Of a DNA stretch of 64,000 nt, positions 1 through 64,000 are shown in pieces. The stretch's first letter is position 1, and the number at the start of each line of letters is the position of its first letter. This DNA is from a virus: IMG/VR virus record IMGVR_UViG_3300024336_000001, positions 1-64,000 of that record; one strand, written 5' to 3'. The notes under the pieces were generated by a model. The model was not told the DNA's origin. It ran no database searches and worked only from the letters and a program-made list of their open reading frames with translations. Both the position numbers and the translations under genes were made by a program.

Positions 1-711
1 CGCTTTTAGGACACTTCCGGTTTCTGGATCTTTTAACTCAACTATGGTCGCCAAGTAATTTGTCTCGTCCAACTCTCCAGAGTCCGCCACAGGGACACCG
101 GTTTTATCTATCGCATCTGCATATTGAGTAGCATCCGCAATGGTAACTTCGGTATCAGTAACAGATACAGACTCACCTTCTACCTCTTTGTCATAAAGCT
201 GTAAAATCGCATCGGTTGTATTCCCTGCGATGTTTGTAAGGTCTGCTCTCTTTGGCACGTTGGTTGCTTTAGGGTTTGTGTAGGTTGGGATGTCGCCAAA
301 CCAATCTGAAATACCAGACCCCAATACTTCTTTTCGACAGGTCCTTAAATAGTTTAAGTCATCCTCTAAGTTTTGCTCCTGCCTTACCTCATAGTCTATG
401 CTGGATTCATCAGCAAAGGTCGCTGATGCACAGATAGCATTTGAAGCGTCTGTGTAACCAGTAATCCTATAGGTTCCTTGGTTTGCACCGGACAAAATCC
501 TTATAAAATCTCCTATAGACTGTAAAGAAAATGGACTATTAACTGAGTCCGTAAAAACTGTTGGCGAAGCTGTTAAAACACTCCCGTCACTTTCGCTTTG
601 CTTGAGCTTACCGTGGGTTTCAGCTTGCGCTAACGGATAATCCGCCACCAAGTCATCATAAGTCAACGACCCTTTGACCTGGCTTATTTGTTCCATAATA
701 CTTCTAGGCAT
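1..711 (-). CDS. Probable virion structural protein, runs off the left edge (not in the ORF track)
   Basis: ATG at 711 (MPRSIMEQISQVKGSLTYDDL...) preceded by an AAGGAGG RBS; frame stays open to position 1; lies in the late operon. Confidence 0.7.
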   Translation of the reverse strand, partial: MPRSIMEQISQVKGSLTYDDLVADYPLAQAETHGKLKQSESDGSVLTASPTVFTDSVNSPFSLQSIGDFIRILSGANQGTYRITGYTDASNAICASATFADESSIDYEVRQEQNLEDDLNYLRTCRKEVLGSGISDWFGDIPTYTNPKATNVPKRADLTNIAGNTTDAILQLYDKEVEGESVSVTDTEVTIADATQYADAIDKTGVPVADSGELDETNYLATIVELKDPETGSVLKA

Positions 712-791
712 AATAGTTCCTCCTTATTATTTTTTTTGTTTTTCTATGGATATCTAAAAAAAGCTAGAAGTGTCTGTTTTTAAAGCTTGGT

Positions 792-1256
792 CTAATTAAA
801 AAAGATATAATTAACCAATGTCTCTGCGCCAATATCAAAAGTAAACGTTATTTGTGTTTCGTTTGTCTCTTGATAGTCTCTGTCCATTGCTGTGTCTGAG
901 CTATGCGGCGTTAAAAATTGACCGGCCACATAAACATGTAAATTTCTGCCGTGATGACTTGGATCCAACCTATACTTCAAGCCGTTCGGCAACGTATGGG
1001 GTAGCCCTTTAAAAATATCTGAGGCTGTTAATTCAACAACCCTTAGTGGCGAGGTGTGAGTGTGATCTGGAATTCCAATAACAACTTCATCAACTTTTCC
1101 AGGCGCATACTCTTTTTCTAAGACAATCTCTGGCTGAACATCAATTACTATATTTGCTGATTGTTGCTGCTCAACTACAATCGTTTCGCAATCTGTCTCT
1201 ATTAGCTCATATGTCTTTTCTTGCTCAACTATAACTTCACAACAATTTACGCTCAT
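792..1256 (-). CDS. Hypothetical virion-associated protein
   Basis: 154-aa ORF overlapping its neighbour by 4 nt, downstream of the portal gene. Confidence 0.55.
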   Translation of the reverse strand: MSVNCCEVIVEQEKTYELIETDCETIVVEQQQSANIVIDVQPEIVLEKEYAPGKVDEVVIGIPDHTHTSPLRVVELTASDIFKGLPHTLPNGLKYRLDPSHHGRNLHVYVAGQFLTPHSSDTAMDRDYQETNETQITFTFDIGAETLVNYIFFN

Positions 1257-1603
1257 CGTGTCACCGCATTTGCCGCCTTAACCCCTCCCGCAAATAACTT
1301 GTCTACCTTGCTAGACGGGCTGGTTAAGAAAAAGTCATAAACTGCATCATTCCAGGTAAAATCTTTTGTGACTGTTGCTAAAATACTTATCTTTACTTGT
1401 CCGGGCGAGGCATTCAATATAACGCCTCCGTTAGTTGTCGTTAGCTCTACCAAAATATCAGTCGAGTCTATAACGCTTCTAATGTGCATTGCTGCTGTAT
1501 AGCCAGACAAATCCTTTTCGTTTCCGTCTGTGTCCTTTAAGATAAAAATTTTCTCAAAGGTGGCTCCTTTTTCTATTGTCAGATCTCTCTTAATGGCAGG
1601 CAT
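1253..1603 (-). CDS. Phage structural beta-sandwich protein (LtfC/BppU-like)
   Basis: DLTIEKGATF...DLSGYTAAMHIR...AVYDFFLT pattern typical of this phage family. Confidence 0.6.
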   Translation of the reverse strand: MPAIKRDLTIEKGATFEKIFILKDTDGNEKDLSGYTAAMHIRSVIDSTDILVELTTTNGGVILNASPGQVKISILATVTKDFTWNDAVYDFFLTSPSSKVDKLFAGGVKAANAVTR

Positions 1604-1681
1604 TCGTCATACCTCCATTTTTCGTTGCTGATCTTATAAAAATTATACTAGCACTAATTTTTCGTTTTGATATTTTCATTT

Positions 1682-3442
1682 TTAGCCAACCTTTTCAATC
1701 CAACGTCCTTTTGATCGTTTGTAAGTTTGTCTAACTGAGGCCCAGGAATGTCTTGCTGATTCTAAATGGTTGCTATTTTTAATGCTCTCTCTATAATTAC
1801 CGACCCAAATATTTAGAGCTTTAAATGGCAATTTTATTAAACTTGCCAACTCTTTTTCGGCATCATCTGACCGCTCCAAAATTGCACTAAATACATCTTT
1901 TGGGAAAACAATGGCATCTTCAGAAGCCGTTGTAGATGGCTTTGGATTTTGGGGCGCATTCATGGTGTCACCTCCACGAGTCGGCACTTCATTGCCTGGC
2001 CTTCCAGGATCTTGCTTTTCTTTTACTTTATTTACAGCTTCCTCTATAGGCATCATTGATGTTAGCGTTGGAAGGTATAAATCGCCTTTCTCAAGCTCTT
2101 CTTCTTTGTTTTGCTCTTCAATATCAGGATCATAGCCCGCTTTTATAAGGGCTGTTTGTTTGCTAAGTGCGCCACGATCTAACAAGAATGTTTTTTCTTT
2201 AAGATCAATACCAGCTTCTTTCAGTAGCGAGTCATCATAAATTAATTTCGGCATATTGCTTTTTGCAATATCGCCCTTGATAGTGGTGTGAAGAAAAAAC
2301 TCGTCCCATACCCTAGAGATTCCTTCTCTGTATTTTTTAACCTTTGCAATAAGCCTTTTCAAATTAATAAAGCCTGCCGCAAAATTAGAACCATCCCCTA
2401 ACATTAGGATCTTACCAACTCCACCCCAGGTCATAATTCTTGCGTCCGGGGATTGATATTTTATGGGATCAAAAATCTTTGTGTCCGGGAAATGCGAATC
2501 GATTTCTACGGTATGATTGGTAAACAACCAAATTGCTTTTCCAAGCGCATTAAATTCTTTTTTTAGCCCGTCCAAATCTACTTTCTTTGCCCAATTTTGT
2601 GTACTTCCGGCTTTTGGCCCGGATGTTATGCTTTCTCCGGCTTTTACCTGCATAATAAAGTTCTTTATCATAAAGGCTACGGAGTAGTCACCATCGATTA
2701 ACATATCCCTGTTTTCAACCGAATCAAATATTTGCCTCATTCTCGGCGGTGTCATCCTATCCGAAAACCCATCCAAGTTTGCAATTAACCAATATTCGTT
2801 ATCATCATTATTCAATAAAACCATTCCGGCTTTTTTAGAAAGCACAGATAATGTGGTTCTACTCCGAGCAGCATCAATGTATTTTTTTGGGAAACTGTTT
2901 AATAATTTTCTTTCTTCTGTATTTAAGGTTCCGGCATTAGCCAGCTTTTTTAAAAACTCCGGGACTCTTAAATAGACAACGGATTTATTGTTTATTGTCG
3001 GAATAATTTCAAGATCGTAAGGATTCAGCACATTAACATAATCGACTGTAACATCAGTCTTCATCTTCCAATGTAGAACTATGTTTGAGTAGGTACACAT
3101 GCTATTCCACATCTGCTCGTTTAAACCCAACAAATTAAATTTTTCGATTATAGGAGTGAATTTTTGCCTGGCACGTTTGTTTTTCATATAAAACTGTGTG
3201 CCACGATTACCAAACTCAAGCTGGGTGTCTATTATGGATCCAACCAAATCATCATTCTCTCGTAATTTTTTCGCCTTTTTAAATTGGGCTTCAAGATCTG
3301 AAGGAATCGCCTTGTTTCGAAGGTTGCGTACAGACGTAAAAAGATCCTGGACCTTCCCATCTCTAAAAGATGAAATTTCCTGTTTTGTTACATAGCTCCC
3401 GCTCTTAGAGCGTGGAGACACAGAACTTGCTTTCTTTGGCAA
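1682..3442 (-). CDS. Probable portal protein
   Basis: 586 aa, directly downstream of and overlapping TerL, with a Pro/Gly-rich C-terminal linker (DPGRPG); call is mainly positional. Confidence 0.6.
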   Translation of the reverse strand: MPKKASSVSPRSKSGSYVTKQEISSFRDGKVQDLFTSVRNLRNKAIPSDLEAQFKKAKKLRENDDLVGSIIDTQLEFGNRGTQFYMKNKRARQKFTPIIEKFNLLGLNEQMWNSMCTYSNIVLHWKMKTDVTVDYVNVLNPYDLEIIPTINNKSVVYLRVPEFLKKLANAGTLNTEERKLLNSFPKKYIDAARSRTTLSVLSKKAGMVLLNNDDNEYWLIANLDGFSDRMTPPRMRQIFDSVENRDMLIDGDYSVAFMIKNFIMQVKAGESITSGPKAGSTQNWAKKVDLDGLKKEFNALGKAIWLFTNHTVEIDSHFPDTKIFDPIKYQSPDARIMTWGGVGKILMLGDGSNFAAGFINLKRLIAKVKKYREGISRVWDEFFLHTTIKGDIAKSNMPKLIYDDSLLKEAGIDLKEKTFLLDRGALSKQTALIKAGYDPDIEEQNKEEELEKGDLYLPTLTSMMPIEEAVNKVKEKQDPGRPGNEVPTRGGDTMNAPQNPKPSTTASEDAIVFPKDVFSAILERSDDAEKELASLIKLPFKALNIWVGNYRESIKNSNHLESARHSWASVRQTYKRSKGRWIEKVG

Positions 3443-5270
3443 ATTTTTCCCTCTCTAGTTTTTTTCCCGTAATAAATTTAGGCTGATTCGACATATCAAT
3501 GGCCTGTGATCCAATAGATATTATTGGCTCATCTCTTTCAAGACCTTCTGCCTTGGTCATTTCCTCATAAAGATATGTTCCGAAAATGGCATATAGTAGA
3601 GAATACGCACTGTCTTTTTTCCTGGTTGATAGAAAAGTAAACTGCCCTCTTGATGTTATAGACGGCTTCCCGGTCTGCTTATCAACTTTTTGTTTTATCC
3701 CTTGCAACTGCATCATTGTCAGCTCAAGGTTGTAATAAGCTATTTCCTCTTCAGTTAATTTAGATAAAAGATGGTTTCTGCTCTTCATGTCCTTATCCAT
3801 AATCCGATGAAACAACACACTTATTTCTTCGCTATACGGGACAATAAATTTTTCCTTTTCAATGAAATTTTTAAGAAGGTTGTGTGCGTTATTAACCAGG
3901 ACATCATCTCCGGCCATCGAACCTATAATTTCTTTGACTGCTAAAGTCCCACGGCTAAACCAATACAAAATGTTTTTTCCGCCAGCTTCAATACTATCAA
4001 CATCAAAAATAGGGATTACATTCTTTACACCACCCGGAAGCATTATTTTGTTTTTAGATAATGGCCCTGTTAAAAATTGGCCGCCACCGCCAGGATCAAC
4101 AACAATCATTGGCCCAGGGAATTTGTCCTCTACCTCGTGTATCTCGCAAGCCATTTGGTCTGCATCAAGATTGTTCTTTGTGACTTGATATATAAATTGG
4201 TGAGCAAACTTGGCTTTTGGAGAGAACTTAATAACTGAAATAGCAAAATCATCTCCCTTACCTTTGATGGATCTGGCTACGTCACAACCTTTTATGTAGA
4301 TGTCTCCATCAACGCCTTTTAACATCGGTTTGATATTAATTGTCCTTATTTTTTTTATCATTTCATATTCGTAATAACCAAGGCTACCTGCAACCCATTT
4401 CCCTTTATAATCTCGCTCAAATAGTTCTGTAGGTAACATTGCTTTGGATTCTTCAATAGCTTCTAAGTCTGTAAGGTCTTCTCTTCCATCTTTTATTAGG
4501 TCTTCATAACTATAGGACTCGTACCCGTAATTAGGGCTTTTTTCCCTAAAAGTTTTTGTAATAAAATATTTTGCTCTTTTATAGGACTCGTGAAACATAT
4601 AATTAGGTGTACTAAAAAACGCTTTGTGGTTACTAAGAGCATTTTTGATAAGCTGATCCTCTTTGTTTTCTGCCCTGATTTTATGAAACGGGTTGATTCG
4701 TGTAGCACGAGATTTTATAACTGTGTCTATCTCTTCCTGGGAATGATAATGGGCAAACTCATCCAAATAGATATCGTTACATCGTTCCGATCTCAACCGA
4801 GTAGATCCTGTCATGATAGCTGGCGGGACACCTCTAATTTCGTTGCCATTAGCAAGCTTTACAGAATATAAATCTGAGGTTTTGGATACCGGCGATTTTA
4901 TGTCATCTGCAAAATGCGCCCTATATCCTGGGATCTCATGAAACCACGGCTCCAGGTAAGTATCAAAAACAAGCTTTACGCCACCATAGGTGTGAGAAAT
5001 AATCATTTGGACTCTGTTTGGTAACAAAATAGCCCTTAAAGCCATAAGTAACGCTATGCGGAAGGTTTTCCCGGTCCCGTACCCGCTGCAATCCATGAAT
5101 GAGGATTTAAACCAGCTCTCATTAAGACAGGTGATTTGAAAATAGGCTAACTCAAAACCAAATATCGCCTCTACTGCCAAAAGCGGGTTTTTAATATAAT
5201 CTATTCTTTGCTCCAAAGGAATCTTGTGCGTTACCCTATCTTGTACAAATATTGAATTACTCATTGTCAC
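3405..5270 (-). CDS. terL: Terminase large subunit
   Basis: Walker A-like SGYGTGKT, Walker B IYLDEF, FFSTP coupling motif, RNase H-like acidic motifs GCDVA, VVDPGG and KKDSAYS. Confidence 0.85.
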   Translation of the reverse strand: MTMSNSIFVQDRVTHKIPLEQRIDYIKNPLLAVEAIFGFELAYFQITCLNESWFKSSFMDCSGYGTGKTFRIALLMALRAILLPNRVQMIISHTYGGVKLVFDTYLEPWFHEIPGYRAHFADDIKSPVSKTSDLYSVKLANGNEIRGVPPAIMTGSTRLRSERCNDIYLDEFAHYHSQEEIDTVIKSRATRINPFHKIRAENKEDQLIKNALSNHKAFFSTPNYMFHESYKRAKYFITKTFREKSPNYGYESYSYEDLIKDGREDLTDLEAIEESKAMLPTELFERDYKGKWVAGSLGYYEYEMIKKIRTINIKPMLKGVDGDIYIKGCDVARSIKGKGDDFAISVIKFSPKAKFAHQFIYQVTKNNLDADQMACEIHEVEDKFPGPMIVVDPGGGGQFLTGPLSKNKIMLPGGVKNVIPIFDVDSIEAGGKNILYWFSRGTLAVKEIIGSMAGDDVLVNNAHNLLKNFIEKEKFIVPYSEEISVLFHRIMDKDMKSRNHLLSKLTEEEIAYYNLELTMMQLQGIKQKVDKQTGKPSITSRGQFTFLSTRKKDSAYSLLYAIFGTYLYEEMTKAEGLERDEPIISIGSQAIDMSNQPKFITGKKLEREKFAKESKFCVSTL

Positions 5271-5979
5271 CCTCTATCATTTCCAAATACTCAGCCTCTT
5301 TAGCTTTCTGCGCTTTCTTGGCTTTGATTAGTCCTGGGTGGTTCTCGGCCTTTTTTTTAAACATTGCAAAATCAAGCCCGCTTTTCTTTTCAAATTCTTT
5401 TTTCTCCTTATCGCTTTCTTCCCGCTTGCTCTTCTCCTCTCTCCATTGCTGTAAATATTTAGTAAAATCAAAAATTGTCTTGGTTAGCTTTGTTATAGAA
5501 TCAATATGTCTTTTTTGAATATCGTCTCTATCAGCCAAATTTTTTACGTCTAGTTTAGCGGTCTCTATCTCTTGCCATAAGCTTTCTATCTGAAGCTCTG
5601 CCTTGATTATTTGCTTAAGAATAAACATCATTCCCGGATCTTCTTTGTTGACTTGATAGTGCTTTATGTACTCTGCTTCCCGCTCTGAGAAAATAATACG
5701 TGCCTCTTGTTCGCTTATTGCCCCAGCCTTTTCGCTAAATTCAACAAACTCTTCATCCGTAGCTTGGTTTGATTCCTTTATACGCAAATGATGTCGGCGA
5801 CTTCTCCTTAAATCATCTAGTGACATCTCTGCAAATGCCTTGACCATCTTGTACCTGTTTTGATCGATAGGCTCCCCTTCTTCAGTTTTGCGCTCATATT
5901 CCTCTAGCTGTGCTTGATTCTTTTCTTTGAAATCTTGCGCCCAATTTGTAAGGTCATCTATAATGTTTTCATTAGTCAT
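5257..5979 (-). CDS. Putative terminase small subunit
   Basis: Helical, charged 240-aa ORF immediately upstream of and overlapping terL; positional call. Confidence 0.45.
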   Translation of the reverse strand: MTNENIIDDLTNWAQDFKEKNQAQLEEYERKTEEGEPIDQNRYKMVKAFAEMSLDDLRRSRRHHLRIKESNQATDEEFVEFSEKAGAISEQEARIIFSEREAEYIKHYQVNKEDPGMMFILKQIIKAELQIESLWQEIETAKLDVKNLADRDDIQKRHIDSITKLTKTIFDFTKYLQQWREEKSKREESDKEKKEFEKKSGLDFAMFKKKAENHPGLIKAKKAQKAKEAEYLEMIEGDNE

Positions 5980-6043
5980 ATTGTGATAATAACTATGTTT
6001 GGCAAAAAAAATAATTTAGTTTTTGGTATAGGATAATTAGAAA

Positions 6044-6625
6044 ATGGAAGAAAAGGCTCGGAAAGATAAAGATTTTAAAAGAAAAGCTGAGATGCTTACT
6101 TTTTTGATGCGTATTTTACGGATTAAAGATCTAAGCGCAGAAGAAATTAAGGTTATAAATCTGATTTATGCTCTTAGTAACGAGAGTAATTGTGCCAGGA
6201 TTTCTTTTGAAAATCTACGTGCCGCCGGGCTGCATAGCACAGGCGTTAAAGAGCAGATATTATCTGACCTTAGAGAGAAAAATATAATTTTACCGCTCAC
6301 GAAAAATACAAAAAACACAATCAAAGAAAAAATCTGCTCTAACTGCTTGTTAAGATATGGTTCTAAAGAATGCAATAAGCGATATCCCACGTTTTATATA
6401 AACAAAAATCACAAGTCCTGGGTTTTAAAAAAGAAACCATCTTTTAACGATCATTTGATATCTGAACTTCTTAAAGACAACGGTATCGAAATGCCTGTTA
6501 TAGAAGACATCCCTTTAAATAAACAAATTGAGTTTAAGAAAAAATTAGATTTTAAGACCGATGCAGAAAGAAATGCTTATTTTTTTGAAGAATTCGATAA
6601 AGAGCGGGCTAAAAAATCTGAATAA
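6044..6625 (+). CDS. Hypothetical protein, possible winged-helix/Zn-binding regulator divergent from the late operon
   Basis: Basic protein with a CSNC...C cluster; shares a 64-bp intergenic region with the TerS candidate. Confidence 0.4.
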   Translation: MEEKARKDKDFKRKAEMLTFLMRILRIKDLSAEEIKVINLIYALSNESNCARISFENLRAAGLHSTGVKEQILSDLREKNIILPLTKNTKNTIKEKICSNCLLRYGSKECNKRYPTFYINKNHKSWVLKKKPSFNDHLISELLKDNGIEMPVIEDIPLNKQIEFKKKLDFKTDAERNAYFFEEFDKERAKKSE

Positions 6626-6848
6626 AAATCACAACCACATTGATTACCGTTAGTATTGTTATGGCTATTGTTAAGTTTTTCATTTGTTGGGTCATTTTAA
6701 GCATTCTTTGGTTTTGTTCTTCAGCCTCACGCCTAGCCAGCTCCTCCCTATAAAAGCTTAACCCAGCCGTAGTATTTTTTGCCACCTGATCGTATTTTGC
6801 CTCTAGCTCTTCTTTTGTTAATTTATGAAGGTCTTTATAAGTTTCCAT
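6609..6848 (-). CDS. Small protein with a C-terminal membrane anchor
   Basis: Hydrophobic C-terminus LTIAITILTVINVVVIFIQIF. Confidence 0.6.
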   Translation of the reverse strand: METYKDLHKLTKEELEAKYDQVAKNTTAGLSFYREELARREAEEQNQRMLKMTQQMKNLTIAITILTVINVVVIFIQIF

Positions 6849-6851
6849 TAT

Positions 6852-7277
6852 TTATTCCAATTCATAAGGAAAAACGTCTCCATCCCACCACTTTACAAGC
6901 TCCTTATTGTCTAGCATCTGCTGGTAATTATATTTTATTCCGTTTTCTATTTCTTCACAAACCTCAATAGATTTCGGTCCTGAAGGCGTTAGCTTATGGC
7001 CTGTTCTTTTTATTTCATCTATTATTTCAATGGCTTTTTTCATAAACCAGCAAGCTTTTTTTCTCTCTCCCATAAAGTAATATGTATAAGCTATGCCTTC
7101 ATGTCCAAAATAATGATAAGGTATCTTTAAAATTAATTTTTTATATTCTATCTCAGCCTCTACTAGCTTTCCTTTATACAGTAACTTGTCTGCTTTTTCA
7201 TGATGCTGCTCGTCTCCCATTTCAGAAAGCGGTTTTATATCAGGAAATTCTTGTTGAAACGGTTCAATATAATCCAT
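6852..7277 (-). CDS. TPR-like protein
   Basis: A..LLYKGKLVEAEIEYKK...P...GIAYTYYFMGERKKA TPR pattern. Confidence 0.55.
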   Translation of the reverse strand: MDYIEPFQQEFPDIKPLSEMGDEQHHEKADKLLYKGKLVEAEIEYKKLILKIPYHYFGHEGIAYTYYFMGERKKACWFMKKAIEIIDEIKRTGHKLTPSGPKSIEVCEEIENGIKYNYQQMLDNKELVKWWDGDVFPYELE

Positions 7278-7283
7278 TTTAGT

Positions 7284-8201
7284 TTATATGTTTTGCTGAA
7301 GCCCTTTATCAAAAATATCTAATTGTTTGGGGGACGGCCTATGTTCTTTTACTTCTATAACCTCATATTCTGTTTTTAACCCTGTTTCTGTTTGCCATTG
7401 TGTTTTTTTTACTCGGCACATTAATATATCGCCTTTTGAGAAGGAAATTCTGCTTTTATCTACTTTAGATAAAAATACTTCATCTTTAATTAAAACGCTT
7501 ATACTGCTATTTCCATCATGAAGCCGCCACTTATTATCATCTTTAAAAGCTAAAGATACTATAGAATAAGCTGCCTCATGTTCGCTCTCTACTAATAACT
7601 CATCTTCTGCTTGTGGAGCCTTAAAAATATCAAGCTCTTCTTTATTGATTGATTGTACAGTTTTTTTCTTTTGCTTAACTTCAAACTTTTCTATGCCAGG
7701 ATCTTGAAGAGGGGCCAATGTATCTTCAACAGACTTTCTGATATTTCTTTCCTGATACATTCTCATTAAATATATAGGTATTTCAAATTTTTCATTATCA
7801 ATTTCTATTCTTATTTGTCCGTTCTTAAGATCTTCTATTTTCTCTGGCTGCTTTCCCTTTAGTTTTCTAATAAGCCAATATAAACAAATCCCGGCGGTTA
7901 CTGTCTCTCCACCAAAGATCAAGTTTCTTATTTCGGTAGCAGTTTTTATGTTTTCGCTTGAAAATAATTTAGTGAGTTGAGAAGTTAGGCTTTGTGTTAG
8001 CTCTAGGACTATTTCAAAAGAACCTGGTTCGTGGGCTTTTACCTGAACCTTTATTGATGTTTCCGCTCCATTAACAAGCCTATTTGTCTCATCAAGCAAT
8101 TTCCCCATAGATAAAAGAGCTGGAGCTAATTCCTTTACATCCATAGAGTGATTTTTTAAAGATTCTCCATCATACGAAATGGTTAATTCAGTACCGTTCA
8201 T
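7284..8201 (-). CDS. Conserved hypothetical protein of mobile elements
   Basis: 305-aa ORF; the N-terminus ISYDGESLKNHSMDVKELAPALL resembles a prophage accessory family, function unknown. Confidence 0.6.
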   Translation of the reverse strand: MNGTELTISYDGESLKNHSMDVKELAPALLSMGKLLDETNRLVNGAETSIKVQVKAHEPGSFEIVLELTQSLTSQLTKLFSSENIKTATEIRNLIFGGETVTAGICLYWLIRKLKGKQPEKIEDLKNGQIRIEIDNEKFEIPIYLMRMYQERNIRKSVEDTLAPLQDPGIEKFEVKQKKKTVQSINKEELDIFKAPQAEDELLVESEHEAAYSIVSLAFKDDNKWRLHDGNSSISVLIKDEVFLSKVDKSRISFSKGDILMCRVKKTQWQTETGLKTEYEVIEVKEHRPSPKQLDIFDKGLQQNI

Positions 8202-8244
8202 ATAAATATGTTATCACATAACAAAATTTACATCTTCTGAATTT

Positions 8245-8319
8245 TGGTAGCCCCGCCCGGAATTGAACCGGAGTTACTAGGATGAAAACCTAGTGTCCTA
8301 ACCACTAGACGACAGGGCC
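8245..8319 (-). tRNA. tRNA-Glu (anticodon TTC)
   Basis: Reverse complement GGCCCTG TC GTCTAGTGGTTAGGAC A CTAGG TTTTCAT CCTAG TAAC TCCGG TTCAATT CCGGG CGGGGCT A CCA folds as a cloverleaf with encoded CCA. Confidence 0.95.
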
Positions 8320-8327
8320 TTAGTTAA

Positions 8328-8750
8328 TCACTTTTGAGAATCACAAATCTCAAACCTTCTACACTCACAGGGAGAATCAGAAGAATCCATTTTTTTTATA
8401 ATATTATAGTAATAATTTTTTACCTTAAAATACGTGAGTATCGTTATGGCCTCCCCTCTATTGATACCTTTTTCTTCTAAATCTCTTTCTATGTCTCTAT
8501 ATCCTTTAAACTCCGTTAAACCCTCATCCTTTGTTTCTATTTGCCTCAATATACTATCCATATCTTTTATTTTTTGATTACTAATATATTCTGTGTTGGG
8601 TATTTCTTTATCAACAACTTCTTCGATCCCATTTAACAAACCAAAAATTTCAGCATCCCCCACAGGTAAAACCACCCCTTCCATATGTTTTTGTGTTCTG
8701 TAAATCTCACCTAAAACCTTACCTAAAAATAATTTCGTATCTAAATCCAT
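8328..8750 (-). CDS. Hypothetical protein
   Basis: 140-aa ORF with a GGAGG RBS. Confidence 0.6.
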   Translation of the reverse strand: MDLDTKLFLGKVLGEIYRTQKHMEGVVLPVGDAEIFGLLNGIEEVVDKEIPNTEYISNQKIKDMDSILRQIETKDEGLTEFKGYRDIERDLEEKGINRGEAITILTYFKVKNYYYNIIKKMDSSDSPCECRRFEICDSQK

Positions 8751-8759
8751 TTTGTCCTC

Positions 8760-8906
8760 CTAATTTTTATTTTTTATCAATCTAAATAAATTTGTGTTGC
8801 ATTTTCTACAAGTGCCCTTCACTGCCTTTTTCCCGCCTTTTGCAACAATTTCTTTAAGATCTCGTATCTCACGCTTTTCTTTGCACTTTGTACAATAGGC
8901 TTCCAT
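8760..8906 (-). CDS. Small zinc-ribbon protein (DUF5679-like), not in the ORF track
   Basis: MEAYCTKCKEKREIRDLKEIVAKGGKKAVKGTCRKCNTNLFRLIKNKN; two CxxC motifs. Confidence 0.75.
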   Translation of the reverse strand: MEAYCTKCKEKREIRDLKEIVAKGGKKAVKGTCRKCNTNLFRLIKNKN

Positions 8907-9055
8907 TTTACTTCCCTTTATTGTTCCTAAAGTTTGACCTATTATATACAGATCTATAAGAAGATCGTTTCTTAAACAAGCCTTTAACCCAACTAAACAA
9001 CAAAAGACCTATTATTAACCTTACTAGTTGTCTCCTTCGTCTCTGTTTATGTTTT

Positions 9056-9268
9056 TCAAGTAATCGTATCATTCTTTTCCTTTTGCTCTTTTAAATATTC
9101 CTTCATAGTCTTTGGTTTGGGTATATCTATCTTTAGTTTTTTTGCCTGCTCTATAATTTCTTCAACTCTTTTTAAGTCTGGACATATTATAGGCTTTCTC
9201 GTCTCTTTGCTGCTTTTTATTGCTTCAGAAACTTTGCCCCCTCTATACGAACTTAAATATATTTCCAT
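9056..9268 (-). CDS. Hypothetical protein
   Basis: 70-aa ORF with a GGAGG RBS. Confidence 0.5.
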   Translation of the reverse strand: MEIYLSSYRGGKVSEAIKSSKETRKPIICPDLKRVEEIIEQAKKLKIDIPKPKTMKEYLKEQKEKNDTIT

Positions 9269-9280
9269 TAAACCCTCCAG

Positions 9281-9541
9281 TTAATACCGATATAGCTTCA
9301 TAGCTTCGTCATCACAAGGGACAAGATCTCTGATGACCTCTTTGGTTTTACACTTATCTCCATTCGTCATTACAAAAGAATACAGTTTTGTTGCAAGGTG
9401 ATAATAAATAGCCCAATCGTGCTTAATTCCCCTCACAGCAACCCACCTTACCGGATCTTTGTGTAATACTGGGTTTTGGGTGACACCTTTGGCAAAATCT
9501 AATTCAGGTTCCATAGCGTTTAATTTTTCAACCGTTAGCAT
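9281..9541 (-). CDS. Hypothetical protein
   Basis: 86-aa ORF overlapping the end of the rep-like gene. Confidence 0.55.
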   Translation of the reverse strand: MLTVEKLNAMEPELDFAKGVTQNPVLHKDPVRWVAVRGIKHDWAIYYHLATKLYSFVMTNGDKCKTKEVIRDLVPCDDEAMKLYRY

Positions 9542-10686
9542 AATACTGGCTCCCTTTCAGCTTCAACCGGGATCATTTTCTTTTCCAGTTGAGCATAAAT
9601 AAGGCTGTGGATTTCAGCTCTTATTGCTTTCTCAAAAATCCCCCTCGACTTATCCTCTCCATTTTTCCCACGCCTTTCAAATTCGCAAATAAAATTATTT
9701 TTCGAAACCGCTTGCACAGCAACACTCCTTAGCCTCGTATATTCTTCGTCAAATTCATCAAAAGCGTCTAATTTTTTTGATGCTAAATCTCGTATTTTTT
9801 GTTTCAACCCAACCTGTTTTTTCAGCGTTGCTTCCCGTGCCGTCTTTTCTCCTTGTGCTTTAGCTTTGTTTTCCATTTCCCGGATTTCTTCCTCGAGATA
9901 TTCCCAAGTATCGGCTTGTTCGTTATTGTGATAAATAAACTGAATCCAAGCTCCTTTCGACTTCTTTGGCTTTTGTCCTTCTACAGTCATCTTAAGCTCT
10001 ACATAGCGTTTTGATAATTTAGTTTTTAGATGGTCATTTTTCTTAATAATTTTTTTACTAAAAGACCCCACCCCTTTTTTTTCTGTTGGAGGTGTTTTTA
10101 ATGTTAAATTGGGTTTATTATACGTGCGCGCATGATCCCTGCTGTTTTCGCTACTTGATATTCGACAGGGGGTATGCTGATTTCCCTGTGTAATTTCGAC
10201 AGGGGGTATGCTGACGGTTATGCCTGGGGCCGACTGGGTGTCTTGGGTTTGATCTTCCTCGGCACTCTGCGGATAGGCTAGAGTCTGTCCATTAAATTCA
10301 ATTTTTGGACCTTCTGATTTTGGAGGATCTTTGGGGTATTCTTTGTCATCACGGTAGCCTTTAAAAATTGCTACGTTAAAAGTGTAGATGTTTTCCCCTC
10401 CCACCTCTCGCTCAATAGTTAAAAACCCTTTTTTCTCAAGCTCTTTTATAAACCTGTCTTTTTTGTATCTTGTAAGCCCGAATTCTTCCTTAATCTCACT
10501 GTTTTTAACTTTTAATTGGTTTCCATCTTGTTTTGTCAAAGCTATTTTTGAGCCTAACGCAACATAGAAATAGGCGATTTCCCAAGATAGTTTAGACTCT
10601 TTAACAAAAGAATGGATATCTTCCAGTTTGACGTAGTTGTTTTGTTTGCACTTTTGAACCATAATAAATACGGTTTTTAGAGACAA
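9535..10686 (-). CDS. Winged-helix replication initiator (lambda O/plasmid Rep-like)
   Basis: N-terminal wHTH (EIKEEFGLTRYKKDRFIKELEKKGFLTIER..GGENIY), low-complexity linker with DNA direct repeats, adjacent to parAB. Confidence 0.6.
   Translation of the reverse strand: MSLKTVFIMVQKCKQNNYVKLEDIHSFVKESKLSWEIAYFYVALGSKIALTKQDGNQLKVKNSEIKEEFGLTRYKKDRFIKELEKKGFLTIEREVGGENIYTFNVAIFKGYRDDKEYPKDPPKSEGPKIEFNGQTLAYPQSAEEDQTQDTQSAPGITVSIPPVEITQGNQHTPCRISSSENSRDHARTYNKPNLTLKTPPTEKKGVGSFSKKIIKKNDHLKTKLSKRYVELKMTVEGQKPKKSKGAWIQFIYHNNEQADTWEYLEEEIREMENKAKAQGEKTAREATLKKQVGLKQKIRDLASKKLDAFDEFDEEYTRLRSVAVQAVSKNNFICEFERRGKNGEDKSRGIFEKAIRAEIHSLIYAQLEKKMIPVEAEREPVLC
10161..10214. repeat. Iteron-like direct repeat inside the rep-like gene
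   Basis: TTCGACAGGGGGTATGCTGA at 10161-10180 and 10195-10214; the 34-bp period is out of frame. Confidence 0.7.
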
Positions 10687-10785
10687 TTCACCCCCGTTAC
10701 TATTGACAAAATTAAGAAATTCAATTAATCTTGAATATAGTAAATCGTTTTAAGCTTATAAAAGAGGACCAACTCAAAGCTTAGT

Positions 10786-10825
10786 AAAAAGACTCTATTA
10801 ATTACCAGTTAATAGAGTTTTTTTT
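10786..10825. terminator. Intrinsic terminator-like hairpin between parB and rep
   Basis: AAAAAGACTCTATTAA-TTACCAG-TTAATAGAGTTTTTTTT inverted repeat with A/T tails. Confidence 0.6.
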
Positions 10826-10945
10826 ATATATAAACACATGTCTCTCTCAAACCTGCCTCCTTTCAATTTTTATTTAGCCATTAATATGGCTCTTATATTC
10901 TCATATCTTGAAGATATAAGGCCCATATTAAGCAAAAACCCCGCT

Positions 10946-11794
10946 TTAGCGGGGCTTCCGTTCTTTCAGTTGTTTTCTAGCTCTAATTATAAAGTTCTCA
11001 CAGATTCCTATTTTACGCAAAACTTCATCTTCTGGTTCTTTATTATGTATCTTTAACTTTAAACCTACAGCGTTAGCCATTTCTTTTATGCCCTCACGGG
11101 TTTCATATTGTCTTTTTTTAGCAGAAACATCGTTGTTGTTTTCAGACGCTAATAAACCAGCAACATCTGTTTCTGGCATATCAATAAAACTCATAGTTTC
11201 TTTAAAGGTATATTCTTGTTCCCGTAAAAAAGCCTTTTTATCAAGGCTTAGGTTATTAATTTGACTTAGTTTTTTTATCCAAGATAAAGACCTGTGTATT
11301 TTCTTTGCCATTTTTTCTAAAGTAAGGCCGAGGTCTTTTTTTACTAATAAAACTGCTTCCGCAGTATCAATAGGGTGTAAATCTATTCTTTGAAGATTTT
11401 CATCAAGCTGTGCTAGAGATATTTCAACAGGATCTTCTGTATATTCAGTGACCCGGCCTTTAATTGTAGCGGCCCCAATCAACTTGTGTGCCCTATATCT
11501 ATTCTCTCCAAATTTTATAATATAACGATCTCTATCTGTAGGGTGTTTCATGACAGATATTGGTTGAGACAACCCTCTATCTTTTATAGATTCAGACATC
11601 TCCGATATTTTCTCTTCATTGAAGCTTGTGCGAACCTGTTTTCGAATTTCTATATTATCTAAAGGAATATCCAGCACAATAGAGTCTTTGTAGGTTAATA
11701 TCTTATACTCTCTGTCTTCAGCATCACTAGGAGAAGGAGATATTTTTTGCAAAGTCTTATCCATGTTTTTTGAAATTCTTTCTTTATTCTTCAT
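10946..11794 (-). CDS. parB: ParB/Spo0J partition protein
   Basis: QVR..F, GLSQPISV, GENRYRA arginine patch, ENLQRIDL and HTH. Confidence 0.9.
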   Translation of the reverse strand: MKNKERISKNMDKTLQKISPSPSDAEDREYKILTYKDSIVLDIPLDNIEIRKQVRTSFNEEKISEMSESIKDRGLSQPISVMKHPTDRDRYIIKFGENRYRAHKLIGAATIKGRVTEYTEDPVEISLAQLDENLQRIDLHPIDTAEAVLLVKKDLGLTLEKMAKKIHRSLSWIKKLSQINNLSLDKKAFLREQEYTFKETMSFIDMPETDVAGLLASENNNDVSAKKRQYETREGIKEMANAVGLKLKIHNKEPEDEVLRKIGICENFIIRARKQLKERKPR

Positions 11795-12645
11795 TTATTT
11801 GTTAACTCCAGAACCTTGTTGGCCAATTTAATATAATCTTTTGAGCCTTGGCAATTTGGTTTATAGTCAATAATTGCTTGTGCCTCACCATGTGCCTCGT
11901 CAAGAGATATGTTTTTTCTAATGGCGATGTCATCCCAAAATATATTTGGACAATTTAGCATCATTGACTCCCTGGCAGCGTTAGACGTGTTAACGTTGGT
12001 TTCAAAAAAAGTTAAGAAAACCCCTAAAACATCGGCTTCTGCGTTATAAAGTTTTTTACACTTACTCAAAGTCTTTAAAAGACTCTTAAGTCCGAGGAGG
12101 GCAAGTTTCTTTGCTTGTAAGGGCACAAGTAAATGCTGCGCCGCTATTAAGGAGTTGAAAAAAATAAGGCTCATAGAGGGCGGTGTGTCTAAAATAATAT
12201 ACCTGAATCTACTTAAATAATCGCTTTCACGGTCAAATATTTTTTTTAAAACAGATACTCTATGGCGATATGAGGCTAATTCTAAATTAACTTCTTCTAA
12301 AACTAAACCTGTGGGGATGATCTTTAATCGCTTTCTCGCTGTTGGCAAGACAAGTTCCTCTAACTTTTGCTTTTGCATAAAATCCATATCCACCAAGTTT
12401 TCGTTTACGGCTTGAATGAATTGATAAAACATAGTTTCTTTTCTATCTATCTCATCAGGGTCTTTGTCTGAAAAAACAGCAGTTGCATTACCTGAAGGAT
12501 CTAGGTCGCATAATAAGATATCTCCATCGACATCAGCAGAATAAATAGGATCTGAGAGGATGGCCGCTAAATTAATAGCCGTTGTGGATTTGCCCACACC
12601 GCCCTTTTGATTTGTAACTGCAATAATATCTGTTTTTCGAGCCAT
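11791..12645 (-). CDS. parA: ParA/Soj partition ATPase
   Basis: NQKGGVGKSTT deviant Walker A, DLDPSGNAT, IILDTPP. Confidence 0.95.
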   Translation of the reverse strand: MARKTDIIAVTNQKGGVGKSTTAINLAAILSDPIYSADVDGDILLCDLDPSGNATAVFSDKDPDEIDRKETMFYQFIQAVNENLVDMDFMQKQKLEELVLPTARKRLKIIPTGLVLEEVNLELASYRHRVSVLKKIFDRESDYLSRFRYIILDTPPSMSLIFFNSLIAAQHLLVPLQAKKLALLGLKSLLKTLSKCKKLYNAEADVLGVFLTFFETNVNTSNAARESMMLNCPNIFWDDIAIRKNISLDEAHGEAQAIIDYKPNCQGSKDYIKLANKVLELTNK

Positions 12646-12652
12646 GTCTTAT

Positions 12653-12871
12653 TTATACCTTTTTCTTGCTTTTATTTATGACCGCAAAATCTTTTATGTG
12701 TTTAACATCTTTTTCAGTATAATATCTATAACCGTTATCTTCTCTTTTGGGCGCAGGTAAAAGCTTATGTTTTTCCCAGCGATTCAAAGTTGCTATAGAG
12801 ATGCCTGACATCATTGCTGCTATTTCTGCTTTAAATTTCTTAGCCATAATAAATAGAGTATCATAGGGCAA
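12653..12871 (-). CDS. MerR-type HTH protein
   Basis: GISIATLNRWEK..LL.PKREDNGYRYY; probable start at MAKKF. Confidence 0.8.
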   Translation of the reverse strand: MPYDTLFIMAKKFKAEIAAMMSGISIATLNRWEKHKLLPAPKREDNGYRYYTEKDVKHIKDFAVINKSKKKV

Positions 12872-12937
12872 AACCTATGTCAACATCTTGGTGATGATAT
12901 AGGTCTTTGGTGTTGATAGTGGTTTATTTAATTTAAG

Positions 12938-13011
12938 GGAAAAGTACATCCGATGTACTTTTCCGATGGCGGCCAACGGGCTAAGACCAAAAGTACATCG
13001 GATGTACTTTT
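12938..13011. promoter_or_regulatory. Two copies of a 23-bp palindrome, parS candidate
   Basis: GGAAAAGTACATC-C-GATGTACTTTTCC (12938-12964) and AAAAGTACATC-G-GATGTACTTTT (12989-13011), upstream of the parAB operon. Confidence 0.7.
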
Positions 13012-13670
13012 TAAATTAACAGCTTTTTTATGGCGGGGTTGCTTGGCCCCATTAATGATAAGTCTGTTTCGACCGCAAACAGCAACCTAACCGCAGCATG
13101 GCTTAAGTGCTTATCTTGTTTGTCTCCTGCCAAATATGCCCAGATGTGGGTTTGGGCGTGGTTGATGTGATCGTTTGCAGAAATCAGCCTCCAGTTTTCT
13201 TCCGGGCCGTGTGACTTTGCACCTTTTTCTAAAACTTTAGCGCACTCAAGCATAGTCCTTGCCGGGTAATCGGACAGTGTGCCTCTTCGGGATATTTCTC
13301 TTTTTGTAAGATCGGACTTTGTGGTGAATTCTATATTAAGAACCCTGTCGGATAAACTTGCCTCTAAAGCAAATAAAATATACCCAGCCGCACAGTATAA
13401 AGAATATTCAGCCTCGTTACTGTCGCAGCCTTGCTGAATTATTAACAAAGCCGCTAAAGACTTATTTAAAAATGTATTTACAATCTCTTTTGATTTGTCT
13501 TCTATGTATTCCGATGGACAGGCCAGGACACGTATGTAGCTTTGTAGCGAGAGTAATGCTTTGGCTGGAAGCAGATCGCACCTATAAGGGATTGCGCTTT
13601 GAACCCCACCTTTTTTATTTGCATACAATTTTGTTTTGGGACTAAGCCCATCTAGTGCCTCTTTTATCAT
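13011..13670 (-). CDS. dATP/dGTP diphosphohydrolase-like protein (DUF5664 family)
   Basis: YRCDLLP; AKVLEKGAKSHGPEENWR; HAQTH; HLSHAAVRLLF. Confidence 0.7.
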   Translation of the reverse strand: MIKEALDGLSPKTKLYANKKGGVQSAIPYRCDLLPAKALLSLQSYIRVLACPSEYIEDKSKEIVNTFLNKSLAALLIIQQGCDSNEAEYSLYCAAGYILFALEASLSDRVLNIEFTTKSDLTKREISRRGTLSDYPARTMLECAKVLEKGAKSHGPEENWRLISANDHINHAQTHIWAYLAGDKQDKHLSHAAVRLLFAVETDLSLMGPSNPAIKKLLI

Positions 13671-13828
13671 TTTACGTCCTCGCTTTTTGTTTTTATTTCT
13701 TTGTTATAAATTCTTACGATTCCCATAAGGCTCGTTTTTATTAAGTCGTTATTCGAAAAATGCTGATTGTCTTTGAGCCATTTTTCTATGCAGACATAAA
13801 AAAGCTGCTCGTCAATTTTTTCTGGCAT
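13667..13828 (-). CDS. Small hypothetical protein, not in the ORF track
   Basis: MPEKIDEQLFYVCIEKWLKD..., 53 aa, ATGA overlap with the next gene. Confidence 0.5.
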   Translation of the reverse strand: MPEKIDEQLFYVCIEKWLKDNQHFSNNDLIKTSLMGIVRIYNKEIKTKSEDVK

Positions 13829-14126
13829 TATCAAATCTCGTTGGTTTTAACTTAAGTCGCCGGGCATATCTTTTGTGTGTTTCATCGTTGCTCTCTATTA
13901 GTTTGTCGTATACGTGTGCCCGTATCCATCTTTTTTCAAGAAAACCATAGTTTTTTTTAGATACCCACTCTCTATAAAGTTTCAGGGCATCAATTCCGTT
14001 ATTGGGCTTGCTTTTTCTAACCTTTTCTAGGTGATCTAAAAACAATTTTGCCCCATTGCGAAAAAAATCACTGATATATGAATCATGTGGGTTTTTGTTT
14101 GGTTGCCTTGGTTTTGCCTGCTCCAT
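13812..14126 (-). CDS. Hypothetical protein
   Basis: ORF track; co-oriented cluster. Confidence 0.5.
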   Translation of the reverse strand: MEQAKPRQPNKNPHDSYISDFFRNGAKLFLDHLEKVRKSKPNNGIDALKLYREWVSKKNYGFLEKRWIRAHVYDKLIESNDETHKRYARRLKLKPTRFDNARKN

Positions 14127-14296
14127 TCATCTTGCCCTCACAAAATTAATGTAACAAATCTTATTTCGAGTTGATTTTGAGCGCAAAGTTCTAGCATAAA
14201 GCCACTTTGTCAATAATCTAATGTGACTTAAAAGTGACGTAATGACACCTTTTTTTTGATTCCCTTGAATGTAAATGAAGCTGTATGGCATAAAAT

Positions 14297-14488
14297 TCAC
14301 TCCGAATAAAATATACGCTCTAAAATTATTAAGGCGACTTCGTTTCTTTTTTCTTCCGGGGTATCAAGCTCATCCATCAAAATACAGGCAATGTTGTCAA
14401 CATAACTTTGCTTAAAATCCGGGGCTGCATCAAAGGCATCCTTCATCATTTTTCTGATTTTATTTATATTCATACCTTCCTCCATCAC
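14297..14488 (-). CDS. Hypothetical protein
   Basis: ORF track; GGAGG RBS before an internal Met. Confidence 0.5.
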   Translation of the reverse strand: MMEEGMNINKIRKMMKDAFDAAPDFKQSYVDNIACILMDELDTPEEKRNEVALIILERIFYSE

Positions 14489-14634
14489 ATTAAAATAGTT
14501 GAGAATGTTATTAGCCCGGCACTAAACCAATATAGGGCCTTTGGTAAAATACCCTGCGTTAGAAAAACTAATGCGGCCAATAAGTCTATTACCACCAGGG
14601 CCACAGGTAAAATATTCTCAATAGGAAATTTCAT
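14485..14634 (-). CDS. Small two-helix membrane protein, not in the ORF track
   Basis: MKFPIENILPVALVVIDLLAALVFLTQGILPKALYWFSAGLITFSTILM; abuts both neighbours. Confidence 0.55.
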   Translation of the reverse strand: MKFPIENILPVALVVIDLLAALVFLTQGILPKALYWFSAGLITFSTILM

Positions 14635-14832
14635 CTATATTCCAGGTCCCCTTCGCTTGGCTTTTCTTTTTTCTCTCAACTCACGCTCTTTTTTCCTTTT
14701 TTCTTTTTCAAGAAGGCGTGTCTTTTTTTTGTAAATAGCATGTGCCCTTGCAGTTTGACTGCGCCTCTGTTCTTTCTCATTCCTGCGCCGCTGCTCTCGA
14801 TTAGGGCCTGCGTGTACCGTTGTTGTTGTCAT
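14635..14832 (-). CDS. Small Arg/Lys-rich protein
   Basis: NREQRRR motif; coupled to its neighbours. Confidence 0.45.
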   Translation of the reverse strand: MTTTTVHAGPNREQRRRNEKEQRRSQTARAHAIYKKKTRLLEKEKRKKERELREKRKAKRRGPGI

Positions 14833-15332
14833 TAATTAACCTCCATTTTTTGAGTACAAATAAATAAACCGTTTTCGGTTTGCACTGTATGTGTATACGA
14901 AATGGTGTCTTGTCCAGTTGGCCTCAGCTCGTGAAGCCTTGATTGTTCGACAACCAGGGGTTTTCCGTTTGAAAGAATGTGATGAAAAACAAAATGTCCA
15001 TTAGAGCATTTCTTTGACTTTTGCGGCTTTGGTTCTGGAGAATTAACATGACAAGCCGGAGGTTTTTGTTTTTTTGGTGTTTCCGAAGTGACTAAATCAA
15101 CCTCTTTTCGAACATCGTCTATCATATTGCAAAGCTTTATGGCTTCCTGGAATTCTTCGTGTGAAACTCCGGCAAGCTTAAGAAGCACACCAATAAAAGC
15201 GTCTGGCACACTTGCAATAAGTTTAGCCAGCACTGTTATCCCCCACGTTGGAAACCTGACGGCATTGTTTCCGGTCCGAATTTGACTAATAACCTCTTTT
15301 TTTAATTCACTAAGATTTATATTTTTTGCCAC
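14832..15332 (-). CDS. Hypothetical protein
   Basis: ORF track; GGAG RBS. Confidence 0.5.
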   Translation of the reverse strand: MAKNINLSELKKEVISQIRTGNNAVRFPTWGITVLAKLIASVPDAFIGVLLKLAGVSHEEFQEAIKLCNMIDDVRKEVDLVTSETPKKQKPPACHVNSPEPKPQKSKKCSNGHFVFHHILSNGKPLVVEQSRLHELRPTGQDTISYTHTVQTENGLFICTQKMEVN

Positions 15333-15335
15333 TAA

Positions 15336-15572
15336 TCAAAAACTCCTGATTGCAGGATGAAACCCCGGCACTTGATTAACAAGCGGCAGGGCTTTGTCCT
15401 TTTTTAAATACCAACTACGGATAACCTGTATTGCCTTGAAAAAATCGAGAGGGACCAACTCTTTTGTTTTTTCGTAGTAATCTCGAATATCGGGATCGAG
15501 ATCCTTCAAGGTGATTTTTTTTGAGCAAATACAGGCCATTTCCCATTTGCTGATATTTTTGTTTTTAGTCAT
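15336..15572 (-). CDS. Hypothetical protein
   Basis: ORF track; coupled to the upstream gene. Confidence 0.45.
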   Translation of the reverse strand: MTKNKNISKWEMACICSKKITLKDLDPDIRDYYEKTKELVPLDFFKAIQVIRSWYLKKDKALPLVNQVPGFHPAIRSF

Positions 15573-15882
15573 AAATAGCTTCCTCGATCAATGTTTTATG
15601 CTTTGGCCCACAAAGCAATCTTTTTTTAAAATCTCCACAAAGCAACCCATCAAAAGTTTCACGAATGAAATGGGCAACGGGAATTCCGTGGCTTTTTGCT
15701 ATTTCTTCAGCTTTTTTGTAGGACCGTGAAGTAAACCTGATATCTTTACGTATAGTTTTTGACCGAGATCTCCGTTTAGAGTTTGTTTTCTCCCGCTTAT
15801 AATTGGCTTCAATTTCTTTTGTTATAGGAGAAAGTGTGATGTTTATAGGGCTTCTTGCACAAGTTAAACTACTAGCCTGCAT
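15565..15882 (-). CDS. Ribbon-helix-helix-like DNA-binding protein
   Basis: IRFTSRSYKKAEEIAKSHGIPVAHFIRE. Confidence 0.5.
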   Translation of the reverse strand: MQASSLTCARSPINITLSPITKEIEANYKREKTNSKRRSRSKTIRKDIRFTSRSYKKAEEIAKSHGIPVAHFIRETFDGLLCGDFKKRLLCGPKHKTLIEEAIYD

Positions 15883-16246
15883 AACTAACCCCTTCTTTTT
15901 TTGTAAGTTGAGTTGCCTTTAAGCCGATGTAACTAAAGAAATCTTCAACAAAACCGCCTAAGAAATTCTGGTTAATGCGGTAATAAATACAGCGACCAGT
16001 TCTACCCTCGTTTATAACCAAGCCAGTTTTTCTTAGGATATTTAAGTGATGCGTAACGGTGCAGTTTTCCAAAAAGAAATTTGCTTTAAGCTCTTTTGGA
16101 GTTATGGCCCCTTTGCGATTAATGTATTTTAAAAATCTAATTCTATCCGGGTTGCTAAGTGCCAAAAAAATCTCTCTGAAGATAAACTCCAGATCTTCAA
16201 TTATCTCATCAGTAATATAATCATAAGCGTGTTCCGCTTGGTTCAT
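15872..16246 (-). CDS. ArsR/SmtB-family HTH regulator
   Basis: FLALSNPDRIRFL...TVTHHLNILRKTGLV...GRCIYY. Confidence 0.8.
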   Translation of the reverse strand: MNQAEHAYDYITDEIIEDLEFIFREIFLALSNPDRIRFLKYINRKGAITPKELKANFFLENCTVTHHLNILRKTGLVINEGRTGRCIYYRINQNFLGGFVEDFFSYIGLKATQLTKKEGVSYAG

Positions 16247-16265
16247 AACTTGCCCTCCTTACTTG

Positions 16266-16481
16266 CTACTTAAATAAATGTGTCGATGCCTCCAGGAAAA
16301 GTGAAATAAAAATAATCCCAATTAAATAACCGCTTAAAATAAGCGTGACCAACAAAACAACCACTAGCCCGTAACCTAAAAACAGGGGCCAGGTTAAAAT
16401 CCTTTTAAATAGCTTTCCAAAATTAATGAAGCGGGGTAGGGCAGGGGATGAAATATTGGTAGTCATTATGCTGGCATCCAT
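16266..16481 (-). CDS. Small membrane protein
   Basis: Long hydrophobic stretch. Confidence 0.4.
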   Translation of the reverse strand: MDASIMTTNISSPALPRFINFGKLFKRILTWPLFLGYGLVVVLLVTLILSGYLIGIIFISLFLEASTHLFK

Positions 16482-16733
16482 AGCGGGTCCCTTTTAAATT
16501 CAACCATAAATATAATAAACATAATTTTGCAGCCCCTTTTCATATGCAAAAATAAATCCCAATAAAATAAACAAAATTCAATTTCTCTATATTTCCAAAA
16601 AACCATAAAAAAACAAAAAGGTCAATAGGTTTTACAATAATAATAAACAAGATATTTCAATGTTTATTAATTTTCATAAGTGGGAATATTATAGTATGAA
16701 GGTCGGTACGCCGATCAAGTTGACGCATGGGGG

Positions 16734-16759
16734 AAAAGTACGCTGTTTAGCGTACTTTT
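16734..16759. promoter_or_regulatory. Operator-like palindrome upstream of the XRE repressor
   Basis: AAAAGTACGCT-GTTT-AGCGTACTTTT. Confidence 0.6.
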
Positions 16760-16782
16760 AATACTAAATTGAGGCTGAGTTA

Positions 16783-17271
16783 ATGTGGTATAAAATACTT
16801 AAGGAATATATTAAAACGTCAAAAATGAGCCTTGTTCAATTTGCCGGGATACTTGGCATTTCTAAGCAATACCTAAGTGACATTCTCTCTGGTAGAAAAC
16901 CGCCACCAAATGCAGACACCATTATAAAAATCCTAGAATATTTTGAAAATAAGTTAGCATTATCACACGAAGAGGTTTATGTTTTTTTAGTAGCGGCCAT
17001 AAAAGAAAAAGCCCCGGAGAATATTAGGCGTTTGCTAAATGAGCTTGGAGCCAGGCTCCACCAAGAGATTGTTGTAAATGAGCAACTAACGAACGAGATA
17101 CAAAAAAGAGAATTGCACGAAGTTATTATTGGGCAATATACACATAGAATCTTGCAGGGAATATCTTTTATTGATGAGTCTGACAAGGCTTTGGTACTCA
17201 GGTTTATGGACTCACTTTTAAATCAACCGACAGATAGAATCGTTAAATTTCTGGAGTTGATAGAGCCATAA
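16783..17271 (+). CDS. XRE-family repressor 1
   Basis: MSLVQFAGILGISKQYLSDILSGRKPPP HTH; divergent from the leftward operon. Confidence 0.8.
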   Translation: MWYKILKEYIKTSKMSLVQFAGILGISKQYLSDILSGRKPPPNADTIIKILEYFENKLALSHEEVYVFLVAAIKEKAPENIRRLLNELGARLHQEIVVNEQLTNEIQKRELHEVIIGQYTHRILQGISFIDESDKALVLRFMDSLLNQPTDRIVKFLELIEP

Positions 17272-17519
17272 CATAGGGTTTTAAACGATTTGTTTAGGCA
17301 TAAAAAATAGCAAATTAGGCACGGAGTGACTGGCGACAGCTAACTGGCTTTTTGGGGCCTTATATATACATATACATATAAACCTATAAAAACAAAAAAT
17401 AATATAAAACAAAAAAATAGTTAAAAAAGCTAATATAAGGAATTAGCGGAGTGAAAACGCATAGTTTTTACATAATCTCGCAATAACAAACCCCCACACA
17501 AAAGGATTGAGCCTAAACC

Positions 17520-17896
17520 GGACATAATCCGTTTCACTTTGGACATAATCCGTAAAAAAGTGGACATTTTCCGTTAATAAGTGGCTATAATCCGTAGTGC
17601 TAAAAATAGCTAGGCACGAAATTGGACATAATCCGTAAATATAGCAAAAAACACCAAAAATAAATTTCAAACGAAAAAAATTTTGAAAAAATAAGACGCT
17701 GGAAAAACTTCACCATTATTATAAAGAAGCGAATACGCCAGAGATCATTATAGGAAAACAGCCAGAAAAACGGATTATGTCCGATTTACGCACGAAGTCT
17801 AAAGAAAACTACGCCTTATGCTCAGTTTTTAACGGATAATGTCCAGTAAAATGCGGAAAATGTCCAAAAAACAGCACCTAGATACGGAAAATGTCC
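17520..17896. repeat. Inverted double array of a 13-bp repeat (GGACATAATCCGT)
   Basis: Forward copies at 17520, 17541, 17562, 17583, 17624; reverse copies at 17770, 17811 (degenerate), 17832, 17853, 17884. Confidence 0.9.
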
Positions 17897-18488
17897 AAAT
17901 TAAATAATGAGGGAAAAATAGAAAGCCCGGCCAAGCATTGTGTTTTATGGCGATAGCAAAAAGCTTTGAAACCTTAGTGTTAAGGAGGGCAACCTTAACT
18001 ACCACAAATGCTTGGCGGGCCATTAGGGGGTAAAGGGACTCTACCCAACAATTCAAGCATACAGCAGGGCCAAGGAAAATGTCATTTTAGTTTTTGGTAT
18101 AGGTTACAGAATAACCTTACGCACAAAGATAGCGAATAAAGGCAATATGCAAAAGCACTCAAGCAATAACATTAAACAACTAAAGAAAATGCGCTGTGCG
18201 GCAAAATACAGGGGTGGTTTTTTGGCAAAAAAGACAGCAATTAGAAAATCAAAGAAAAGCCAAGGAAGATCTCCGGGGGAGGTCATTTTATTCCTGGAGG
18301 CTTTTAAAAGCAAGACGCCAGTTAAAAAATTGAAGTTCTGCGTGTGGTGTGGAGGCCCTGCCTTCCCTATGGGTTTGGTTTTTTTCGCTCGTGTAAACAC
18401 CCCACCCCCTTTATATATAATGATTTGAGCCTAAGCAACACAAAAACAAGTCGTTTTTACTTGCATAATTACCCCTAAAATCGTGCGT

Positions 18489-18518
18489 AATCTCGCATAA
18501 AGTATATTATGCGAGATT
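18489..18518. other. dif/loxP-like tyrosine recombinase site
   Basis: AATCTCGCATAA-AGTATA-TTATGCGAGATT: perfect 12-bp arms with a 6-bp spacer; closely resembles E. coli dif GGTGCGCATAA-TGTATA-TTATGTTAAAT. Confidence 0.8.
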
Positions 18519-18726
18519 GTAACGCCACTCATTAGGCACAATAAAAGGGTTATTATATCAATGAAAATAAATTGTATTATAGGGGCTGAACAAGCGCAAC
18601 CGCTCCACAAGCTCCCCGAGCCCCTGCCCACCAACCCCCAACACCAAGCAATATGTATAATAAAACCTATTATCTATACACAACACGCACAATATATATA
18701 CAAAACAGCCTTATTCTATACATATT

Positions 18727-18753
18727 CAGCTTATCGGGATTGCCGATAAGTTG
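18727..18753. terminator. Hairpin downstream of the leftward ORF6N operon
   Basis: CAGCTTATCGG-GATTG-CCGATAAGTTG; no clear U tail. Confidence 0.35.
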
Positions 18754-18811
18754 CTGATAGTAGTTGTATGGTATTTCCATATAACTGGTAGTAAATTAGG
18801 TAATCCCGAAT

Positions 18812-19183
18812 TTATTTATCTTTAGTGTGTTTGTCTATGCCAAGCAACAAGTAAGAAGTTTCAATATTATTATGGTATATATCACAATGGGCACAAAAAA
18901 GGTGCTTTACATCATTGCTATTATGGCTAGTCCTCCCACACACAAAGCACGTTATAGTTGAGTTATTATCATTAACAATATAGGTAGGTTGTTCACTATT
19001 GTATAGGTGGAATAGCATTTGTTTAATAGCCTCAATGTAGGCTTTTAGTTGCGCCATATCTAGCAATAAACGCCTAATAATGGCATATAATTCAGGTTGA
19101 CTTTCAGTTGACTTGAGCTTATCTACAGTCTCATGTAGTTGTGTTTCAAGCTCTTTGAGTTTACCGATATGCGACTGAATCAA
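18812..19183 (-). CDS. Hypothetical protein with coiled coil and Zn-finger-like C-terminus
   Basis: CFVC...FCAHC motifs. Confidence 0.55.
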   Translation of the reverse strand: MIQSHIGKLKELETQLHETVDKLKSTESQPELYAIIRRLLLDMAQLKAYIEAIKQMLFHLYNSEQPTYIVNDNNSTITCFVCGRTSHNSNDVKHLFCAHCDIYHNNIETSYLLLGIDKHTKDK

Positions 19184-19779
19184 TTAAGTTCTTTCATATT
19201 ATTATCAAGCATATCTGATTTTTTTAATACCGTATGTGTGTCTTGAAAGTCATCTAATATTTTAGAAAATCTGTGTACTTCTCTACTTAATTGAAGCGTT
19301 TTATCATTTGATAACTTGCTTTCTACTTTTTGGTTTGCGTCTATAGCTTCAACTTTAGATTCAATATATTTTAGCTTTTGTTTTAGTAATTCGTATTGAG
19401 GCTGCATATATATTTGTTTTCTTAGAGCCACGAATATTTTTATAATCTTGTGGTTAATTTCAATAGCAATTTTGCTGTTTAGCACACTTGATAAAGTCAG
19501 TATGCCGTATTCATTATATACATAAGGAAGGTATTTAATGTTTTTGCCTTGTTTCAAGATTCCATTTTGGCATCTTGAAAGTTGCTCAACTTCGGATGAG
19601 GTTAATTGAAAAACAAAGTCCCCTGGAAATCGGTCAATATTTCTTTTCATTGCCTTGTTTAAATTCCCTGTTTTTACGCCATATAATTGCGCTAAATCAG
19701 AGTCTAGCATGGTTTTAATGCCTCTAAACTCGTAAATTTTTGAAGCAATATTTTCGTGTTCTACTATTGTTAAATCCAT
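19180..19779 (-). CDS. ORF6N-domain DNA-binding protein (antirepressor-like)
   Basis: IYEFRGIKTMLDSDLAQLYGVKTGNLNKAMKRNIDRFPGDFVFQLT...PYVYNEYGILTLSSVLNS. Confidence 0.85.
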   Translation of the reverse strand: MDLTIVEHENIASKIYEFRGIKTMLDSDLAQLYGVKTGNLNKAMKRNIDRFPGDFVFQLTSSEVEQLSRCQNGILKQGKNIKYLPYVYNEYGILTLSSVLNSKIAIEINHKIIKIFVALRKQIYMQPQYELLKQKLKYIESKVEAIDANQKVESKLSNDKTLQLSREVHRFSKILDDFQDTHTVLKKSDMLDNNMKELN

Positions 19780-19795
19780 TGTTTTATATCCTTAT

Positions 19796-19826
19796 ATTTC
19801 AAGATTCCAAATTGGAATCTTGAAAT
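19796..19826. promoter_or_regulatory. Perfect 31-bp palindrome, with a second copy inside the ORF6N gene at 19552-19580
   Basis: ATTTCAAGATTCCAA-A-TTGGAATCTTGAAAT. Confidence 0.75.
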
Positions 19827-20026
19827 TAGCTTCCACGCTTTTTTACTATTTTTAACTCGTGCCCGAATTTATCTAAAATATTTTGTAGCTCGCTTACTTT
19901 TAAAGTGTTTTCCCTTAGCTTTGTTCCAAGGGTGTTTTTACTAAAGCCCATATCAAGGGAAATATCTTGCACCTTTTTACCGTGTTTATATATAAGCCCT
20001 ATTAGCTCATCCTTTGTATTTAACAT
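19826..20026 (-). CDS. Small Cro/XRE-like HTH protein
   Basis: DISLDMGFSKNTLGTKLRENTLKVSELQNILD. Confidence 0.7.
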   Translation of the reverse strand: MLNTKDELIGLIYKHGKKVQDISLDMGFSKNTLGTKLRENTLKVSELQNILDKFGHELKIVKKRGS

Positions 20027-20120
20027 ACTAAAAGTATATCAGTTATTAGAGAAAATCACAATAATTGAGTTGCCAGCACATATAAATAGATAGACAACAC
20101 AAGATACCGATGATTAACAC

Positions 20121-20149
20121 TTGACACAGAAGATGAAACGCTGTAAACT
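20121..20149 (+). promoter_or_regulatory. Sigma70-type promoter of the early operon
   Basis: TTGACA-17 bp-TAAACT. Confidence 0.75.
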
Positions 20150-20155
20150 GTGGTT

Positions 20156-20523
20156 ATAGCGTTGAGAAAGCGCAGGGATGGCCAGCCCTCAGCACTATAG
20201 AAAAAGTAAAAAATTAATTGATCTTTGAAAATTTGGAAAAATAAAAGCGGTGTGGGAATGACACCTATTAAATAGAAGGTTTAGCACACTGGAAATTTAA
20301 GACACGAAACGGCTTTTTTCTATTGAATGATAATCAATAGTTTATTAACAGAGAGCAGAAAAAGCGGATAAGGATTAGGCACAAGTAAGGTTTAATCAAT
20401 CGGGCTTATTAAGATGCTGAGGCATAAAAAACACTGGCAATCTTGATGCTTAATCCTTAGACGATACCGAACAAAAATCATTAACAAACAGTTTAAAAAC
20501 TAAATTGTTTTTTAATGGTTTTT
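20156..20523 (+). ncRNA. Candidate structured leader/ncRNA with a boxA-like element
   Basis: No sizeable ORF; several stems (20156-20199, 20249-20265, 20369-20459, 20473-20523); TTGATCTTTGAAAA at 20218-20231. Confidence 0.5.
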
Positions 20524-20557
20524 AGCCATTAATTAAATAACAAATGGAGGGCATTAA

Positions 20558-20929
20558 ATGAATAAAGAATTTTTAAATGATATAGAGGGGAGCTTTAAAA
20601 AACAATTTCCCAACTCATATATTGAAACTTGGCATAGCAAAAGATTTAGCGAAACATACAATATACATTTTTCATTAGGTAAGGACAAAACGGAATATTC
20701 ACACGGAATATTTGAAAACGATCCAATGGCACATAAATTACTTGTGTTTTTTCAGGACAACGAAAACAAACCGCTTTCTTTAGAGTCTGGCGGTGGGCTT
20801 TCTGATAAAAATTACAAAACGCTAACAAGAATCAGAAAAAAACAAGGCACGGAAGAGCAGATTTTAAAACACCTTGATAAATATTTTATTGAATTAAAAA
20901 GGTTGGTTATTGAGAACAATATTAAATAA
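20558..20929 (+). CDS. Hypothetical early protein
   Basis: First ORF after the leader; GGAGG RBS. Confidence 0.65.
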   Translation: MNKEFLNDIEGSFKKQFPNSYIETWHSKRFSETYNIHFSLGKDKTEYSHGIFENDPMAHKLLVFFQDNENKPLSLESGGGLSDKNYKTLTRIRKKQGTEEQILKHLDKYFIELKRLVIENNIK

Positions 20930-20945
20930 ATAAGGACGGTGCTAA

Positions 20946-21740
20946 ATGAATACATACGAACAAAAAAAACAACGAAAAATAGAAAGATACACGGATTTAG
21001 CAGAGAAGGCCAAAAACAAAAGTGCAGATTTATATAGAACTGCAAAGAGTAAAGCAAGTGTAATTCCTTTTGGGCAGCCAATTTTAGTTGGTCATCATTC
21101 AGAAAGCCGAGACAGAAATTACAGAAAAAATATTCACAATACGTTTTCACAAAGCTACAAAGAACAGGACAAAGCAGAATATTATGAAAACAAAGCCAAG
21201 GCAGTAGAAAACAACAAGGCGATAAGCTCAGATGATCCCGAAGCAATTGCAAAGCTAAAAAGTAAGATTGAAAAGATGGAAAAGCAAAGGGCGCAAATGA
21301 CGGCCATAAATAAAGCTTGGCGAGCTTATGCAAAAAAGCAAGATAAAAAGCCCTTGAATGAATTGAATTATAGCGATGAGGATATTTTAAAGTTAGAAAA
21401 AACTATTGAAAATAGTTATTCCATGGATAAAATCCCCTTTCCAACATACATGTCATCAAATCTTGGCCAAAACATAAGGGCAGCAAAGCAAAGGCTAGAA
21501 AAGCTTGAAACCAGAAAAAACCACACGACACAAGAAAAAATCATTAAAGGCATAAAAATTGTTGATAACGTGGAAGAAAACAGACTGCAAATGTTTTTTG
21601 CTGGTAAGCCTGAGCAAAGCATTAGGACAGAATTAAAACGAAATGGCTTTAGGTGGTCGCCTAGAAATGGGTGCTGGCAAGCGTTTATAAATAATAGGGC
21701 AAGGTATGGAGCGGAAAGGGTTTTAAATTTAATTGACTAA
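20946..21740 (+). CDS. DUF3560-domain protein
   Basis: IPFGQPILVGHHSE.R.R motif; C-terminal LKRNGFRWSPRNGCWQ. Confidence 0.85.
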   Translation: MNTYEQKKQRKIERYTDLAEKAKNKSADLYRTAKSKASVIPFGQPILVGHHSESRDRNYRKNIHNTFSQSYKEQDKAEYYENKAKAVENNKAISSDDPEAIAKLKSKIEKMEKQRAQMTAINKAWRAYAKKQDKKPLNELNYSDEDILKLEKTIENSYSMDKIPFPTYMSSNLGQNIRAAKQRLEKLETRKNHTTQEKIIKGIKIVDNVEENRLQMFFAGKPEQSIRTELKRNGFRWSPRNGCWQAFINNRARYGAERVLNLID

Positions 21741-21768
21741 GTTAAACACCGGCGAAAGGCAATAAATT

Positions 21769-22002
21769 ATGAACAAAACACTTGTTAAAAAGGTAAAGAA
21801 ATGGGCTATTTACTATTACAGGAACGCCAACACAAACAAAATAAATCTACTCCTAGAGGGTATTAAGTGCGGAAAAATAGATTATCCTTTGCAGTATCCT
21901 AGCGGATTTGTGGTTTATAACAATCCTTATATTTTACCAAAATATTTAAAAGACTATGTAAGCGCAAACTATAAAAAGTTAATCGAGGAGGCTTTAAGAT
22001 GA
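21769..22002 (+). CDS. Hypothetical early protein
   Basis: ORF track; ATGA coupling. Confidence 0.55.
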   Translation: MNKTLVKKVKKWAIYYYRNANTNKINLLLEGIKCGKIDYPLQYPSGFVVYNNPYILPKYLKDYVSANYKKLIEEALR

Positions 22003-22379
22003 AATATTTAAGTAATTATACAGAGGCAGCACAAACAGAGCTTTTTAATGAAACAGGGGCTTTCTTTGCTTTTTCTACAAAGCAATTTAACGAAGCTAAA
22101 AAAGAGGGTGTCACATATGTTGATTTAGGGGCAGGCTTAATAGCCCCAAAGGAACAATCAAAAAAGTTAATGGATGGTTTAGCCGAAATACAGCAAAAAG
22201 GTATTGAGCTAGATTTAAAAGAAAATGGCAAAAAAAATATTATATTGCGTGAGTTGGGCAATTATGAATGTTTTTATAGCTATGATATTGATCCTTGTTG
22301 TGATGCTTTAGAGCAATACGGAATAACTAGAGAGGAAATAGCAACGGTGTTTAATGAAAATAAACATATAGACGAATAA
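21999..22379 (+). CDS. Conserved phage hypothetical protein
   Basis: GAFFAFSTKQFNEA...ELGNYEC pattern resembling phage early proteins. Confidence 0.65.
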   Translation: MKYLSNYTEAAQTELFNETGAFFAFSTKQFNEAKKEGVTYVDLGAGLIAPKEQSKKLMDGLAEIQQKGIELDLKENGKKNIILRELGNYECFYSYDIDPCCDALEQYGITREEIATVFNENKHIDE

Positions 22380-22391
22380 AAGGGGCAAGCT

Positions 22392-22673
22392 ATGAATAAA
22401 AAAAAATATGAACAGGAATTGAAGCGAATTAGATCGGGCAATGTAGATACTCAAAAAGTCATTTTACACATAGTACAAAGCGAAGCAGACAAAGAAGGGC
22501 ATTATATCCCTGCTATGGTTCATGAGGGTGTAAAAGGCTATAGCAAAACCTTAATTGATTGGAAAATTAAAGACTATAGCGAGGCTTTAAAAATAGCGCA
22601 GGAAGGCAATTTAGCTTCTGGTTTTTCAATAGAAACACAACAGGCAATTATCACATATTCAATGTTTGGATAG
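22392..22673 (+). CDS. Hypothetical early protein
   Basis: ORF track; RBS. Confidence 0.55.
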   Translation: MNKKKYEQELKRIRSGNVDTQKVILHIVQSEADKEGHYIPAMVHEGVKGYSKTLIDWKIKDYSEALKIAQEGNLASGFSIETQQAIITYSMFG

Positions 22674-22687
22674 AAAGGCGGTGAAAA

Positions 22688-22843
22688 ATGAAATTTTACG
22701 CACAGAGTGAAAAACTTAAAACAAAGCACTATTTTTATGCAAAAAACTTTGTTGAGGCAAGGCATTGGGTAGTAAATCACCTAGATTTAAGCGGTGATTG
22801 GTTTATAAATAAAGCAAAAAAACAAAGGAGTGAAAGGCGGTGA
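22688..22843 (+). CDS. Small hypothetical protein, not in the ORF track
   Basis: MKFYAQSEKLKTKHYFYAKNFVEARHWVVNHLDLSGDW...; AAAGGCGGTGA RBS. Confidence 0.6.
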   Translation: MKFYAQSEKLKTKHYFYAKNFVEARHWVVNHLDLSGDWFINKAKKQRSERR

Positions 22844-22847
22844 ACAG

Positions 22848-23051
22848 GTGGACAAAGTTTACACCAGTAAGCACGAAAGCAGAGTTTATTTTGACGACCA
22901 CACAGTAGCCCGACTAACTATAGAGTACGCAAACGAGAACAGACCATTTGAAGCGGTTTTTTGTCCTGTAGGCGATATTTTAACGGTAATCCGACAACGC
23001 AGTATTTTAAAATTTAAAACGAAAGGCGGTGAAAAAGTTAATGGTAATTGA
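22848..23051 (+). CDS. Small hypothetical protein
   Basis: GTG start after an AAAGGCGGTGA RBS, in the frame of track ORF 22830-23051. Confidence 0.5.
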   Translation: MDKVYTSKHESRVYFDDHTVARLTIEYANENRPFEAVFCPVGDILTVIRQRSILKFKTKGGEKVNGN

Positions 23052-23160
23052 AATGGTACAAGTAAGCCCTGGGGTGTTCGCACCAGCAAGCACAGACACC
23101 CAAGGGCAGAAAGCCAAGCACCTTAATGAATGGCTCTATAGAATACAAAGTATAAAATAG
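23041..23160 (+). CDS. Very small hypothetical protein, not in the ORF track
   Basis: MVIEMVQVSPGVFAPAST..., 39 aa; AAAGGCGGTGA RBS. Confidence 0.4.
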   Translation: MVIEMVQVSPGVFAPASTDTQGQKAKHLNEWLYRIQSIK

Positions 23161-23179
23161 CCGTTCCAAAGAATCAAAT

Positions 23180-23211
23180 AAAAATGTGGGGCTTTATCTC
23201 CCCACATTTTT
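23180..23211 (+). terminator. Intrinsic terminator-like hairpin inside the early operon
   Basis: AAAAATGTGGGG-CTTTATCT-CCCCACATTTTT. Confidence 0.6.
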
Positions 23212-23230
23212 AAGCGAAAGGAAAGAAATC

Positions 23231-23803
23231 ATGAGCAAATACCAAGATATTAAAGACAAATTAAGCAAGTTAATTGATAACAAGATTACAATTTATATAA
23301 TGAATGACTTTGGTTTTCCGTGCATTATTCATACAGTTTTAAACAAGGTTGAAATGGGGAGCTATGCACAATACAGGGAAGCATTAACGATTATACATAA
23401 ACCCAAGGGTAAGCGTAATTTAAGAGGGTTTAGAATGTACGGAAGTCATAAGGTATTTTTAATATGGGAGGGCTGGAAAGACATTGACCCGCAAGCCTTT
23501 GTTAAGGGTGAATCAAAAAATCCAGAGGTAACTATAACAAAGTCAAAATACACTTGCTTTAATAGTGGATATACAACAGATATTTTGAACTCTACCGAAA
23601 AGCCATATCTAGCAATTAACACACCAGAAGAAGTAGAGCGGTTATATGATTTATCACCGGAACAGAAAAAAGAAGTTGAAGAGCTGATTAAAACACACGG
23701 AAATATCATCCCTGAATTATATACGAACAGATTAGGCTTAACACCAAGACACGTCACGCAGAATTTTGAAGGCGTAAAAGTTTTGTTAGGGGGGTGTGTT
23801 TAA
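23231..23803 (+). CDS. Hypothetical early protein
   Basis: Likely start MSKYQ after the AAGGA RBS. Confidence 0.6.
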   Translation: MSKYQDIKDKLSKLIDNKITIYIMNDFGFPCIIHTVLNKVEMGSYAQYREALTIIHKPKGKRNLRGFRMYGSHKVFLIWEGWKDIDPQAFVKGESKNPEVTITKSKYTCFNSGYTTDILNSTEKPYLAINTPEEVERLYDLSPEQKKEVEELIKTHGNIIPELYTNRLGLTPRHVTQNFEGVKVLLGGCV

Positions 23804-24294
23804 TGGCTTTCATAGATTATGAAACGGAATACGGAACAGTAAGCAGAGACACAAATGTTTATGGAGCAAATGTATACATAGAAAACGGTCAAGGCTGTGG
23901 CACTATTTGGTTTAATACAGTAGCTCAGGCAAAGAAAGCGTTAAAAGCCGATGGAATTAAAAGAGGCAGCGATCTTGCAGACTGTACGAAATGCTCTTGT
24001 CATTATTCTTACGGAACTAAAGAGCATAAAAAATATCCTGAATATCTTTGTCGTGATGCGAAATTGAAGTATGCAAAACAATTTACATACAAGAAAACTA
24101 AGAAACAAGCAGCCATAGACAAAGAAATAAAGAGGTATTTCAAGGAAATTGTTAAAAGTAATAAGGTGGTCTTTGAATCCGAAGTAAGCCCAAAAGATTT
24201 GATGTCATTAGAGGTTCAGATCAGAACAGGCTTAAAAATTCGGATGAGAGCAAAAACAAACTTTACTGTATATGAAGTATTAGAAGCTAATTAG
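23803..24294 (+). CDS. Hypothetical early protein
   Basis: TAATG coupling; contains a CTKC motif. Confidence 0.55.
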   Translation: MAFIDYETEYGTVSRDTNVYGANVYIENGQGCGTIWFNTVAQAKKALKADGIKRGSDLADCTKCSCHYSYGTKEHKKYPEYLCRDAKLKYAKQFTYKKTKKQAAIDKEIKRYFKEIVKSNKVVFESEVSPKDLMSLEVQIRTGLKIRMRAKTNFTVYEVLEAN

Positions 24295-24313
24295 AAAAAG
24301 GGGAGCAAGAAAG

Positions 24314-24508
24314 ATGAATACAAAGACAATTTTAGAACAAGCCAAAAAAGGCAAGACATTAGTATTTAAAATGAAATGTATTTGTAAAAGTGATTATGCT
24401 AGTAAAGCACCGATAACAGGAGTCAAAGAAAATGGGTGTGTATATGTAACTTTTATGGGGATTAAGAGGTTTGTTGTAGATCCCACGGAAATTGAAGAAA
24501 TTATATAA
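24314..24508 (+). CDS. Hypothetical early protein
   Basis: GGGAG RBS. Confidence 0.5.
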   Translation: MNTKTILEQAKKGKTLVFKMKCICKSDYASKAPITGVKENGCVYVTFMGIKRFVVDPTEIEEII

Positions 24509-24522
24509 AGGGAGGTAAGGCA

Positions 24523-24861
24523 GTGGATAAAAAGCATACTCAAGGGAAATGGGAGGTAATTACGCAAGGTGAAGAGGTTGTTATTGTTTGTAAAAAACAA
24601 GGGGGTGACAACCTGAACAGAATAGCAACTTGTAACACTGATTGGCCGAGCAGGTATAGGCACTATGAAAAGACCAGAGAGCTAACACAGGCCGAAGTTA
24701 TGGCAAACGCACAATTAATAGCAATGGCTCCGCAGATGCTTGAGTGCTTAACGCAATTATTAAAACGAATAAAGCAGGGCGAAAAAATAACGTGGGGTGA
24801 TGAGTGCTTTGAAGCTTCAAAAGTTGTTAATGAAGCCTTGGGTAATCCTTGTCCATTTTAA
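24523..24861 (+). CDS. Phage hypothetical protein
   Basis: KHTQGKW...ANAQLIAMAPQMLE, a motif common in phage early proteins. Confidence 0.65.
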   Translation: MDKKHTQGKWEVITQGEEVVIVCKKQGGDNLNRIATCNTDWPSRYRHYEKTRELTQAEVMANAQLIAMAPQMLECLTQLLKRIKQGEKITWGDECFEASKVVNEALGNPCPF

Positions 24862-24882
24862 AATAAGAAGGGAGCTGAAATT

Positions 24883-25059
24883 ATGAGTTTAATAGCGACA
24901 ATAACAGAAGAAATATTGTCAGATGATACAGACCAATCAAATAGGTTACAGTCTCTTTATGAGAACGGAACAGAGCAGGACAGGAAGGCTATTGATGAAG
25001 CTATGATGTGCGTTTGTGGGTGGACACTAGAGACATTAATTCAAAGGGCAGGTGGGTAG
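24883..25059 (+). CDS. Small hypothetical protein, not in the ORF track
   Basis: MSLIATITEEILSDD...CGWTLETLIQRAGG; AAGGGAG RBS. Confidence 0.55.
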   Translation: MSLIATITEEILSDDTDQSNRLQSLYENGTEQDRKAIDEAMMCVCGWTLETLIQRAGG

Positions 25060-25061
25060 TT

Positions 25062-25301
25062 ATGGACAAAGAAAGACTAGAAAGAATCAGAAAAGGGGAA
25101 TCGATCGCTATTTTTTGGGGTTTTGAAGATATTTTAGGAGAAGCAAAAGAAATGGGCATCAAACTAACAAAGGAACAGGCCAAGGAAATCTTACAGGAAA
25201 TCGACATGCGACATGATGCAACAATAGGTGTTAATTGGGATGTTTTGAGAGTCTATATTGAGAATTATTCTAGTGAAAGGGGGCTTGAGTCGAATGAATA
25301 A
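25062..25301 (+). CDS. Hypothetical protein (HDATIGVNWD domain)
   Basis: Likely start MDKERL; paralogous to the C-terminus of 25521-25949. Confidence 0.6.
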   Translation: MDKERLERIRKGESIAIFWGFEDILGEAKEMGIKLTKEQAKEILQEIDMRHDATIGVNWDVLRVYIENYSSERGLESNE

Positions 25302-25515
25302 ATGTAACGATAAAGTTAGTGGCTTGATTTTTGACGATTGGACACCACAAGAACAGGGGCAAAATTACGATACGGATACGTGGACGCAGGTATGTACCAA
25401 ATGCGCTAATAAACACAAATTAAAAAACTTAGATGATGCAGGGCAAGGGATTTGTGGGGTTGAAGGCTGTGAAAACGAGTCAGATTATTATTATGATTTT
25501 AATAGAGAGGAGTAA
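25294..25515 (+). CDS. Small Cys-rich protein
   Basis: Likely start MNKC; CTKC and CGVEGC motifs. Confidence 0.55.
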   Translation: MNKCNDKVSGLIFDDWTPQEQGQNYDTDTWTQVCTKCANKHKLKNLDDAGQGICGVEGCENESDYYYDFNREE

Positions 25516-25520
25516 AGCAA

Positions 25521-25949
25521 ATGATTGAAGCAACAGTAAGAAAGGATTTAAGAGAGCAAGGCGACCGGCCAGCAACAAACGCCGGAGCTTTGCCGGCAGA
25601 GTTAATGAATAGCACCTTTGAGGCAATACAGCCGGACGAATTGGGTGAGTTTGGGGATTTTTATAACATGGCAATTAAAGTAAAGGGCGATACGGATCAA
25701 ATGTATTTGGTTAATAGCATTGATTTTGATTTTGACCAATCAACAAGAATCAGAACAAAAGCCTTTGGATTTAATCACGATGATGTACGACAAAAGCACG
25801 AAGAAATGAGAGAGGACGACAAAGATTTGCCAGAAACCCTGACAGATAAGCAGTGTAGCGATGTGCTGGATTATATGCTAAATAAGGGCGATGTGAGCAT
25901 AGGCATAGGTTGGGATACGGTTGAGTTCGCTATTGAGGAGGTGATTTAA
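25521..25949 (+). CDS. Hypothetical acidic protein
   Basis: GAGGAG RBS; C-terminal paralogous domain. Confidence 0.6.
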   Translation: MIEATVRKDLREQGDRPATNAGALPAELMNSTFEAIQPDELGEFGDFYNMAIKVKGDTDQMYLVNSIDFDFDQSTRIRTKAFGFNHDDVRQKHEEMREDDKDLPETLTDKQCSDVLDYMLNKGDVSIGIGWDTVEFAIEEVI

Positions 25950-26140
25950 TGCAAAAAATGACAGAGAAAACAATCAAGGGCGAGCCAAGATGTAAGCACG
26001 TACTAATTGATGGGGCTGGTACTTATTGCGAAAAAAAACCGACACCCGAACACAAATGGCATAAATACCATAGAACAGATTGCTATGGGCTAAAGGGTAG
26101 CTGTCGGTTTTTAGAAAATTATGAGCAAGGAGAGAATTAA
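25949..26140 (+). CDS. Small Cys-rich protein
   Basis: GGAGGTGA RBS; coupled. Confidence 0.55.
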   Translation: MQKMTEKTIKGEPRCKHVLIDGAGTYCEKKPTPEHKWHKYHRTDCYGLKGSCRFLENYEQGEN

Positions 26141-26141
26141 C

Positions 26142-26297
26142 ATGGCAACCAAAGAATTAGTTGAAACACCAATTGAGGCATTGGAAGAAATAGTTAGGCT
26201 GCGAGAGCGAGGCAACACAAGGGGAATTCTTGATAATGACGAAGGGGTTAGAACGGTTTGGGACAAATATACCATTGAATCATTTGATAATAATTAG
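26142..26297 (+). CDS. Small hypothetical protein, not in the ORF track
   Basis: MATKELVETPIEALEEIVRL...; AGGAG RBS. Confidence 0.5.
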   Translation: MATKELVETPIEALEEIVRLRERGNTRGILDNDEGVRTVWDKYTIESFDNN

Positions 26298-26308
26298 GAG
26301 GAAATATT

Positions 26309-26488
26309 ATGTCAGAACAACAAACATTTTCAGTAACTTATGCCGAAACAAGATATTACACTAAGCAATTTGAGGCTAAAACAAAAGAAGAGGCTCTTGA
26401 TAAGGCATCCGAGGATTGGTGCGAAGTTGGCGATTGGAACGATACCCAAAGCCCCGATGTAGGGATGCATGATGTTGCCCAATTATAA
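26309..26488 (+). CDS. Small DpnD/PcfM-like protein, not in the ORF track
   Basis: TFSVTYAETRYYTKQFEAKTKEEAL; AGGAGG RBS. Confidence 0.55.
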   Translation: MSEQQTFSVTYAETRYYTKQFEAKTKEEALDKASEDWCEVGDWNDTQSPDVGMHDVAQL

Positions 26489-26511
26489 AAATAAAGAAGG
26501 GAGCAAAAACA

Positions 26512-27009
26512 GTGAGTAAGCAAAAAGAATTAGCAAATAAATATCATACTTGTAAGTGTAATGATAGGTTGATGGCGATTGATTGGGAATCCACAGCGTT
26601 GGTTGAAGTAGACTTTGAAAAAGCGAATAACATTAAGCCGTCAGGAAGACTTATTTGGTTTGTATCTTCGTGCAGAACTTGTGACGGACGTATTTTGCAT
26701 GGCTGTTCGTTTTGTGATTATAGGGTTGTTGGGGAAGAATTAATCAACAAGGCCCTCAAAGAAGCCAAGCGAAAAGTAAATAATTCATATGGCTTAATGG
26801 ATACATTAAAAAAGTTGTGGCAAAAAAAGAACTTAGAGGTATTATGGGAAAAATTAGGAGATGTTCCGGTAAATGATGATGGAAAAATTGAAGAATCTTT
26901 TTTAGATTTTGAGGTTGGAACAGATAGAGAGGATATTTGGCATTGGTTTGAAGAACAGAACCCCGATATTTCGGTGGCAAAATTAATGTACAGTGGAAAG
27001 GGGCAATAA
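26512..27009 (+). CDS. Hypothetical protein
   Basis: Cys-rich N-terminus; C-terminal LWEKLGDVPV...FEVGTDREDIWHWFE phage domain. Confidence 0.6.
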   Translation: MSKQKELANKYHTCKCNDRLMAIDWESTALVEVDFEKANNIKPSGRLIWFVSSCRTCDGRILHGCSFCDYRVVGEELINKALKEAKRKVNNSYGLMDTLKKLWQKKNLEVLWEKLGDVPVNDDGKIEESFLDFEVGTDREDIWHWFEEQNPDISVAKLMYSGKGQ

Positions 27010-27012
27010 ACT

Positions 27013-27234
27013 ATGAACAAACTACACATTATATTTTCAGGTGATAGAGAGTTTAGGGTTTTAAGAACAGTCAGAACAACTCACGAGGAAGCTTGGGAAA
27101 TAGCAAACAGACTAGCCCAACATCCAAACAAAGATTTTGACCACTACGATGTCTTGGGTGGCTATGATACAGAACAGGAAATGGACGAGGATATTAGGCA
27201 GCATTACGCACAATCGAAGCTAGGGTATAGATAA
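27013..27234 (+). CDS. Hypothetical protein
   Basis: Last ORF of the early array. Confidence 0.5.
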   Translation: MNKLHIIFSGDREFRVLRTVRTTHEEAWEIANRLAQHPNKDFDHYDVLGGYDTEQEMDEDIRQHYAQSKLGYR

Positions 27235-27373
27235 ACAGGAAAAAATGGTGTATAATGTCTGACCCTATAAGCAGCACAATAGGTAAAAAAGCAGTAAAAA
27301 TGTAAAAAAATGAAATTTATTGGGTTGTTTATACGATAACTATATATGAAGTAGATTTTAACGGGGGTGGAGA

Positions 27374-27607
27374 ATGTTAACCGCTTGTAAGGAAGTCATA
27401 AATACAATCGAAGCAGCTACAGTTACAAGTTTTCTTGTATTTGGCACTTCCTATATTTCCGAAACCGATCTTTTACAAGGCATTGAAGGCAAGAGGGACA
27501 GAACTATTGTAAAAGAAGCTATCAATGAATTGTTTTTTGTTTTCTATACAAAGGTGAAAAAAGAAGCTGTCCGTTACCCTACTAGACCAGAATTTATAGT
27601 AAATTAA
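27374..27607 (+). CDS. Hypothetical protein
   Basis: GGAG RBS; convergent with repressor 2. Confidence 0.4.
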   Translation: MLTACKEVINTIEAATVTSFLVFGTSYISETDLLQGIEGKRDRTIVKEAINELFFVFYTKVKKEAVRYPTRPEFIVN

Positions 27608-28133
27608 ACACCAGGTTTAAAACGCCCTCGATTTTTTCGGGCTTATCTTTAAGTTTATCAATGATTTTGTACATAGCTACTTTCTCTCGCTCTTCTAGCT
27701 GCGTAAGACTTATATTGGCCTGAATTGCAGCAGGCGTAACCAAGTGATCTCTTAAATCAAGAGTTATAAACCCTTTTAGCTCGTTTTCAAAAAAGCTATC
27801 CAAAATTTCATCTTTTGCTGTAGATGTTAAAAAGTGGTATTTCCAGTAATTTTTATTTAAGTGCGCAGATATTTCTTCTATGTACTTAAGTAGCCCAGGC
27901 TCTTTGTTTCTTTCTTCGAAAGCAGCCAGAGCAAAATCATAGGCTTCTTCATCTGTTAAATTAAGAAGTTTAGCCAACGTCCGAACTTTATCTACTGGTG
28001 GAGCGATATGTTTGCCTGTTTCTATGTTTGAGATATAGCAGCGAGCAGAAATGTTCCCCAGCCCATCTAGCAAGCTTTGTTGGGTCATTTTCTTTTCTTT
28101 TCTATGTTTAGCGAGTAATTCAGCAAAGCTCAT
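27594..28133 (-). CDS. XRE-family repressor 2
   Basis: LAKHRKEKKMTQQSL...YISNIETGK HTH; paralogous to 16783-17271. Confidence 0.8.
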   Translation of the reverse strand: MSFAELLAKHRKEKKMTQQSLLDGLGNISARCYISNIETGKHIAPPVDKVRTLAKLLNLTDEEAYDFALAAFEERNKEPGLLKYIEEISAHLNKNYWKYHFLTSTAKDEILDSFFENELKGFITLDLRDHLVTPAAIQANISLTQLEEREKVAMYKIIDKLKDKPEKIEGVLNLVFNLL

Positions 28134-28200
28134 TATATTACTAATAATAACTATATTTTGATTTCAGCACAAGTTATATATACTCAGTATACCCATATCT

Positions 28201-28327
28201 ATATACTAGCGCAGTAGACAAAAGTATACAGCGGCAGTATACTTGAATATAGAGCAAGGAAAGAGAACGCCTAATTATGGAGCTAATAAGCAAGGTGATA
28301 ACGGTTACATATACTAGCTCAGTATAT
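28201..28327. promoter_or_regulatory. Three 19-bp operator-like palindromes
   Basis: ATATACTAGCGCAGTAGAC (28201), GTATACAGCGGCAGTATAC (28224), ATATACTAGCTCAGTATAT (28309). Confidence 0.65.
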
Positions 28328-28363
28328 ATGACAGCTTAGTAGAACACTGGGCTAATCTTTATC

Positions 28364-28552
28364 TTATGAAAGGAGGTCGGTAAAAGGAACATTTAGTTTT
28401 TCGGCGACACGATCAAGCCAGTTGATACTTGGTACTCTTGCGCCGGATTCGATTTTTTTATAATAGCTTAAGGAGATGTGGAACTTTTGGGCAAATTCTT
28501 CTTGAGTCAAACCTAATTTGAGGCGAACCTCTTTAACTTTTATCTTATACAT
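28364..28552 (-). CDS. Cro/XRE HTH protein
   Basis: VKEVRLKLGLTQEEFAQKFHISLSYYKKIESGARVPS; likely start MYKIK. Confidence 0.8.
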   Translation of the reverse strand: MYKIKVKEVRLKLGLTQEEFAQKFHISLSYYKKIESGARVPSINWLDRVAEKLNVPFTDLLS

Positions 28553-28626
28553 AATTAAAGATTGTAGTACGATAATGAGCTTAAGTAAGGGACACAAATA
28601 GGGAACTTTTTAAAAGGAGTAATGGG

Positions 28627-29019
28627 ATGAAAAACTACAAAGTAACGATTGCTGAACAGCATCATTATAGTATTGCTGTAAAAGCTGCTGGGGAATTTGA
28701 GGCCGGAGAAATAGTAGAAAAGAAGTGGGATAACGGCAAGGGGCGTAATGCATTTTCTGTAGAGGAAGTTAGTGGTTGTGATGTTGTGAGCACTGAACAG
28801 GTGTCAGATAAAAATGAAAAAATAGCGACTGTCCAAGATTTTAAAGATTACAACAATAAAATGGAAAGGGCATTGAGAGACGTTTACCTATTTCTAAGGG
28901 CTAAAAATAAAGAAAACACATATAAATACCCAGAAGAAAATTTAGGGGATATAAACCAACTCTTACAAGAGGTTTCAATTATATTTGAGCGAAAAATTCA
29001 TCAGGAAGCACCAAGATAA
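28627..29019 (+). CDS. Hypothetical protein with a DpnD/PcfM-like N-terminus
   Basis: MKNYKVTIAEQHHYSIAVKA; AAGGAG RBS. Confidence 0.55.
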   Translation: MKNYKVTIAEQHHYSIAVKAAGEFEAGEIVEKKWDNGKGRNAFSVEEVSGCDVVSTEQVSDKNEKIATVQDFKDYNNKMERALRDVYLFLRAKNKENTYKYPEENLGDINQLLQEVSIIFERKIHQEAPR

Positions 29020-29115
29020 AAATATTATTTGATGTATAATATAAAAAATGAGCTTTTAGGGAAATTGCAGAAGATAAACGAGAAATAAAATCACTTTTTT
29101 GATATACTAATATAA

Positions 29116-29133
29116 TGTTTGATGCGTCAAACA
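29116..29133. promoter_or_regulatory. Operator-like palindrome, copy 1
   Basis: TGTTTGATGCGTCAAACA, overlapping a TATAAT at 29111-29116. Confidence 0.7.
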
Positions 29134-29164
29134 AACAAGGGTAATTTAGGGCAGTAAGGGACGT

Positions 29165-29674
29165 ATGAAAGAAATAAAAACAGACAACATACAAATTATT
29201 CAATATAAGAACGGGAAGCAACATAGTTTAAAAGATGAAATGGTGCGGATGTTCCATTTTGAAAAACGAGATTTTAAAAATGCCCTCCGTTATTCCCATG
29301 AATACATTGTGGCTTGTCTTGAGATATCAAACAACCCTGAATATGCTGTAGGTATAAACACCTGGTATTTTCGTGATAATAAGAACGAGCGATTATTTCC
29401 AACCTGGAAAAGAGCCTTAATTTCTCAGCCAGTGATACCAGCCTCAATAATTCAAAGACGCAGGCTTAACAAATACCTTCAGAACAGAATAAAGGAGCTG
29501 AAAGACACCAGTTCTTTAGACACTTTTTATGTCTTTGCTCCTTATAAAATTGATATAATGAAAAGAGTCCTTAACACAATTTATTCGGAATATGTTTATT
29601 ATCGGGATAAAGTGGGTAATACATCTATATTGAGTAGAGATGAGAGGAGATATATATGCCACAAAAGAAAATGA
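29165..29674 (+). CDS. Hypothetical protein
   Basis: 169-aa ORF with an AAGGGA RBS. Confidence 0.55.
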   Translation: MKEIKTDNIQIIQYKNGKQHSLKDEMVRMFHFEKRDFKNALRYSHEYIVACLEISNNPEYAVGINTWYFRDNKNERLFPTWKRALISQPVIPASIIQRRRLNKYLQNRIKELKDTSSLDTFYVFAPYKIDIMKRVLNTIYSEYVYYRDKVGNTSILSRDERRYICHKRK

Positions 29675-29898
29675 TAGCAACCCCTTTTGAAAAGCTTGCG
29701 GAAAAGTTAAGTCAGCGACTGGGCAAAAAAGTAGATTTAAACAAAGGCTGGGGAATATTTTTGCCCATAGCACTAAAAGCATCCTTGGGGAATTTACCTA
29801 AGAATGTTTTTTATTCAGCTACAGAACAAAAACCGTTTGCAGCTCCATTGCCTCCGAGATATTTAACCACAGCTTTTTCGACCATTTCCGTAAATTAG
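29671..29898 (+). CDS. Small hypothetical protein
   Basis: ATGA coupling with the upstream ORF (start MIATP). Confidence 0.35.
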   Translation: MIATPFEKLAEKLSQRLGKKVDLNKGWGIFLPIALKASLGNLPKNVFYSATEQKPFAAPLPPRYLTTAFSTISVN

Positions 29899-30109
29899 TC
29901 AAACCTAAACACGTCTTTAATCTTTTGAATTCAAAAATTCTTTTAAAAATGGTACAGTATAAAGTATATTGACCGTATTGTTTGTATGCTTTATAGGATG
30001 CGTCACCAGTATGATTTAATAGCAGTTGAATAATGTGGGAGGGGAGCTTATATAAGTCAGTAAATACCTTATACCCGAAATAAGGGGTAGCAAAATAGGG
30101 AGCCAGAAG

Positions 30110-31816
30110 ATGAATAAATTAAAAAAGAAAACAAAAGAAAAAGAAACGCTTCTCTCTGCTAATTTTATCACAAAAGATGGTTTAGAACACAAAGAACTAG
30201 ACCTTCCTGAAAGTCACCCTGGAAAACTATCCCTCGGAAGAAATGTAACCGATACAAATATTATCCCGCATGAAGACAGATTAGATCTTGATGGCGAAGA
30301 TGTTGCTGGTTTATTCCCAGAGGTAAAAAAAGAAGTATTTGAACCAACGACCGGTATTCAAGATAAAGATAAAAATTATATTCTTGAAAACGAAATCACA
30401 AATCTAGTTGAGGATGTCCAAAAAACAAAAGAAACCCCACAAATTATCAATGCTAACGACCTTGTTTTTACTGTTACCAAAAAAGAACCAGGAGATAGGG
30501 TTGAGATTATCCAGGATTACCCGGCTAAAGTTTTTCCAGAGCCTAAAAATAAAGCTTTTATTGAAAAAATAGACGAAATATGGAGCGAGACATCTTCAGG
30601 GATGTCTTTTCATCATCTCTACACAGAAGACTTTGCGCTAGATGGCCGAGAAATACACATTAAAGGGCAAAAGGTTCTCAATTTTGGGTCTTGTAGTTAT
30701 TTGGGCTTAGAGCACCACCCAAAGCTAAAAGAAGGAGCGATAGAGGCAATACAGAGATACGGCACTCAATACTCTTCGTCCATTACTTATCTGTCATTAG
30801 GTTTATATAAAGAACTGAAAGAAAAATACACAAAAATATTTGGAAGTAACGTTGTGTTAGCCCCAACGACAACCTTGGCTCATGCATCTAGCATTCCATT
30901 GATAGCTGATGAACACGACGTTTTTTTGTTAGACCAACAAGTTCACAACTCTGTACAAATGGGCACTCAATTAGCCGCAGCGCAGGGGACACCTTTTTTT
31001 ATAATGCCTCACAACAATATCGAGGCTCTTGAAGATAAAATCCAGAAATTGAAAAATGAACATAGAAAAATTTGGTATTTTCTTGATGGGGTTTACTCAA
31101 TGTATGGAGATCTAGCCCCTATTGCCGAGCTAGAAAAGTTGCGAGATAAATATGACAATTTATATCTTTATATAGATGATGCTCACGGAACAAGCTGGCG
31201 AGGAAAAAATGGGAAAGGTCATGCGTTAAGCTGCCTGAAAAGCTTAAGGAAGACCATAGTCGCTGTTTCTAACAACAAGGCGTTTGCTGGGGCCGGAGGA
31301 TCCTTGGTTATAGAAGATCCAGAACTTTATAATGTTATAAGCAATTTTGGTCAGACAATGATTTTTGGGGGACCAATTCAACCGGCCAACTTAGGAGCAT
31401 GTTTGGCTTCTGCCGATATTCATTTATCAAAAGAAATTTATGTGCTTCAAGATAAGCTTAGATCAAAGATTGATCTAAGAAATAGATTGTTTGATAAATA
31501 TGATATTCCGGTTTTTGGAGATCGCCAAACCCCCATATCCTTTATTTGTGTGGGATCCCCAAAATCCCTTGGGATCCTTTTTCATAAATTGTTTGAAGAT
31601 GGCATTTACACTAATTGTGCAGTATATCCGGCTGTATCCAAACAAAAAAGTGGTCTTAGGACAACAATGACTAATCATCTTACAGATGCGGACATTGAAA
31701 AATTTGTTGAGCGAGTTGCCTATCATTTGCCCAAAATTCTTCAAGAAGAAGGGTCCTCGATAGAAAAAATTAAAAAGAGGTTTAAAATAAAAGAGAGAAA
31801 CCTTGTAAAGGTTTAA
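30110..31816 (+). CDS. PLP-dependent alpha-oxoamine synthase (BioF/Kbl/CqsA/LqsA fold) with an N-terminal extension of about 150 aa
   Basis: NFGSCSYLGL, DQQVHNS (stacking His), DGVYSMYGD, IDDAHG (Asp), SNNKAF (PLP Lys), YPAV...GLR. Confidence 0.85.
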   Translation: MNKLKKKTKEKETLLSANFITKDGLEHKELDLPESHPGKLSLGRNVTDTNIIPHEDRLDLDGEDVAGLFPEVKKEVFEPTTGIQDKDKNYILENEITNLVEDVQKTKETPQIINANDLVFTVTKKEPGDRVEIIQDYPAKVFPEPKNKAFIEKIDEIWSETSSGMSFHHLYTEDFALDGREIHIKGQKVLNFGSCSYLGLEHHPKLKEGAIEAIQRYGTQYSSSITYLSLGLYKELKEKYTKIFGSNVVLAPTTTLAHASSIPLIADEHDVFLLDQQVHNSVQMGTQLAAAQGTPFFIMPHNNIEALEDKIQKLKNEHRKIWYFLDGVYSMYGDLAPIAELEKLRDKYDNLYLYIDDAHGTSWRGKNGKGHALSCLKSLRKTIVAVSNNKAFAGAGGSLVIEDPELYNVISNFGQTMIFGGPIQPANLGACLASADIHLSKEIYVLQDKLRSKIDLRNRLFDKYDIPVFGDRQTPISFICVGSPKSLGILFHKLFEDGIYTNCAVYPAVSKQKSGLRTTMTNHLTDADIEKFVERVAYHLPKILQEEGSSIEKIKKRFKIKERNLVKV

Positions 31817-31818
31817 CC

Positions 31819-34686
31819 TTGGATATATTTTACTGGTCTTCGATAGCTGCTTTTTTTCTCACATTATTTTTGGCCGTCTTTGTGTATTTTGAGGACAAGC
31901 AACGAAGCACCCACAAAGTATTAGGCTTGTTTGTTTTAATCTTGGCCGTAGGCATCTTTGGTGATTTTTATTACAGAATTCCAATAATTAACTCTTCTTT
32001 TATACCCAATATATTGCGGGGCATTTTCGCCATTGTGCCGTTTTCTCCGGCTTTATGGGTACATTTTATTTTCTTGTTTACAAAAATTAAACCAAAAAAA
32101 CACGTACTCTCGACTATATATTTAAGTTCATTGGTGTTATCGGTGTTAAATGTGCTATTTCCTAAATTTATTTTTAGTGAAGTTTCTTTAACGGCGACAC
32201 ATCTTCTTAAGACAACCCCGTCCATAGGATTTTATTTATTTGCTATATATATCTTCGGGGGGGCAACTCTAAGTCTGTATTTTGTTATTAAAGCAAGAAA
32301 GCGCAGCGCAGGGCATTTTAGAGAGCAACTAAACTATTATTTGTTTGCAAACGTTATTATTTTTATAGCTGTAATATTGTATGCAATAGCGGTTGGTTTC
32401 TTTCCGGGCTTTCCTCGCCTGGATAATGTGTTTTTAAGTATATATGTTTTAATTATTGTTTATAGTATTACTAGAAGAGAGCTATTAAACATAAAACTCC
32501 TTGTTGGCCGTCTGCTCACATATGGGCTATTAGTAGCGGGGGTCGGCTTTGTGATGTATATGTCTCGTTTTTCCGTAGACAGTTTCTATTTATCTTCGCT
32601 CGTGGCTTTCGTTATCTCTACTTGGCTGGCATCATTTATTTTTATCAAGGGCAAAAGAAGCTTAATTAATAGAGTATTTGCAGGGTTTTTATTAACGCTA
32701 TCTGCCGGAATATTTGGCGATTACTTTTATTATACGCCAGTGGTTAACAATATTGCTCCAAGAGAATTGTTAAGAGCAGCGTATGTAATAACACCTTTTT
32801 CTGCATCTACGTTATTACATTTTATATTCTTATTCACAAAGACTAAGCCTCCCAAGGGTATAGTCCCATTATTATATACTGGATCTATATTATTGATGGT
32901 ATTGAACTTAGCGATACCAGCGTTTTATTTTCAATCAGCCACAGTTAAAACGTTAGGGGAGTTGAGCACGACAACGACACTGGCTTATCACGTCTTTAGT
33001 AGTTATAACCTGATGGCAGTATTGCTTAGTTTTGTGTTTGTAATACGCCGAAGAAGAAAAAGCAGAGGGAAATTAAGGGCGCAGATGAATTATTATCTTT
33101 TTGCTGCGGTTAGTATTATATGTGCAGCACTTTTATATTCTATTGCAATGGGAATTTCTCCAAATACTCCAAGATTAGATAATATATTCTTGGTTCTTTA
33201 TGTTTGTACCATTGCATATAGCATTACTAAAAGTGAACTATTTCAAATTCAGATTGTTATTAGTCGAACGCTTGCTTATGGGTTAACCTATGCCTCTGTA
33301 ATATTTATTTTTTTGCTAATGAACCTACATATTAAAGAGCCGAATATAAAAGTATGGTTTAATCTGTTTTATTGTTTACTGTGTGCATTGGTAGCTCCTA
33401 GAGTAAGAGGAAAGCTTCAGACTGGATTAGAAGAGAAATTTGTGTCAGACGATTATGAGCCTAATAAGGTTATAGATGAAATAACAAAAGATATTACCGG
33501 TGTTTATGAAAGAGAAGGTATTTTTAAAATTTTAATCAAAGCCATAGAAGCAATTATCAAAACCAAAGATAGTCATTTATTAGTTTTGGAAAAAGGGACT
33601 GAAAGAACCAACAATATTTTTCATTTATATGACAAGGATATGATAGAAGTTGCAAGTATGGACCCAGATAATCCGGTTATCAAATATTTTCATAATAAAT
33701 ATAAGCCAATAAAATTCAGTAAGCTAGATAAGGAAGCGCAGGGCGAACTAAAAAAATATTATATTAATAGATTTAGCATTCTAATTCCCTTATACTCTCC
33801 TCCCAATTTATTTGACGGGCTGCTTATTGTTGGACAAAAAGTATCAGAGGCCGCTTACACGAATAAAGATATAGGTTTGTTTCAAACCATTATAAATTTT
33901 ACAAAAGTGATTTTAGATAGACTCCGGCCATATGAGGAAATCAAGCAGGAGTACGCAGAAGATAGAGAGCGAGTATATGAAGCTAAAATGATGGAAATTC
34001 AAGCCAAAAAAAATGAGGACTTCGCTTATACTATTCAAGAGTATAACCACGAGATCAGAACCCCTTTAACTATGCTAATTGGAGCTATTCACACCTTACT
34101 TTATAAAATTAAAGGACAAAAGCCTATTTCGAACTTAAAAGAAGAGTTAGATGATATGCTAAAAAATGGAGAGAGGATGAACGATATAGTTGGCACAACA
34201 TTAAGGCTTACTCCAGGCAGCATTAGTGAAAGAAAGCGGAAAAGAGATCCCCAAGGAATAAATGAAATTATCCAGCAAGCACTTGATCTATATACGTTTG
34301 TACACGAGGTTAAGGTGATTAAGAATTTTAATGAAGAAGAGATATATGTATTCGGTGTTAATAATGATATTGAACGCATTTTCATAAATCTAATTCGTAA
34401 TGCCGATGAAGCAATGCCTAAAGGAGGAAAGCTTCAAATTAAAACCTCCCTGCAAAATCAAGAAGCTTGCATTGAGATAAAAGACACCGGAATAGGAATC
34501 CCGGAAGAAGATCAACAAAAAGTATGGGAAATACATCGCTCAAGACATGTAACAAAAGGCAGAGGCTTAGGTTTGTCGATAGTTCATAGATTAGTGACTG
34601 AGCACCAAGCCAGGATCACTTTAAATAGTATAGAAGGGGAAGGCACAACTTTTACTGTGCTTTTTCCGACAGTGGAGGCTATTTAG
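31819..34686 (+). CDS. Sensor histidine kinase with two tandem 7TM modules, a GAF-like domain, HisKA and HATPase
   Basis: H-box HEIRTPL, N-box NLIRNA, G1 DTGIGI, G2 GRGLGLSIV; duplicated membrane domain; TTG start 2 nt after the synthase stop. Confidence 0.92.
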   Translation: MDIFYWSSIAAFFLTLFLAVFVYFEDKQRSTHKVLGLFVLILAVGIFGDFYYRIPIINSSFIPNILRGIFAIVPFSPALWVHFIFLFTKIKPKKHVLSTIYLSSLVLSVLNVLFPKFIFSEVSLTATHLLKTTPSIGFYLFAIYIFGGATLSLYFVIKARKRSAGHFREQLNYYLFANVIIFIAVILYAIAVGFFPGFPRLDNVFLSIYVLIIVYSITRRELLNIKLLVGRLLTYGLLVAGVGFVMYMSRFSVDSFYLSSLVAFVISTWLASFIFIKGKRSLINRVFAGFLLTLSAGIFGDYFYYTPVVNNIAPRELLRAAYVITPFSASTLLHFIFLFTKTKPPKGIVPLLYTGSILLMVLNLAIPAFYFQSATVKTLGELSTTTTLAYHVFSSYNLMAVLLSFVFVIRRRRKSRGKLRAQMNYYLFAAVSIICAALLYSIAMGISPNTPRLDNIFLVLYVCTIAYSITKSELFQIQIVISRTLAYGLTYASVIFIFLLMNLHIKEPNIKVWFNLFYCLLCALVAPRVRGKLQTGLEEKFVSDDYEPNKVIDEITKDITGVYEREGIFKILIKAIEAIIKTKDSHLLVLEKGTERTNNIFHLYDKDMIEVASMDPDNPVIKYFHNKYKPIKFSKLDKEAQGELKKYYINRFSILIPLYSPPNLFDGLLIVGQKVSEAAYTNKDIGLFQTIINFTKVILDRLRPYEEIKQEYAEDRERVYEAKMMEIQAKKNEDFAYTIQEYNHEIRTPLTMLIGAIHTLLYKIKGQKPISNLKEELDDMLKNGERMNDIVGTTLRLTPGSISERKRKRDPQGINEIIQQALDLYTFVHEVKVIKNFNEEEIYVFGVNNDIERIFINLIRNADEAMPKGGKLQIKTSLQNQEACIEIKDTGIGIPEEDQQKVWEIHRSRHVTKGRGLGLSIVHRLVTEHQARITLNSIEGEGTTFTVLFPTVEAI

Positions 34687-34921
34687 CCTCTGTAAGCGTC
34701 TGGGGTTTATTGATATATATAGACACTGGTTTATTTGAAGTAGGTCCAAATAAAGCTTGCTTGCTTGATATCATGCTTTGAAAATTATCATCAGTATATT
34801 TGTGGCTATAGGGCACATATTTTTTTGCTAAATCGACAAATAGTTCCCCAGCCCTTTCAAAATTATCAACTATAATATTTTCAGCTAGACTAAAGTTTTC
34901 AATTACAATAAGGTTCCACAT
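34679..34921 (-). CDS. Hypothetical protein
   Basis: 80-aa ORF downstream of the response regulator. Confidence 0.5.
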   Translation of the reverse strand: MWNLIVIENFSLAENIIVDNFERAGELFVDLAKKYVPYSHKYTDDNFQSMISSKQALFGPTSNKPVSIYINKPQTLTEAK

Positions 34922-34963
34922 AGATATTCCCCAGGGCAGTTAAGATTAGCTGCTATCTCTTGA

Positions 34964-35461
34964 TTATTTAGATTCGTCTTCTAGTTCTTTGCGTCTGACA
35001 TAAGATTTTTCTCTTAGATCATCTTTCATGTATTCACCATGCTTTTTGATGACAACCTTTTCTAAAACATCTACTAATTCGTCTGGGTTAAATGGTTTTT
35101 TAAGATACCCTACTGCACCCCCCACAATGGGGCTAGTAGCTTTAGCCCATTTTTTTTGATCTTCGTAAGCACTTAGTATAATAACACTCATTTCTTCATA
35201 AAAGCCTTCAGATTTGCGCCACTCCCTGAGCATATCAAGCCCATCCAGGTCAGGCATTTTTATGTCTAAAATTACACAATCAATTTTATTTGGTCCTATA
35301 CCAACCCAGGTTTTATGTTTTTTTAATGTTTTCAAGCCTTCTTTTCCGCCGTTAGCGGTAATGATATTCCATCCTAAACGATCCTCAACAGTATTTTTTA
35401 TCAAGTTTGTAACGCCCACCTCATCATCAATAGCTAAAATTAAAGGTTTACCTTTTTTCAT
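34964..35461 (-). CDS. Single-domain (CheY-like) response regulator
   Basis: ILAIDDE, ILDIKMPDLDG (phospho-Asp), ILSA, YLKKPF; no DNA-binding domain. Confidence 0.92.
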   Translation of the reverse strand: MKKGKPLILAIDDEVGVTNLIKNTVEDRLGWNIITANGGKEGLKTLKKHKTWVGIGPNKIDCVILDIKMPDLDGLDMLREWRKSEGFYEEMSVIILSAYEDQKKWAKATSPIVGGAVGYLKKPFNPDELVDVLEKVVIKKHGEYMKDDLREKSYVRRKELEDESK

Positions 35462-35888
35462 TTATGCCTCCTTTTTCAAATTTATTGTCCCAATAATCAA
35501 GACAATGCCCAAGAACATGATAAGGGCCTAAAAAGAAACCTTTAATTGGAAAATACACAATTAAAGGAAGATAGATAGCGAAAACAGTAAAAGCCTCTAC
35601 AAACGGATGAGAGGGCTTTCTTTGACCGGCTTTATACTCTTTTTCAACCCGTGTTTTTTCGTATTCATTGCCAATGGCGTTTAGATAATAAGCCATATGT
35701 TTGTGGAAACTAGCTTGAGGATATGATTTTCTGTTCATAAGAGAATCACGTATACAGCGAGCCATGTTTTTGTACCAAGAAACAAAGCCACCTAAAAAAC
35801 CAATTATCGCTCCGTAAACTATTGACCATAACAATACGATTAAAAAGTAAATGTAAAATAAGATTTTTTTCATATAATAGCCTTCCAT
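35448..35888 (-). CDS. Two-segment membrane protein co-transcribed with the response regulator
   Basis: Two hydrophobic segments; overlaps the regulator start. Confidence 0.6.
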   Translation of the reverse strand: MEGYYMKKILFYIYFLIVLLWSIVYGAIIGFLGGFVSWYKNMARCIRDSLMNRKSYPQASFHKHMAYYLNAIGNEYEKTRVEKEYKAGQRKPSHPFVEAFTVFAIYLPLIVYFPIKGFFLGPYHVLGHCLDYWDNKFEKGGINEKR

Positions 35889-35926
35889 AATGACATCATT
35901 ATATCACTATTTTAGCATTGTATCAC

Positions 35927-35944
35927 TGTTTGATGCATCAAACA
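35927..35944. promoter_or_regulatory. Operator-like palindrome, copy 2
   Basis: Perfect TGTTTGATGCATCAAACA between divergent TATAAT boxes (minus strand near 35898-35903, plus strand 35961-35966). Confidence 0.7.
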
Positions 35945-36062
35945 AATAAACAATATGTTGTATAATGTAGAAATGTAAAATAACCATATGGCATAAGGCT
36001 ATAAGTAACATTACATTCGGCTTATAATGCAATGTATTCTATAATAATGAGGGAGAATAAAA

Positions 36063-36329
36063 ATGAATAATGAATTTGGAATCAGCGATCTTCAAATAAA
36101 ACTAATGGCAAATAAGCTGGGGTATCCAGGAGGGCTATCTGAGCAGGAATTAGCGGATATTAAGGTGGGGCTTATTGGAGAAATATTCAAAAAAAGGGAA
36201 GAGCTAGTATACCCTGTTATTAAATATGCCCTTGAGCTAAGGCTTAAGAAAAATAAAGGTGTAGTTCGTACAAGATGTTGTGAAAAAGATGCTGCGAAAA
36301 TAAGGTGCTGTGATAAGAATGAAGACTAA
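36063..36329 (+). CDS. Hypothetical protein
   Basis: GGGAG RBS. Confidence 0.5.
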   Translation: MNNEFGISDLQIKLMANKLGYPGGLSEQELADIKVGLIGEIFKKREELVYPVIKYALELRLKKNKGVVRTRCCEKDAAKIRCCDKNED

Positions 36330-36636
36330 GTATCTTAAAGATATCCTCACAAGGATGTGCAGGCATCCTAAAAAATATCCATTAACAAACAGGTCTTCGG
36401 TTACAAATGCCCAAAGACTAGAAATAATTAAGGGGGTTTTCGATGAAATGATAGAATGTTTATTAGAGGGGTGTAATTTTGAAATAAAGAATTTTGGGAC
36501 AATAAAACGGAAAGAAAGACCAGGGAGAACTTATAGGAACCCCAAAACAGGTGATAAAATTAAAAAGGATCCGGCAACAACATTGAAGTTTAATATAGCA
36601 AAAAAGATGAGAGACAGGCTAAATGAGCAATCCTGA
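36319..36636 (+). CDS. HU/IHF-family DNA-bending protein
   Basis: FEIKNFGTIKRKERPGRTYRNPKTGDKI...LKF; likely start MKTK. Confidence 0.85.
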   Translation: MKTKYLKDILTRMCRHPKKYPLTNRSSVTNAQRLEIIKGVFDEMIECLLEGCNFEIKNFGTIKRKERPGRTYRNPKTGDKIKKDPATTLKFNIAKKMRDRLNEQS

Positions 36637-36641
36637 ATATA

Positions 36642-36911
36642 ATGAGCCAAAGCAAGGAAATAAGTTCAAAGAGGGAAATGATGGGAGAAATGGATCAAAA
36701 AAGGATTATGAAAAAACTCGGAAGTAAAATTACTACTTTAAAGAAAAAGGAAGGGTTAGTTACTGAGGAATTAGCAAAGAAAATAGACGTAGCAAGAAGT
36801 ACCTTATGGTGTATTGAGACGGGAAAAGTAGACCCTAAAATGAGCACAGTAGTAAAGATAGCAAAGTTTTTTGGTATGAGCATTTCGGAATTATTAGATT
36901 TTAATAAATAG
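36642..36911 (+). CDS. XRE HTH regulator
   Basis: EELAKKIDVARSTLWCIETGKVDPKMSTVVKIAKFFG. Confidence 0.8.
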   Translation: MSQSKEISSKREMMGEMDQKRIMKKLGSKITTLKKKEGLVTEELAKKIDVARSTLWCIETGKVDPKMSTVVKIAKFFGMSISELLDFNK

Positions 36912-36938
36912 AATCAGCCATATATTTTTTAAACTCAT

Positions 36939-37001
36939 AATCTCGCATAAATAAATATATATACATTGACAAATACACTAATTATGCATTATTATGCGAG
37001 A
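36939..37001 (+). promoter_or_regulatory. Recombinase promoter flanked by dif-like half-sites
   Basis: AATCTCGCATAA (36939-36950), TTGACA (36966), TATTAT (36990), TTATGCGAGA (36992-37001). Confidence 0.7.
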
Positions 37002-37017
37002 AACAAGGAGGTTTAAA

Positions 37018-38088
37018 TTGAATACTGAATTAAAATTACATAATGATATAGAAACAAGGATTGAAAAGTTACCTGAACACTATAAAAAGTTTTTTATATG
37101 GAAGCAGCCAAACAAATCTACAAGACGACATACGATCAAATCATATTTATTGCATTTGAATAAAGTAGAAGATCTATTAGGGAAAAAGTTGATGGAGAAA
37201 AAGGGGGCAGCATATGTTTCTGTAACCAAAGATGAGTTGGTTCAACTAAAAGACACTCTATCACATAAGCTTAACCATAAACCTTCAAGCGTGAATGCTT
37301 ATTTAGCTTCAATAAAATCTATTTTCAAATATTGGACACAAGAGTTGGAGATTGTAGAAAAATCCCCTATCCCGCTGGACTTTCAAGAAGAAGAACCATA
37401 CGCAGAGAAGGAAATGTATATTACTGAAGAACATTTAAGGGAAATAAATAATATATTAGATGAGCTGGTTAAGACAGTTACAACTAAAATACCGGCCAGC
37501 ATGAATGTCACAAGCCTTTTCTTCCATGCTTTACAACGCAAGGCAATTATTAGGTTAATGATTGATACAGGGGCTAGAGTTGGGGAAATTGCTGGAATTA
37601 CTGCAAATGATTTTGACAGATACGAAATTATGATAGACAAGAGAAAGCACAAACAATGGCAAGTGAAAATATATAATTCTAAAAAACGAGATGGATCTCC
37701 CTTAGCTCGCTGGCTACCTATATCAAAAGAAACAAAAAAAGCAGTGGATGAAATGCTTTATCATGCTCAATTAAAAATAAAAAACGGGGAACTGCCTTTA
37801 TCAACTGCAAACTTTAGTAAAGCCTTTCATAGAAAAAATAGATCTAGGGCAATTCAAACTTGGATTAACGAGATACAAAAAGACCTTAATAAAATGGGGT
37901 ACAATATCCCGAAGCTGACACCCCATCATTTTAGACATCTGTTTGCTACCAGACTAATTCTGGCAGGCGAAAACGATGCAACCGTACAGAAAATGTTAGG
38001 GCAAAAAAACATTCAAAGTATAATCAGGTATGTTAAAGCCAGCAACCAAATGGCTGGAGCTGCCAGCTATAGAACCTTTGGTTTTTAA
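37018..38088 (+). CDS. Tyrosine recombinase (Xer/Cre-like resolvase)
   Basis: TGARVGE, HHFRH, LGQ..I..IIRY; N-terminal SAM-like domain; likely TTG start at 37018 after AAGGAGG. Confidence 0.9.
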   Translation: MNTELKLHNDIETRIEKLPEHYKKFFIWKQPNKSTRRHTIKSYLLHLNKVEDLLGKKLMEKKGAAYVSVTKDELVQLKDTLSHKLNHKPSSVNAYLASIKSIFKYWTQELEIVEKSPIPLDFQEEEPYAEKEMYITEEHLREINNILDELVKTVTTKIPASMNVTSLFFHALQRKAIIRLMIDTGARVGEIAGITANDFDRYEIMIDKRKHKQWQVKIYNSKKRDGSPLARWLPISKETKKAVDEMLYHAQLKIKNGELPLSTANFSKAFHRKNRSRAIQTWINEIQKDLNKMGYNIPKLTPHHFRHLFATRLILAGENDATVQKMLGQKNIQSIIRYVKASNQMAGAASYRTFGF

Positions 38089-38089
38089 C

Positions 38090-38332
38090 TTATATATCTT
38101 CAAAGATTAATGAGACGTGATCCCCGTCTTTAACAGCTAACAAATTTTTGTTTAGTTCGGGCCTATACCTAGTTAACCAGCCACCTACGTTTGCTAAAAT
38201 GTTTTTTATGTAAGTTCCTTGATTTTCAGGATTTAATACTTGAGGATCCTTTATTACAAATTTCCCATCTGTCTCAATTATAGAGATGATTTTTTCTATA
38301 GTTGCCTCAGTTTTTTGTACCTTATCTGACAA
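38090..38332 (-). CDS. Hypothetical protein
   Basis: ORF track. Confidence 0.45.
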   Translation of the reverse strand: MSDKVQKTEATIEKIISIIETDGKFVIKDPQVLNPENQGTYIKNILANVGGWLTRYRPELNKNLLAVKDGDHVSLIFEDI

Positions 38333-38341
38333 AATTAACGC

Positions 38342-38608
38342 CTAATAAGAGTACGAAGGGTAGCTGTAATAATCGCTTGATTTCTTTGTTTTATATTTAT
38401 TGGTTCCGGTTTTCCCTGTGTAAGTATTATAGTTCCCAGAATAGCTGAAATTATCTTTTACGGTGTTGTTTGATTTAGTTCTATAGTATCCGTTTACATA
38501 TGTGCCATTTTTGCGAGTATAGCCTTTTACATAGGTCGAGCCTACACAAAACACAGTGGTAGTAAACATAAAAAGCATTAATAATGCTGAGATAAAATAT
38601 TTTTTCAT
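38342..38608 (-). CDS. Small secreted basic protein
   Basis: Signal peptide MKKYFISALL..., then YVKGYTRKNGTYVNGYYRT motif. Confidence 0.7.
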   Translation of the reverse strand: MKKYFISALLMLFMFTTTVFCVGSTYVKGYTRKNGTYVNGYYRTKSNNTVKDNFSYSGNYNTYTGKTGTNKYKTKKSSDYYSYPSYSY

Positions 38609-38742
38609 TGAAAAAACTCCCTTCATTTAACTTAAGATAATGGTAGCACAGCACCAACTTTTTTTTAAACCTTTTCCGGGGTTTTGTGCCTAATTTTGAT
38701 GTGCCAAAAACTAAAATGTAGTAATTAGGCTATTACGCCATA

Positions 38743-38943
38743 ATGTTGGCTATGCCTAAAAACAAGATAAATAATTTTCCTCATTCAACAAAACTCAGAT
38801 TTACAAAAAACAACTTCAATAAGTTAAGAAAAATCAAATACGACAATAACTCTTCATTCAATAAAATCATAAACGCTTTAATTTCACAAATTGACGAAAA
38901 ATCTATTTCAAGCACTATCAAAAGCTGGAAGGCGAGTCTATGA
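38743..38943 (+). CDS. Small RHH-like protein leading the replication operon
   Basis: LRFTKNNFNKLRKI...SFNKIINALI; ATGA coupling with the helicase. Confidence 0.45.
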   Translation: MLAMPKNKINNFPHSTKLRFTKNNFNKLRKIKYDNNSSFNKIINALISQIDEKSISSTIKSWKASL

Positions 38944-40757
38944 ATAAGCCTGGCCGACCTTTTGAAGAGTCTCTTTTAACAATGGAGCAAAACCGACTTG
39001 TATATTGTGGAACGGCTGCTCAATTAAGGAATTGCTCTAAATCAATACCTATAAAGTATAACGACAAAACAAGATATTTTGAATTTCCAATTTTCCCAAC
39101 TATCGCAAAACACCTTGAAAAAATTGTCCCCCATATGCAGATAGATGTGAGGCTGAAAAAGCACCTAACCAGTAAGTCCAAACAGTTAAGCAACTTCTGG
39201 GATCTTAAGCTATCAAAGGACATAAAAGAAGATGCTCCATTAAAAGATGTTGGGCTTATTGATATTAAACTTTTTCCTCATCAAAAAGTTTCTTCCCGTA
39301 TTAACGAGTTATTTACAAGGGTACTTTGTTTGGATGAAATGGGACTAGGTAAAACCATAGTAGCTCTTCGGTCGGCCTTGTACCGTAAAATTTTCAATAA
39401 AAACAAACGCTGCCTAATTATCTGCCCAAATTCTATCAGGGTTACTGTATGGGCAAATGAAATAAAAAGCCGGACAGGGCTGGGGATTTGTGTGCCAGAC
39501 GGCACGAAGATCAAGCGAGAAAAGCTAATCAAGCAATTTATGGATCTTAATGCTTCTAATGAAGCTTATCATTTTATGGTTATCAACTATGAGATGACCT
39601 ACAAATACCTGGATCTCATAAAGCAATTCGCTGATGACCAGATGCTTATTATCGATGAATCTCACTACATGAAAAACAGATTATCTCAAAGAACTAAAGC
39701 GATTTTCAAAATTAATCCTAAGTATCTAATAAGTATGACCGGAACTCCATTCGACAATAAAATCGAAGATATTTTTGCTTTAGCTGAATATGTCTGCCCT
39801 TTAATTTTTTCCGGGAGCTACACTAAATTTAAAGACCAGTATTGTATAGAGCGCACTATCCCTCTTAAATCAAAAGGCAGGGTAATCCAGCGCAATGTAA
39901 TTGCAGGCTATAAAAATCTTGCTCAACTTAGAGCCACATTAGGGCTTATTTCTTATAGGCGCACAAAAAAAGAAGTTCTTGATTTGCCACCTAAACTTTA
40001 TGAAAACCGACAAATTCAAATGACTGTAGAGCAATGGAAATGTTACGAAAAAATGCGTCTGGAATGTTATGTAATGGTTGCCAAACTAGACGAAAGCCAA
40101 ATAGAAGCAACGGCCAAGGGCATTTTGGCAAAAATGTTGCGACTTTCACAGATTACAGATGGCTATTTAACTGATTTTGCTGATAAAAGCAAAACTTATT
40201 GGATTAAAAATAGTGGAAAAGTAGCCGAGCTTGATGATCTTCTGGAGCAAATAATAAATAGCGGACACAAGGCGGTTGTATGGTCCCGGTTTGTTGAAGT
40301 AGTAACCCACTTAACCAAAAGATATAAAGAAAAATACGGAGCTGTTTATATTAATGGGCAAGTCCCTACAAGTATGCGGCCAGAAATTATTGACCGCTTC
40401 CAAACAGACGAAAACACAAAAGTTTTTGTCGGCCAAATTCAAAGTTGCGGAGTTGGCATGACTCTTCATGCTGCCAGTTATGAGATTTTTTTTGATAAGT
40501 GCTTCATTTCCTCTTCAGGTATCACACAGGCGGAAGATCGTTGCCACAGAATAGGAATGAAAGATCGACTGACGATAATACATCTTATTGCAAAAAGTAC
40601 AATCGATGAATATTGGGAAAAGAATCTTAAAAATAAGCTTCAGGCTGTCAATGAAGTTACTCAAGATAATCAAGAGCAAGAATACACAGTTATCCCCGGA
40701 AAAGTTACTAAAGGAGATTTACTAGATTTATTAAAAATAGGAAAGAAGGGGGCCTAA
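38940..40757 (+). CDS. SNF2-family helicase
   Basis: DEMGLGKT, IIDESH, MTGTP, GMTL..A, QAEDRCHRIG. Confidence 0.92.
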   Translation: MNKPGRPFEESLLTMEQNRLVYCGTAAQLRNCSKSIPIKYNDKTRYFEFPIFPTIAKHLEKIVPHMQIDVRLKKHLTSKSKQLSNFWDLKLSKDIKEDAPLKDVGLIDIKLFPHQKVSSRINELFTRVLCLDEMGLGKTIVALRSALYRKIFNKNKRCLIICPNSIRVTVWANEIKSRTGLGICVPDGTKIKREKLIKQFMDLNASNEAYHFMVINYEMTYKYLDLIKQFADDQMLIIDESHYMKNRLSQRTKAIFKINPKYLISMTGTPFDNKIEDIFALAEYVCPLIFSGSYTKFKDQYCIERTIPLKSKGRVIQRNVIAGYKNLAQLRATLGLISYRRTKKEVLDLPPKLYENRQIQMTVEQWKCYEKMRLECYVMVAKLDESQIEATAKGILAKMLRLSQITDGYLTDFADKSKTYWIKNSGKVAELDDLLEQIINSGHKAVVWSRFVEVVTHLTKRYKEKYGAVYINGQVPTSMRPEIIDRFQTDENTKVFVGQIQSCGVGMTLHAASYEIFFDKCFISSSGITQAEDRCHRIGMKDRLTIIHLIAKSTIDEYWEKNLKNKLQAVNEVTQDNQEQEYTVIPGKVTKGDLLDLLKIGKKGA

Positions 40758-40759
40758 AA

Positions 40760-40987
40760 ATGAAGCTGTCTAAATACCAAGAAAAGAGATTAGAAAAGCT
40801 GAAACAAAACAAAGGAACCCCTGTGTTTCTTGCAGGTACAGAAGGCTCCACCAAAGTTTCCGGGACAATAGTTTCTTTTAAGGTGGTTAAACCAAGAAAA
40901 AACCTAAAAATTCTTTATGGCTTGTTGTTTGAAGGCCAAAACAGTCCTATTTACGGCTCTAAAAAAGCCTTTGTTTTCGCATCTTAA
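40760..40987 (+). CDS. Hypothetical protein
   Basis: Co-oriented and closely spaced. Confidence 0.5.
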   Translation: MKLSKYQEKRLEKLKQNKGTPVFLAGTEGSTKVSGTIVSFKVVKPRKNLKILYGLLFEGQNSPIYGSKKAFVFAS

Positions 40988-41005
40988 ATTAAAAGGAGAA
41001 AAACC

Positions 41006-41581
41006 ATGACATCTATAAACGAAACTTTAGAAAGTGAAATTGATAAAGAATTAAATGAGCTTCAAGAAAATAAACCTGAGATGGTTCCCATTGAAGCTCT
41101 TGATGAAGCAGTTCAGGGAGCTTTTGATAAACAGTTTAAAGAATATGCAGAAAGATATTTAAGCTCGTATAACAAATATGTGCAGGCTAAGGCTGTTATG
41201 GATGATTTAAAAAACAAATCTGATGCTGCGGAGGTAGCAATGATTTCTTTTGCAAGGGATATTGGGGTTTTAACCAGTGAAGTAGCTCTTACTTATGACG
41301 GAATGGGAACGTTCAAGATTAAAGAGGCATATTTCGGTAATGTGACAAAGGCAAATCGGGCGAAAGTGTTTGCATTCTTTCGAAACCAGAAACGAGAAAA
41401 CGAATTTTTTGAATTGTCAGTACGGAAAGCTGAGGTCAATAAATTTGTTCGAGAGAAGGTCGATAAATGCAAGAAAAATAGTAAAGGAGGTGAGATCGAG
41501 CCTGATTTACCAGATGGCGTTTCTTTTGGAAAGAAACACAGCGTTTCATTATCAAACCGAAACTCTAGTTTTGGTGTATAA
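41006..41581 (+). CDS. Phage replication-module protein of unknown function
   Basis: Coiled coil plus LPDGVS C-terminal motif; AAGGAG RBS. Confidence 0.55.
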   Translation: MTSINETLESEIDKELNELQENKPEMVPIEALDEAVQGAFDKQFKEYAERYLSSYNKYVQAKAVMDDLKNKSDAAEVAMISFARDIGVLTSEVALTYDGMGTFKIKEAYFGNVTKANRAKVFAFFRNQKRENEFFELSVRKAEVNKFVREKVDKCKKNSKGGEIEPDLPDGVSFGKKHSVSLSNRNSSFGV

Positions 41582-41607
41582 AAAATATTTTTAAGGAGGA
41601 AGTTATT

Positions 41608-42621
41608 ATGGATTGGCCAAACGAAGAAGTTGAAGAGGCAAAACAAAATACCGGGATAGTAGAACCGGCAAAAAAAGAAACAAAACAAGAAGACGCTCCA
41701 AGCGAGGAAGAAGCTTTCGAGCAGTTAGGAGAAGATATGATGCAAGATGCACCACAAGAAAAAACTGAGACACCATCCCCTGCCCCTGAACCAGAAAAAA
41801 AAGAAGAAAAGAAAGAGGATAAGTCACCAGAAACTCAAACAACGGCTGTTGAAGCAAAGCCAGAGCAAGCATTATCTACAGAAATTAATATGGAGGAGCA
41901 CTTTATTGACGGAAAACCTAGAGGCTCTGTAGACATGGATGCTGGGGCATTGAATACGCCGAGATGGGCGATTGTCCAAGGTATATCTGATATTGCAAAA
42001 ACTCACCCAGACGCTCCAGGAAAAATTTATTTTTCAATGAACGATACTTTGCACAAAAAAGTAGAATTTTTGGTTATAGATTTTAAGCTTAACAGAAGGA
42101 TGTTTGAACCTTTCAAGGATGAAAAGGGCAATAAGATAAAGGACCGATCAACACACCCCCTGTGTTACTCAGATACCGGACAGCTTAATGACGGTGGCGT
42201 TTTACACCCAGCCCTGCAATCTGTTCGATGTTCAGAATGCCCACATTCAAAATGGAAAGAAAGTGAGCAACCTGCCTGTACGATATTTCATAACTACCTT
42301 GTTATCTCGGTAGAGCAATTAATAGCTAAAGAAAGCTTGCCTTCCATTCTTGCTTGCTCAAAATCTCAAACCAGAGAAACAAAAAAATTCAATACAGAGC
42401 TTAATTCCAAAATGGTTAGCTACAAAGGAGCTTCTGTTCGAGCACCATATTATTTTAATGTTTATTCATTAGAATCAATCGTGTCTCCAAACAATCCTGA
42501 TGTCGGCTATATTCCAGTTTTCAATTTAGTTCGATCAGCGACAGCAGAAGAAATTAATGCGTGTCTGCAAATATCCAAGCAATTTGAATCTATTGAATGG
42601 GCAAGTTTAAGAGAAGGATAA
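41608..42621 (+). CDS. Putative ssDNA-binding/recombination protein
   Basis: Acidic N-terminus; PLCYSDTG...CSECPHSKW...PAC Zn motif typical of phage SSB-like proteins. Confidence 0.5.
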   Translation: MDWPNEEVEEAKQNTGIVEPAKKETKQEDAPSEEEAFEQLGEDMMQDAPQEKTETPSPAPEPEKKEEKKEDKSPETQTTAVEAKPEQALSTEINMEEHFIDGKPRGSVDMDAGALNTPRWAIVQGISDIAKTHPDAPGKIYFSMNDTLHKKVEFLVIDFKLNRRMFEPFKDEKGNKIKDRSTHPLCYSDTGQLNDGGVLHPALQSVRCSECPHSKWKESEQPACTIFHNYLVISVEQLIAKESLPSILACSKSQTRETKKFNTELNSKMVSYKGASVRAPYYFNVYSLESIVSPNNPDVGYIPVFNLVRSATAEEINACLQISKQFESIEWASLREG

Positions 42622-42662
42622 TCGTTTGATACACCAAACAAAAACAACTACAAGGAGGTATA

Positions 42663-43131
42663 ATGTATGTATAAATTAAAAGGAATAACACATTTTGAGG
42701 GGCGACAAATCTTGGACTGCCTGGGAGCGCAAAACGAGGGCAAGGCTTCTATTAGCGAAATCCGAAAGATGTTGGGATTAATTGACAAAATAGAGGAGGT
42801 TGGCAAAGGGGTTCCTAGCGAAAGTGTAAACGATATGAATAAAATCATCGACACTTTCTCTGATGAGGCTAAAAAAACTTTAACAAAAGCTGATGTTGAG
42901 AAAAAGCAAGATGTGATTTGGGATACAATTTATATTGCTGAATTGGTATTAGAAAACAAAGAATTCGAAACTATCAAAAAAGCTTTTGACGATATTAGCG
43001 ATAAGCGGGCATTACCAAGAGATCTTCGGTATGCAAGACGATTTGATAGGTTTTACAAAGCCCTTGAGAAAACAGAGTCATTTGATGTGAACCAGAAAAA
43101 AGATGACCAAGTTGCTAAAGAGGACAAATAG
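42663..43131 (+). CDS. Hypothetical protein
   Basis: AAGGAGGT RBS; track start at 42667. Confidence 0.6.
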
Positions 43132-43157
43132 GGGGATCCCTTGTAAAGCAAAATTTT

Positions 43158-46100
43158 ATGGATTTAGAACGGGTAAAGGGACAAGTAAAAGAGAGGTTTG
43201 ATTATGAAAGTTATTATCATAACTTAGGTCTTCAAACCTCAAATCCACCAAAGCATACTCAAGATAGGCTAAGATTCTGCTGCCCATTTCACACCGATAA
43301 AACACCCTCTTTTTATGCCTATGTAAGCGGGCCAAAAAAAGGAAGATGGGAGTGTTATGGGGGAAGCTGTGGAAAATCCGGTGATATTTTCGACTTCATA
43401 CAAGAGTATGAAAAGTGCGATTTTATGACCGCCCTTAAGAAAGCGGCTGAAATATGTGGCGTGGATACTGACGAAACACGTACCTACGAACCAAAAGGCA
43501 GACCACTTTTAAAAGAAAAGCTTGTAGACGATTACCATAAGAATTTAATTGAAAACGAAGAATATAAACCACAGTTACAATGGCTAAAAGATATCCGTGG
43601 ATTAACAGAGAAAACTATCCGAAAGTGGAAAATTGGATGGCGGCCACCATATATAAAAGGGCAGCTTGGTCGATATTCTATTCCTATCTATGGCCCAGAT
43701 AAACAGCTTTGGAATATTAAATACTATAACAGGGACGAAGAAGCAAAATATATTTTTCATACCTATAAGCCGAAAGGCGGTGAAAAATATAGTTACCATG
43801 AGCCACATCACGCCTTTGCTAATTGGCATCACAAACAAGCCTCTGGGCATGTTTTAATTTGCGAAGGGGAAATGGACGGGCTAACTTTAGATCAATATAA
43901 TTTTCCTTTCATTTGTGAATTAACCGGAGCTGGTAGCTGGAGTGGACACAACAATGAATATTTAAGAGGTAAAACCGTACTAATTGCCTATGATAATGAT
44001 GATGCGGGCAAAGAGGGGGCCGATAAGCTTCTTAAAAAAATAAGTGGCTATCCAAAAGACATAGGGATATTAGATCTTTCTATAGCGGGGAAAGGTGCTG
44101 ACATCACAGATTATTTTAATTTTCCGAAAACAAGAGAAGATTTTACTACATTAATTCAAGAAACAGAGCCAGTGGTAATTAACGAACCCAAAGAAGAAGA
44201 AAAAGTCAGCGAAAACATAGTTTCTTTAAACGATGTTTTGAAAAAAGCATCTCTTTTTAATACTCATAACCGTTTTAAGATCAGGGTGGTTGGCGTATCG
44301 GAGCAACCAGGAACCATACCTACTAAAGCTTGCCTAACTTGTAATATGGATGTGAAATGCACTTCTAAACGATGGTGTCCTGTTATAAGAAACCACAGTG
44401 CTAACCTAGAATTTGACCTTAAAAAAGACAAGAAATCCTTTATTACTTACTTAACTTCGTCTCAAAGCGAAGCTGAGGGGGCTTTTAAGCGGTTAGCGGA
44501 AATCCCTAAAAGATGTTTTCAATCGGTACGCTTTTTAGACCAAGAAGTTTTGTCTTTTGTTGAAGCAAAAGTTGTTCAGAAAGTAGCTCTTGGTAATTTG
44601 AGTAATAAAATAGAAAGCACAGCTACCGTTTTTTATCTTGGTGAGGAAGAGATTAAGGCTAATTCTTGCTATGAAATGATCGGGAAAAGGGTTGAGCACC
44701 CCAAGAATCACGGAACCTTTATTATAGCAGACAAAGCTATCCCTGAAATCGATGACCTCGATGCGTTTAAGATCACAGAAAAAGAATACGAGTTGTTAAA
44801 TATATTTAGAAAACCATCCAACGTTAACGCCTATGATTGGATTCACCAACAAAATAAAGATGTTTCTCAAAACGTATTAAAATTAGTTGGAACAACTATT
44901 ATGGCAGATTCTATTTTAACCACTACTTTTTCACCGCTTAATTTTACTTTTATGAATGAGTTTATACCAAGAGGTCATCCTAATACATTAGTGGTTGGGG
45001 ATACTGGCACGGGCAAATCTTCTGCTATCAGAAAATGGAATGAGTTTTGCCCATCTTTTGACATGGTATCCGGGGAACATTGTTCAGTGGCAGGTATGGT
45101 GGGCGGTCAAAAAAAGGGCGAAAAACAAGACATTCTGACACCCGGAGCCTTGCCACGAAATACCAGAAGAGCCATAGCAATAGATGAATTTAAAAAAATG
45201 CCAAAAGAGGTAAGACATGCTTTGACCCAGGTGCGCTCTGAAGGACGAGTTGATTATACAAAAATACAAAATATTACCTGGGAGGCCAGAACTAGGATTT
45301 TATTCTTTTCTTCTCCGGTTGGCCGAAACAATTCCTTGTCTTCCTATAACCCACCGGTTAAAGCTGTTGCTGCAATGTTTGATTCCAGCAATGAAGATGT
45401 GCGGCGAACCGATCATATATATTTAATGCACAAAGATGAAGTTCCTATTGAAGCAATAAACAGAGTAATTCTTGATAATGAGAAGGTTGAGCATAAGTTT
45501 AAGTCGGATAATTTTAAATGCCTTCTAACTTATGCTTGGACAAGTAACGCAAACAATATTTGCATCACTGAAGAAGCAGAAGAGCTAATTTTAAGCGAAA
45601 CTGTCCGTCTTTCAAAAAAATATGTGGATAAAATTACCATTGTAGACGGTAAGTCCCACCGCTATAAGCTTTGTATTGGCGCAATGAACCACGCTGTCAG
45701 ATGTTTTTCAACCAATGAAGAGGCTGTTAGTAAAAAAATTAACGGAGAAATCAGGACATTTGAAAAAGGGCGATTGTTAATCGTTTTACCAGAGCATGTT
45801 GAAAGCTATATCGAAATGTTTGAAGAGCATATGGATAGTGAAAAAGTTGGTTTCCTTGAGTTCAGTAGACAAATGCAAAGAAAAGATCGCTTAGTAGATG
45901 AGCACCTGGATCTTGGAAGTCTATTTAACCACGTCCTTCCAACGTTACAACTAAAATACATCAAATTCAAAGAGATTATTTTCTCCCGTAATGTCAAAAA
46001 TTTGGCTACATTAAAAATGCAGTTATGCCCAACAGACTCATTAAGGGGCGCAGATCTATTAATTGATTGGCTCTTAGGCTATGACTTCATAAAAATATCT

Positions 46101-46364
46101 GATGGCAAATATGTTGTTTATAATGCAAATCAGATAAAAAAATTACGAGTTAAGTGTGAAAAATATTATAGCCTTGGCATTACCAGCATCAGAAAAAAAG
46201 AAGCGGAATATACCGATAAAGTAAGCCGGGTAAGCTTAGATGATGTTGATAAGAAAAAACAAAGTCTTGAAGAAGATGAAGAAGATCAAGAGGGGCAGTT
46301 TGATTTTAATACAAACCAATGGAAGGAGGGTCTTGATGAAGAGAATCAAGCTGACCTCACTTAA
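43158..46364 (+). CDS. Primase-helicase: CHC2 Zn finger, TOPRIM primase and MCM-like AAA+ helicase
   Basis: CPFH.DKTPSF...C.GGSC; ICEGEMDG; AYDNDDAG; GDTGTGKS; IDEFKKM; EARTRIL. Confidence 0.85.
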   Translation: MDLERVKGQVKERFDYESYYHNLGLQTSNPPKHTQDRLRFCCPFHTDKTPSFYAYVSGPKKGRWECYGGSCGKSGDIFDFIQEYEKCDFMTALKKAAEICGVDTDETRTYEPKGRPLLKEKLVDDYHKNLIENEEYKPQLQWLKDIRGLTEKTIRKWKIGWRPPYIKGQLGRYSIPIYGPDKQLWNIKYYNRDEEAKYIFHTYKPKGGEKYSYHEPHHAFANWHHKQASGHVLICEGEMDGLTLDQYNFPFICELTGAGSWSGHNNEYLRGKTVLIAYDNDDAGKEGADKLLKKISGYPKDIGILDLSIAGKGADITDYFNFPKTREDFTTLIQETEPVVINEPKEEEKVSENIVSLNDVLKKASLFNTHNRFKIRVVGVSEQPGTIPTKACLTCNMDVKCTSKRWCPVIRNHSANLEFDLKKDKKSFITYLTSSQSEAEGAFKRLAEIPKRCFQSVRFLDQEVLSFVEAKVVQKVALGNLSNKIESTATVFYLGEEEIKANSCYEMIGKRVEHPKNHGTFIIADKAIPEIDDLDAFKITEKEYELLNIFRKPSNVNAYDWIHQQNKDVSQNVLKLVGTTIMADSILTTTFSPLNFTFMNEFIPRGHPNTLVVGDTGTGKSSAIRKWNEFCPSFDMVSGEHCSVAGMVGGQKKGEKQDILTPGALPRNTRRAIAIDEFKKMPKEVRHALTQVRSEGRVDYTKIQNITWEARTRILFFSSPVGRNNSLSSYNPPVKAVAAMFDSSNEDVRRTDHIYLMHKDEVPIEAINRVILDNEKVEHKFKSDNFKCLLTYAWTSNANNICITEEAEELILSETVRLSKKYVDKITIVDGKSHRYKLCIGAMNHAVRCFSTNEEAVSKKINGEIRTFEKGRLLIVLPEHVESYIEMFEEHMDSEKVGFLEFSRQMQRKDRLVDEHLDLGSLFNHVLPTLQLKYIKFKEIIFSRNVKNLATLKMQLCPTDSLRGADLLIDWLLGYDFIKISDGKYVVYNANQIKKLRVKCEKYYSLGITSIRKKEAEYTDKVSRVSLDDVDKKKQSLEEDEEDQEGQFDFNTNQWKEGLDEENQADLT

Positions 46365-46752
46365 AATTAGAAACTTTGACCGCATGAACGATGATGTGTT
46401 TGTTCGTTATAAATACAGCAATAAAAATGAACTTGATGTTATTTGTTATGAGATCCACAAACTCCAAAGAGGTTTATATAAAGGTGAATTTACTGGCGAA
46501 CTAAAAGAAATGTATCACCACTTAACAAGTCAGTTGGCTAAGTATTATAAAAACCCAGATCATTGGCTCACTAAGGTTGAGGCAGCAAAGCTACTTAACT
46601 GCCATCCAAGAAAAATAGATGCTTATTATCAACGTGGCTGTATCAGAGCCGAGGCTGTAGATACCTCCCGTGGAGAAGCCTTAAGACTTAGATATTGCAA
46701 AAATGATATTGAGGACCTAAAGGAAGAAATAGATGCCAAGACCAAAAATTAA
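46336..46752 (+). CDS. HTH (excisionase-like) domain protein
   Basis: WLTKVEAAKLLNCHPRKIDAYYQRG; GGAGG RBS before MKRIK. Confidence 0.6.
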   Translation: MKRIKLTSLKIRNFDRMNDDVFVRYKYSNKNELDVICYEIHKLQRGLYKGEFTGELKEMYHHLTSQLAKYYKNPDHWLTKVEAAKLLNCHPRKIDAYYQRGCIRAEAVDTSRGEALRLRYCKNDIEDLKEEIDAKTKN

Positions 46753-47338
46753 ATTCATAGCTTACCAACCAGAGGGTTTTAAAAAGTCTTTAGCAGAAGG
46801 AGCGTACACGAAGTTCTTTTTTAAACCAGTTGATGAGTTTGTTTATGTTATAAAGGACAAGTTAGACAAAGATCTGTTTCCCTTTAAGGACCACGCTGTT
46901 TATTACCAAGAAGAAATCTTGTTTTGCAAGGAAATGCTAGAAGCTGTAAAGGCAGGCAAAATCCCTGAAGATATGGCAATAAAAAACGTAAGATCCATTC
47001 ATTATTTGGTTAAAATGTTTGAAGGCACAATACAAAGAGGTCGTCATATAGACCCAGATCCAACTATAGGGAAAACCCCGGACGTTCGGTATTGGAAGCG
47101 ATTGAATGATTATGCTTTTACTGTGATAAAGGATGCCGAATTTGACGAGGCTATCAAAGCGTTAAGAATGAAACACTTTAAAATTTGGCCTAACAGTACC
47201 GGCGCACTGGGCTTGTTTCCACCTAATAAAATGGGAAAAGAAGAAAAGCAGGCCGTATCTTACAAATATATCATTCCGAACAAAGAACATATTAAAGAAG
47301 CCTTGAGCTGCATTTCAGACGTTACACCCAGGAATTAA
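46733..47338 (+). CDS. Hypothetical protein
   Basis: ORF track. Confidence 0.55.
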   Translation: MPRPKIKFIAYQPEGFKKSLAEGAYTKFFFKPVDEFVYVIKDKLDKDLFPFKDHAVYYQEEILFCKEMLEAVKAGKIPEDMAIKNVRSIHYLVKMFEGTIQRGRHIDPDPTIGKTPDVRYWKRLNDYAFTVIKDAEFDEAIKALRMKHFKIWPNSTGALGLFPPNKMGKEEKQAVSYKYIIPNKEHIKEALSCISDVTPRN

Positions 47339-47340
47339 AT

Positions 47341-47571
47341 ATGCCATTAATAGTGAAAGTGTTTGTAAATAAACGGCAGATTGATGAAATAAAAATAGAA
47401 CGCCTGGAGAGTTTTAATAAGAGGGATCAAGACTATCGATACGAAATTATTAAGCCAAAAAATAAGGGGGGTGCTTTAAGACATCGGTATTCAAAGGGCT
47501 GGAAGCCTTTACTTATTAAAGCTTTGAAAAAACTAATTACGGAGGAAACAAATGAGCGAAACTCAAGTTGA
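47341..47571 (+). CDS. Hypothetical protein
   Basis: ORF track. Confidence 0.55.
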   Translation: MPLIVKVFVNKRQIDEIKIERLESFNKRDQDYRYEIIKPKNKGGALRHRYSKGWKPLLIKALKKLITEETNERNSS

Positions 47572-47914
47572 ATCAAAAATAAAAACAATTACCTTTGAAG
47601 AACTTTTAAAGCAAGGAGAGACGCTGTACGGAAAAGATAAAAAGCTATGGAGGTTTAAATGTCCCATGTGCAACACTGTTCAATCTTTTTATGATTTTGT
47701 TGAAGCTGGCGTTGAAAAAAAACAAATAGAAAACTATCTGGGGTTTTCTTGTATAGGTAGATATAACGGCAACGGTAAATCAGCATTATTCGGAAAACCA
47801 ACAAAAAAAACCGGTTGTGATTGGTCATTGGGCGGTTTGTTTACCTTGCATAAAAAAGTAATTATCAAGGACGGCAAAGAATATCCTCGGTTTGAATTTG
47901 CAGACGAAGACTAA
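47552..47914 (+). CDS. VVA0879-like phage protein
   Basis: WRFKCPMC...FSCIGR...GCDWSLGGLF. Confidence 0.7.
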   Translation: MSETQVESKIKTITFEELLKQGETLYGKDKKLWRFKCPMCNTVQSFYDFVEAGVEKKQIENYLGFSCIGRYNGNGKSALFGKPTKKTGCDWSLGGLFTLHKKVIIKDGKEYPRFEFADED

Positions 47915-47915
47915 A

Positions 47916-48335
47916 ATGGCAGAAGGCACTAAACGCAAAAAGTGGGAAGAGCAGATACTAAAACTAGGTTTTAGAACTTGGAAATCTATCAAAATTCCTG
48001 ATGCCCCAATGACCGGAAACAAAATATGCGACTCTATATTAGATAATGGCCAAACGTTTTATCTTGAATGGAAGGACCTGGATGTAAGTAAAACTGTAAA
48101 TTATTTCAATCCTAAAAGCATCTTCCGGCCACATCAAATTAGAGAGCTTAACGAAATTGAGGATATGTCTTTGCGGAATTATAAATGCGCTTTTGGTATG
48201 TGCGGGAAAAAAATAAGCAACCGGATCCACATATACATAATTCCTGCTAAAGCCCTTAAACAAGATCGGATTTACTTGAAAGATTATGAGGCATATTCAT
48301 TAGAAGGGGCGGTGAAGTTTTTTTGTCCAAGATAA
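47916..48335 (+). CDS. RecU-like PD-(D/E)XK Holliday junction resolvase
   Basis: KIPD...CD...LEWK...RPHQ; likely start MAEG. Confidence 0.6.
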   Translation: MAEGTKRKKWEEQILKLGFRTWKSIKIPDAPMTGNKICDSILDNGQTFYLEWKDLDVSKTVNYFNPKSIFRPHQIRELNEIEDMSLRNYKCAFGMCGKKISNRIHIYIIPAKALKQDRIYLKDYEAYSLEGAVKFFCPR

Positions 48336-48883
48336 ATTGTACAAACTGCAACCAGGATAAATTTTTAAAGATACCTCTTGTATCACTGGCAAACGAGGAT
48401 ACCGAAAAACTTTGTCTTGATAACTTAAAAGACATTCCTAGCGGTTTTTACTATGTATGTGCCGGATGCAACAAGCCTTTAACCGAAGGCCCTCTTAACA
48501 AGCCAATTCTGCGCTTAATTAAAGTCGGGTGTTATACACACAAGATAAAGGAAGCTGGAAAGGCGCACAGCGAATATAAAGACGCTGTGTGTTTTTTAAT
48601 GAGTCATAAAAAAGACACCGATTATCTCCAGGAGATTATCGGAGATCCGGGAGCCATTGGTGAACGCCCTCAGTGGCAACTAATACGAGACTTGGTAGAT
48701 GTTGAATCAATAAAAGAAAAATATATTTTTGTTACTAAATTTGATGAGAAATTATTTTTAAACCATCCTCGCAACTATATTGTCTGTCTTACCCACAAAG
48801 AATACGACCAGCTAGAGTTAGATGCTTTTGTTTTGGATGCTAAATTTAGCGGAGTCTATAATTTCCAGGAATTTGAATCATGA
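48323..48883 (+). CDS. Hypothetical protein with a Zn-ribbon N-terminus
   Basis: CTNC and CAGC motifs. Confidence 0.55.
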   Translation: MSKINCTNCNQDKFLKIPLVSLANEDTEKLCLDNLKDIPSGFYYVCAGCNKPLTEGPLNKPILRLIKVGCYTHKIKEAGKAHSEYKDAVCFLMSHKKDTDYLQEIIGDPGAIGERPQWQLIRDLVDVESIKEKYIFVTKFDEKLFLNHPRNYIVCLTHKEYDQLELDAFVLDAKFSGVYNFQEFES

Positions 48884-50163
48884 TAAAAATAGAAATCAAC
48901 GATGAATTTAAAGAAGCCTTGATGCTGATGGAAGATACAAAAGAAAACCTTTTTATCACCGGAAAAGCCGGTACTGGTAAATCTACTTTGCTGTCTTATT
49001 TCATAGAAAACACGGGAAAGGACGTTGTTGTTTTAGCCCCCACCGGAACGGCAGCCTTGAATATCAAAGGATCAACAATCCATTCATTTTTTCGTTTCAA
49101 GCCAGGAATTACCGTTGATAATGCAGAAGAAACGGCTTCTAAACTAACCGACCCTTCTCTTTATCGAAAAATCGACACTATCGTTATTGATGAAATATCA
49201 ATGGTTAGGGCCGACCTTTTGGACTGTATAGACGTTTTTTTAAGAAAAGCCCGGAAGGAATACTTTCCCTTCGGAGGTGTACAGATGGTTTTTTTAGGGG
49301 ATTTTTACCAGCTATCTCCGGTATTAAGCGGTTATGAAAAAGATGCTTTTTTGCAAATCTACAAAACTCCTTATATTTTTTCTTCAGAAGTTATGCAGGG
49401 TGAAGACTTTGATTTGCATTATATAGAGCTTAAGAAAATTTACCGTCAAAAAGATTCTCGTTTTATAGAGATCTTAAATGCGGTTCGCAAAAACTCTATT
49501 ACAAACGAGCACCTGAGTATTTTAAATAGCAGATACTCCCCTTTCGCCAGAAAAAAAGATGCCGGTTTTATTTGCTTAACATCTACTAATAGCGGGGCTG
49601 ACCACATTAACGCCATAGAACTAGAGGAGATTAAATCTAAAATGTCCGTTTTTAATGCAAGCGTAAGAGGGGATTTTGGTTTAAAGATGGATCCTACAGA
49701 GCGTAACTTAAAATTAAAAGTTGGCGCACAGGTGATGTGTTTAGCAAATCATTCTGAAGGAGCTTATGTCAACGGCAGCATAGGAAATATATTAAACATA
49801 GAAGACGAAGTAATTACCGTAAAGTTGTTAAATGGAAACACTGTATTTATCCAGCATTTTAAGTGGCAAATTTATGGGTACGAGCTTAATAGCAAAACCA
49901 GGCGATTGCAACAGATTATTATGGGATCATTTCAGCAATTTCCTTTAAAGCTTGCTTGGGCTATGACCATACATAAAAGCCAAGGGAAAACTTTTAATAA
50001 GATTATAATAGACTTAGGGAAAAGGGCTTTTGCTCACGGGCAAGTATATGTTGCTTTAAGCCGTTGCACATCCTTAGAGGGACTTGCCTTTAAAAGACCT
50101 TTGCGAAGACAAGATGTCCTCGTAGATAGTTGCTTAGAATATTTTCTAGCGCAAATGGAGTAA
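48880..50163 (+). CDS. PIF1-family 5'-3' helicase
   Basis: GKAGTGKS, APTGTAA, IDEISM, GDFYQL, QFPLKLAWAMTIHKSQG, YVALSR. Confidence 0.93.
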   Translation: MIKIEINDEFKEALMLMEDTKENLFITGKAGTGKSTLLSYFIENTGKDVVVLAPTGTAALNIKGSTIHSFFRFKPGITVDNAEETASKLTDPSLYRKIDTIVIDEISMVRADLLDCIDVFLRKARKEYFPFGGVQMVFLGDFYQLSPVLSGYEKDAFLQIYKTPYIFSSEVMQGEDFDLHYIELKKIYRQKDSRFIEILNAVRKNSITNEHLSILNSRYSPFARKKDAGFICLTSTNSGADHINAIELEEIKSKMSVFNASVRGDFGLKMDPTERNLKLKVGAQVMCLANHSEGAYVNGSIGNILNIEDEVITVKLLNGNTVFIQHFKWQIYGYELNSKTRRLQQIIMGSFQQFPLKLAWAMTIHKSQGKTFNKIIIDLGKRAFAHGQVYVALSRCTSLEGLAFKRPLRRQDVLVDSCLEYFLAQME

Positions 50164-50255
50164 AAAGTTTTAGTCCCTTAAAAAATATGCTACCTTAAAA
50201 AGGGGGACAAATAGCAGCGAAACAATGATGCTTTTATATTATTTCGGAGGTTAAA

Positions 50256-50801
50256 ATGAGATTATTTAAACAAGTCTTTATAATAATATTGCTTTTATCA
50301 ATGCCTCTATTGGCGGAGGAAATATTAACCCTAAGCAATGGAAAAAAAATTACAATTAAAGATAATTATACCTGGAAGTATGTTACGTCTAACAAACCAT
50401 CAACCATTAAATATGCAGAAGAGGCCGTCACAATTTGGGACAAATCTTTACTAAGAAAAGATAAAGATTATAGCAAAGCCTTGGGCCTATTTTTACACTA
50501 TCAAAATCATACAAACAAAAAAATAATTGGTGTTGTTACGCAGGTGTCTATCATCAATCCTTTTGGCAAACAAATCTTTAAAACAACATATGAAGATGAG
50601 GTTGTTTTAAAGCCAAGTCAAAGGATAAAGAATAATCAATATTGGGTGTATAAAGACAATCAGTTTGTCTCTGATGAACCCTATGATCGTATGTGGCAAA
50701 TGGCCGATAACGGTACAGCTAAAATAAAAACAAAGATAACAAAAGTAATATTTGAAGATGGCACTATACTAAAAGCAAAGCCCTCGAAACCAAGGAAATA
50801 G
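50256..50801 (+). CDS. Secreted/periplasmic protein (DUF3157-like N-terminus)
   Basis: Signal peptide followed by NGKKITIKDNYTWKYV. Confidence 0.6.
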   Translation: MRLFKQVFIIILLLSMPLLAEEILTLSNGKKITIKDNYTWKYVTSNKPSTIKYAEEAVTIWDKSLLRKDKDYSKALGLFLHYQNHTNKKIIGVVTQVSIINPFGKQIFKTTYEDEVVLKPSQRIKNNQYWVYKDNQFVSDEPYDRMWQMADNGTAKIKTKITKVIFEDGTILKAKPSKPRK

Positions 50802-50812
50802 GATCTAAGTTC

Positions 50813-51490
50813 GTGAATAATTACTCTTTTTCTGATAATTCCCCCGTATATAAAATGAATGATATCTCTGAGAGAGAGTATAAGGAACTCGACAATATTT
50901 TACTCGACAAAAACGGGAAGCTAAAGCTTATTAAGGCGGCTGCGTTAAAAAATATTCCTCAGCAAAATATCGCTTGCTGGTGTAGAAAAAACTCAATATA
51001 TTCTATCGTCACAACCGAATTAATTGATTGGCTTAAAGATCAAATAAAGGACAAAGTTGCCATTGAAATAGGCGCAGGCAAAAACATCTTAGGTAAAGAG
51101 CTTGGCATTGTTCAAACAGACTCGTATATCCAAAACACGCCTGAAGTAGTTGAAAAGTTCATACAGATGAGACAGCCTATAATTGAATATCCTGAGCGAG
51201 TCCAAAAATATGAAGCACGAGAAGCGTGTACTCGCTATCGCCCTCAAGTTGTTATTGGAACGTGGATAACACAATTAGGCGGGTCAACTGTCCCTCAAAG
51301 CAGCCCTTATGGAGTTAATGAAACCAAGGTAGTTAATTGGGTTGAAAAATACATACTTATTGGACACGAGGATTCCCATAATATGAAAAAAATAATGGAT
51401 ATCCCTCACAAAACATATGAATTCCCCTGGCTATACTCAAGAGCTATGAATGTAAATGGCAATAAAATCTGGGTCTGGGAAACTACTTAA
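50813..51490 (+). CDS. Methyltransferase-fold hypothetical protein
   Basis: AIEIGAGK SAM-binding-like motif only. Confidence 0.45.
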   Translation: MNNYSFSDNSPVYKMNDISEREYKELDNILLDKNGKLKLIKAAALKNIPQQNIACWCRKNSIYSIVTTELIDWLKDQIKDKVAIEIGAGKNILGKELGIVQTDSYIQNTPEVVEKFIQMRQPIIEYPERVQKYEAREACTRYRPQVVIGTWITQLGGSTVPQSSPYGVNETKVVNWVEKYILIGHEDSHNMKKIMDIPHKTYEFPWLYSRAMNVNGNKIWVWETT

Positions 51491-51917
51491 CTAAAGCCAA
51501 AATAGCTGATAGCACCCCAGTTACAACGCTAACCAAGGTGAAAAAAGTTACAACTAACCACTTTAGCCTTGATTCTGTCCAAGCCCTAAGCTTTCCTATT
51601 TCTTCTTCAATGTTTTTTTTATGTTCCCCAACATCTTCTTTTATACCACCTATTTCTTTCCATTGGCTCTTATGGGACTGCTGCAACAAACTTAGTGTTT
51701 TTGTTACCTCTTGCTGCTGATTTTTTATATCTTCTGTGTTTTTCAGTATCTTATATTGATCTTCGTGGCTTGATTTTATAGCTTGTTCAGTTAAAGCGAT
51801 CCTCACCTCGTAATTAACGAGTTTTTCTTGTTTGGATTTGAGATCTTCTACATTATTTTGGAGGACCGCAATTTCTGTATCCGTACTTTTTTTTGTGCTT
51901 TTTTTACTGGCAACCAT
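51483..51917 (-). CDS. Coiled-coil protein with a C-terminal TM (XhlA/holin-like)
   Basis: Coiled coil followed by WLVVTFFTLVSVVTGVLSAIL; last gene of the late operon. Confidence 0.55.
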   Translation of the reverse strand: MVASKKSTKKSTDTEIAVLQNNVEDLKSKQEKLVNYEVRIALTEQAIKSSHEDQYKILKNTEDIKNQQQEVTKTLSLLQQSHKSQWKEIGGIKEDVGEHKKNIEEEIGKLRAWTESRLKWLVVTFFTLVSVVTGVLSAILALVK

Positions 51918-52372
51918 TAAAACACAAACTCTTTTACAACCGGAAATGTAATACCAAAACTTTGATAATTTAATACACCTAGCATATCTAAATTAGTTTT
52001 TGCTCCCGGAGCTTTTGCGCCAATATTAATTCCATAAAAGAAACGAGCTGCCCAATTAAATGGGGACCATTCCAGACGACCAGAAAATCTGTAGCCGTAG
52101 TGATTTAATGTGCCAAATGGCTTGTTGTGTCTTTCTTGTTCAAATACATATCCAGCACTCCATTTCATAGCAATTTCAGGAATTACCTGCCATTCCATTT
52201 GAAACGGAACGAGATTAACAAAAGCTGGGCCATTGTCTATACCCCCGAATTCTAAAGTTGGACTAATAGCAAGTCTTGGCCGACCGGCTGCGTTTCCTTT
52301 ATTGAAAGCTGACTTAGCAATAATGTTTGAAGATAAAGCTAAAATTAAAAGTAAAAATATTATTCGTCTCAT
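51917..52372 (-). CDS. Secreted/outer-membrane beta protein
   Basis: Signal peptide, amphipathic beta strands, terminal Phe. Confidence 0.45.
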   Translation of the reverse strand: MRRIIFLLLILALSSNIIAKSAFNKGNAAGRPRLAISPTLEFGGIDNGPAFVNLVPFQMEWQVIPEIAMKWSAGYVFEQERHNKPFGTLNHYGYRFSGRLEWSPFNWAARFFYGINIGAKAPGAKTNLDMLGVLNYQSFGITFPVVKEFVF

Positions 52373-52383
52373 TTGATCTCTCC

Positions 52384-52746
52384 TTATTTTTTATTAACAT
52401 TTGTTCCAATACCCGGAGTATTGTGTAGAAGATCGCCCAAAAAGCCGATTGGTCCTTCTAATAATATTGTTGCAACATCCGGGATTGATTTATTTATTAT
52501 CGGGATTTTAGTATTTACAACCGGCACATAATTAAGAAGTTTAATTACTTTTGTAATAGGCTTCACAACCTCACTGGCCGCAGAGTTCTTGGCCTCCCAT
52601 TTACCAATCAGCCCTTTTTGTTTTTTTTGCTCCGCTATAAACTGCTTTTTCGTAATCCTTCCCGTAAGGTATAAGATTGAAGAAAGGCAGCCTAATAGCC
52701 ACATTACAACCTCTGGTTCTGACAATTTTGATATAATTTCTTGCAT
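52384..52746 (-). CDS. Holin-like membrane protein
   Basis: N-terminal TM segment; located after the tail fibre. Confidence 0.4.
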   Translation of the reverse strand: MQEIISKLSEPEVVMWLLGCLSSILYLTGRITKKQFIAEQKKQKGLIGKWEAKNSAASEVVKPITKVIKLLNYVPVVNTKIPIINKSIPDVATILLEGPIGFLGDLLHNTPGIGTNVNKK

Positions 52747-52832
52747 AGAAAATCCTCCTGTTTTTTATTTTATTTATGTCTAAAAATGTCTAACTATTTC
52801 TATGGATTTCTATTTATGGCTATCTGAAAAAG

Positions 52833-55800
52833 CTAAATACTCCCTGAAACTACGGTGACGGACAAAACATCGGTTGCTCCTGATGTTTGCCTTATGTCCA
52901 GATAATTGCCACTATATTGAAGGTCAAAAGGACTACTGCCCGTGCTACTCAAAACAGCTTCATTCCAATATATACCCTTTCCTGAATAAGAATAGGCAAT
53001 AATCGCTGAATGCCCATTTGTGCTTAAATTAGCAAAAACAAGCCCTGATTCTCTTGAACCATTAAAAGCCTTCAGTGTATACCAAACATTGTTTGATGCG
53101 CTTTCAATTCTCTTAGTTGTAAAGTTCCCTCTCCCATATAAAGATAATCGGCTATCATTTTGATATAAATCTAAAAAACCTTCTTGCGTTAAACACATTT
53201 TCTCAGAAATGGCATCTGAGGATCTGGTATAAAATGAAAGATCTCCTGATACACCAGAATCTCGCCGCTTCCCTTTAATCATTGCCGACAAATGGTCATC
53301 GTCAGACTCGTAATTGCTGGTTGTTGTATGAAATCTTAGCTCTGGCCCTGCACCATCCGATGTAGATGAATGTGAAAGTACCAGCAAATTAGCACTAGAG
53401 TCTTTAATAATACATTTTGTATCAATAACTGTAGTGCCTATCCCTACTTGACCATCTCCCGTAAACCTTATTGCCTCTGCCCCACCGGGCTTGAAAATTA
53501 TATGGCCAGTTGAATTCCAGCCTGCTGTAATTGTTAGCTCGTTTGATTGTCCCACTCTTAAAACATCTATTCCGCTGTGATTAATTCCAAACCTATTCCC
53601 AGAGTTGTAATTATTTTCTATTGTTGTTTTATAGGCACTTTCTTCTGTTCCTAAGACTATTTGGGTTGTTGCATGATATTTACTTATTTCAAGGCCGTTA
53701 GTCGCTGCCGGAGCCGTAGTACCAATACCAACTTTCCCATCATTTTTAATTACAAATTTTGTTGAGTGGCTGTCACCTGGTGTATAAAACTGGAAGTCGT
53801 ATGTATTAGAATATGTGTTTGGAATCGCTTTAATCCCCGCCGTAACTGTTCCTGCCATATTTGACTGAAACTTAATCTCACAAGGATAAACATCCAAATT
53901 AGTAGTATTCATATTATGTAACAACAACACAGTTCCAGCCGTGCTATTTGATTTGTATAGTTCTAATAATTGGCTTGGGGAAGATGTGCCAATCCCAACT
54001 CGTCCGCTCGAATTTTCACTCAGTATTTTTCGGCCATCGGTATCACTTGTAGGCGCACTTCCTTTTAGCCTAAGATCCGCATTGTCATCTAACCAAATTC
54101 TATGATTAGCTGTATGGGTGGCTAATCCTAAAGACACTCTCTCTGCATCAGAACCTAACTCAAGATTTATGAAACCACCACCGTTACCTGTCCCGTGCGC
54201 CCAAATGATTCGCTTATCGTCCCCTGTATCCTTTACGTCTAATTTATAAAGAGGGTCCCCATCATCAAGCCCTATGCCAGTATTCCCACTGCTATTGATA
54301 GTTAATCGATGCTCTCCCGCATCACTGTCATAAAAACTTAAAAAACCTCCGCCTATTGTCCAAGAACTATCAGTTGAAATCATGTTGTATTTTCTGCCGC
54401 CGGTCCCGCTCGACCAAACGCCAACCCAGGGAGAAGCTGTCTGGCTAAGAATTGCTCCAGCCACTTCTAATTTTTGACCTGGGTTAGTTGCTCCTATCCC
54501 AACGTTTCCGTCACTTGCTATTCTTATGCGCTCCGCACTATTAACATGAAACACCATATAATCCACAGGTGTGCCACCTGTAAAATGGTAATAGCCTATC
54601 ATTCCTGGAGATCCATCTTTATCGCTAAAATGTATTCTATTTCCAATGCTTGTAGGTGAAGTGGCTGAAGCAAATAAGTTTATTTGCGATGCGTTATATG
54701 CCTCAGCGTGTGTACCTTCTATTGTTAGTGTGGATGTATCTCCATAAGAGCCATATATATGAAGTCTTGTAGAGGGGCTGCTAGTCCCAATCCCAACCTC
54801 TCCCGTAGGAGTAACCGCAAGTTTGCTTACCCCGCCTGTTGTTAAATTTCTTATTTCAAAATTATCACCACTCGCCCCATTAATTCGCATTCCCCAATTA
54901 ATCGCATCATTTCCTATTCCTATGCCTATGATTCCATTAGCTGTGGTCCCATTATGTACATAGAGTGGGTACTGATTATCTGTGGCTACTTCAACATGCA
55001 GCAACTCCGTTGGCTGATCTGTACCTATTCCAACTCGCCCAGTAGCGTTTTTTATTGTAACGGCCCGACTCCAAGCTGTTGAATCGTGTCTCCATAAAGC
55101 TAAATCTGAGTTTGCTTGTAATTGCCATGCCATTTTTTTATTTGAATCAGAGTTATAAAACTCTACCCCTGATACGCCTGTCGAAGAGTTTGTGTTTTCT
55201 AATGTGAGATAAGAATAATCAGCGTGTTTTATATGAAATATTGTACTAGGACTAGATATGCCAATCCCCCATTTCCCATCACTAGTTATCCTTGCCGCTT
55301 CATTGCTCGTAAGTAACCCATTAAGAGAAAAAATAATAGGGATCGCACTTTCTGTTGCCAGCACTAAGCCTGATGTTGACGCTTGCGCTGATACAAAACA
55401 TCGTCCCGTTAAAATTGTGTGTGTAGAGTGCGCTGTTCCTGCCACACCAATGTTACAACCGCCTCCGGTATCATTTAATGTTCCCCAATAAACTAATCCA
55501 GCACTGTTTATGTTTTCAGCCCTTGCTCTCAAGGAGCTTGCTGTTGATTTATAGACGTGAAGCTCATAGTCTGGGTTTGTTGTGCCAAGACCGACATTGC
55601 CACCATTGTAATAGATTTCACTCCCATTAGCAGACCAGTAGGTATCACTTGAGGTTCCCACAGGCACTCCATTAATCGTGATGCTATCAGCCTCGATATT
55701 TCCAACAACTTCAAGCGGGTGTCCTGGTGAAGTTGTACCAATGCCAACATTTCCATTATTTCTTATATATACTTTAGGCGTTGCAGATGATGCGCTATTT

Positions 55801-58800
55801 CCTGGGGCATAAAGTGCAAGGAAATCGTAGTTATTTTCCCACCCTGTTTTAATAACTTTGTTGTAAGCAGCGGTTGGGTTAATGATTGCACTACCATAGT
55901 TGAATCCTATGTCACCCCTAACATCAAGCTTAACAACAGGTGATGCTGTGCCAATACCAACGCTGCCCTCCTCATCTATGGTCATTCTCTTTAAAAGGCC
56001 AGCCGAGTGGTTATATGTCCAAAAATCTAAGGCCGTATGGTTATTGGTCGATGGGTTCAATCTGTATGCGTTTATCCTGGCATAGCCTCCAGCCCAAGTG
56101 ATTCCCCCCATGCTGCTGGGGTTAGATGTTGTCCCCCCTGACCAGCTATAATCGATATTAATCGTGTCATGAACGGCTTCCCCATATTCAAAATAATCTT
56201 TTATATGTAATCGAGTAGACGGAGAACCTGTTCCTATACCAACATCACCTGAAAAATCAATCATAAAGGGAATTTCTGATTTAGATTCGTTTTTTAAATA
56301 AAAATTATCATTGCCTGCGTCCATCCCCAATGTATAAGCGCATTGACCATTTTGGATCAATAAGATTCGACAAGCTTCCCCGTCTTCAGTAGCTATACGA
56401 AGTGGCCCTTGGTTATACCCAACATTAACGGCACTTCCAATATGTAACAAAGCTTCGGGTGTCGTGTTTCCTATGCCTATATTTCCATCACCATCAACAA
56501 CAAAATCAAATCTGGCATCATCATTGTTATAAAGAATAAAGCCCAATCCATCCACACCCAATTTAAAAGAATCTCTGCCCCCGTCCGTAGACTCTATAAA
56601 AAGATAGGTGCTTGAAGAGGAACTTAAGTGTAAAAGACTTTGTGGGTCTGAGACTCCTATTCCAACGTCTCCGGCATTGTAATAAGCTTTTGGTCCATTA
56701 ACTGACCAAACATTAGAGGCTGTTGTTAAATTAGTTTCTGCCCCTGCTGAACTCTTGTAGTATAAAAAACCATCCGAAGCTTTTACATACAGCTTCCCAT
56801 ATCCTGCCGAAACCCCCGGCGGCGTTACCATCTCATCAAATGAAACAGCTCCCTCTACAGTAAGTTTTTCGTTAATGCTGCTTGTACCAACTCCAAAATT
56901 ACCGCTCTTAACATAGCTATCTCCACCTGGATTAAAAGCTATTCGAGCAGTCGCCCCGTCATAAAGATAAAGCTTTATAGCTGAAACGCCATCATACAAT
57001 GAAACAGCTCCGGCATTGGGAGCAAGATGTAAGTTGCCAGCCACGGTTTTTATGGTTGGCGTACCCCCGCCAGACAAAGCAATATTTCCCTCAACACCCA
57101 ATGCTTCACTTGGGATGCTTGTGCCTATCCCGACTCTCCCCTCCCCAGTTATTCTCATTTTTTCGGTTCCCGTGCGTACACTACGATCATCACTGGTGTA
57201 AAAGCGAATATACTTTGTTGTATTATAACTATTCAAACCCCCGCCAATAAATAAATGGTTTTCGACAGAATTAGAGTCAAAAAACAACCCCAGGTAGCCT
57301 TCGGATTCTGCTGCTGAATTATACTGAGAACCAATGATAGCTCCAAATTTTTGAGTATCATTGTCTTCGTTAGAAGATAATCTTAGCTCATAGTTAACAT
57401 GAAAAGTGTCCAGTGGGTTTTCTATTCCTATACCCACCTTGCCATCAGTTCTAAACGTTGCCCAGGTTGAAGCTTTATCGGTAGACCCTATTTTCAATAC
57501 CGAGTCGGTTCTTCCCCAAATAGCACCTGCACTATGAAATATAATCGTAGCCGCATTTGCATCAGACCCGACTCCTGCTGCGGTAATGCGTAAAGTAGCT
57601 CCTCCTGAAACGACTGGGTTTTGTGTTAGCTTCACGGTTTTGTCATCACCGAAAACTTCCAATATTTCATCTGGGCTGGTAGTTCCTATCCCAATTTTTC
57701 CAGTTGGATCTACAGTTAAAGCTCGAATTGGAGCTAAGTTAACTCCTGAGCTTTGGGTTAGAATATTAAAGCGGCTCTCACTTGCCTCAAACCCAAAAAC
57801 ATTTGCATAAGAAGACGTTACAGTTTGAGTTGCGTAGGTAGTTGCATCTCCTAATGTTCCGTTAAGAAATATAAATTGTTTTGCCCCGGAACCAGAGTAA
57901 ACCTGAGCAATATTTACCTGCCTGTTTGTTGCGCCGGTTGGTGAATAACCCCCAATAAACATATAGTGAACTTGATCGTATCCTTCATTTTTAACCATTA
58001 TTCGGCCAGTTTTACACAAGATATTCCCGGATACATCAAGCTTTTCTGTCGGGTTGCTTTCAGCGATACCAACTTTCCCGGTATTAAATCGAAAACCCGT
58101 ATCCGCAGTAAAATCCAAATACCCATCGTTTAAAGATCCGATATGAATAGCTGAATCTCTGAATTTAATCGTATTATTACTTGTTATCGTTCCGCCAGCT
58201 AAAGGAAGAAACCCTGAAATTTGGTGGGTATGGCTTGTCGCTGTCAAAGCATTTGTTGATCCTGTATCACAAGTGCTTGGGGTTCCCATAGTTATAGATC
58301 CTGAGCTTGTGATAGTAGAAAAATCCATCCCGTTTCCGGCAGAAACACTCAAAACTCCATCATCCGGGCTTAAAAGAGACTGCCAATCGGACATAGCCGT
58401 ATTATTGCCAGTTGAATTTATATAGGTTTGGTCTTCGTCTGTCCTTACACAGACATCACCTTTTTGTACTGTTAATGCCAGTTGCGCCGTTTCGTTGGCT
58501 GCTACATACGTTTCCGTAATAGCCAAAGCCGGTAATACAGAATTTTCAAGCTTTCCGCTTCCATTAAGGACAGGGATATTTCCTGATCCGGTTCCTGTGT
58601 CTTTTATGGCCGCTGTGCCTAATCCCAAAGTGCCTCTAGCTGTGCTAACGTTTGCATCATCTAGCAATGTCCTGGCAAAAGAAGATAAGCTCGTTACTGC
58701 ATAGGTATCATACGCCGTTGTATAAATCATTTTATCTGTATCAGTAACCAGATCTGCTATAGAAGCTAGTCCTACATCATAACTTTGGATATCAACATCG

Positions 58801-61800
58801 ATCTCCAAGCCCAAATTATTTCTGGCCGCCTCTGCGCTACTTGCGCCTGTGCCACCATTAACAATTTCAAGGTCTGCTCCACTCCAGTTATTATTGTTAA
58901 TTGTATTTAATGTAGACAGGCTTCCAAAGCCCGCCTCAGTTCTTGTTTGATTAATCCATTTACTAGAGCCAAAATCATATGCAAGCAATTCATTGTCTGC
59001 CGGGGAAGAAATGACCGTATCATCTAAACCGGCTAAGGTTCCTGCTGGCAAGTCACCCCAAGCAACAACACCCAAGCCGTTCGTTTTTAAAACCTGTTCA
59101 TCAGAGCCATCAACTGAAGGTAAAACATATGCCCCTATTTTCACGGATCCATTTACGTGTAATTTTTCTGTTGGGGTATCTATTCCAATTCCTAGTCCGG
59201 TGCTGGTCAATTTCATTCTGGTGCTTGTAAGGCTCTGGTCAGTAAAATAAATATTGATTCCGCCTAAATAGATGTTGTTCGTGTCTGAATAAACAACCGC
59301 ACCTTTTCCGCTTGCAATTCCTAGCCGCACCTTATTTGCTCCTGAGCCAGCCATAACCCTAACAAAAGAATCCGCTGCGCTTGTATCGATATCTAATTTT
59401 TCACTTGGACCTGTTGTCCCAATCCCAACGTTCCCATCCCAGCTTACAGTTAATTGTTTTTGATTAGATGTCATTAAACTTAGATTCGTGGCATTTGCAT
59501 AAGCCGAAGCAGAATAAGCAACCATTCCTCCCATTTTGCTAGACTCTCCTGCGGATCCCTCTGTTGCTAGTTTCAATAAGAAACCAAGCTCTCTTGTGCC
59601 AGAACTACTGCTTGCGCCCCTGTGTCCGATTACAACTGCTTCTGAATATGCGCCTGTACTTGTCCCGGTTGATACCTCCATTTTTGGAGTAACCCCAGCA
59701 AACATACCCGCACTTCCGTTCATTGTCATTGGGTTACTTACACCAATCCCAACCTCTCCTGAACTTAATATTGTCATTCGCTCAACTAAATCAGCATAAA
59801 GATACGTGCCTGCGTTTTGTACCAAAAAGGCAAGGCGAGGGTTTAAAGGACTTGGATTGCTTGCCATTGTAATAAGCCTAAGTTCAGCCGAATACTCTGA
59901 TATTGAAGCTCCTGTGGTATTACTAATATTTATAGATGTGTATTCATTTTGAAGTATTGATTGGCTTTTTACCCGTAACCCAATAGTGTCTTTGTCTGTT
60001 GAAACATCAAGTTTATAATTTGGATTAGTGTCCATAATCCCGACATTGCCACCGCTTAATATTCTCATTGCCTCCAACGCAGTAGCCACATCATTCACAT
60101 AAAACCTTAAAGCATGACTCCCCTTTAACATCTCATTTGCCGGATTAAATATCATATACCTTGAGTTTGTTGTAGCCTCTATCTTTAGGTTAGGGTCGTT
60201 GGCTTTGATATGCAGTAAAGAATCTGGTGTCGATGTTCCAATGCCCATCTCTCCTGAGCTTAATATTGTCATCCGTTCTACAATGTCCGCATATTCGTGT
60301 GTATATTTATTTTGCAGCAAAAAAGCCAAGCGAGGATTAAAAAAATTAGGGCTAGACTCTGTGGTAATCAGCCTTAGCTCGCCTGAATATGACGAAGGGT
60401 TAGAGCTTGAATTGCTTATATTAATCGCCGTGTAATTTCCCGCTATTCCGCAGTTGTTTCTTATTCTAAACGCAATGGTGCTAGGCTCTGACATAATATC
60501 AAATAAATAATAAGGATCAGCCTTTATCCCAAATTTATTATCGACTCTCGTTTGATCGTAATTATGCTTAAGCCTATAGACAAAAGCTCCGCCGGAATTG
60601 GGCGTTGAGCCAATCTGAAACTCGGCTTTATTACTATCAATAGTCTCACTTTTTAATATAAGATTAGGGTTCCCGGTAGCCTGCATTTTAAAATCAATGA
60701 ATGGCGAACTTCCCCTTAATCTTAAGTTTCCCTCAACATCTACTTTTTGTTCTGGTGAAGTAACACCAACACCTAAAGTCCCATCTACAGTAAAACCGCT
60801 ACTATTAAGTTTTGCTCTTTTAATACCTCCTGTCCCAAAAACAATATTTTGGTTCATATCAGCATCAGTGCTATAACCAGACACATCTATATAAGATTGA
60901 TATACAGTATCCAACCCTCCGCCAGCAGAAAGACGTAAAAACCCATCATTTTGTGCTAATGAATTTTCTCTGTAGCCTCTAACTTCGCCATCAATAACGG
61001 TTGTACTTAAAGATGGCCGAGCCATTGCTTCTCCTGTAGAACCTGGTAAAGCAAGTGAATTTGTATAAATCTGTGGTATGGGCTGTGTTTCTTCTCCAAT
61101 TAAATTTCTAAAAAAGGGATCATCTTTTGCATTAAGAAATGATCTTTTGTCCGCAACATTCGTAATATTTGTTGCATCTGTTGTTGCCACACAAATAGGA
61201 TAACAACGGGTCAAAAAGCCAGTAGTGTTTGAAGCTAAGACCCCTGAACCATTGATAAAAACATATGAGGTGGACAACGCAGGCAAGGTTATCGTCTGGT
61301 CATTATGTGAATAAAAGTTGGAACCATAAATAACCCTGCCGTTGTTGACTGTAAGATTTAAAGTTGGCGGTGCAACTACTGATGGTCTGTAATCCTGCGA
61401 AGTAGTAAACGGCTCCGATGTAAAAGAAGCCCGCTCATATTCAATTTTGTATTCGTGTTCAGATACAAAAAAATTCTGTTTATTTTGTTGAGAAGAGGCA
61501 CTGTTAATGTGCTTAATTCCTTCTCCTTGAGGAATGCCCGTATTTTTAATGGTTATATATAAATATCCATTGTAGTAAATCCAAGCCCACTGCTCATTTA
61601 AAATTTCTGCCGAAGTTAATGAAAGCATATTAACCACCGAAGTTAGTGGTTGTATAAAATACAATCTAGGTGAAATTGTTGGAGCTACAGTTGTTTTGAT
61701 TCGAAGCCAATATTTTGTAACAATATTTACTGTGTCAGTTGTAAAATCGCCCGGCAATGTAAATCTAATGCGCCCGGAACGTGTAAAATTTTCAGTGTCA

Positions 61801-62396
61801 TCAACAAGCCCGGAAACGACTTCCCAGGTATCCCCGCCTTTAGAATATTCAATGCTAATATTTAACCCTAAACCAAGTGTTTCAAATTCAAGATCAAGCC
61901 CATTAAAAACAGCATCGCTTCCAATATAAAGAACATCATCTGTCTCGTCTCGCAAAACATCAAAAGGAGTTCCGAATTCACTGGCTGCCTCTGCTGTTTG
62001 ATCGTTATAAGTTGTCCCGTCATAATCTAAAATAGAGTCAAAAGATGTGGCCGCTTCACTTGTAGCTTCACCCCGGTTATCAAGTTCTTTATCGTCAAAA
62101 TAAAGATTATTAACAGTATTAACTTTAAAATCAGAAATCGGATATTTCCATATAGAATATCCGGCCTCTGCCTTCAGATGTGCCCAATTAGTAAACGTAG
62201 ACACATCATTGCCAAGCTTAATGTCACGTTTCCATTGCCGATCCAAACCCAGGTCCACAAAGATCTGATCCATTTCATTTTGATTGAATTTGGCCTCTTT
62301 GATCTTGCCGTCAAGCTTAAGGTCGTTATCAACCAAAGCTTTCACGGCCTGTTCTTGAGGTATCCTAGTATTAATTATTTGTATGTCTGAACTCAT
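52833..62396 (-). CDS. Very long modular tail fibre protein (3187 aa)
   Basis: More than 20 G(N/K/E)VGIGT..P..(K)L.V repeats separated by variable inserts. Confidence 0.85.
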   Translation of the reverse strand: MSSDIQIINTRIPQEQAVKALVDNDLKLDGKIKEAKFNQNEMDQIFVDLGLDRQWKRDIKLGNDVSTFTNWAHLKAEAGYSIWKYPISDFKVNTVNNLYFDDKELDNRGEATSEAATSFDSILDYDGTTYNDQTAEAASEFGTPFDVLRDETDDVLYIGSDAVFNGLDLEFETLGLGLNISIEYSKGGDTWEVVSGLVDDTENFTRSGRIRFTLPGDFTTDTVNIVTKYWLRIKTTVAPTISPRLYFIQPLTSVVNMLSLTSAEILNEQWAWIYYNGYLYITIKNTGIPQGEGIKHINSASSQQNKQNFFVSEHEYKIEYERASFTSEPFTTSQDYRPSVVAPPTLNLTVNNGRVIYGSNFYSHNDQTITLPALSTSYVFINGSGVLASNTTGFLTRCYPICVATTDATNITNVADKRSFLNAKDDPFFRNLIGEETQPIPQIYTNSLALPGSTGEAMARPSLSTTVIDGEVRGYRENSLAQNDGFLRLSAGGGLDTVYQSYIDVSGYSTDADMNQNIVFGTGGIKRAKLNSSGFTVDGTLGVGVTSPEQKVDVEGNLRLRGSSPFIDFKMQATGNPNLILKSETIDSNKAEFQIGSTPNSGGAFVYRLKHNYDQTRVDNKFGIKADPYYLFDIMSEPSTIAFRIRNNCGIAGNYTAINISNSSSNPSSYSGELRLITTESSPNFFNPRLAFLLQNKYTHEYADIVERMTILSSGEMGIGTSTPDSLLHIKANDPNLKIEATTNSRYMIFNPANEMLKGSHALRFYVNDVATALEAMRILSGGNVGIMDTNPNYKLDVSTDKDTIGLRVKSQSILQNEYTSINISNTTGASISEYSAELRLITMASNPSPLNPRLAFLVQNAGTYLYADLVERMTILSSGEVGIGVSNPMTMNGSAGMFAGVTPKMEVSTGTSTGAYSEAVVIGHRGASSSSGTRELGFLLKLATEGSAGESSKMGGMVAYSASAYANATNLSLMTSNQKQLTVSWDGNVGIGTTGPSEKLDIDTSAADSFVRVMAGSGANKVRLGIASGKGAVVYSDTNNIYLGGINIYFTDQSLTSTRMKLTSTGLGIGIDTPTEKLHVNGSVKIGAYVLPSVDGSDEQVLKTNGLGVVAWGDLPAGTLAGLDDTVISSPADNELLAYDFGSSKWINQTRTEAGFGSLSTLNTINNNNWSGADLEIVNGGTGASSAEAARNNLGLEIDVDIQSYDVGLASIADLVTDTDKMIYTTAYDTYAVTSLSSFARTLLDDANVSTARGTLGLGTAAIKDTGTGSGNIPVLNGSGKLENSVLPALAITETYVAANETAQLALTVQKGDVCVRTDEDQTYINSTGNNTAMSDWQSLLSPDDGVLSVSAGNGMDFSTITSSGSITMGTPSTCDTGSTNALTATSHTHQISGFLPLAGGTITSNNTIKFRDSAIHIGSLNDGYLDFTADTGFRFNTGKVGIAESNPTEKLDVSGNILCKTGRIMVKNEGYDQVHYMFIGGYSPTGATNRQVNIAQVYSGSGAKQFIFLNGTLGDATTYATQTVTSSYANVFGFEASESRFNILTQSSGVNLAPIRALTVDPTGKIGIGTTSPDEILEVFGDDKTVKLTQNPVVSGGATLRITAAGVGSDANAATIIFHSAGAIWGRTDSVLKIGSTDKASTWATFRTDGKVGIGIENPLDTFHVNYELRLSSNEDNDTQKFGAIIGSQYNSAAESEGYLGLFFDSNSVENHLFIGGGLNSYNTTKYIRFYTSDDRSVRTGTEKMRITGEGRVGIGTSIPSEALGVEGNIALSGGGTPTIKTVAGNLHLAPNAGAVSLYDGVSAIKLYLYDGATARIAFNPGGDSYVKSGNFGVGTSSINEKLTVEGAVSFDEMVTPPGVSAGYGKLYVKASDGFLYYKSSAGAETNLTTASNVWSVNGPKAYYNAGDVGIGVSDPQSLLHLSSSSSTYLFIESTDGGRDSFKLGVDGLGFILYNNDDARFDFVVDGDGNIGIGNTTPEALLHIGSAVNVGYNQGPLRIATEDGEACRILLIQNGQCAYTLGMDAGNDNFYLKNESKSEIPFMIDFSGDVGIGTGSPSTRLHIKDYFEYGEAVHDTINIDYSWSGGTTSNPSSMGGITWAGGYARINAYRLNPSTNNHTALDFWTYNHSAGLLKRMTIDEEGSVGIGTASPVVKLDVRGDIGFNYGSAIINPTAAYNKVIKTGWENNYDFLALYAPGNSASSATPKVYIRNNGNVGIGTTSPGHPLEVVGNIEADSITINGVPVGTSSDTYWSANGSEIYYNGGNVGLGTTNPDYELHVYKSTASSLRARAENINSAGLVYWGTLNDTGGGCNIGVAGTAHSTHTILTGRCFVSAQASTSGLVLATESAIPIIFSLNGLLTSNEAARITSDGKWGIGISSPSTIFHIKHADYSYLTLENTNSSTGVSGVEFYNSDSNKKMAWQLQANSDLALWRHDSTAWSRAVTIKNATGRVGIGTDQPTELLHVEVATDNQYPLYVHNGTTANGIIGIGIGNDAINWGMRINGASGDNFEIRNLTTGGVSKLAVTPTGEVGIGTSSPSTRLHIYGSYGDTSTLTIEGTHAEAYNASQINLFASATSPTSIGNRIHFSDKDGSPGMIGYYHFTGGTPVDYMVFHVNSAERIRIASDGNVGIGATNPGQKLEVAGAILSQTASPWVGVWSSGTGGRKYNMISTDSSWTIGGGFLSFYDSDAGEHRLTINSSGNTGIGLDDGDPLYKLDVKDTGDDKRIIWAHGTGNGGGFINLELGSDAERVSLGLATHTANHRIWLDDNADLRLKGSAPTSDTDGRKILSENSSGRVGIGTSSPSQLLELYKSNSTAGTVLLLHNMNTTNLDVYPCEIKFQSNMAGTVTAGIKAIPNTYSNTYDFQFYTPGDSHSTKFVIKNDGKVGIGTTAPAATNGLEISKYHATTQIVLGTEESAYKTTIENNYNSGNRFGINHSGIDVLRVGQSNELTITAGWNSTGHIIFKPGGAEAIRFTGDGQVGIGTTVIDTKCIIKDSSANLLVLSHSSTSDGAGPELRFHTTTSNYESDDDHLSAMIKGKRRDSGVSGDLSFYTRSSDAISEKMCLTQEGFLDLYQNDSRLSLYGRGNFTTKRIESASNNVWYTLKAFNGSRESGLVFANLSTNGHSAIIAYSYSGKGIYWNEAVLSSTGSSPFDLQYSGNYLDIRQTSGATDVLSVTVVSGSI

Positions 62397-62472
62397 ATTA
62401 ATCCCTCTTTACATAATCTTAGGTTAGTTTATTAAAAAAAACATTTTAGTATCTGCTAAAGAAAAACTAAGA

Positions 62473-62931
62473 TTAACTAAAGGTTTTATCCTTGATTTCT
62501 ATGTATCGTATCTTTTTTTCTTCTATCGCTTTTGCGATTTCCGGGTAGACTCTTTTGTACGCTCCGGTAGAACTTGAAATAAATCCATTTTGGACCGTAT
62601 TGTTGTTTGCTGAATCACCAAGAAGCAAGCACCCATCCGTGTTTCCTTTGTGGTTTCCTATGTGAATTAATATGTATTTAAAATTGGGAACTTTTTTTAT
62701 GTGCAACATCCCTTTATGAAAATCAGGAAACTTTTTTTTGTATCTATTATGAAGTTTTCCTGCTTTTCTAAGCCCTAACTGGTATTTGCCTTCCGGGATC
62801 CTGGTTTTCCCGGCCACCTTTTCCTTTCTAAAAGTATCTTCTAGTGTGTAACACATAAATTCCTCATTAAGAAAAAGCAACCCTAGTGTGCTTTCCCCAT
62901 TATCTGAATACCTAATTAATTTTAATGACAT
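62473..62931 (-). CDS. DUF5675-family protein (L,D-transpeptidase-like; possible lysin)
   Basis: STLG.L...CYTLED...IPEGKY...ILIHIGN...TDGCLLLG. Confidence 0.8.
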   Translation of the reverse strand: MSLKLIRYSDNGESTLGLLFLNEEFMCYTLEDTFRKEKVAGKTRIPEGKYQLGLRKAGKLHNRYKKKFPDFHKGMLHIKKVPNFKYILIHIGNHKGNTDGCLLLGDSANNNTVQNGFISSSTGAYKRVYPEIAKAIEEKKIRYIEIKDKTFS

Positions 62932-62943
62932 TTGTTTTCCTCC

Positions 62944-64000
62944 TTATATATCGTTTAATCCTGTTGTTCCGGCACTTATCGTTCCTAAAGAATCCGAGCC
63001 ATAACAGGAATTACATAAAACAGTCCCGTTAGTAACATTAACGCCTATTGCGTACCCTGTTCCTGATCCGGGATTTGTGACCTTTATTCGATTGCTGTTT
63101 ACACAAAGTCCTTTTGAGCTTGTAACCCAGTTTTCGTTATAAATCCCATAAGAATTTGAAGAGCTACTTACATTAATCTGAATTGTGTTGCCGACTATTG
63201 CGTTATTTCCGTAGTTATCAATCCCCCAGTTAGAGGTTGATCCCCTTAGCTCTCTAATGACATTGCCTGTAATTGTCGCTTCATCAGTTCTCGCATCAAT
63301 CCCGATTACCGACCCCGACCTTGCTAAATCCGTAATAAGATTCCCCTGAACCACTGCTCCATCATCCAAAATACTAATCCCCACGCCACCAGTATTGTTA
63401 TGGATGTTATTGTTTGAAATTACTGCGCCTTCTTCATAGTAGTCATAGCTGTTTGTGACCATATTGCAATGGATTCCAGTACCAACAGTACAATCAGTAA
63501 TTACGTTACTGGAAATAATGACTGAATTTGTATATGAGTCTCCGCCACCATCGATGTATATACCAATACTCAAAGAGCAACCTTTTATAATATTTCCAGT
63601 AATAGACCCTCCTCTCGAATCTTCAATATAGATTCCGTAATCACCGCTTCCATCCCAAATATGATTGTTAGAAATAACATAATTACCCTGAGCATTTTTC
63701 AAATGAATAGCGGAAGAATTTGAAGATCGTAGTTTGTTATTAACAATCGTTGTTCTATATGATGATGTATTGCAGTAGACCCCATAATCACAGTTTTCAA
63801 AATTATTGCCGTCAATAACAGCATGCACGTCATAACCTTCGGTTTGAACCCCTACATCTAGGTTCTCAAAACGACAATCTTTTATGCTTGAAAACTGATA
63901 AACCCCTGTCCCTGCCCCACCTGTTCTCGCAAAGAAAACACAGTCCCGTACAATCCCGTTGTCCTGGATAAACCCACCGTCTCCCTGAAGCCCAACAGAT
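62944..64000 (-). CDS. Right-handed beta-helix protein (tailspike/depolymerase-like), starts beyond the right edge
   Basis: Repeating I.GN.I / I.NN motifs; frame is open from 63999, upstream of the track start. Confidence 0.8.
   Translation of the reverse strand, partial: SVGLQGDGGFIQDNGIVRDCVFFARTGGAGTGVYQFSSIKDCRFENLDVGVQTEGYDVHAVIDGNNFENCDYGVYCNTSSYRTTIVNNKLRSSNSSAIHLKNAQGNYVISNNHIWDGSGDYGIYIEDSRGGSITGNIIKGCSLSIGIYIDGGGDSYTNSVIISSNVITDCTVGTGIHCNMVTNSYDYYEEGAVISNNNIHNNTGGVGISILDDGAVVQGNLITDLARSGSVIGIDARTDEATITGNVIRELRGSTSNWGIDNYGNNAIVGNTIQINVSSSSNSYGIYNENWVTSSKGLCVNSNRIKVTNPGSGTGYAIGVNVTNGTVLCNSCYGSDSLGTISAGTTGLNDI

Follow-up and report, generated by a model that had tools for sequence, protein, structure and literature searches.

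A symmetric candidate crossover site and orphan promoter half-sites of a Xer-like recombinase in an uncultured marine phage with plasmid-type genes

Phage P1 is a phage-plasmid with a single recombinase, Cre, that acts at a 13-8-13 site, loxP, adjoining cre. The single-Xer systems XerH, XerA, and XerS are chromosomal and located at the terminus, and XerS and XerH are controlled by FtsK. TnpI of Tn4430 resolves transposition cointegrates. The TnpI site, IRS, contains extra recombinase-binding motifs outside the core, which are bound by additional subunits (PMC2847244). In many published proteobacterial dif sites the core of the XerC arm is TCGCATAA (PMC2731167). For gp02 of the Bacillus phage-plasmid vB_BtS_B83 (B83), a 'multimer resolving' role was inferred by the authors, and the passages of that paper on the recombinase and on multimer resolution name no site (PMC6669507).

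Here we analyze a locus that resembles each of these systems in part. It lies in a complete 88,849-bp IMG/VR virus record, of which the first 64 kb constitute the window (the whole 64,000-nt stretch of DNA analyzed), and it comprises a palindrome and, 18.5 kb away, a gene for a Xer-like tyrosine recombinase whose promoter is bracketed by copies of the palindrome arm. We propose that the phage's own recombinase probably uses the palindrome as its crossover site, resolving dimers in the manner of Cre/loxP, and that the same enzyme represses its own gene; binding, catalysis, dimer resolution, and self-repression are all functions that we infer from sequence comparison and a predicted structure. 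What the proposal offers for testing is an enzyme of 356 aa together with a symmetric 30-bp site (6-bp spacer); both come from an uncultured marine phage that is likely a phage-plasmid.

The core site, the promoter half-sites, and the recombinase

The features of the site and of the recombinase locus are as follows.

18489-18518, no strand assigned: core site, AATCTCGCATAA-AGTATA-TTATGCGAGATT, the only perfect 12-6-12 palindrome in the genome
18489-18500: left arm of the core site
18501-18506: spacer of the core site, AGTATA
18507-18518: right arm of the core site
17474-17485, plus strand: degenerate half-site AATCTCGCAATA (AATCTCGCA followed by AATA), doubtful
36310-36636, plus strand: gene for an HU-like DNA-bending protein (Pfam Bac_DNA_binding), directly upstream of the recombinase promoter
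36642-36911, plus strand: XRE-type HTH gene (Pfam HTH_3), directly upstream of the recombinase promoter
36939-36950, plus strand: orphan half-site, identical to the left arm, ending 15 bp short of the −35 hexamer
36966-36995, plus strand: sigma-70-type promoter, TTGACA-18-TATTAT, 11/12 matches
36992-37003, minus strand: orphan half-site, TTATGCGAGA plus AA, inverted, 10/12, overlapping the −10 hexamer and the likely transcription start
37018-38088, plus strand: gene for P0001, a Xer-like tyrosine recombinase of 356 aa, with a TTG start 6 nt after AAGGAGG (37005-37011)

The core site was read directly, at exactly the positions at which a preliminary description of this DNA had placed a symmetric dif-like site; its arms are perfect 12-bp inverted repeats, its 6-bp spacer is non-palindromic, and the whole record contains one full site per genome. 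The arm 12-mer is present in three copies in the 88,849-bp record (the two core arms and 36939-36950), where composition predicts 0.02, and the arm 10-mer is present in four copies, where 0.2 are expected. That description had also claimed that copies of the left arm (36939-36950) and of TTATGCGAGA (36992-37001) bracket a TTGACA/TATTAT promoter of the recombinase. We find both copies and the promoter as claimed, the promoter being a strong one with 18-bp spacing. The centres of the two orphan half-sites are 53 bp apart, corresponding to approximately five helical turns, and the joint chance that the 100 bp before the sole recombinase gene would hold a copy of the 12-mer together with one of the 10-mer is ~6e-9. 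The partial arm at 17474, which the same description had counted, adds nothing, inasmuch as its 9-mer, AATCTCGCA, is expected 0.66 times per genome; this copy may be a chance match or a decayed half-site. No further half-sites were found within about 1 kb of 18489-18518, and accessory motifs adjoining the core, the distinguishing feature of TnpI/IRS, are absent at the core site. Because accessory sites are absent beside the core, no mechanism that would bias the reaction to resolution over fusion is evident. The HU-like protein and the XRE-type HTH protein are possible cofactors or rival binders. A reading of the palindrome as a terminator was rejected, the palindrome being followed by no T-run.

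P0001 matches the tyrosine-recombinase profile PF00589 at 65 bits, versus a cut-off of 27.1 bits (67.4 bits in the genome search), and a profile search gives a weak SAM-like N-domain. Scores against NCBIfam equivalogs are 71 versus a cut-off of 335 bits for XerC (TIGR02224), 68 versus 330 bits for XerD (TIGR02225), 68 versus 220 bits for XerA (NF040815), and 48 versus 267 bits for XerS (NF003462), the last with an alignment along the full profile length. Because all four scores are far under the cut-offs, we classify P0001 as Xer-like and as an orthologue of none of the four. The AlphaFold model (pLDDT 83.7) has two domains and no lambda-type arm-binding domain; its best Foldseek matches are XerA (5hxy; E 4e-10) and XerH-difH (5jjv; TM 0.60), followed by Tn1549 Int, IntI4, and Cre. 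P0001 is the sole PF00589 match in the complete 88.8-kb genome, and no serine recombinase (PF00239) was found there. The preliminary description had proposed a single-subunit Xer-like enzyme, and one tyrosine recombinase, no serine recombinase, and a fold nearest to XerA and XerH support this. A TTG at 37018 is most likely the start codon, in place of an ATG at 36994, because the N-terminal length that it gives equals that of the nearest homologue (P0003; 41% identical).

The catalytic positions of P0001 are R187, K222, H303, R306, Q329 (the His/Trp-III position), and Y338. The replacement of the usual LGH by LGQ, noted in the preliminary description, holds on alignment, in which Q329 falls at the conserved His of Tn1549 Int. 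The same position is H, W, or Q in the small family of P0001, and N in a clade of phage enzymes typified by that of contig L036 (see below). Since relatives vary at this position, and since the L036 clade, with N, keeps a conserved site, Q329 is probably tolerated, its amide side chain being accepted, although a Q at this position might lower activity. The family is rare, with 11 clusters at E <1e-10 among 1.8 billion representatives. Searches of viral and metagenome contigs with P0001, with the homologues P0003, P0004, and P0005, and with an alignment gave no usable relatives, and megablast and tblastn searches of annotated phages and plasmids gave distant matches alone (22-32% identity).

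Genomic setting of the core site

The record was taken as a circular assembly because of its 127-bp terminal repeat, and several studies have yielded seawater and marine metagenome runs that contain near-identical DNA. Besides the large terminase, the phage encodes a block of maintenance genes of plasmid type, and an array of iterons precedes the core site.

9535-12645, minus strand: maintenance-gene block of plasmid type (Rep-like, ParB, ParA)
9535-10686, minus strand: Rep-like initiator gene (PHROG replication initiation families)
10946-11794, minus strand: ParB gene (Pfam ParB_N/HTH_ParB)
11791-12645, minus strand: ParA gene (Pfam AAA_31/CbiA/ParA)
17520-17896, no strand assigned: iteron array, GGACATAATCCGT, ~5 forward and ~5 reverse copies

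Given its genes for ParA, ParB, and a Rep-like protein, the phage likely lives as a plasmid prophage, a state read from gene content. The core site and the iterons share a 1.5-kb gene-free stretch (17272-18811) between convergent gene ends. The GGACATAATCCGT iterons are mirror-symmetric around an A-rich centre and are spaced at 21 bp or multiples thereof; the array is probably the origin at which the Rep-like gene product (9535-10686) acts, for the plasmid or the phage. Both gene orientation and cumulative GC skew change over in the core-site region, where the skew has an origin-like minimum and not a terminus. One metagenome contig from another study spans the core site uninterrupted (18301-19141), and mapping of contigs, the only material mapped, placed neither a joint nor a loose end at the spacer. 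A loose end at 18569, 51 bp past the core site, was not read as a junction.

Several other features of this genome were recorded. Three perfect palindromes with AAAAGTAC arms are present, two directly upstream of parA (12938-12964 and 12989-13011) and a third (16734-16759) upstream of an HTH gene (16783-17271), and are likely a par operator or centromere. The gene-free region also has a long nested hairpin at 17922-18024 (RNA fold −37 kcal/mol, z −1.84), which could represent an origin structure or encode a small regulatory RNA; an Rfam search of 16500-20700 gave no match. C-rich tracts, CACCCCACCCCC and CCCACCAACCCCCAACACC, lie ~75-130 bp to either side of the core site (18394-18415 and 18600-18650), and the motif TTGAGCCTAA is repeated, at 17507 and at 18425. 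A 219-aa protein (13011-13670) has a dATP/dGTP diphosphohydrolase N-terminal domain (PF18909), a possible sign of a modified base or of manipulation of the nucleotide pool. In three marine runs, contigs lead from 21818 through 29 other letters to 34318; depth at this joint is ~6-11 (~11 in two runs) versus ~5 for the phage, and a variant or relative without the 12.5-kb block that carries the signalling cassette may be circulating. As regards the host, a protein atlas search returned mixed phyla. A search with the primase-MCM protein as query found no relatives of the phage.

Related sites in other phages and elements

A scan of IMG/VR for TCGCATAA-N6-TTATGCGA yielded 34 loci, in nine of which ACTTCGCATAA-N6-TTATGCGAAAT is located 60-140 bp upstream of a gene for a Xer-like recombinase of ~293 aa. 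The nine loci form approximately three clades (L036, L047, L048, L054, L041, and L039; L057 and L032; L053), and in all nine contigs the 160 bp that precede the start codon hold four half-sites and no more. Two of these are the core arms, another lies 22 bp beyond them at the promoter, and the last is located at −25 to −35, just before the ribosome-binding site (RBS). Elsewhere in the nine loci there are almost no half-sites. The contigs are low in GC and, by CheckV, represent about one third of phages of ~125 kb, with the site internal. P0001 and the L036-type enzyme share 24% identity (E 5e-10), and relatives of the latter in annotated phages include those of the Bacillus phage-plasmids B83 and BMBtp14, which have the same layout as the nine contigs with different arms.

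L036, 7517-7643: unit of four half-sites upstream of a ~293-aa Xer-like gene, whose enzyme has LGN at the His-III position
B83 (L062), 2343-2371: palindrome ATTGCGTGTAA-TTTATA-TTACACGCTAT, 11-6-11, overlapping the TATAAT of XerC/D-like gp02; equivalent in L063
B83 (L062), 2448-2459: extra half-site ATTGCGTGTAAT, just before the RBS; equivalent in L063

At the level of sequence, these comparisons show that the half-site travels with phage Xer-like genes, that half-sites at the recombinase's own promoter are a family trait, and that, from L036-type phages to B83 and BMBtp14, the arms change as the enzyme changes, as would be expected of covariation between enzyme and site. Because the half-site recurs beside Xer-like genes in other phages, it is very probably the recognition element of P0001. 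The promoter half-sites in the present genome are head-to-head with a 41-bp gap; those of the relatives are in inverted and then direct order, a difference that weighs against the proposed reading. In the present genome the crossover site would appear to have moved 18.5 kb from the gene, to a place beside the iterons, with two half-sites having stayed at the promoter.

The arms of the core site also occur with other spacers.

L005, 3408-3437: identical 13-bp arms, spacer TACCTA, in an unrelated phage fragment
L007, 340-369: identical 13-bp arms, spacer TACCTA, in an unrelated phage fragment
L016, 6359-6388: nearly identical arms, spacer ATATCA, in a contig of an Atopostipes MAG

Each of the three sites lies in non-coding DNA beside iteron-like repeats. 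No recombinase is visible in the three pieces; the two phage fragments (L005 and L007, ~50% GC) are 20-29% complete, and the L016 genome has ordinary XerC/D-type genes elsewhere. The L016 site came from a scan of genome contigs for the palindrome, in which it was the only one of eight matches with full arms; the other seven look like chance hairpins, with differing flanks, and were set aside. We read the three sites as probable further members, with spacers that would keep the elements from recombining with one another. Identical arms in unrelated elements are compatible with a shared type of enzyme and also with a host factor. In G005, a relative of L005, the palindrome is absent and other repeats are found at the equivalent place. 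A separate palindrome with one mismatch, AGAGCCAGAGGC-GTGATT-GCTTCTGGCTCT (12-6-12; G005:C1, 8025-8054), follows a truncated tyrosine recombinase ORF at a distance of ~70 bp; it could be a terminator or belong to a further recombinase/site pair.

Proposed function and comparison with known systems

According to the reading that we favour, one P0001 monomer would bind each 12-bp arm, two occupied sites, in a genome dimer or in two copies, would pair into a homotetramer, and strand exchange would take place across AGTATA, with the asymmetry of the spacer setting direction. Because the monomeric genome has a single full site, the reaction would occur solely between copies and would not rearrange the monomer. 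Plasmid-prophage dimers would be converted to monomers, so that ParAB could segregate them, and incoming DNA could also be circularised, as with P1 Cre/loxP. At its own gene, P0001 would bind the two orphan half-sites on the same helix face, one over the −10 element and start and the other upstream of the −35 element, and would block RNA polymerase, resulting in repression. The HU-like protein (36310-36636) might, speculatively, act as a helper by bending the DNA.

Three other readings of the palindrome bear on this proposal. The palindrome could be an attP core through which the phage integrates at a host site, such as the host dif or another site with the same spacer, with ParAB and Rep serving a transient or alternative plasmid state. 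Integrase activity is possible for Xer-like enzymes, the site resembles dif (PMC2731167), and IMG/VR labels some L036-type records provirus; however, in those related 'provirus' records the site is intact and internal, and hence is not split into attL and attR there. The presence of ParA, ParB, and Rep, the perfect symmetry of the arms, the lack of arm-type sites, and the lack of an arm-binding domain in the model all argue against an attP, as does, weakly and from contigs alone, the uninterrupted passage of contigs across the site, with the spacer free of joints and loose ends. Moreover, the occurrence of the same arms with the spacers AGTATA, TACCTA, and ATATCA is not what one conserved attB would lead one to expect, and we consider integration unlikely. 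Another possibility is that the palindrome is a dif/cer-like plasmid site for host Xer proteins and that the phage enzyme performs another task or assists. A hand count gives 21/28 positions matching the Pseudomonas aeruginosa dif entry, the TCGCATAA core and the near-TGTATA spacer match proteobacterial dif sites (PMC2731167), and identical arms occur in unrelated elements with no recombinase in the available fragments, although those fragments are only 20-29% complete. Against host Xer, both arms appear to be XerC-type (CG after TTATG) and neither appears to be XerD-type (TTAAAT), half-sites are present also on the phage recombinase's own promoter, and nine other phages place half-sites directly upstream of phage-encoded Xer-like genes; we regard host Xer as the acting enzyme as quite improbable.

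The remaining reading invokes no recombination and takes the palindrome and half-sites as binding sites, operators or a centromere, of some other DNA-binding protein, for instance ParB or the XRE-type HTH protein. A distance of 28 bp separates the end of the XRE-type HTH gene from the first half-site, and palindromes are typical of operators and of parS sites; nevertheless, the half-sites are 6 bp apart in one place and 41 bp apart in the other, which is unsuited to a rigid dimeric HTH protein. The linkage of half-site and recombinase recurs in phages with different neighbour genes, and the B83 site covaries with its recombinase. The AAAAGTAC palindromes upstream of parA (12938-13011) and at 16734 are better candidates for parS or a par operator, and we rejected the core site as parS for this reason. 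Use of the palindrome and half-sites purely by such a protein is thus very improbable, and a crossover site for the phage's own recombinase remains the reading that we prefer.

More tentatively, the locus could represent a broad, undescribed group of Xer-like systems of phages and phage-plasmids, with TCGCATAA or covarying arms and with half-sites that double as operators, in which the present phage would have placed its crossover site by the origin and would use its orphan half-sites purely as a self-repression switch. If such a group exists, the L005, L007, and L016 sites, with like arms and other spacers, would amount to a naturally occurring series of lox-like sites incompatible with one another, and several new orthogonal pairs of recombinase and site would become available from the group. 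The layout of a core plus promoter half-sites recurs across several phage lineages, including B83 and BMBtp14, and is of use for annotation of phage-plasmids, for the question of how phage-plasmids stay monomeric, and possibly for orthogonal lox-like tools. The finding leaves the understanding of such systems unchanged.

Compared with P1 Cre/loxP, the system likewise belongs to a tailed phage with plasmid-type partition genes and one tyrosine recombinase without an arm-binding domain, it likewise has one site per genome with perfect inverted arms and an asymmetric spacer, and the role expected is the same, dimer resolution and possibly cyclisation. It differs from Cre/loxP in geometry (12-6-12 versus 13-8-13), in its enzyme, which is Xer-like and 11-13% identical to Cre in structural alignments (3crx and 1crx among the matches), in the distance between site and gene (18.5 kb, whereas loxP lies beside cre), and in the orphan half-sites that bracket the recombinase promoter. 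Like XerH/difH (5jjv, 5jk0), XerA/dif (5hxy), and XerS/difSL, it pairs one enzyme with one near-palindromic site, and like these sites it has a 6-bp spacer and ..ATAA/TTAT.. inner arms; unlike these sites, which are located at the terminus, the present site is at an origin-like point of a phage genome.

With dif, the core site shares ..CATAA/TTATG.. inner arms, the 11/12-6-11/12 geometry of Xer sites, and a spacer, AGTATA, that is one base from TGTATA (PMC2731167); with the plasmid Xer sites cer and psi, it shares the multimer-resolution role proposed here. Unlike dif, cer, and psi, it has two TTATGCGAG.. arms of XerC type (TTATG then CG) and no XerD arm of TTATGTTAAAT type. Because both arms are XerC-type, a canonical XerC/XerD pair would be without a proper substrate, and the symmetric arms would fit a homotetramer of one enzyme. 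Unlike cer and psi, the site belongs to an element that encodes its own recombinase, and no 180-bp accessory region of the cer/psi type was recognised at the site. The L036, L057, and L053 clades and B83 resemble TnpI/IRS (IR1-IR2 and DR1-DR2) in packing accessory half-sites by the core, whereas in the present genome 18 kb separate the accessory half-sites from the core; at that distance they would not filter synapsis topologically, and a purely operator role is more likely. B83 and BMBtp14 gp02 provide a phage-plasmid parallel, a Xer-like enzyme with a palindrome-plus-half-site system, but their arms are TTGCGTGTAA, their core adjoins the gene, and the match of P0001 to the B83 enzyme is limited to residues 175-338 (32% identity). 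Taken together, the locus is most likely a module of the familiar Cre/loxP and single-Xer kind, such as one would expect a phage-plasmid to carry, in which the division between a crossover site at one place and operator half-sites at another is mildly unusual.

What the first reader, a model, noticed from the sequence alone, without database searches (positions are those of the whole stretch)
30110..35888. Candidate phage-encoded small-molecule communication system: alpha-oxoamine synthase, dual-7TM kinase and response regulator
Seen: a PLP alpha-oxoamine synthase with intact His/Asp/Lys/Arg motifs ends 2 nt before a membrane sensor kinase. A convergent operon encodes a membrane protein and a single-domain response regulator. 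The block lies between a repressor cluster and the HU/HTH/recombinase genes, and no other biotin genes are in the window. Known: the Vibrio CqsA/CqsS and Legionella LqsA/LqsS quorum-sensing systems pair an enzyme of this fold (making amino/hydroxyketones) with a membrane kinase. Phage communication precedents use other arrangements (arbitrium peptides, phiCDHM1 agr genes, VP882 VqmA sensing host DPO). Inference: this phage both makes and senses its own aminoketone-type signal to count lysogens or tune lysis-lysogeny. The NFGSCSYLGL/APTTTLAH motifs differ from CqsA, so the signal may be new. The regulator lacks a DNA-binding domain, so output would need a partner protein or a host regulator.
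Basis: partly seen in the sequence, partly recalled or inferred. Interest (0 to 1): 0.92.

Follow-up and report, generated by a model that had tools for sequence, protein, structure and literature searches.

The report
Phage-borne aminoketone synthase and sensor-kinase cassette
A complete marine phage genome carries a small-molecule-making enzyme, a membrane sensor kinase and a membrane-tethered receiver protein, and the same gene set occurs in uncultured Margulisbacteria; it is probably a chemical signalling circuit taken from bacteria, but no chemistry has been tested.

Summary
An intact PLP alpha-oxoamine synthase (AOS, 30110-31816) ends 2 nt before a 955-aa histidine kinase with two HisKA_7TM sensor modules. 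A convergent operon encodes a 2-TM protein and a receiver-only response regulator. The record is a complete 88.8-kb phage with terminal repeats, and an independent seawater run confirms the junctions.

- The enzyme is neither CqsA/LqsA nor BioF, Kbl or SPT. It lies in a separate, uncharacterised AOS clade.
- The cassette is not a phage invention. A Margulisbacteria MAG contig holds homologues of five genes: a small ORF (51%), AOS (58%), kinase (44%), regulator (56%) and 2-TM protein (30%).
- In all five close relatives with known context, the AOS sits beside a HisKA_7TM protein whose output varies (kinase, PP2C phosphatase, unknown).
- Across 160 loci of the wider clade, kinase genes are about 14-fold, and receiver genes about 9-fold, enriched within 1 kb of the AOS.
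- The regulator's missing partner is probably the 2-TM protein, because two relatives are fused to this receiver type.

That the phage counts lysogens or tunes lysis-lysogeny is untested. The scan has already found many bacterial AOS-kinase modules on other DNA, but none in a phage.

The parts
29116..29133 (.). 18-bp palindrome TGTTTGATGCGTCAAACA; candidate operator upstream of the 29165 ORF that heads the plus-strand arm
   Evidence: Two sites in 64 kb against 0.06 expected by chance.
29165..29674 (+). 169-aa ORF of unknown function, the first gene after the palindrome; whether it belongs to the cassette is uncertain
   Evidence: no Pfam family. No homologue in L189.
29656..29898 (+). 80-aa small ORF conserved upstream of the AOS
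   Evidence: 51% identical over 65 aa to the 76-aa ORF at the same position in the Margulisbacteria contig L189. Covered by contigs from RNA libraries. No Pfam family.
30110..31816 (+). Alpha-oxoamine synthase, 568 aa: K/E-rich N-terminal extension (about residues 1-170) plus a PLP catalytic domain; stand-alone, with no GNAT/FemAB domain
31819..32574 (+). Histidine kinase, first 7TM sensor module (7TMa, residues 1-252)
   Evidence: HisKA_7TM match. 42% identical to 7TMb and 39% to the 7TM of the L189 kinase.
32575..33333 (+). Histidine kinase, second 7TM sensor module (7TMb, residues 253-505)
   Evidence: 52% identical to the single 7TM of the L189 kinase. Internal DNA repeat D1.
33334..34686 (+). 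Histidine kinase cytoplasmic part: linker, HisKA (H744), HATPase_c; no receiver domain
   Evidence: 41-44% identical to the L082 and L189 kinases.
34679..34921 (-). 80-aa ORF downstream of the regulator; no homologue found, may not be a gene
34964..35461 (-). Receiver-only response regulator, 165 aa, with an insertion (WVGIGPNKID) and a C-terminal helix
   Evidence: the only receiver in the phage. 56% identical to the L189 regulator. 34-39% identical to the receivers fused to mem146-like domains.
35448..35888 (-). 146-aa 2-TM protein; probable membrane anchor or partner of the regulator
   Evidence: Two hydrophobic segments. 30% identical to the L189 131-aa protein. The family has only 16 clusters in 1.84 billion representatives, and two of them are fused to receivers.
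35927..35944 (.). Second copy of the 18-bp palindrome (TGTTTGATGCATCAAACA), next to the -35 of the promoter-like site of the 2-TM/regulator operon

Best explanation
This is a phage-borne, diverged copy of a bacterial signalling cassette found in marine Margulisbacteria.

Shown:
- The genes are intact.
- The kinase and regulator descend from a pair that shares one operon in the cellular version, so they are most likely cognate.
- The regulator type is fused to the 2-TM protein type in other organisms.
- The AOS and HisKA_7TM proteins are inherited together.

Inferred:
- The stand-alone AOS condenses an amino acid with a host acyl-CoA or acyl-ACP into a hydrophobic alpha-aminoketone or a derivative of it.
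- That compound, or a membrane change it causes, is read inside the membrane by the 7TM modules of the kinase.
- The kinase sets the phosphorylation state of a CheY-like regulator that acts at the membrane together with the 2-TM protein.
- In the phage the cassette lies in the repressor/integrase region, bracketed by a shared palindromic operator-like site. It would therefore run in lysogens or early in infection, either as the phage's own channel or to tap into or override the host's homologous circuit.
For: 1. Real phage. The record is 88,849 bp with a 127-bp terminal repeat and CheckV 100%. It has a terminase, ParA/ParB, primase-helicase and integrase.

2. The whole cassette is conserved in L189, a 17.9-kb Margulisiibacteriota MAG contig with cellular flanks (MatE, FdhD, MFS). 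Identities are small ORF 51%, AOS 58%, kinase 44% over 701 aa, regulator 56% and 2-TM protein 30%.

3. In 5 of 5 sub-clade loci with known context, the AOS adjoins a HisKA_7TM protein:
- phage: kinase;
- L082: kinase, convergent;
- L189: PP2C and kinase;
- L002, a single-cell genome: PP2C;
- L190: unknown output.
The sensor is the constant partner and the output varies. None of these five modules has a DNA-binding output, which argues against 'the sensor merely regulates AOS transcription'.

4. In the wider clade (160 loci), kinase catalytic ORFs occur at 21.6 per 100 kb within 1 kb of the AOS and about 1.5 per 100 kb beyond 3 kb. Receivers occur at 16.1 against about 1.9. Of 91 loci with at least 2 kb on both flanks, 49 have a two-component gene within 1 kb.

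5. The enzyme is catalytically intact and falls outside BioF, Kbl, SPT and CqsA. The phage has no biotin, acyl-ligase or ACP genes.

6. Fusion evidence: relatives of the 2-TM protein (P0131, P0135) are fused to receivers that carry the same insertion as the phage regulator.

7. The cassette occurs in at least 8 seawater or marine runs from several studies. Identical contigs from three RNA libraries cover the AOS 5' end, the regulator and the 2-TM gene.

8. Precedent: CqsS binds CAI-1 within its transmembrane domain (PMC13729885).
Against: - No product, ligand or phosphotransfer has been measured.
- Gene adjacency cannot say whether the AOS feeds the sensor or the sensor answers to something else.
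- In the wider clade the neighbouring kinases are mostly cytoplasmic PAS kinases (32 of 56), and 29 of 46 regulators are DNA-binding (GerE or LytTR). That fits 'a two-component system regulates the enzyme' equally well.
- The five sub-clade loci represent only two or three independent lineages.
- Only 4 of 146 Margulisbacteria genomes carry the AOS.
- The RNA evidence comes from assembled contigs of RNA libraries, which may contain DNA.
- The host assignment rests on MAG binning and on homology of 30-68%. GC differs: phage 37.8%, L189 28%.
Confidence: 0.5

Rival explanations
1. Cell-autonomous membrane-lipid module. The AOS starts synthesis of a sphingoid-like or aminolipid membrane component. 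The 7TM kinase and PP2C proteins monitor membrane composition as homeostatic feedback. The phage uses the cassette to remodel the host envelope, for example to block superinfection, rather than to communicate.
For: - Among solved structures, the nearest named function after the AONS-labelled entries is serine palmitoyltransferase (112 bits).
- The sensor is polytopic with almost no loops, as expected for a lipid or membrane sensor.
- The output arm is membrane-bound.
- From general knowledge, an algal virus (EhV) encodes a serine palmitoyltransferase for lipid synthesis.
Against: - The enzyme is far below every SPT cut-off (164 against 640 bits) and lies in a separate clade from an SPT equivalog of the same genomes.
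- No reductase, acyltransferase, ACP or acyl ligase accompanies it in the phage or in L189, L190 or L002.
- An MFS transporter lies next to the L189 cassette, which would suit export.
Confidence: 0.25
2. One reading: a private phage quorum system. The phage makes its own new aminoketone signal, secretes it, senses it with the dual-7TM kinase, and uses lysogen or phage density to set lysis-lysogeny.
For: - All the points for synthase-sensor coupling apply.
- The cassette lies between the repressor genes and the integrase.
- Both arms share a palindrome.
- The extra 7TM module is seen only in the phage kinase. L189 and P0122 have one module each.
- Phage precedents exist: phiCDHM1 agr (PMC3901668) and, from general knowledge, arbitrium.
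Against: - Nothing links the regulator to a repressor, antirepressor or any DNA-binding output.
- The cassette is inherited from cellular versions with the same parts, so it need not be private.
- Secretion of a signal is untested.
Confidence: 0.15
3. Signal interference. The phage kinase and regulator act as decoys or hijackers of the host's homologous two-component pathway, and the AOS is carried along or floods the host receptor. This would be manipulation of host behaviour rather than communication.
For: - Homologues at 44-56% identity to a cellular kinase/regulator pair could cross-talk with a host pair.
- A receiver-only regulator can act as a phosphate sink (general knowledge).
- Phage proteins that target host two-component systems are known (PMC10714779, title and abstract as listed).
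Against: All catalytic residues of all three proteins are kept, and the small ORF and the 2-TM partner are kept too. This points to a complete working circuit rather than a decoy.
Confidence: 0.08
4. Artefact: an assembly chimera or host contamination inside a viral bin.
For: The sequence comes from a metagenome, and the cassette genes are of cellular type.
Against: - The contig has direct terminal repeats.
- Zero-difference contigs from another sample bridge the cassette junctions.
- The cassette is held by many runs.
- Phage genes flank it on both sides.
Confidence: 0.02

Closest known systems
Vibrio CqsA/CqsS (CAI-1 alpha-hydroxyketone quorum sensing)
   Same: - A PLP enzyme of the alpha-oxoamine synthase fold is encoded beside a polytopic membrane histidine kinase that lacks a periplasmic domain.
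- In CqsS the ligand binds inside the transmembrane domain (PMC13729885).
   Different: - The enzyme is not of that family: 89 bits against the 428-bit cut-off of NF005526, only 49 bits to CqsA structures, and a separate clade with 100% support.
- The sensor is two HisKA_7TM modules and has no fused receiver.
- No LuxU/LuxO-type relay is present.
- The cassette sits on a phage.
Legionella LqsA/LqsS/LqsT/LqsR
   Same: A synthase, a membrane kinase and a regulator without a classical DNA-binding domain lie in one cluster. From general knowledge, that cluster also holds a small membrane-protein gene (hdeD).
   Different: - Different enzyme clade and different sensor fold family.
- The regulator here is a bare receiver tied to a 2-TM protein.
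Clostridioides difficile phage phiCDHM1 agr genes (PMC3901668)
   Same: A phage genome carries both signal-production genes and a histidine-kinase receptor taken from bacteria.
   Different: - The agr signal is a processed peptide; here a small-molecule enzyme takes that role.
- From general knowledge, phiCDHM1 lacks the response regulator, whereas this phage has one plus its membrane partner.
Uncharacterised bacterial AOS-GNAT ('BioF2-like') cassettes with DUF7793, PAS kinase and LuxR-type regulator (Bacteroidota and others)
   Same: - Same AOS clade: 40-48% identity, and the best NCBIfam model is NF005697.
- Same strong linkage to two-component genes.
   Different: - Those enzymes are fused to a GNAT/FemAB-like domain, which is absent from the phage.
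- Their kinases are cytoplasmic PAS types and their regulators bind DNA.
CqsA-homologue/kinase adjacencies proposed in silico in CPR bacteria (Bernard et al. 2020, PMC7567580)
   Same: The idea that AOS-type enzymes next to sensory kinases outside Vibrio and Legionella are complete signalling systems.
   Different: Different phyla, and none of those cases is on a virus. The relationship of those enzymes to this clade was not tested here.
Phage communication or eavesdropping systems (arbitrium; VP882 VqmA-Phi)
   Same: Temperate phages that use small signals to inform their decisions (general knowledge).
   Different: Those systems use peptides or a cytoplasmic receptor for a host signal. None has an AOS enzyme or a two-component phosphotransfer pair.

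Membership tests
Alpha-oxoamine synthase superfamily (PLP fold type I; BioF/Kbl/SPT/ALAS/CqsA) | Aminotran_1_2 domain with the PLP lysine and the His / Asp-x-x-His / Arg residues | tested here: met
   PF00155 at E=1e-24. H258, D356, H359, K390 and R517 are invariant in alignment A1.
CqsA/LqsA alpha-hydroxyketone autoinducer synthases (NF005526) | Score above the curated equivalog cut-off (428 bits) | tested here: not met
   88.5-89.2 bits.
CqsA/LqsA alpha-hydroxyketone autoinducer synthases (NF005526) | Groups with bona fide CqsA/LqsA in a tree | tested here: not met
   Ten equivalogs (L179-L188) form their own clade. The phage enzyme lies in a different clade of 43 rows with 100% SH-aLRT support, in a quick IQ-TREE search.
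CqsA/LqsA alpha-hydroxyketone autoinducer synthases (NF005526) | Product is an alpha-hydroxyketone or amino-ketone autoinducer | not testable with these tools
   Needs enzymology and LC-MS.
CqsS/LqsS-type receptor kinases | Polytopic TM sensor without a periplasmic domain, encoded next to the synthase | tested here: met
   About 12-14 hydrophobic segments in residues 1-505. The gap to the AOS is 2 nt.
CqsS/LqsS-type receptor kinases | Same sensor family and domain layout (CqsS: TMD-DHp-CA-receiver, PMC13729885) | tested here: not met
   The layout is 2x HisKA_7TM + HisKA + HATPase_c with no receiver. Homology of the TM part to CqsS itself was not tested.
BioF (8-amino-7-oxononanoate synthase, TIGR00858) | Equivalog score and a biotin-pathway context | tested here: not met
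   174 bits against a cut-off of 426. No bioA, bioB or bioD in the phage. Genomes that hold the clade also have a separate BioF.
Serine palmitoyltransferase (NF047599/600/603) | Equivalog score | tested here: not met
   164, 134 and 91 bits against cut-offs of 640, 500 and 670. The SPT equivalog L170 falls on the other side of the tree.
NF005697 (PRK07505) / 'BioF2-like' AOS clade | Best-scoring model, and a clade shared with AOS-GNAT fusions | tested here: inconclusive
   It is the best model but falls below its cut-off (272 against 342 bits), as does a fusion member (266 bits). The clade has 100% support. The GNAT/FemAB domain is absent from the phage.
Two-component system (kinase plus cognate regulator) | HisKA with His, HATPase_c with N/G1/G2 boxes; receiver with DD, D, S/T and K | tested here: met
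   The homologues are co-operonic in L189.
Phage-encoded communication systems | Encoded on a bona fide phage genome | tested here: met
   Direct terminal repeats, CheckV 100%, terminase, integrase.
Phage-encoded communication systems | A secreted signal changes a phage decision | not testable with these tools
   Needs a cultured host or a heterologous reporter.

The most novel reading that the evidence does not exclude
A temperate phage of marine Margulisbacteria runs a small-molecule channel of its own. Its AOS would make an aminoketone that differs from the host's. The phage-specific extra sensor module (7TMa) would read one signal and the host-like module (7TMb) the other. A single kinase would then integrate host density and lysogen density and pass the result, through a membrane-tethered receiver, to the lysis-lysogeny or superinfection decision.
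Probability: 0.1. Interest if true: 0.92.

Novelty: new variant of a known kind. Interest (0 to 1): 0.72.

Why it matters
- Phages are known to carry peptide signalling genes or receptors for host signals. No phage in the collections searched here carries a small-molecule synthase of the alpha-oxoamine type together with a complete kinase/regulator pair.
- If the circuit works as inferred, phage chemical signalling would extend to a new enzyme class and to a candidate phylum that has no cultured marine members.
- The phage copy is compact, with all parts within 7 kb, and could be expressed heterologously. That makes it a workable entry point into a widespread but uncharacterised family of bacterial AOS-sensor cassettes.
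- The fusion evidence also defines a new kind of membrane-tethered receiver output.

Tried and rejected
The contexts of P0003, P0005 and P0006 therefore could not be read. P0004 and P0008 were reached through the genome search and the fetch from genomes instead.
- Scans of viral contigs with the AOS (single protein and alignment) and with the kinase found no relatives. A DNA search of GenBank phages found nothing.
- Protein searches of GenBank phages found only BioF/Kbl-type enzymes at 22-29% identity and generic kinase catalytic domains.
- A word-index search with the kinase sensor region returned only one relative and missed the L189 kinase, so it says little about rarity.
- The GNAT/FemAB domain was sought in the phage with a profile built from 108 fusion proteins; it gave no hit.
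- A local 7TM profile hit only L002 and L082 among the first 160 loci.
- The RNA contigs do not cover 32212-34014. This is not evidence of silence.
- Literature searches for oxoamine synthase + histidine kinase + autoinducer, for HisKA_7TM ligands and for DUF7793 gave nothing useful.
- The careful tree search did not finish, so the quick IQ-TREE result was used.
- No structure prediction was run. It would not have distinguished between the explanations.
Full report
**What is there**

The window is the first 64 kb of an 88,849-bp IMG/VR virus record. It has direct terminal repeats (127 bp) and a CheckV completeness of 100%. It encodes:
- a large terminase (3405-5270) and a replication initiator;
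- ParA/ParB, a primase-helicase and Dda-like and SNF2-like helicases;
- a tyrosine integrase, HU and several Cro/C1-type HTH proteins.

It is therefore a complete, probably temperate, tailed phage.
- The AOS (30110-31816) has an Aminotran_1_2 domain. H258, D356, H359, K390 and R517 are invariant among its closest relatives.
- Its stop codon is followed by CC and then the TTG start of the kinase, with AAAGG upstream.
- The kinase (955 aa) has two HisKA_7TM modules, HisKA (H744) and HATPase_c, and no receiver.
- On the other strand, a 146-aa 2-TM protein overlaps by 14 nt a 165-aa receiver-only regulator with all phospho-acceptor residues. This is the only receiver in the phage.
- The phage has no bioA, bioB or bioD, no acyl-activating enzyme and no ACP.

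**Not an artefact**

The cassette's sampled words are held by at least eight seawater or marine metagenome runs from several studies. In one independent run, contigs with zero differences span the AOS/kinase junction (31246-33770) and the kinase-end/regulator region (34225-35469).

Three RNA libraries hold identical contigs over the small upstream ORF, the AOS 5' end, the regulator and the 2-TM gene. This is only a hint of expression, because they are assembled contigs and DNA carry-over cannot be excluded.

**What the enzyme is**

NCBIfam scores are all below their cut-offs:

| Model | Bits | Cut-off |
|---|---|---|
| NF005697 / PRK07505 ('hypothetical protein') | 272 | 342 |
| bioF | 174 | 426 |
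| SPT | 164 | 640 |
| Kbl | 144 | 460 |
| CqsA/LqsA | 88.5 | 428 |

Among solved structures, CqsA is one of the most distant AOS enzymes (49 bits against 125 for the best hit).

A quick IQ-TREE search of 62 rows used equivalog-scoring BioF, Kbl and SPT from genomes that also hold the clade and ten CqsA/LqsA equivalogs. It puts the phage enzyme inside a 43-row clade with 100% support, apart from all of these.

Most members of that clade are about 810-aa fusions to a GNAT/FemAB-like domain, the 'BioF2-like' layout (109 of 160 loci). A review reports that the M. tuberculosis enzyme annotated bioF2 (Rv0032) does not complement a bioF deletion and has no known function (PMC12910592). Whether Rv0032 belongs to this clade was not tested here. 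The phage has no such GNAT/FemAB domain anywhere.

The phage enzyme belongs to a sub-clade (100% support) of stand-alone enzymes from marine metagenomes and Margulisbacteria.

**The decisive comparison**

One Margulisiibacteriota MAG contig, L189 (17.9 kb), has cellular flanks: MatE, FdhD, MFS, ParA/ParB and a PP2C gene. It carries the whole cassette:

| L189 gene | Identity to the phage gene |
|---|---|
| 76-aa ORF | 51% to phage 29656-29898 |
| AOS | 58% |
| 205-aa unknown | none |
| 7TM-type PP2C phosphatase | none |
| 2-TM protein (convergent operon) | 30% |
| Receiver-only regulator (convergent operon) | 56% |
| Single-7TM kinase (convergent operon) | 44% over 701 aa |

The phage kinase and regulator thus descend from a co-operonic pair. 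In the phage the kinase has moved behind the AOS and has gained a second 7TM module.

Other sub-clade loci keep the same link:
- L082, a Tara surface-water contig: AOS 58%, with a convergent kinase at 41%.
- L002, a Margulisbacteria single-cell genome: the AOS is followed 84 bp later by a HisKA_7TM-PP2C protein.
- L190: the AOS is followed by a 481-aa HisKA_7TM protein.

In five of five loci the AOS neighbour has a HisKA_7TM sensor while the output differs, and none of these modules contains a DNA-binding output. This pattern is what one expects if the enzyme's product (or its effect on the membrane) is the sensor's input. It is not what one expects if the sensor simply controls the enzyme's transcription.

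**The wider clade**

The analysis covered 160 loci from genomes and metagenomes, searched with locally iterated profiles.
- Kinase catalytic ORFs occur at 21.6 per 100 kb within 1 kb of the AOS and about 1.5 per 100 kb beyond 3 kb.
- Receivers occur at 16.1 against about 1.9.
- Of 91 loci with at least 2 kb of flank on both sides, 49 have a two-component gene within 1 kb.

The loci are related to one another, so these are not independent counts.

In this wider clade the kinases are mainly PAS types (32 of 56), and the regulators are mainly GerE (24 of 46) or LytTR (5). A DUF7793 protein recurs in 26 of 141 other neighbours. The direction of the link is therefore ambiguous in the wider clade.

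**The output arm**

The 2-TM protein belongs to a very small family: 16 clusters among 1.84 billion representatives. Two members are fused to one or two receivers (P0135 and P0131). Those receivers are 34-39% identical to the phage regulator over its whole length, including its unusual insertion and its C-terminal helix.

Together with the overlapping genes in both the phage and L189, this makes a membrane-tethered receiver complex the likely output. What it controls is unknown.

**Host and origin**

- A 21-kb contig binned in a Marinamargulisbacteria MAG carries syntenic homologues of the phage portal (55%), terminase (66-67%) and three further genes. Its GC of 46.5% is close to that of another contig of the same MAG (47.8%).
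- This, together with the cassette homologies, suggests a marine Margulisbacteria host. That is an inference from binning.
- Identities of 30-58% and the GC difference (phage 37.8%, L189 28%) exclude a recent capture from that particular lineage.

**Regulation**

An 18-bp palindrome occurs at 29116, upstream of the 29165 ORF. It occurs again at 35927, next to the -35 of a promoter-like site for the 2-TM/regulator operon. This compares with 0.06 sites expected by chance. A degenerate third copy lies at 42623. One DNA-binding protein may therefore control both arms.

**Comparison and novelty**

- In layout the cassette works like Cqs/Lqs, but it fails their membership tests.
- The idea that AOS-type enzymes next to kinases form signalling systems was proposed for CPR bacteria in 2020 (PMC7567580).
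- This scan has logged 37 bacterial AOS-kinase findings, including the Bacteroidota AOS-acyltransferase cassette.
- None of those is on a phage. The searches of IMG/VR and GenBank phages done here found no other phage with this enzyme clade or this kinase.
- The nearest phage precedent is phiCDHM1, which carries agr genes (PMC3901668).
- I therefore class this as a new variant of a known kind. The evidence for a functional synthase-sensor-regulator unit is solid. The evidence for a diffusible signal is moderate, and there is none yet for a role in lysis-lysogeny.

Noticed in passing
window 29116-29133, 35927-35944, 42623-42645: An 18-bp palindrome (TGTTTGATGC[G/A]TCAAACA) brackets the cassette, and a degenerate third copy lies ahead of the 42667 ORF that precedes the primase. 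It is a candidate operator for one of the phage HTH proteins.
   Followed up: partly
window 29808-30408 and 41227-41827: In the independent DNA run, summed contig depth is about 17-20 in these bins against about 4-6 elsewhere. In several runs, contigs leave the phage sequence at 30406 (a codon boundary after AOS residue 99), 25972 and 41788. These look like mosaic junctions shared with more abundant relatives.
   Followed up: no
L191/L192 (G003:C14, 20,984 bp): A contig binned in a Marinamargulisbacteria MAG carries a syntenic block homologous to the phage portal, terminase, two neighbouring genes and the Dda-like helicase (35-66% identity). It is a related phage or prophage and gives a hint about the host.
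   Followed up: partly
P0131 (481 aa), P0135 (340 aa): Natural fusions of the mem146-like 2-TM domain with one or two receivers of the same unusual subtype. Together they define an undescribed membrane-tethered receiver family.
   Followed up: partly
loci L018, L022, L047, L059, L067, L070 and others: A DUF7793 protein sits between the AOS-GNAT fusion and the PAS kinase in many Bacteroidota loci (26 of 141 non-two-component neighbours). No literature on it was found.
   Followed up: partly
L019:6743-8011: In a Marinamargulisbacteria MAG, an FAD amine-oxidase-like gene overlaps the start of an AOS-GNAT fusion, which is followed directly by a 119-aa receiver-only regulator and an omptin-like gene.
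   Followed up: no
window 52833-62396 (-): A single 3187-aa ORF. It was not examined.
   Followed up: no
window 8245-8319 (-): A phage-encoded tRNA-Glu (anticodon TTC).
   Followed up: no
window 30110-30620: The AOS has a K/E-rich N-terminal extension of about 170 aa that is conserved in outline in the marine and Margulisbacteria sub-clade (P0002-P0004, L189) and absent from other AOS enzymes. Its function is unknown.
   Followed up: partly
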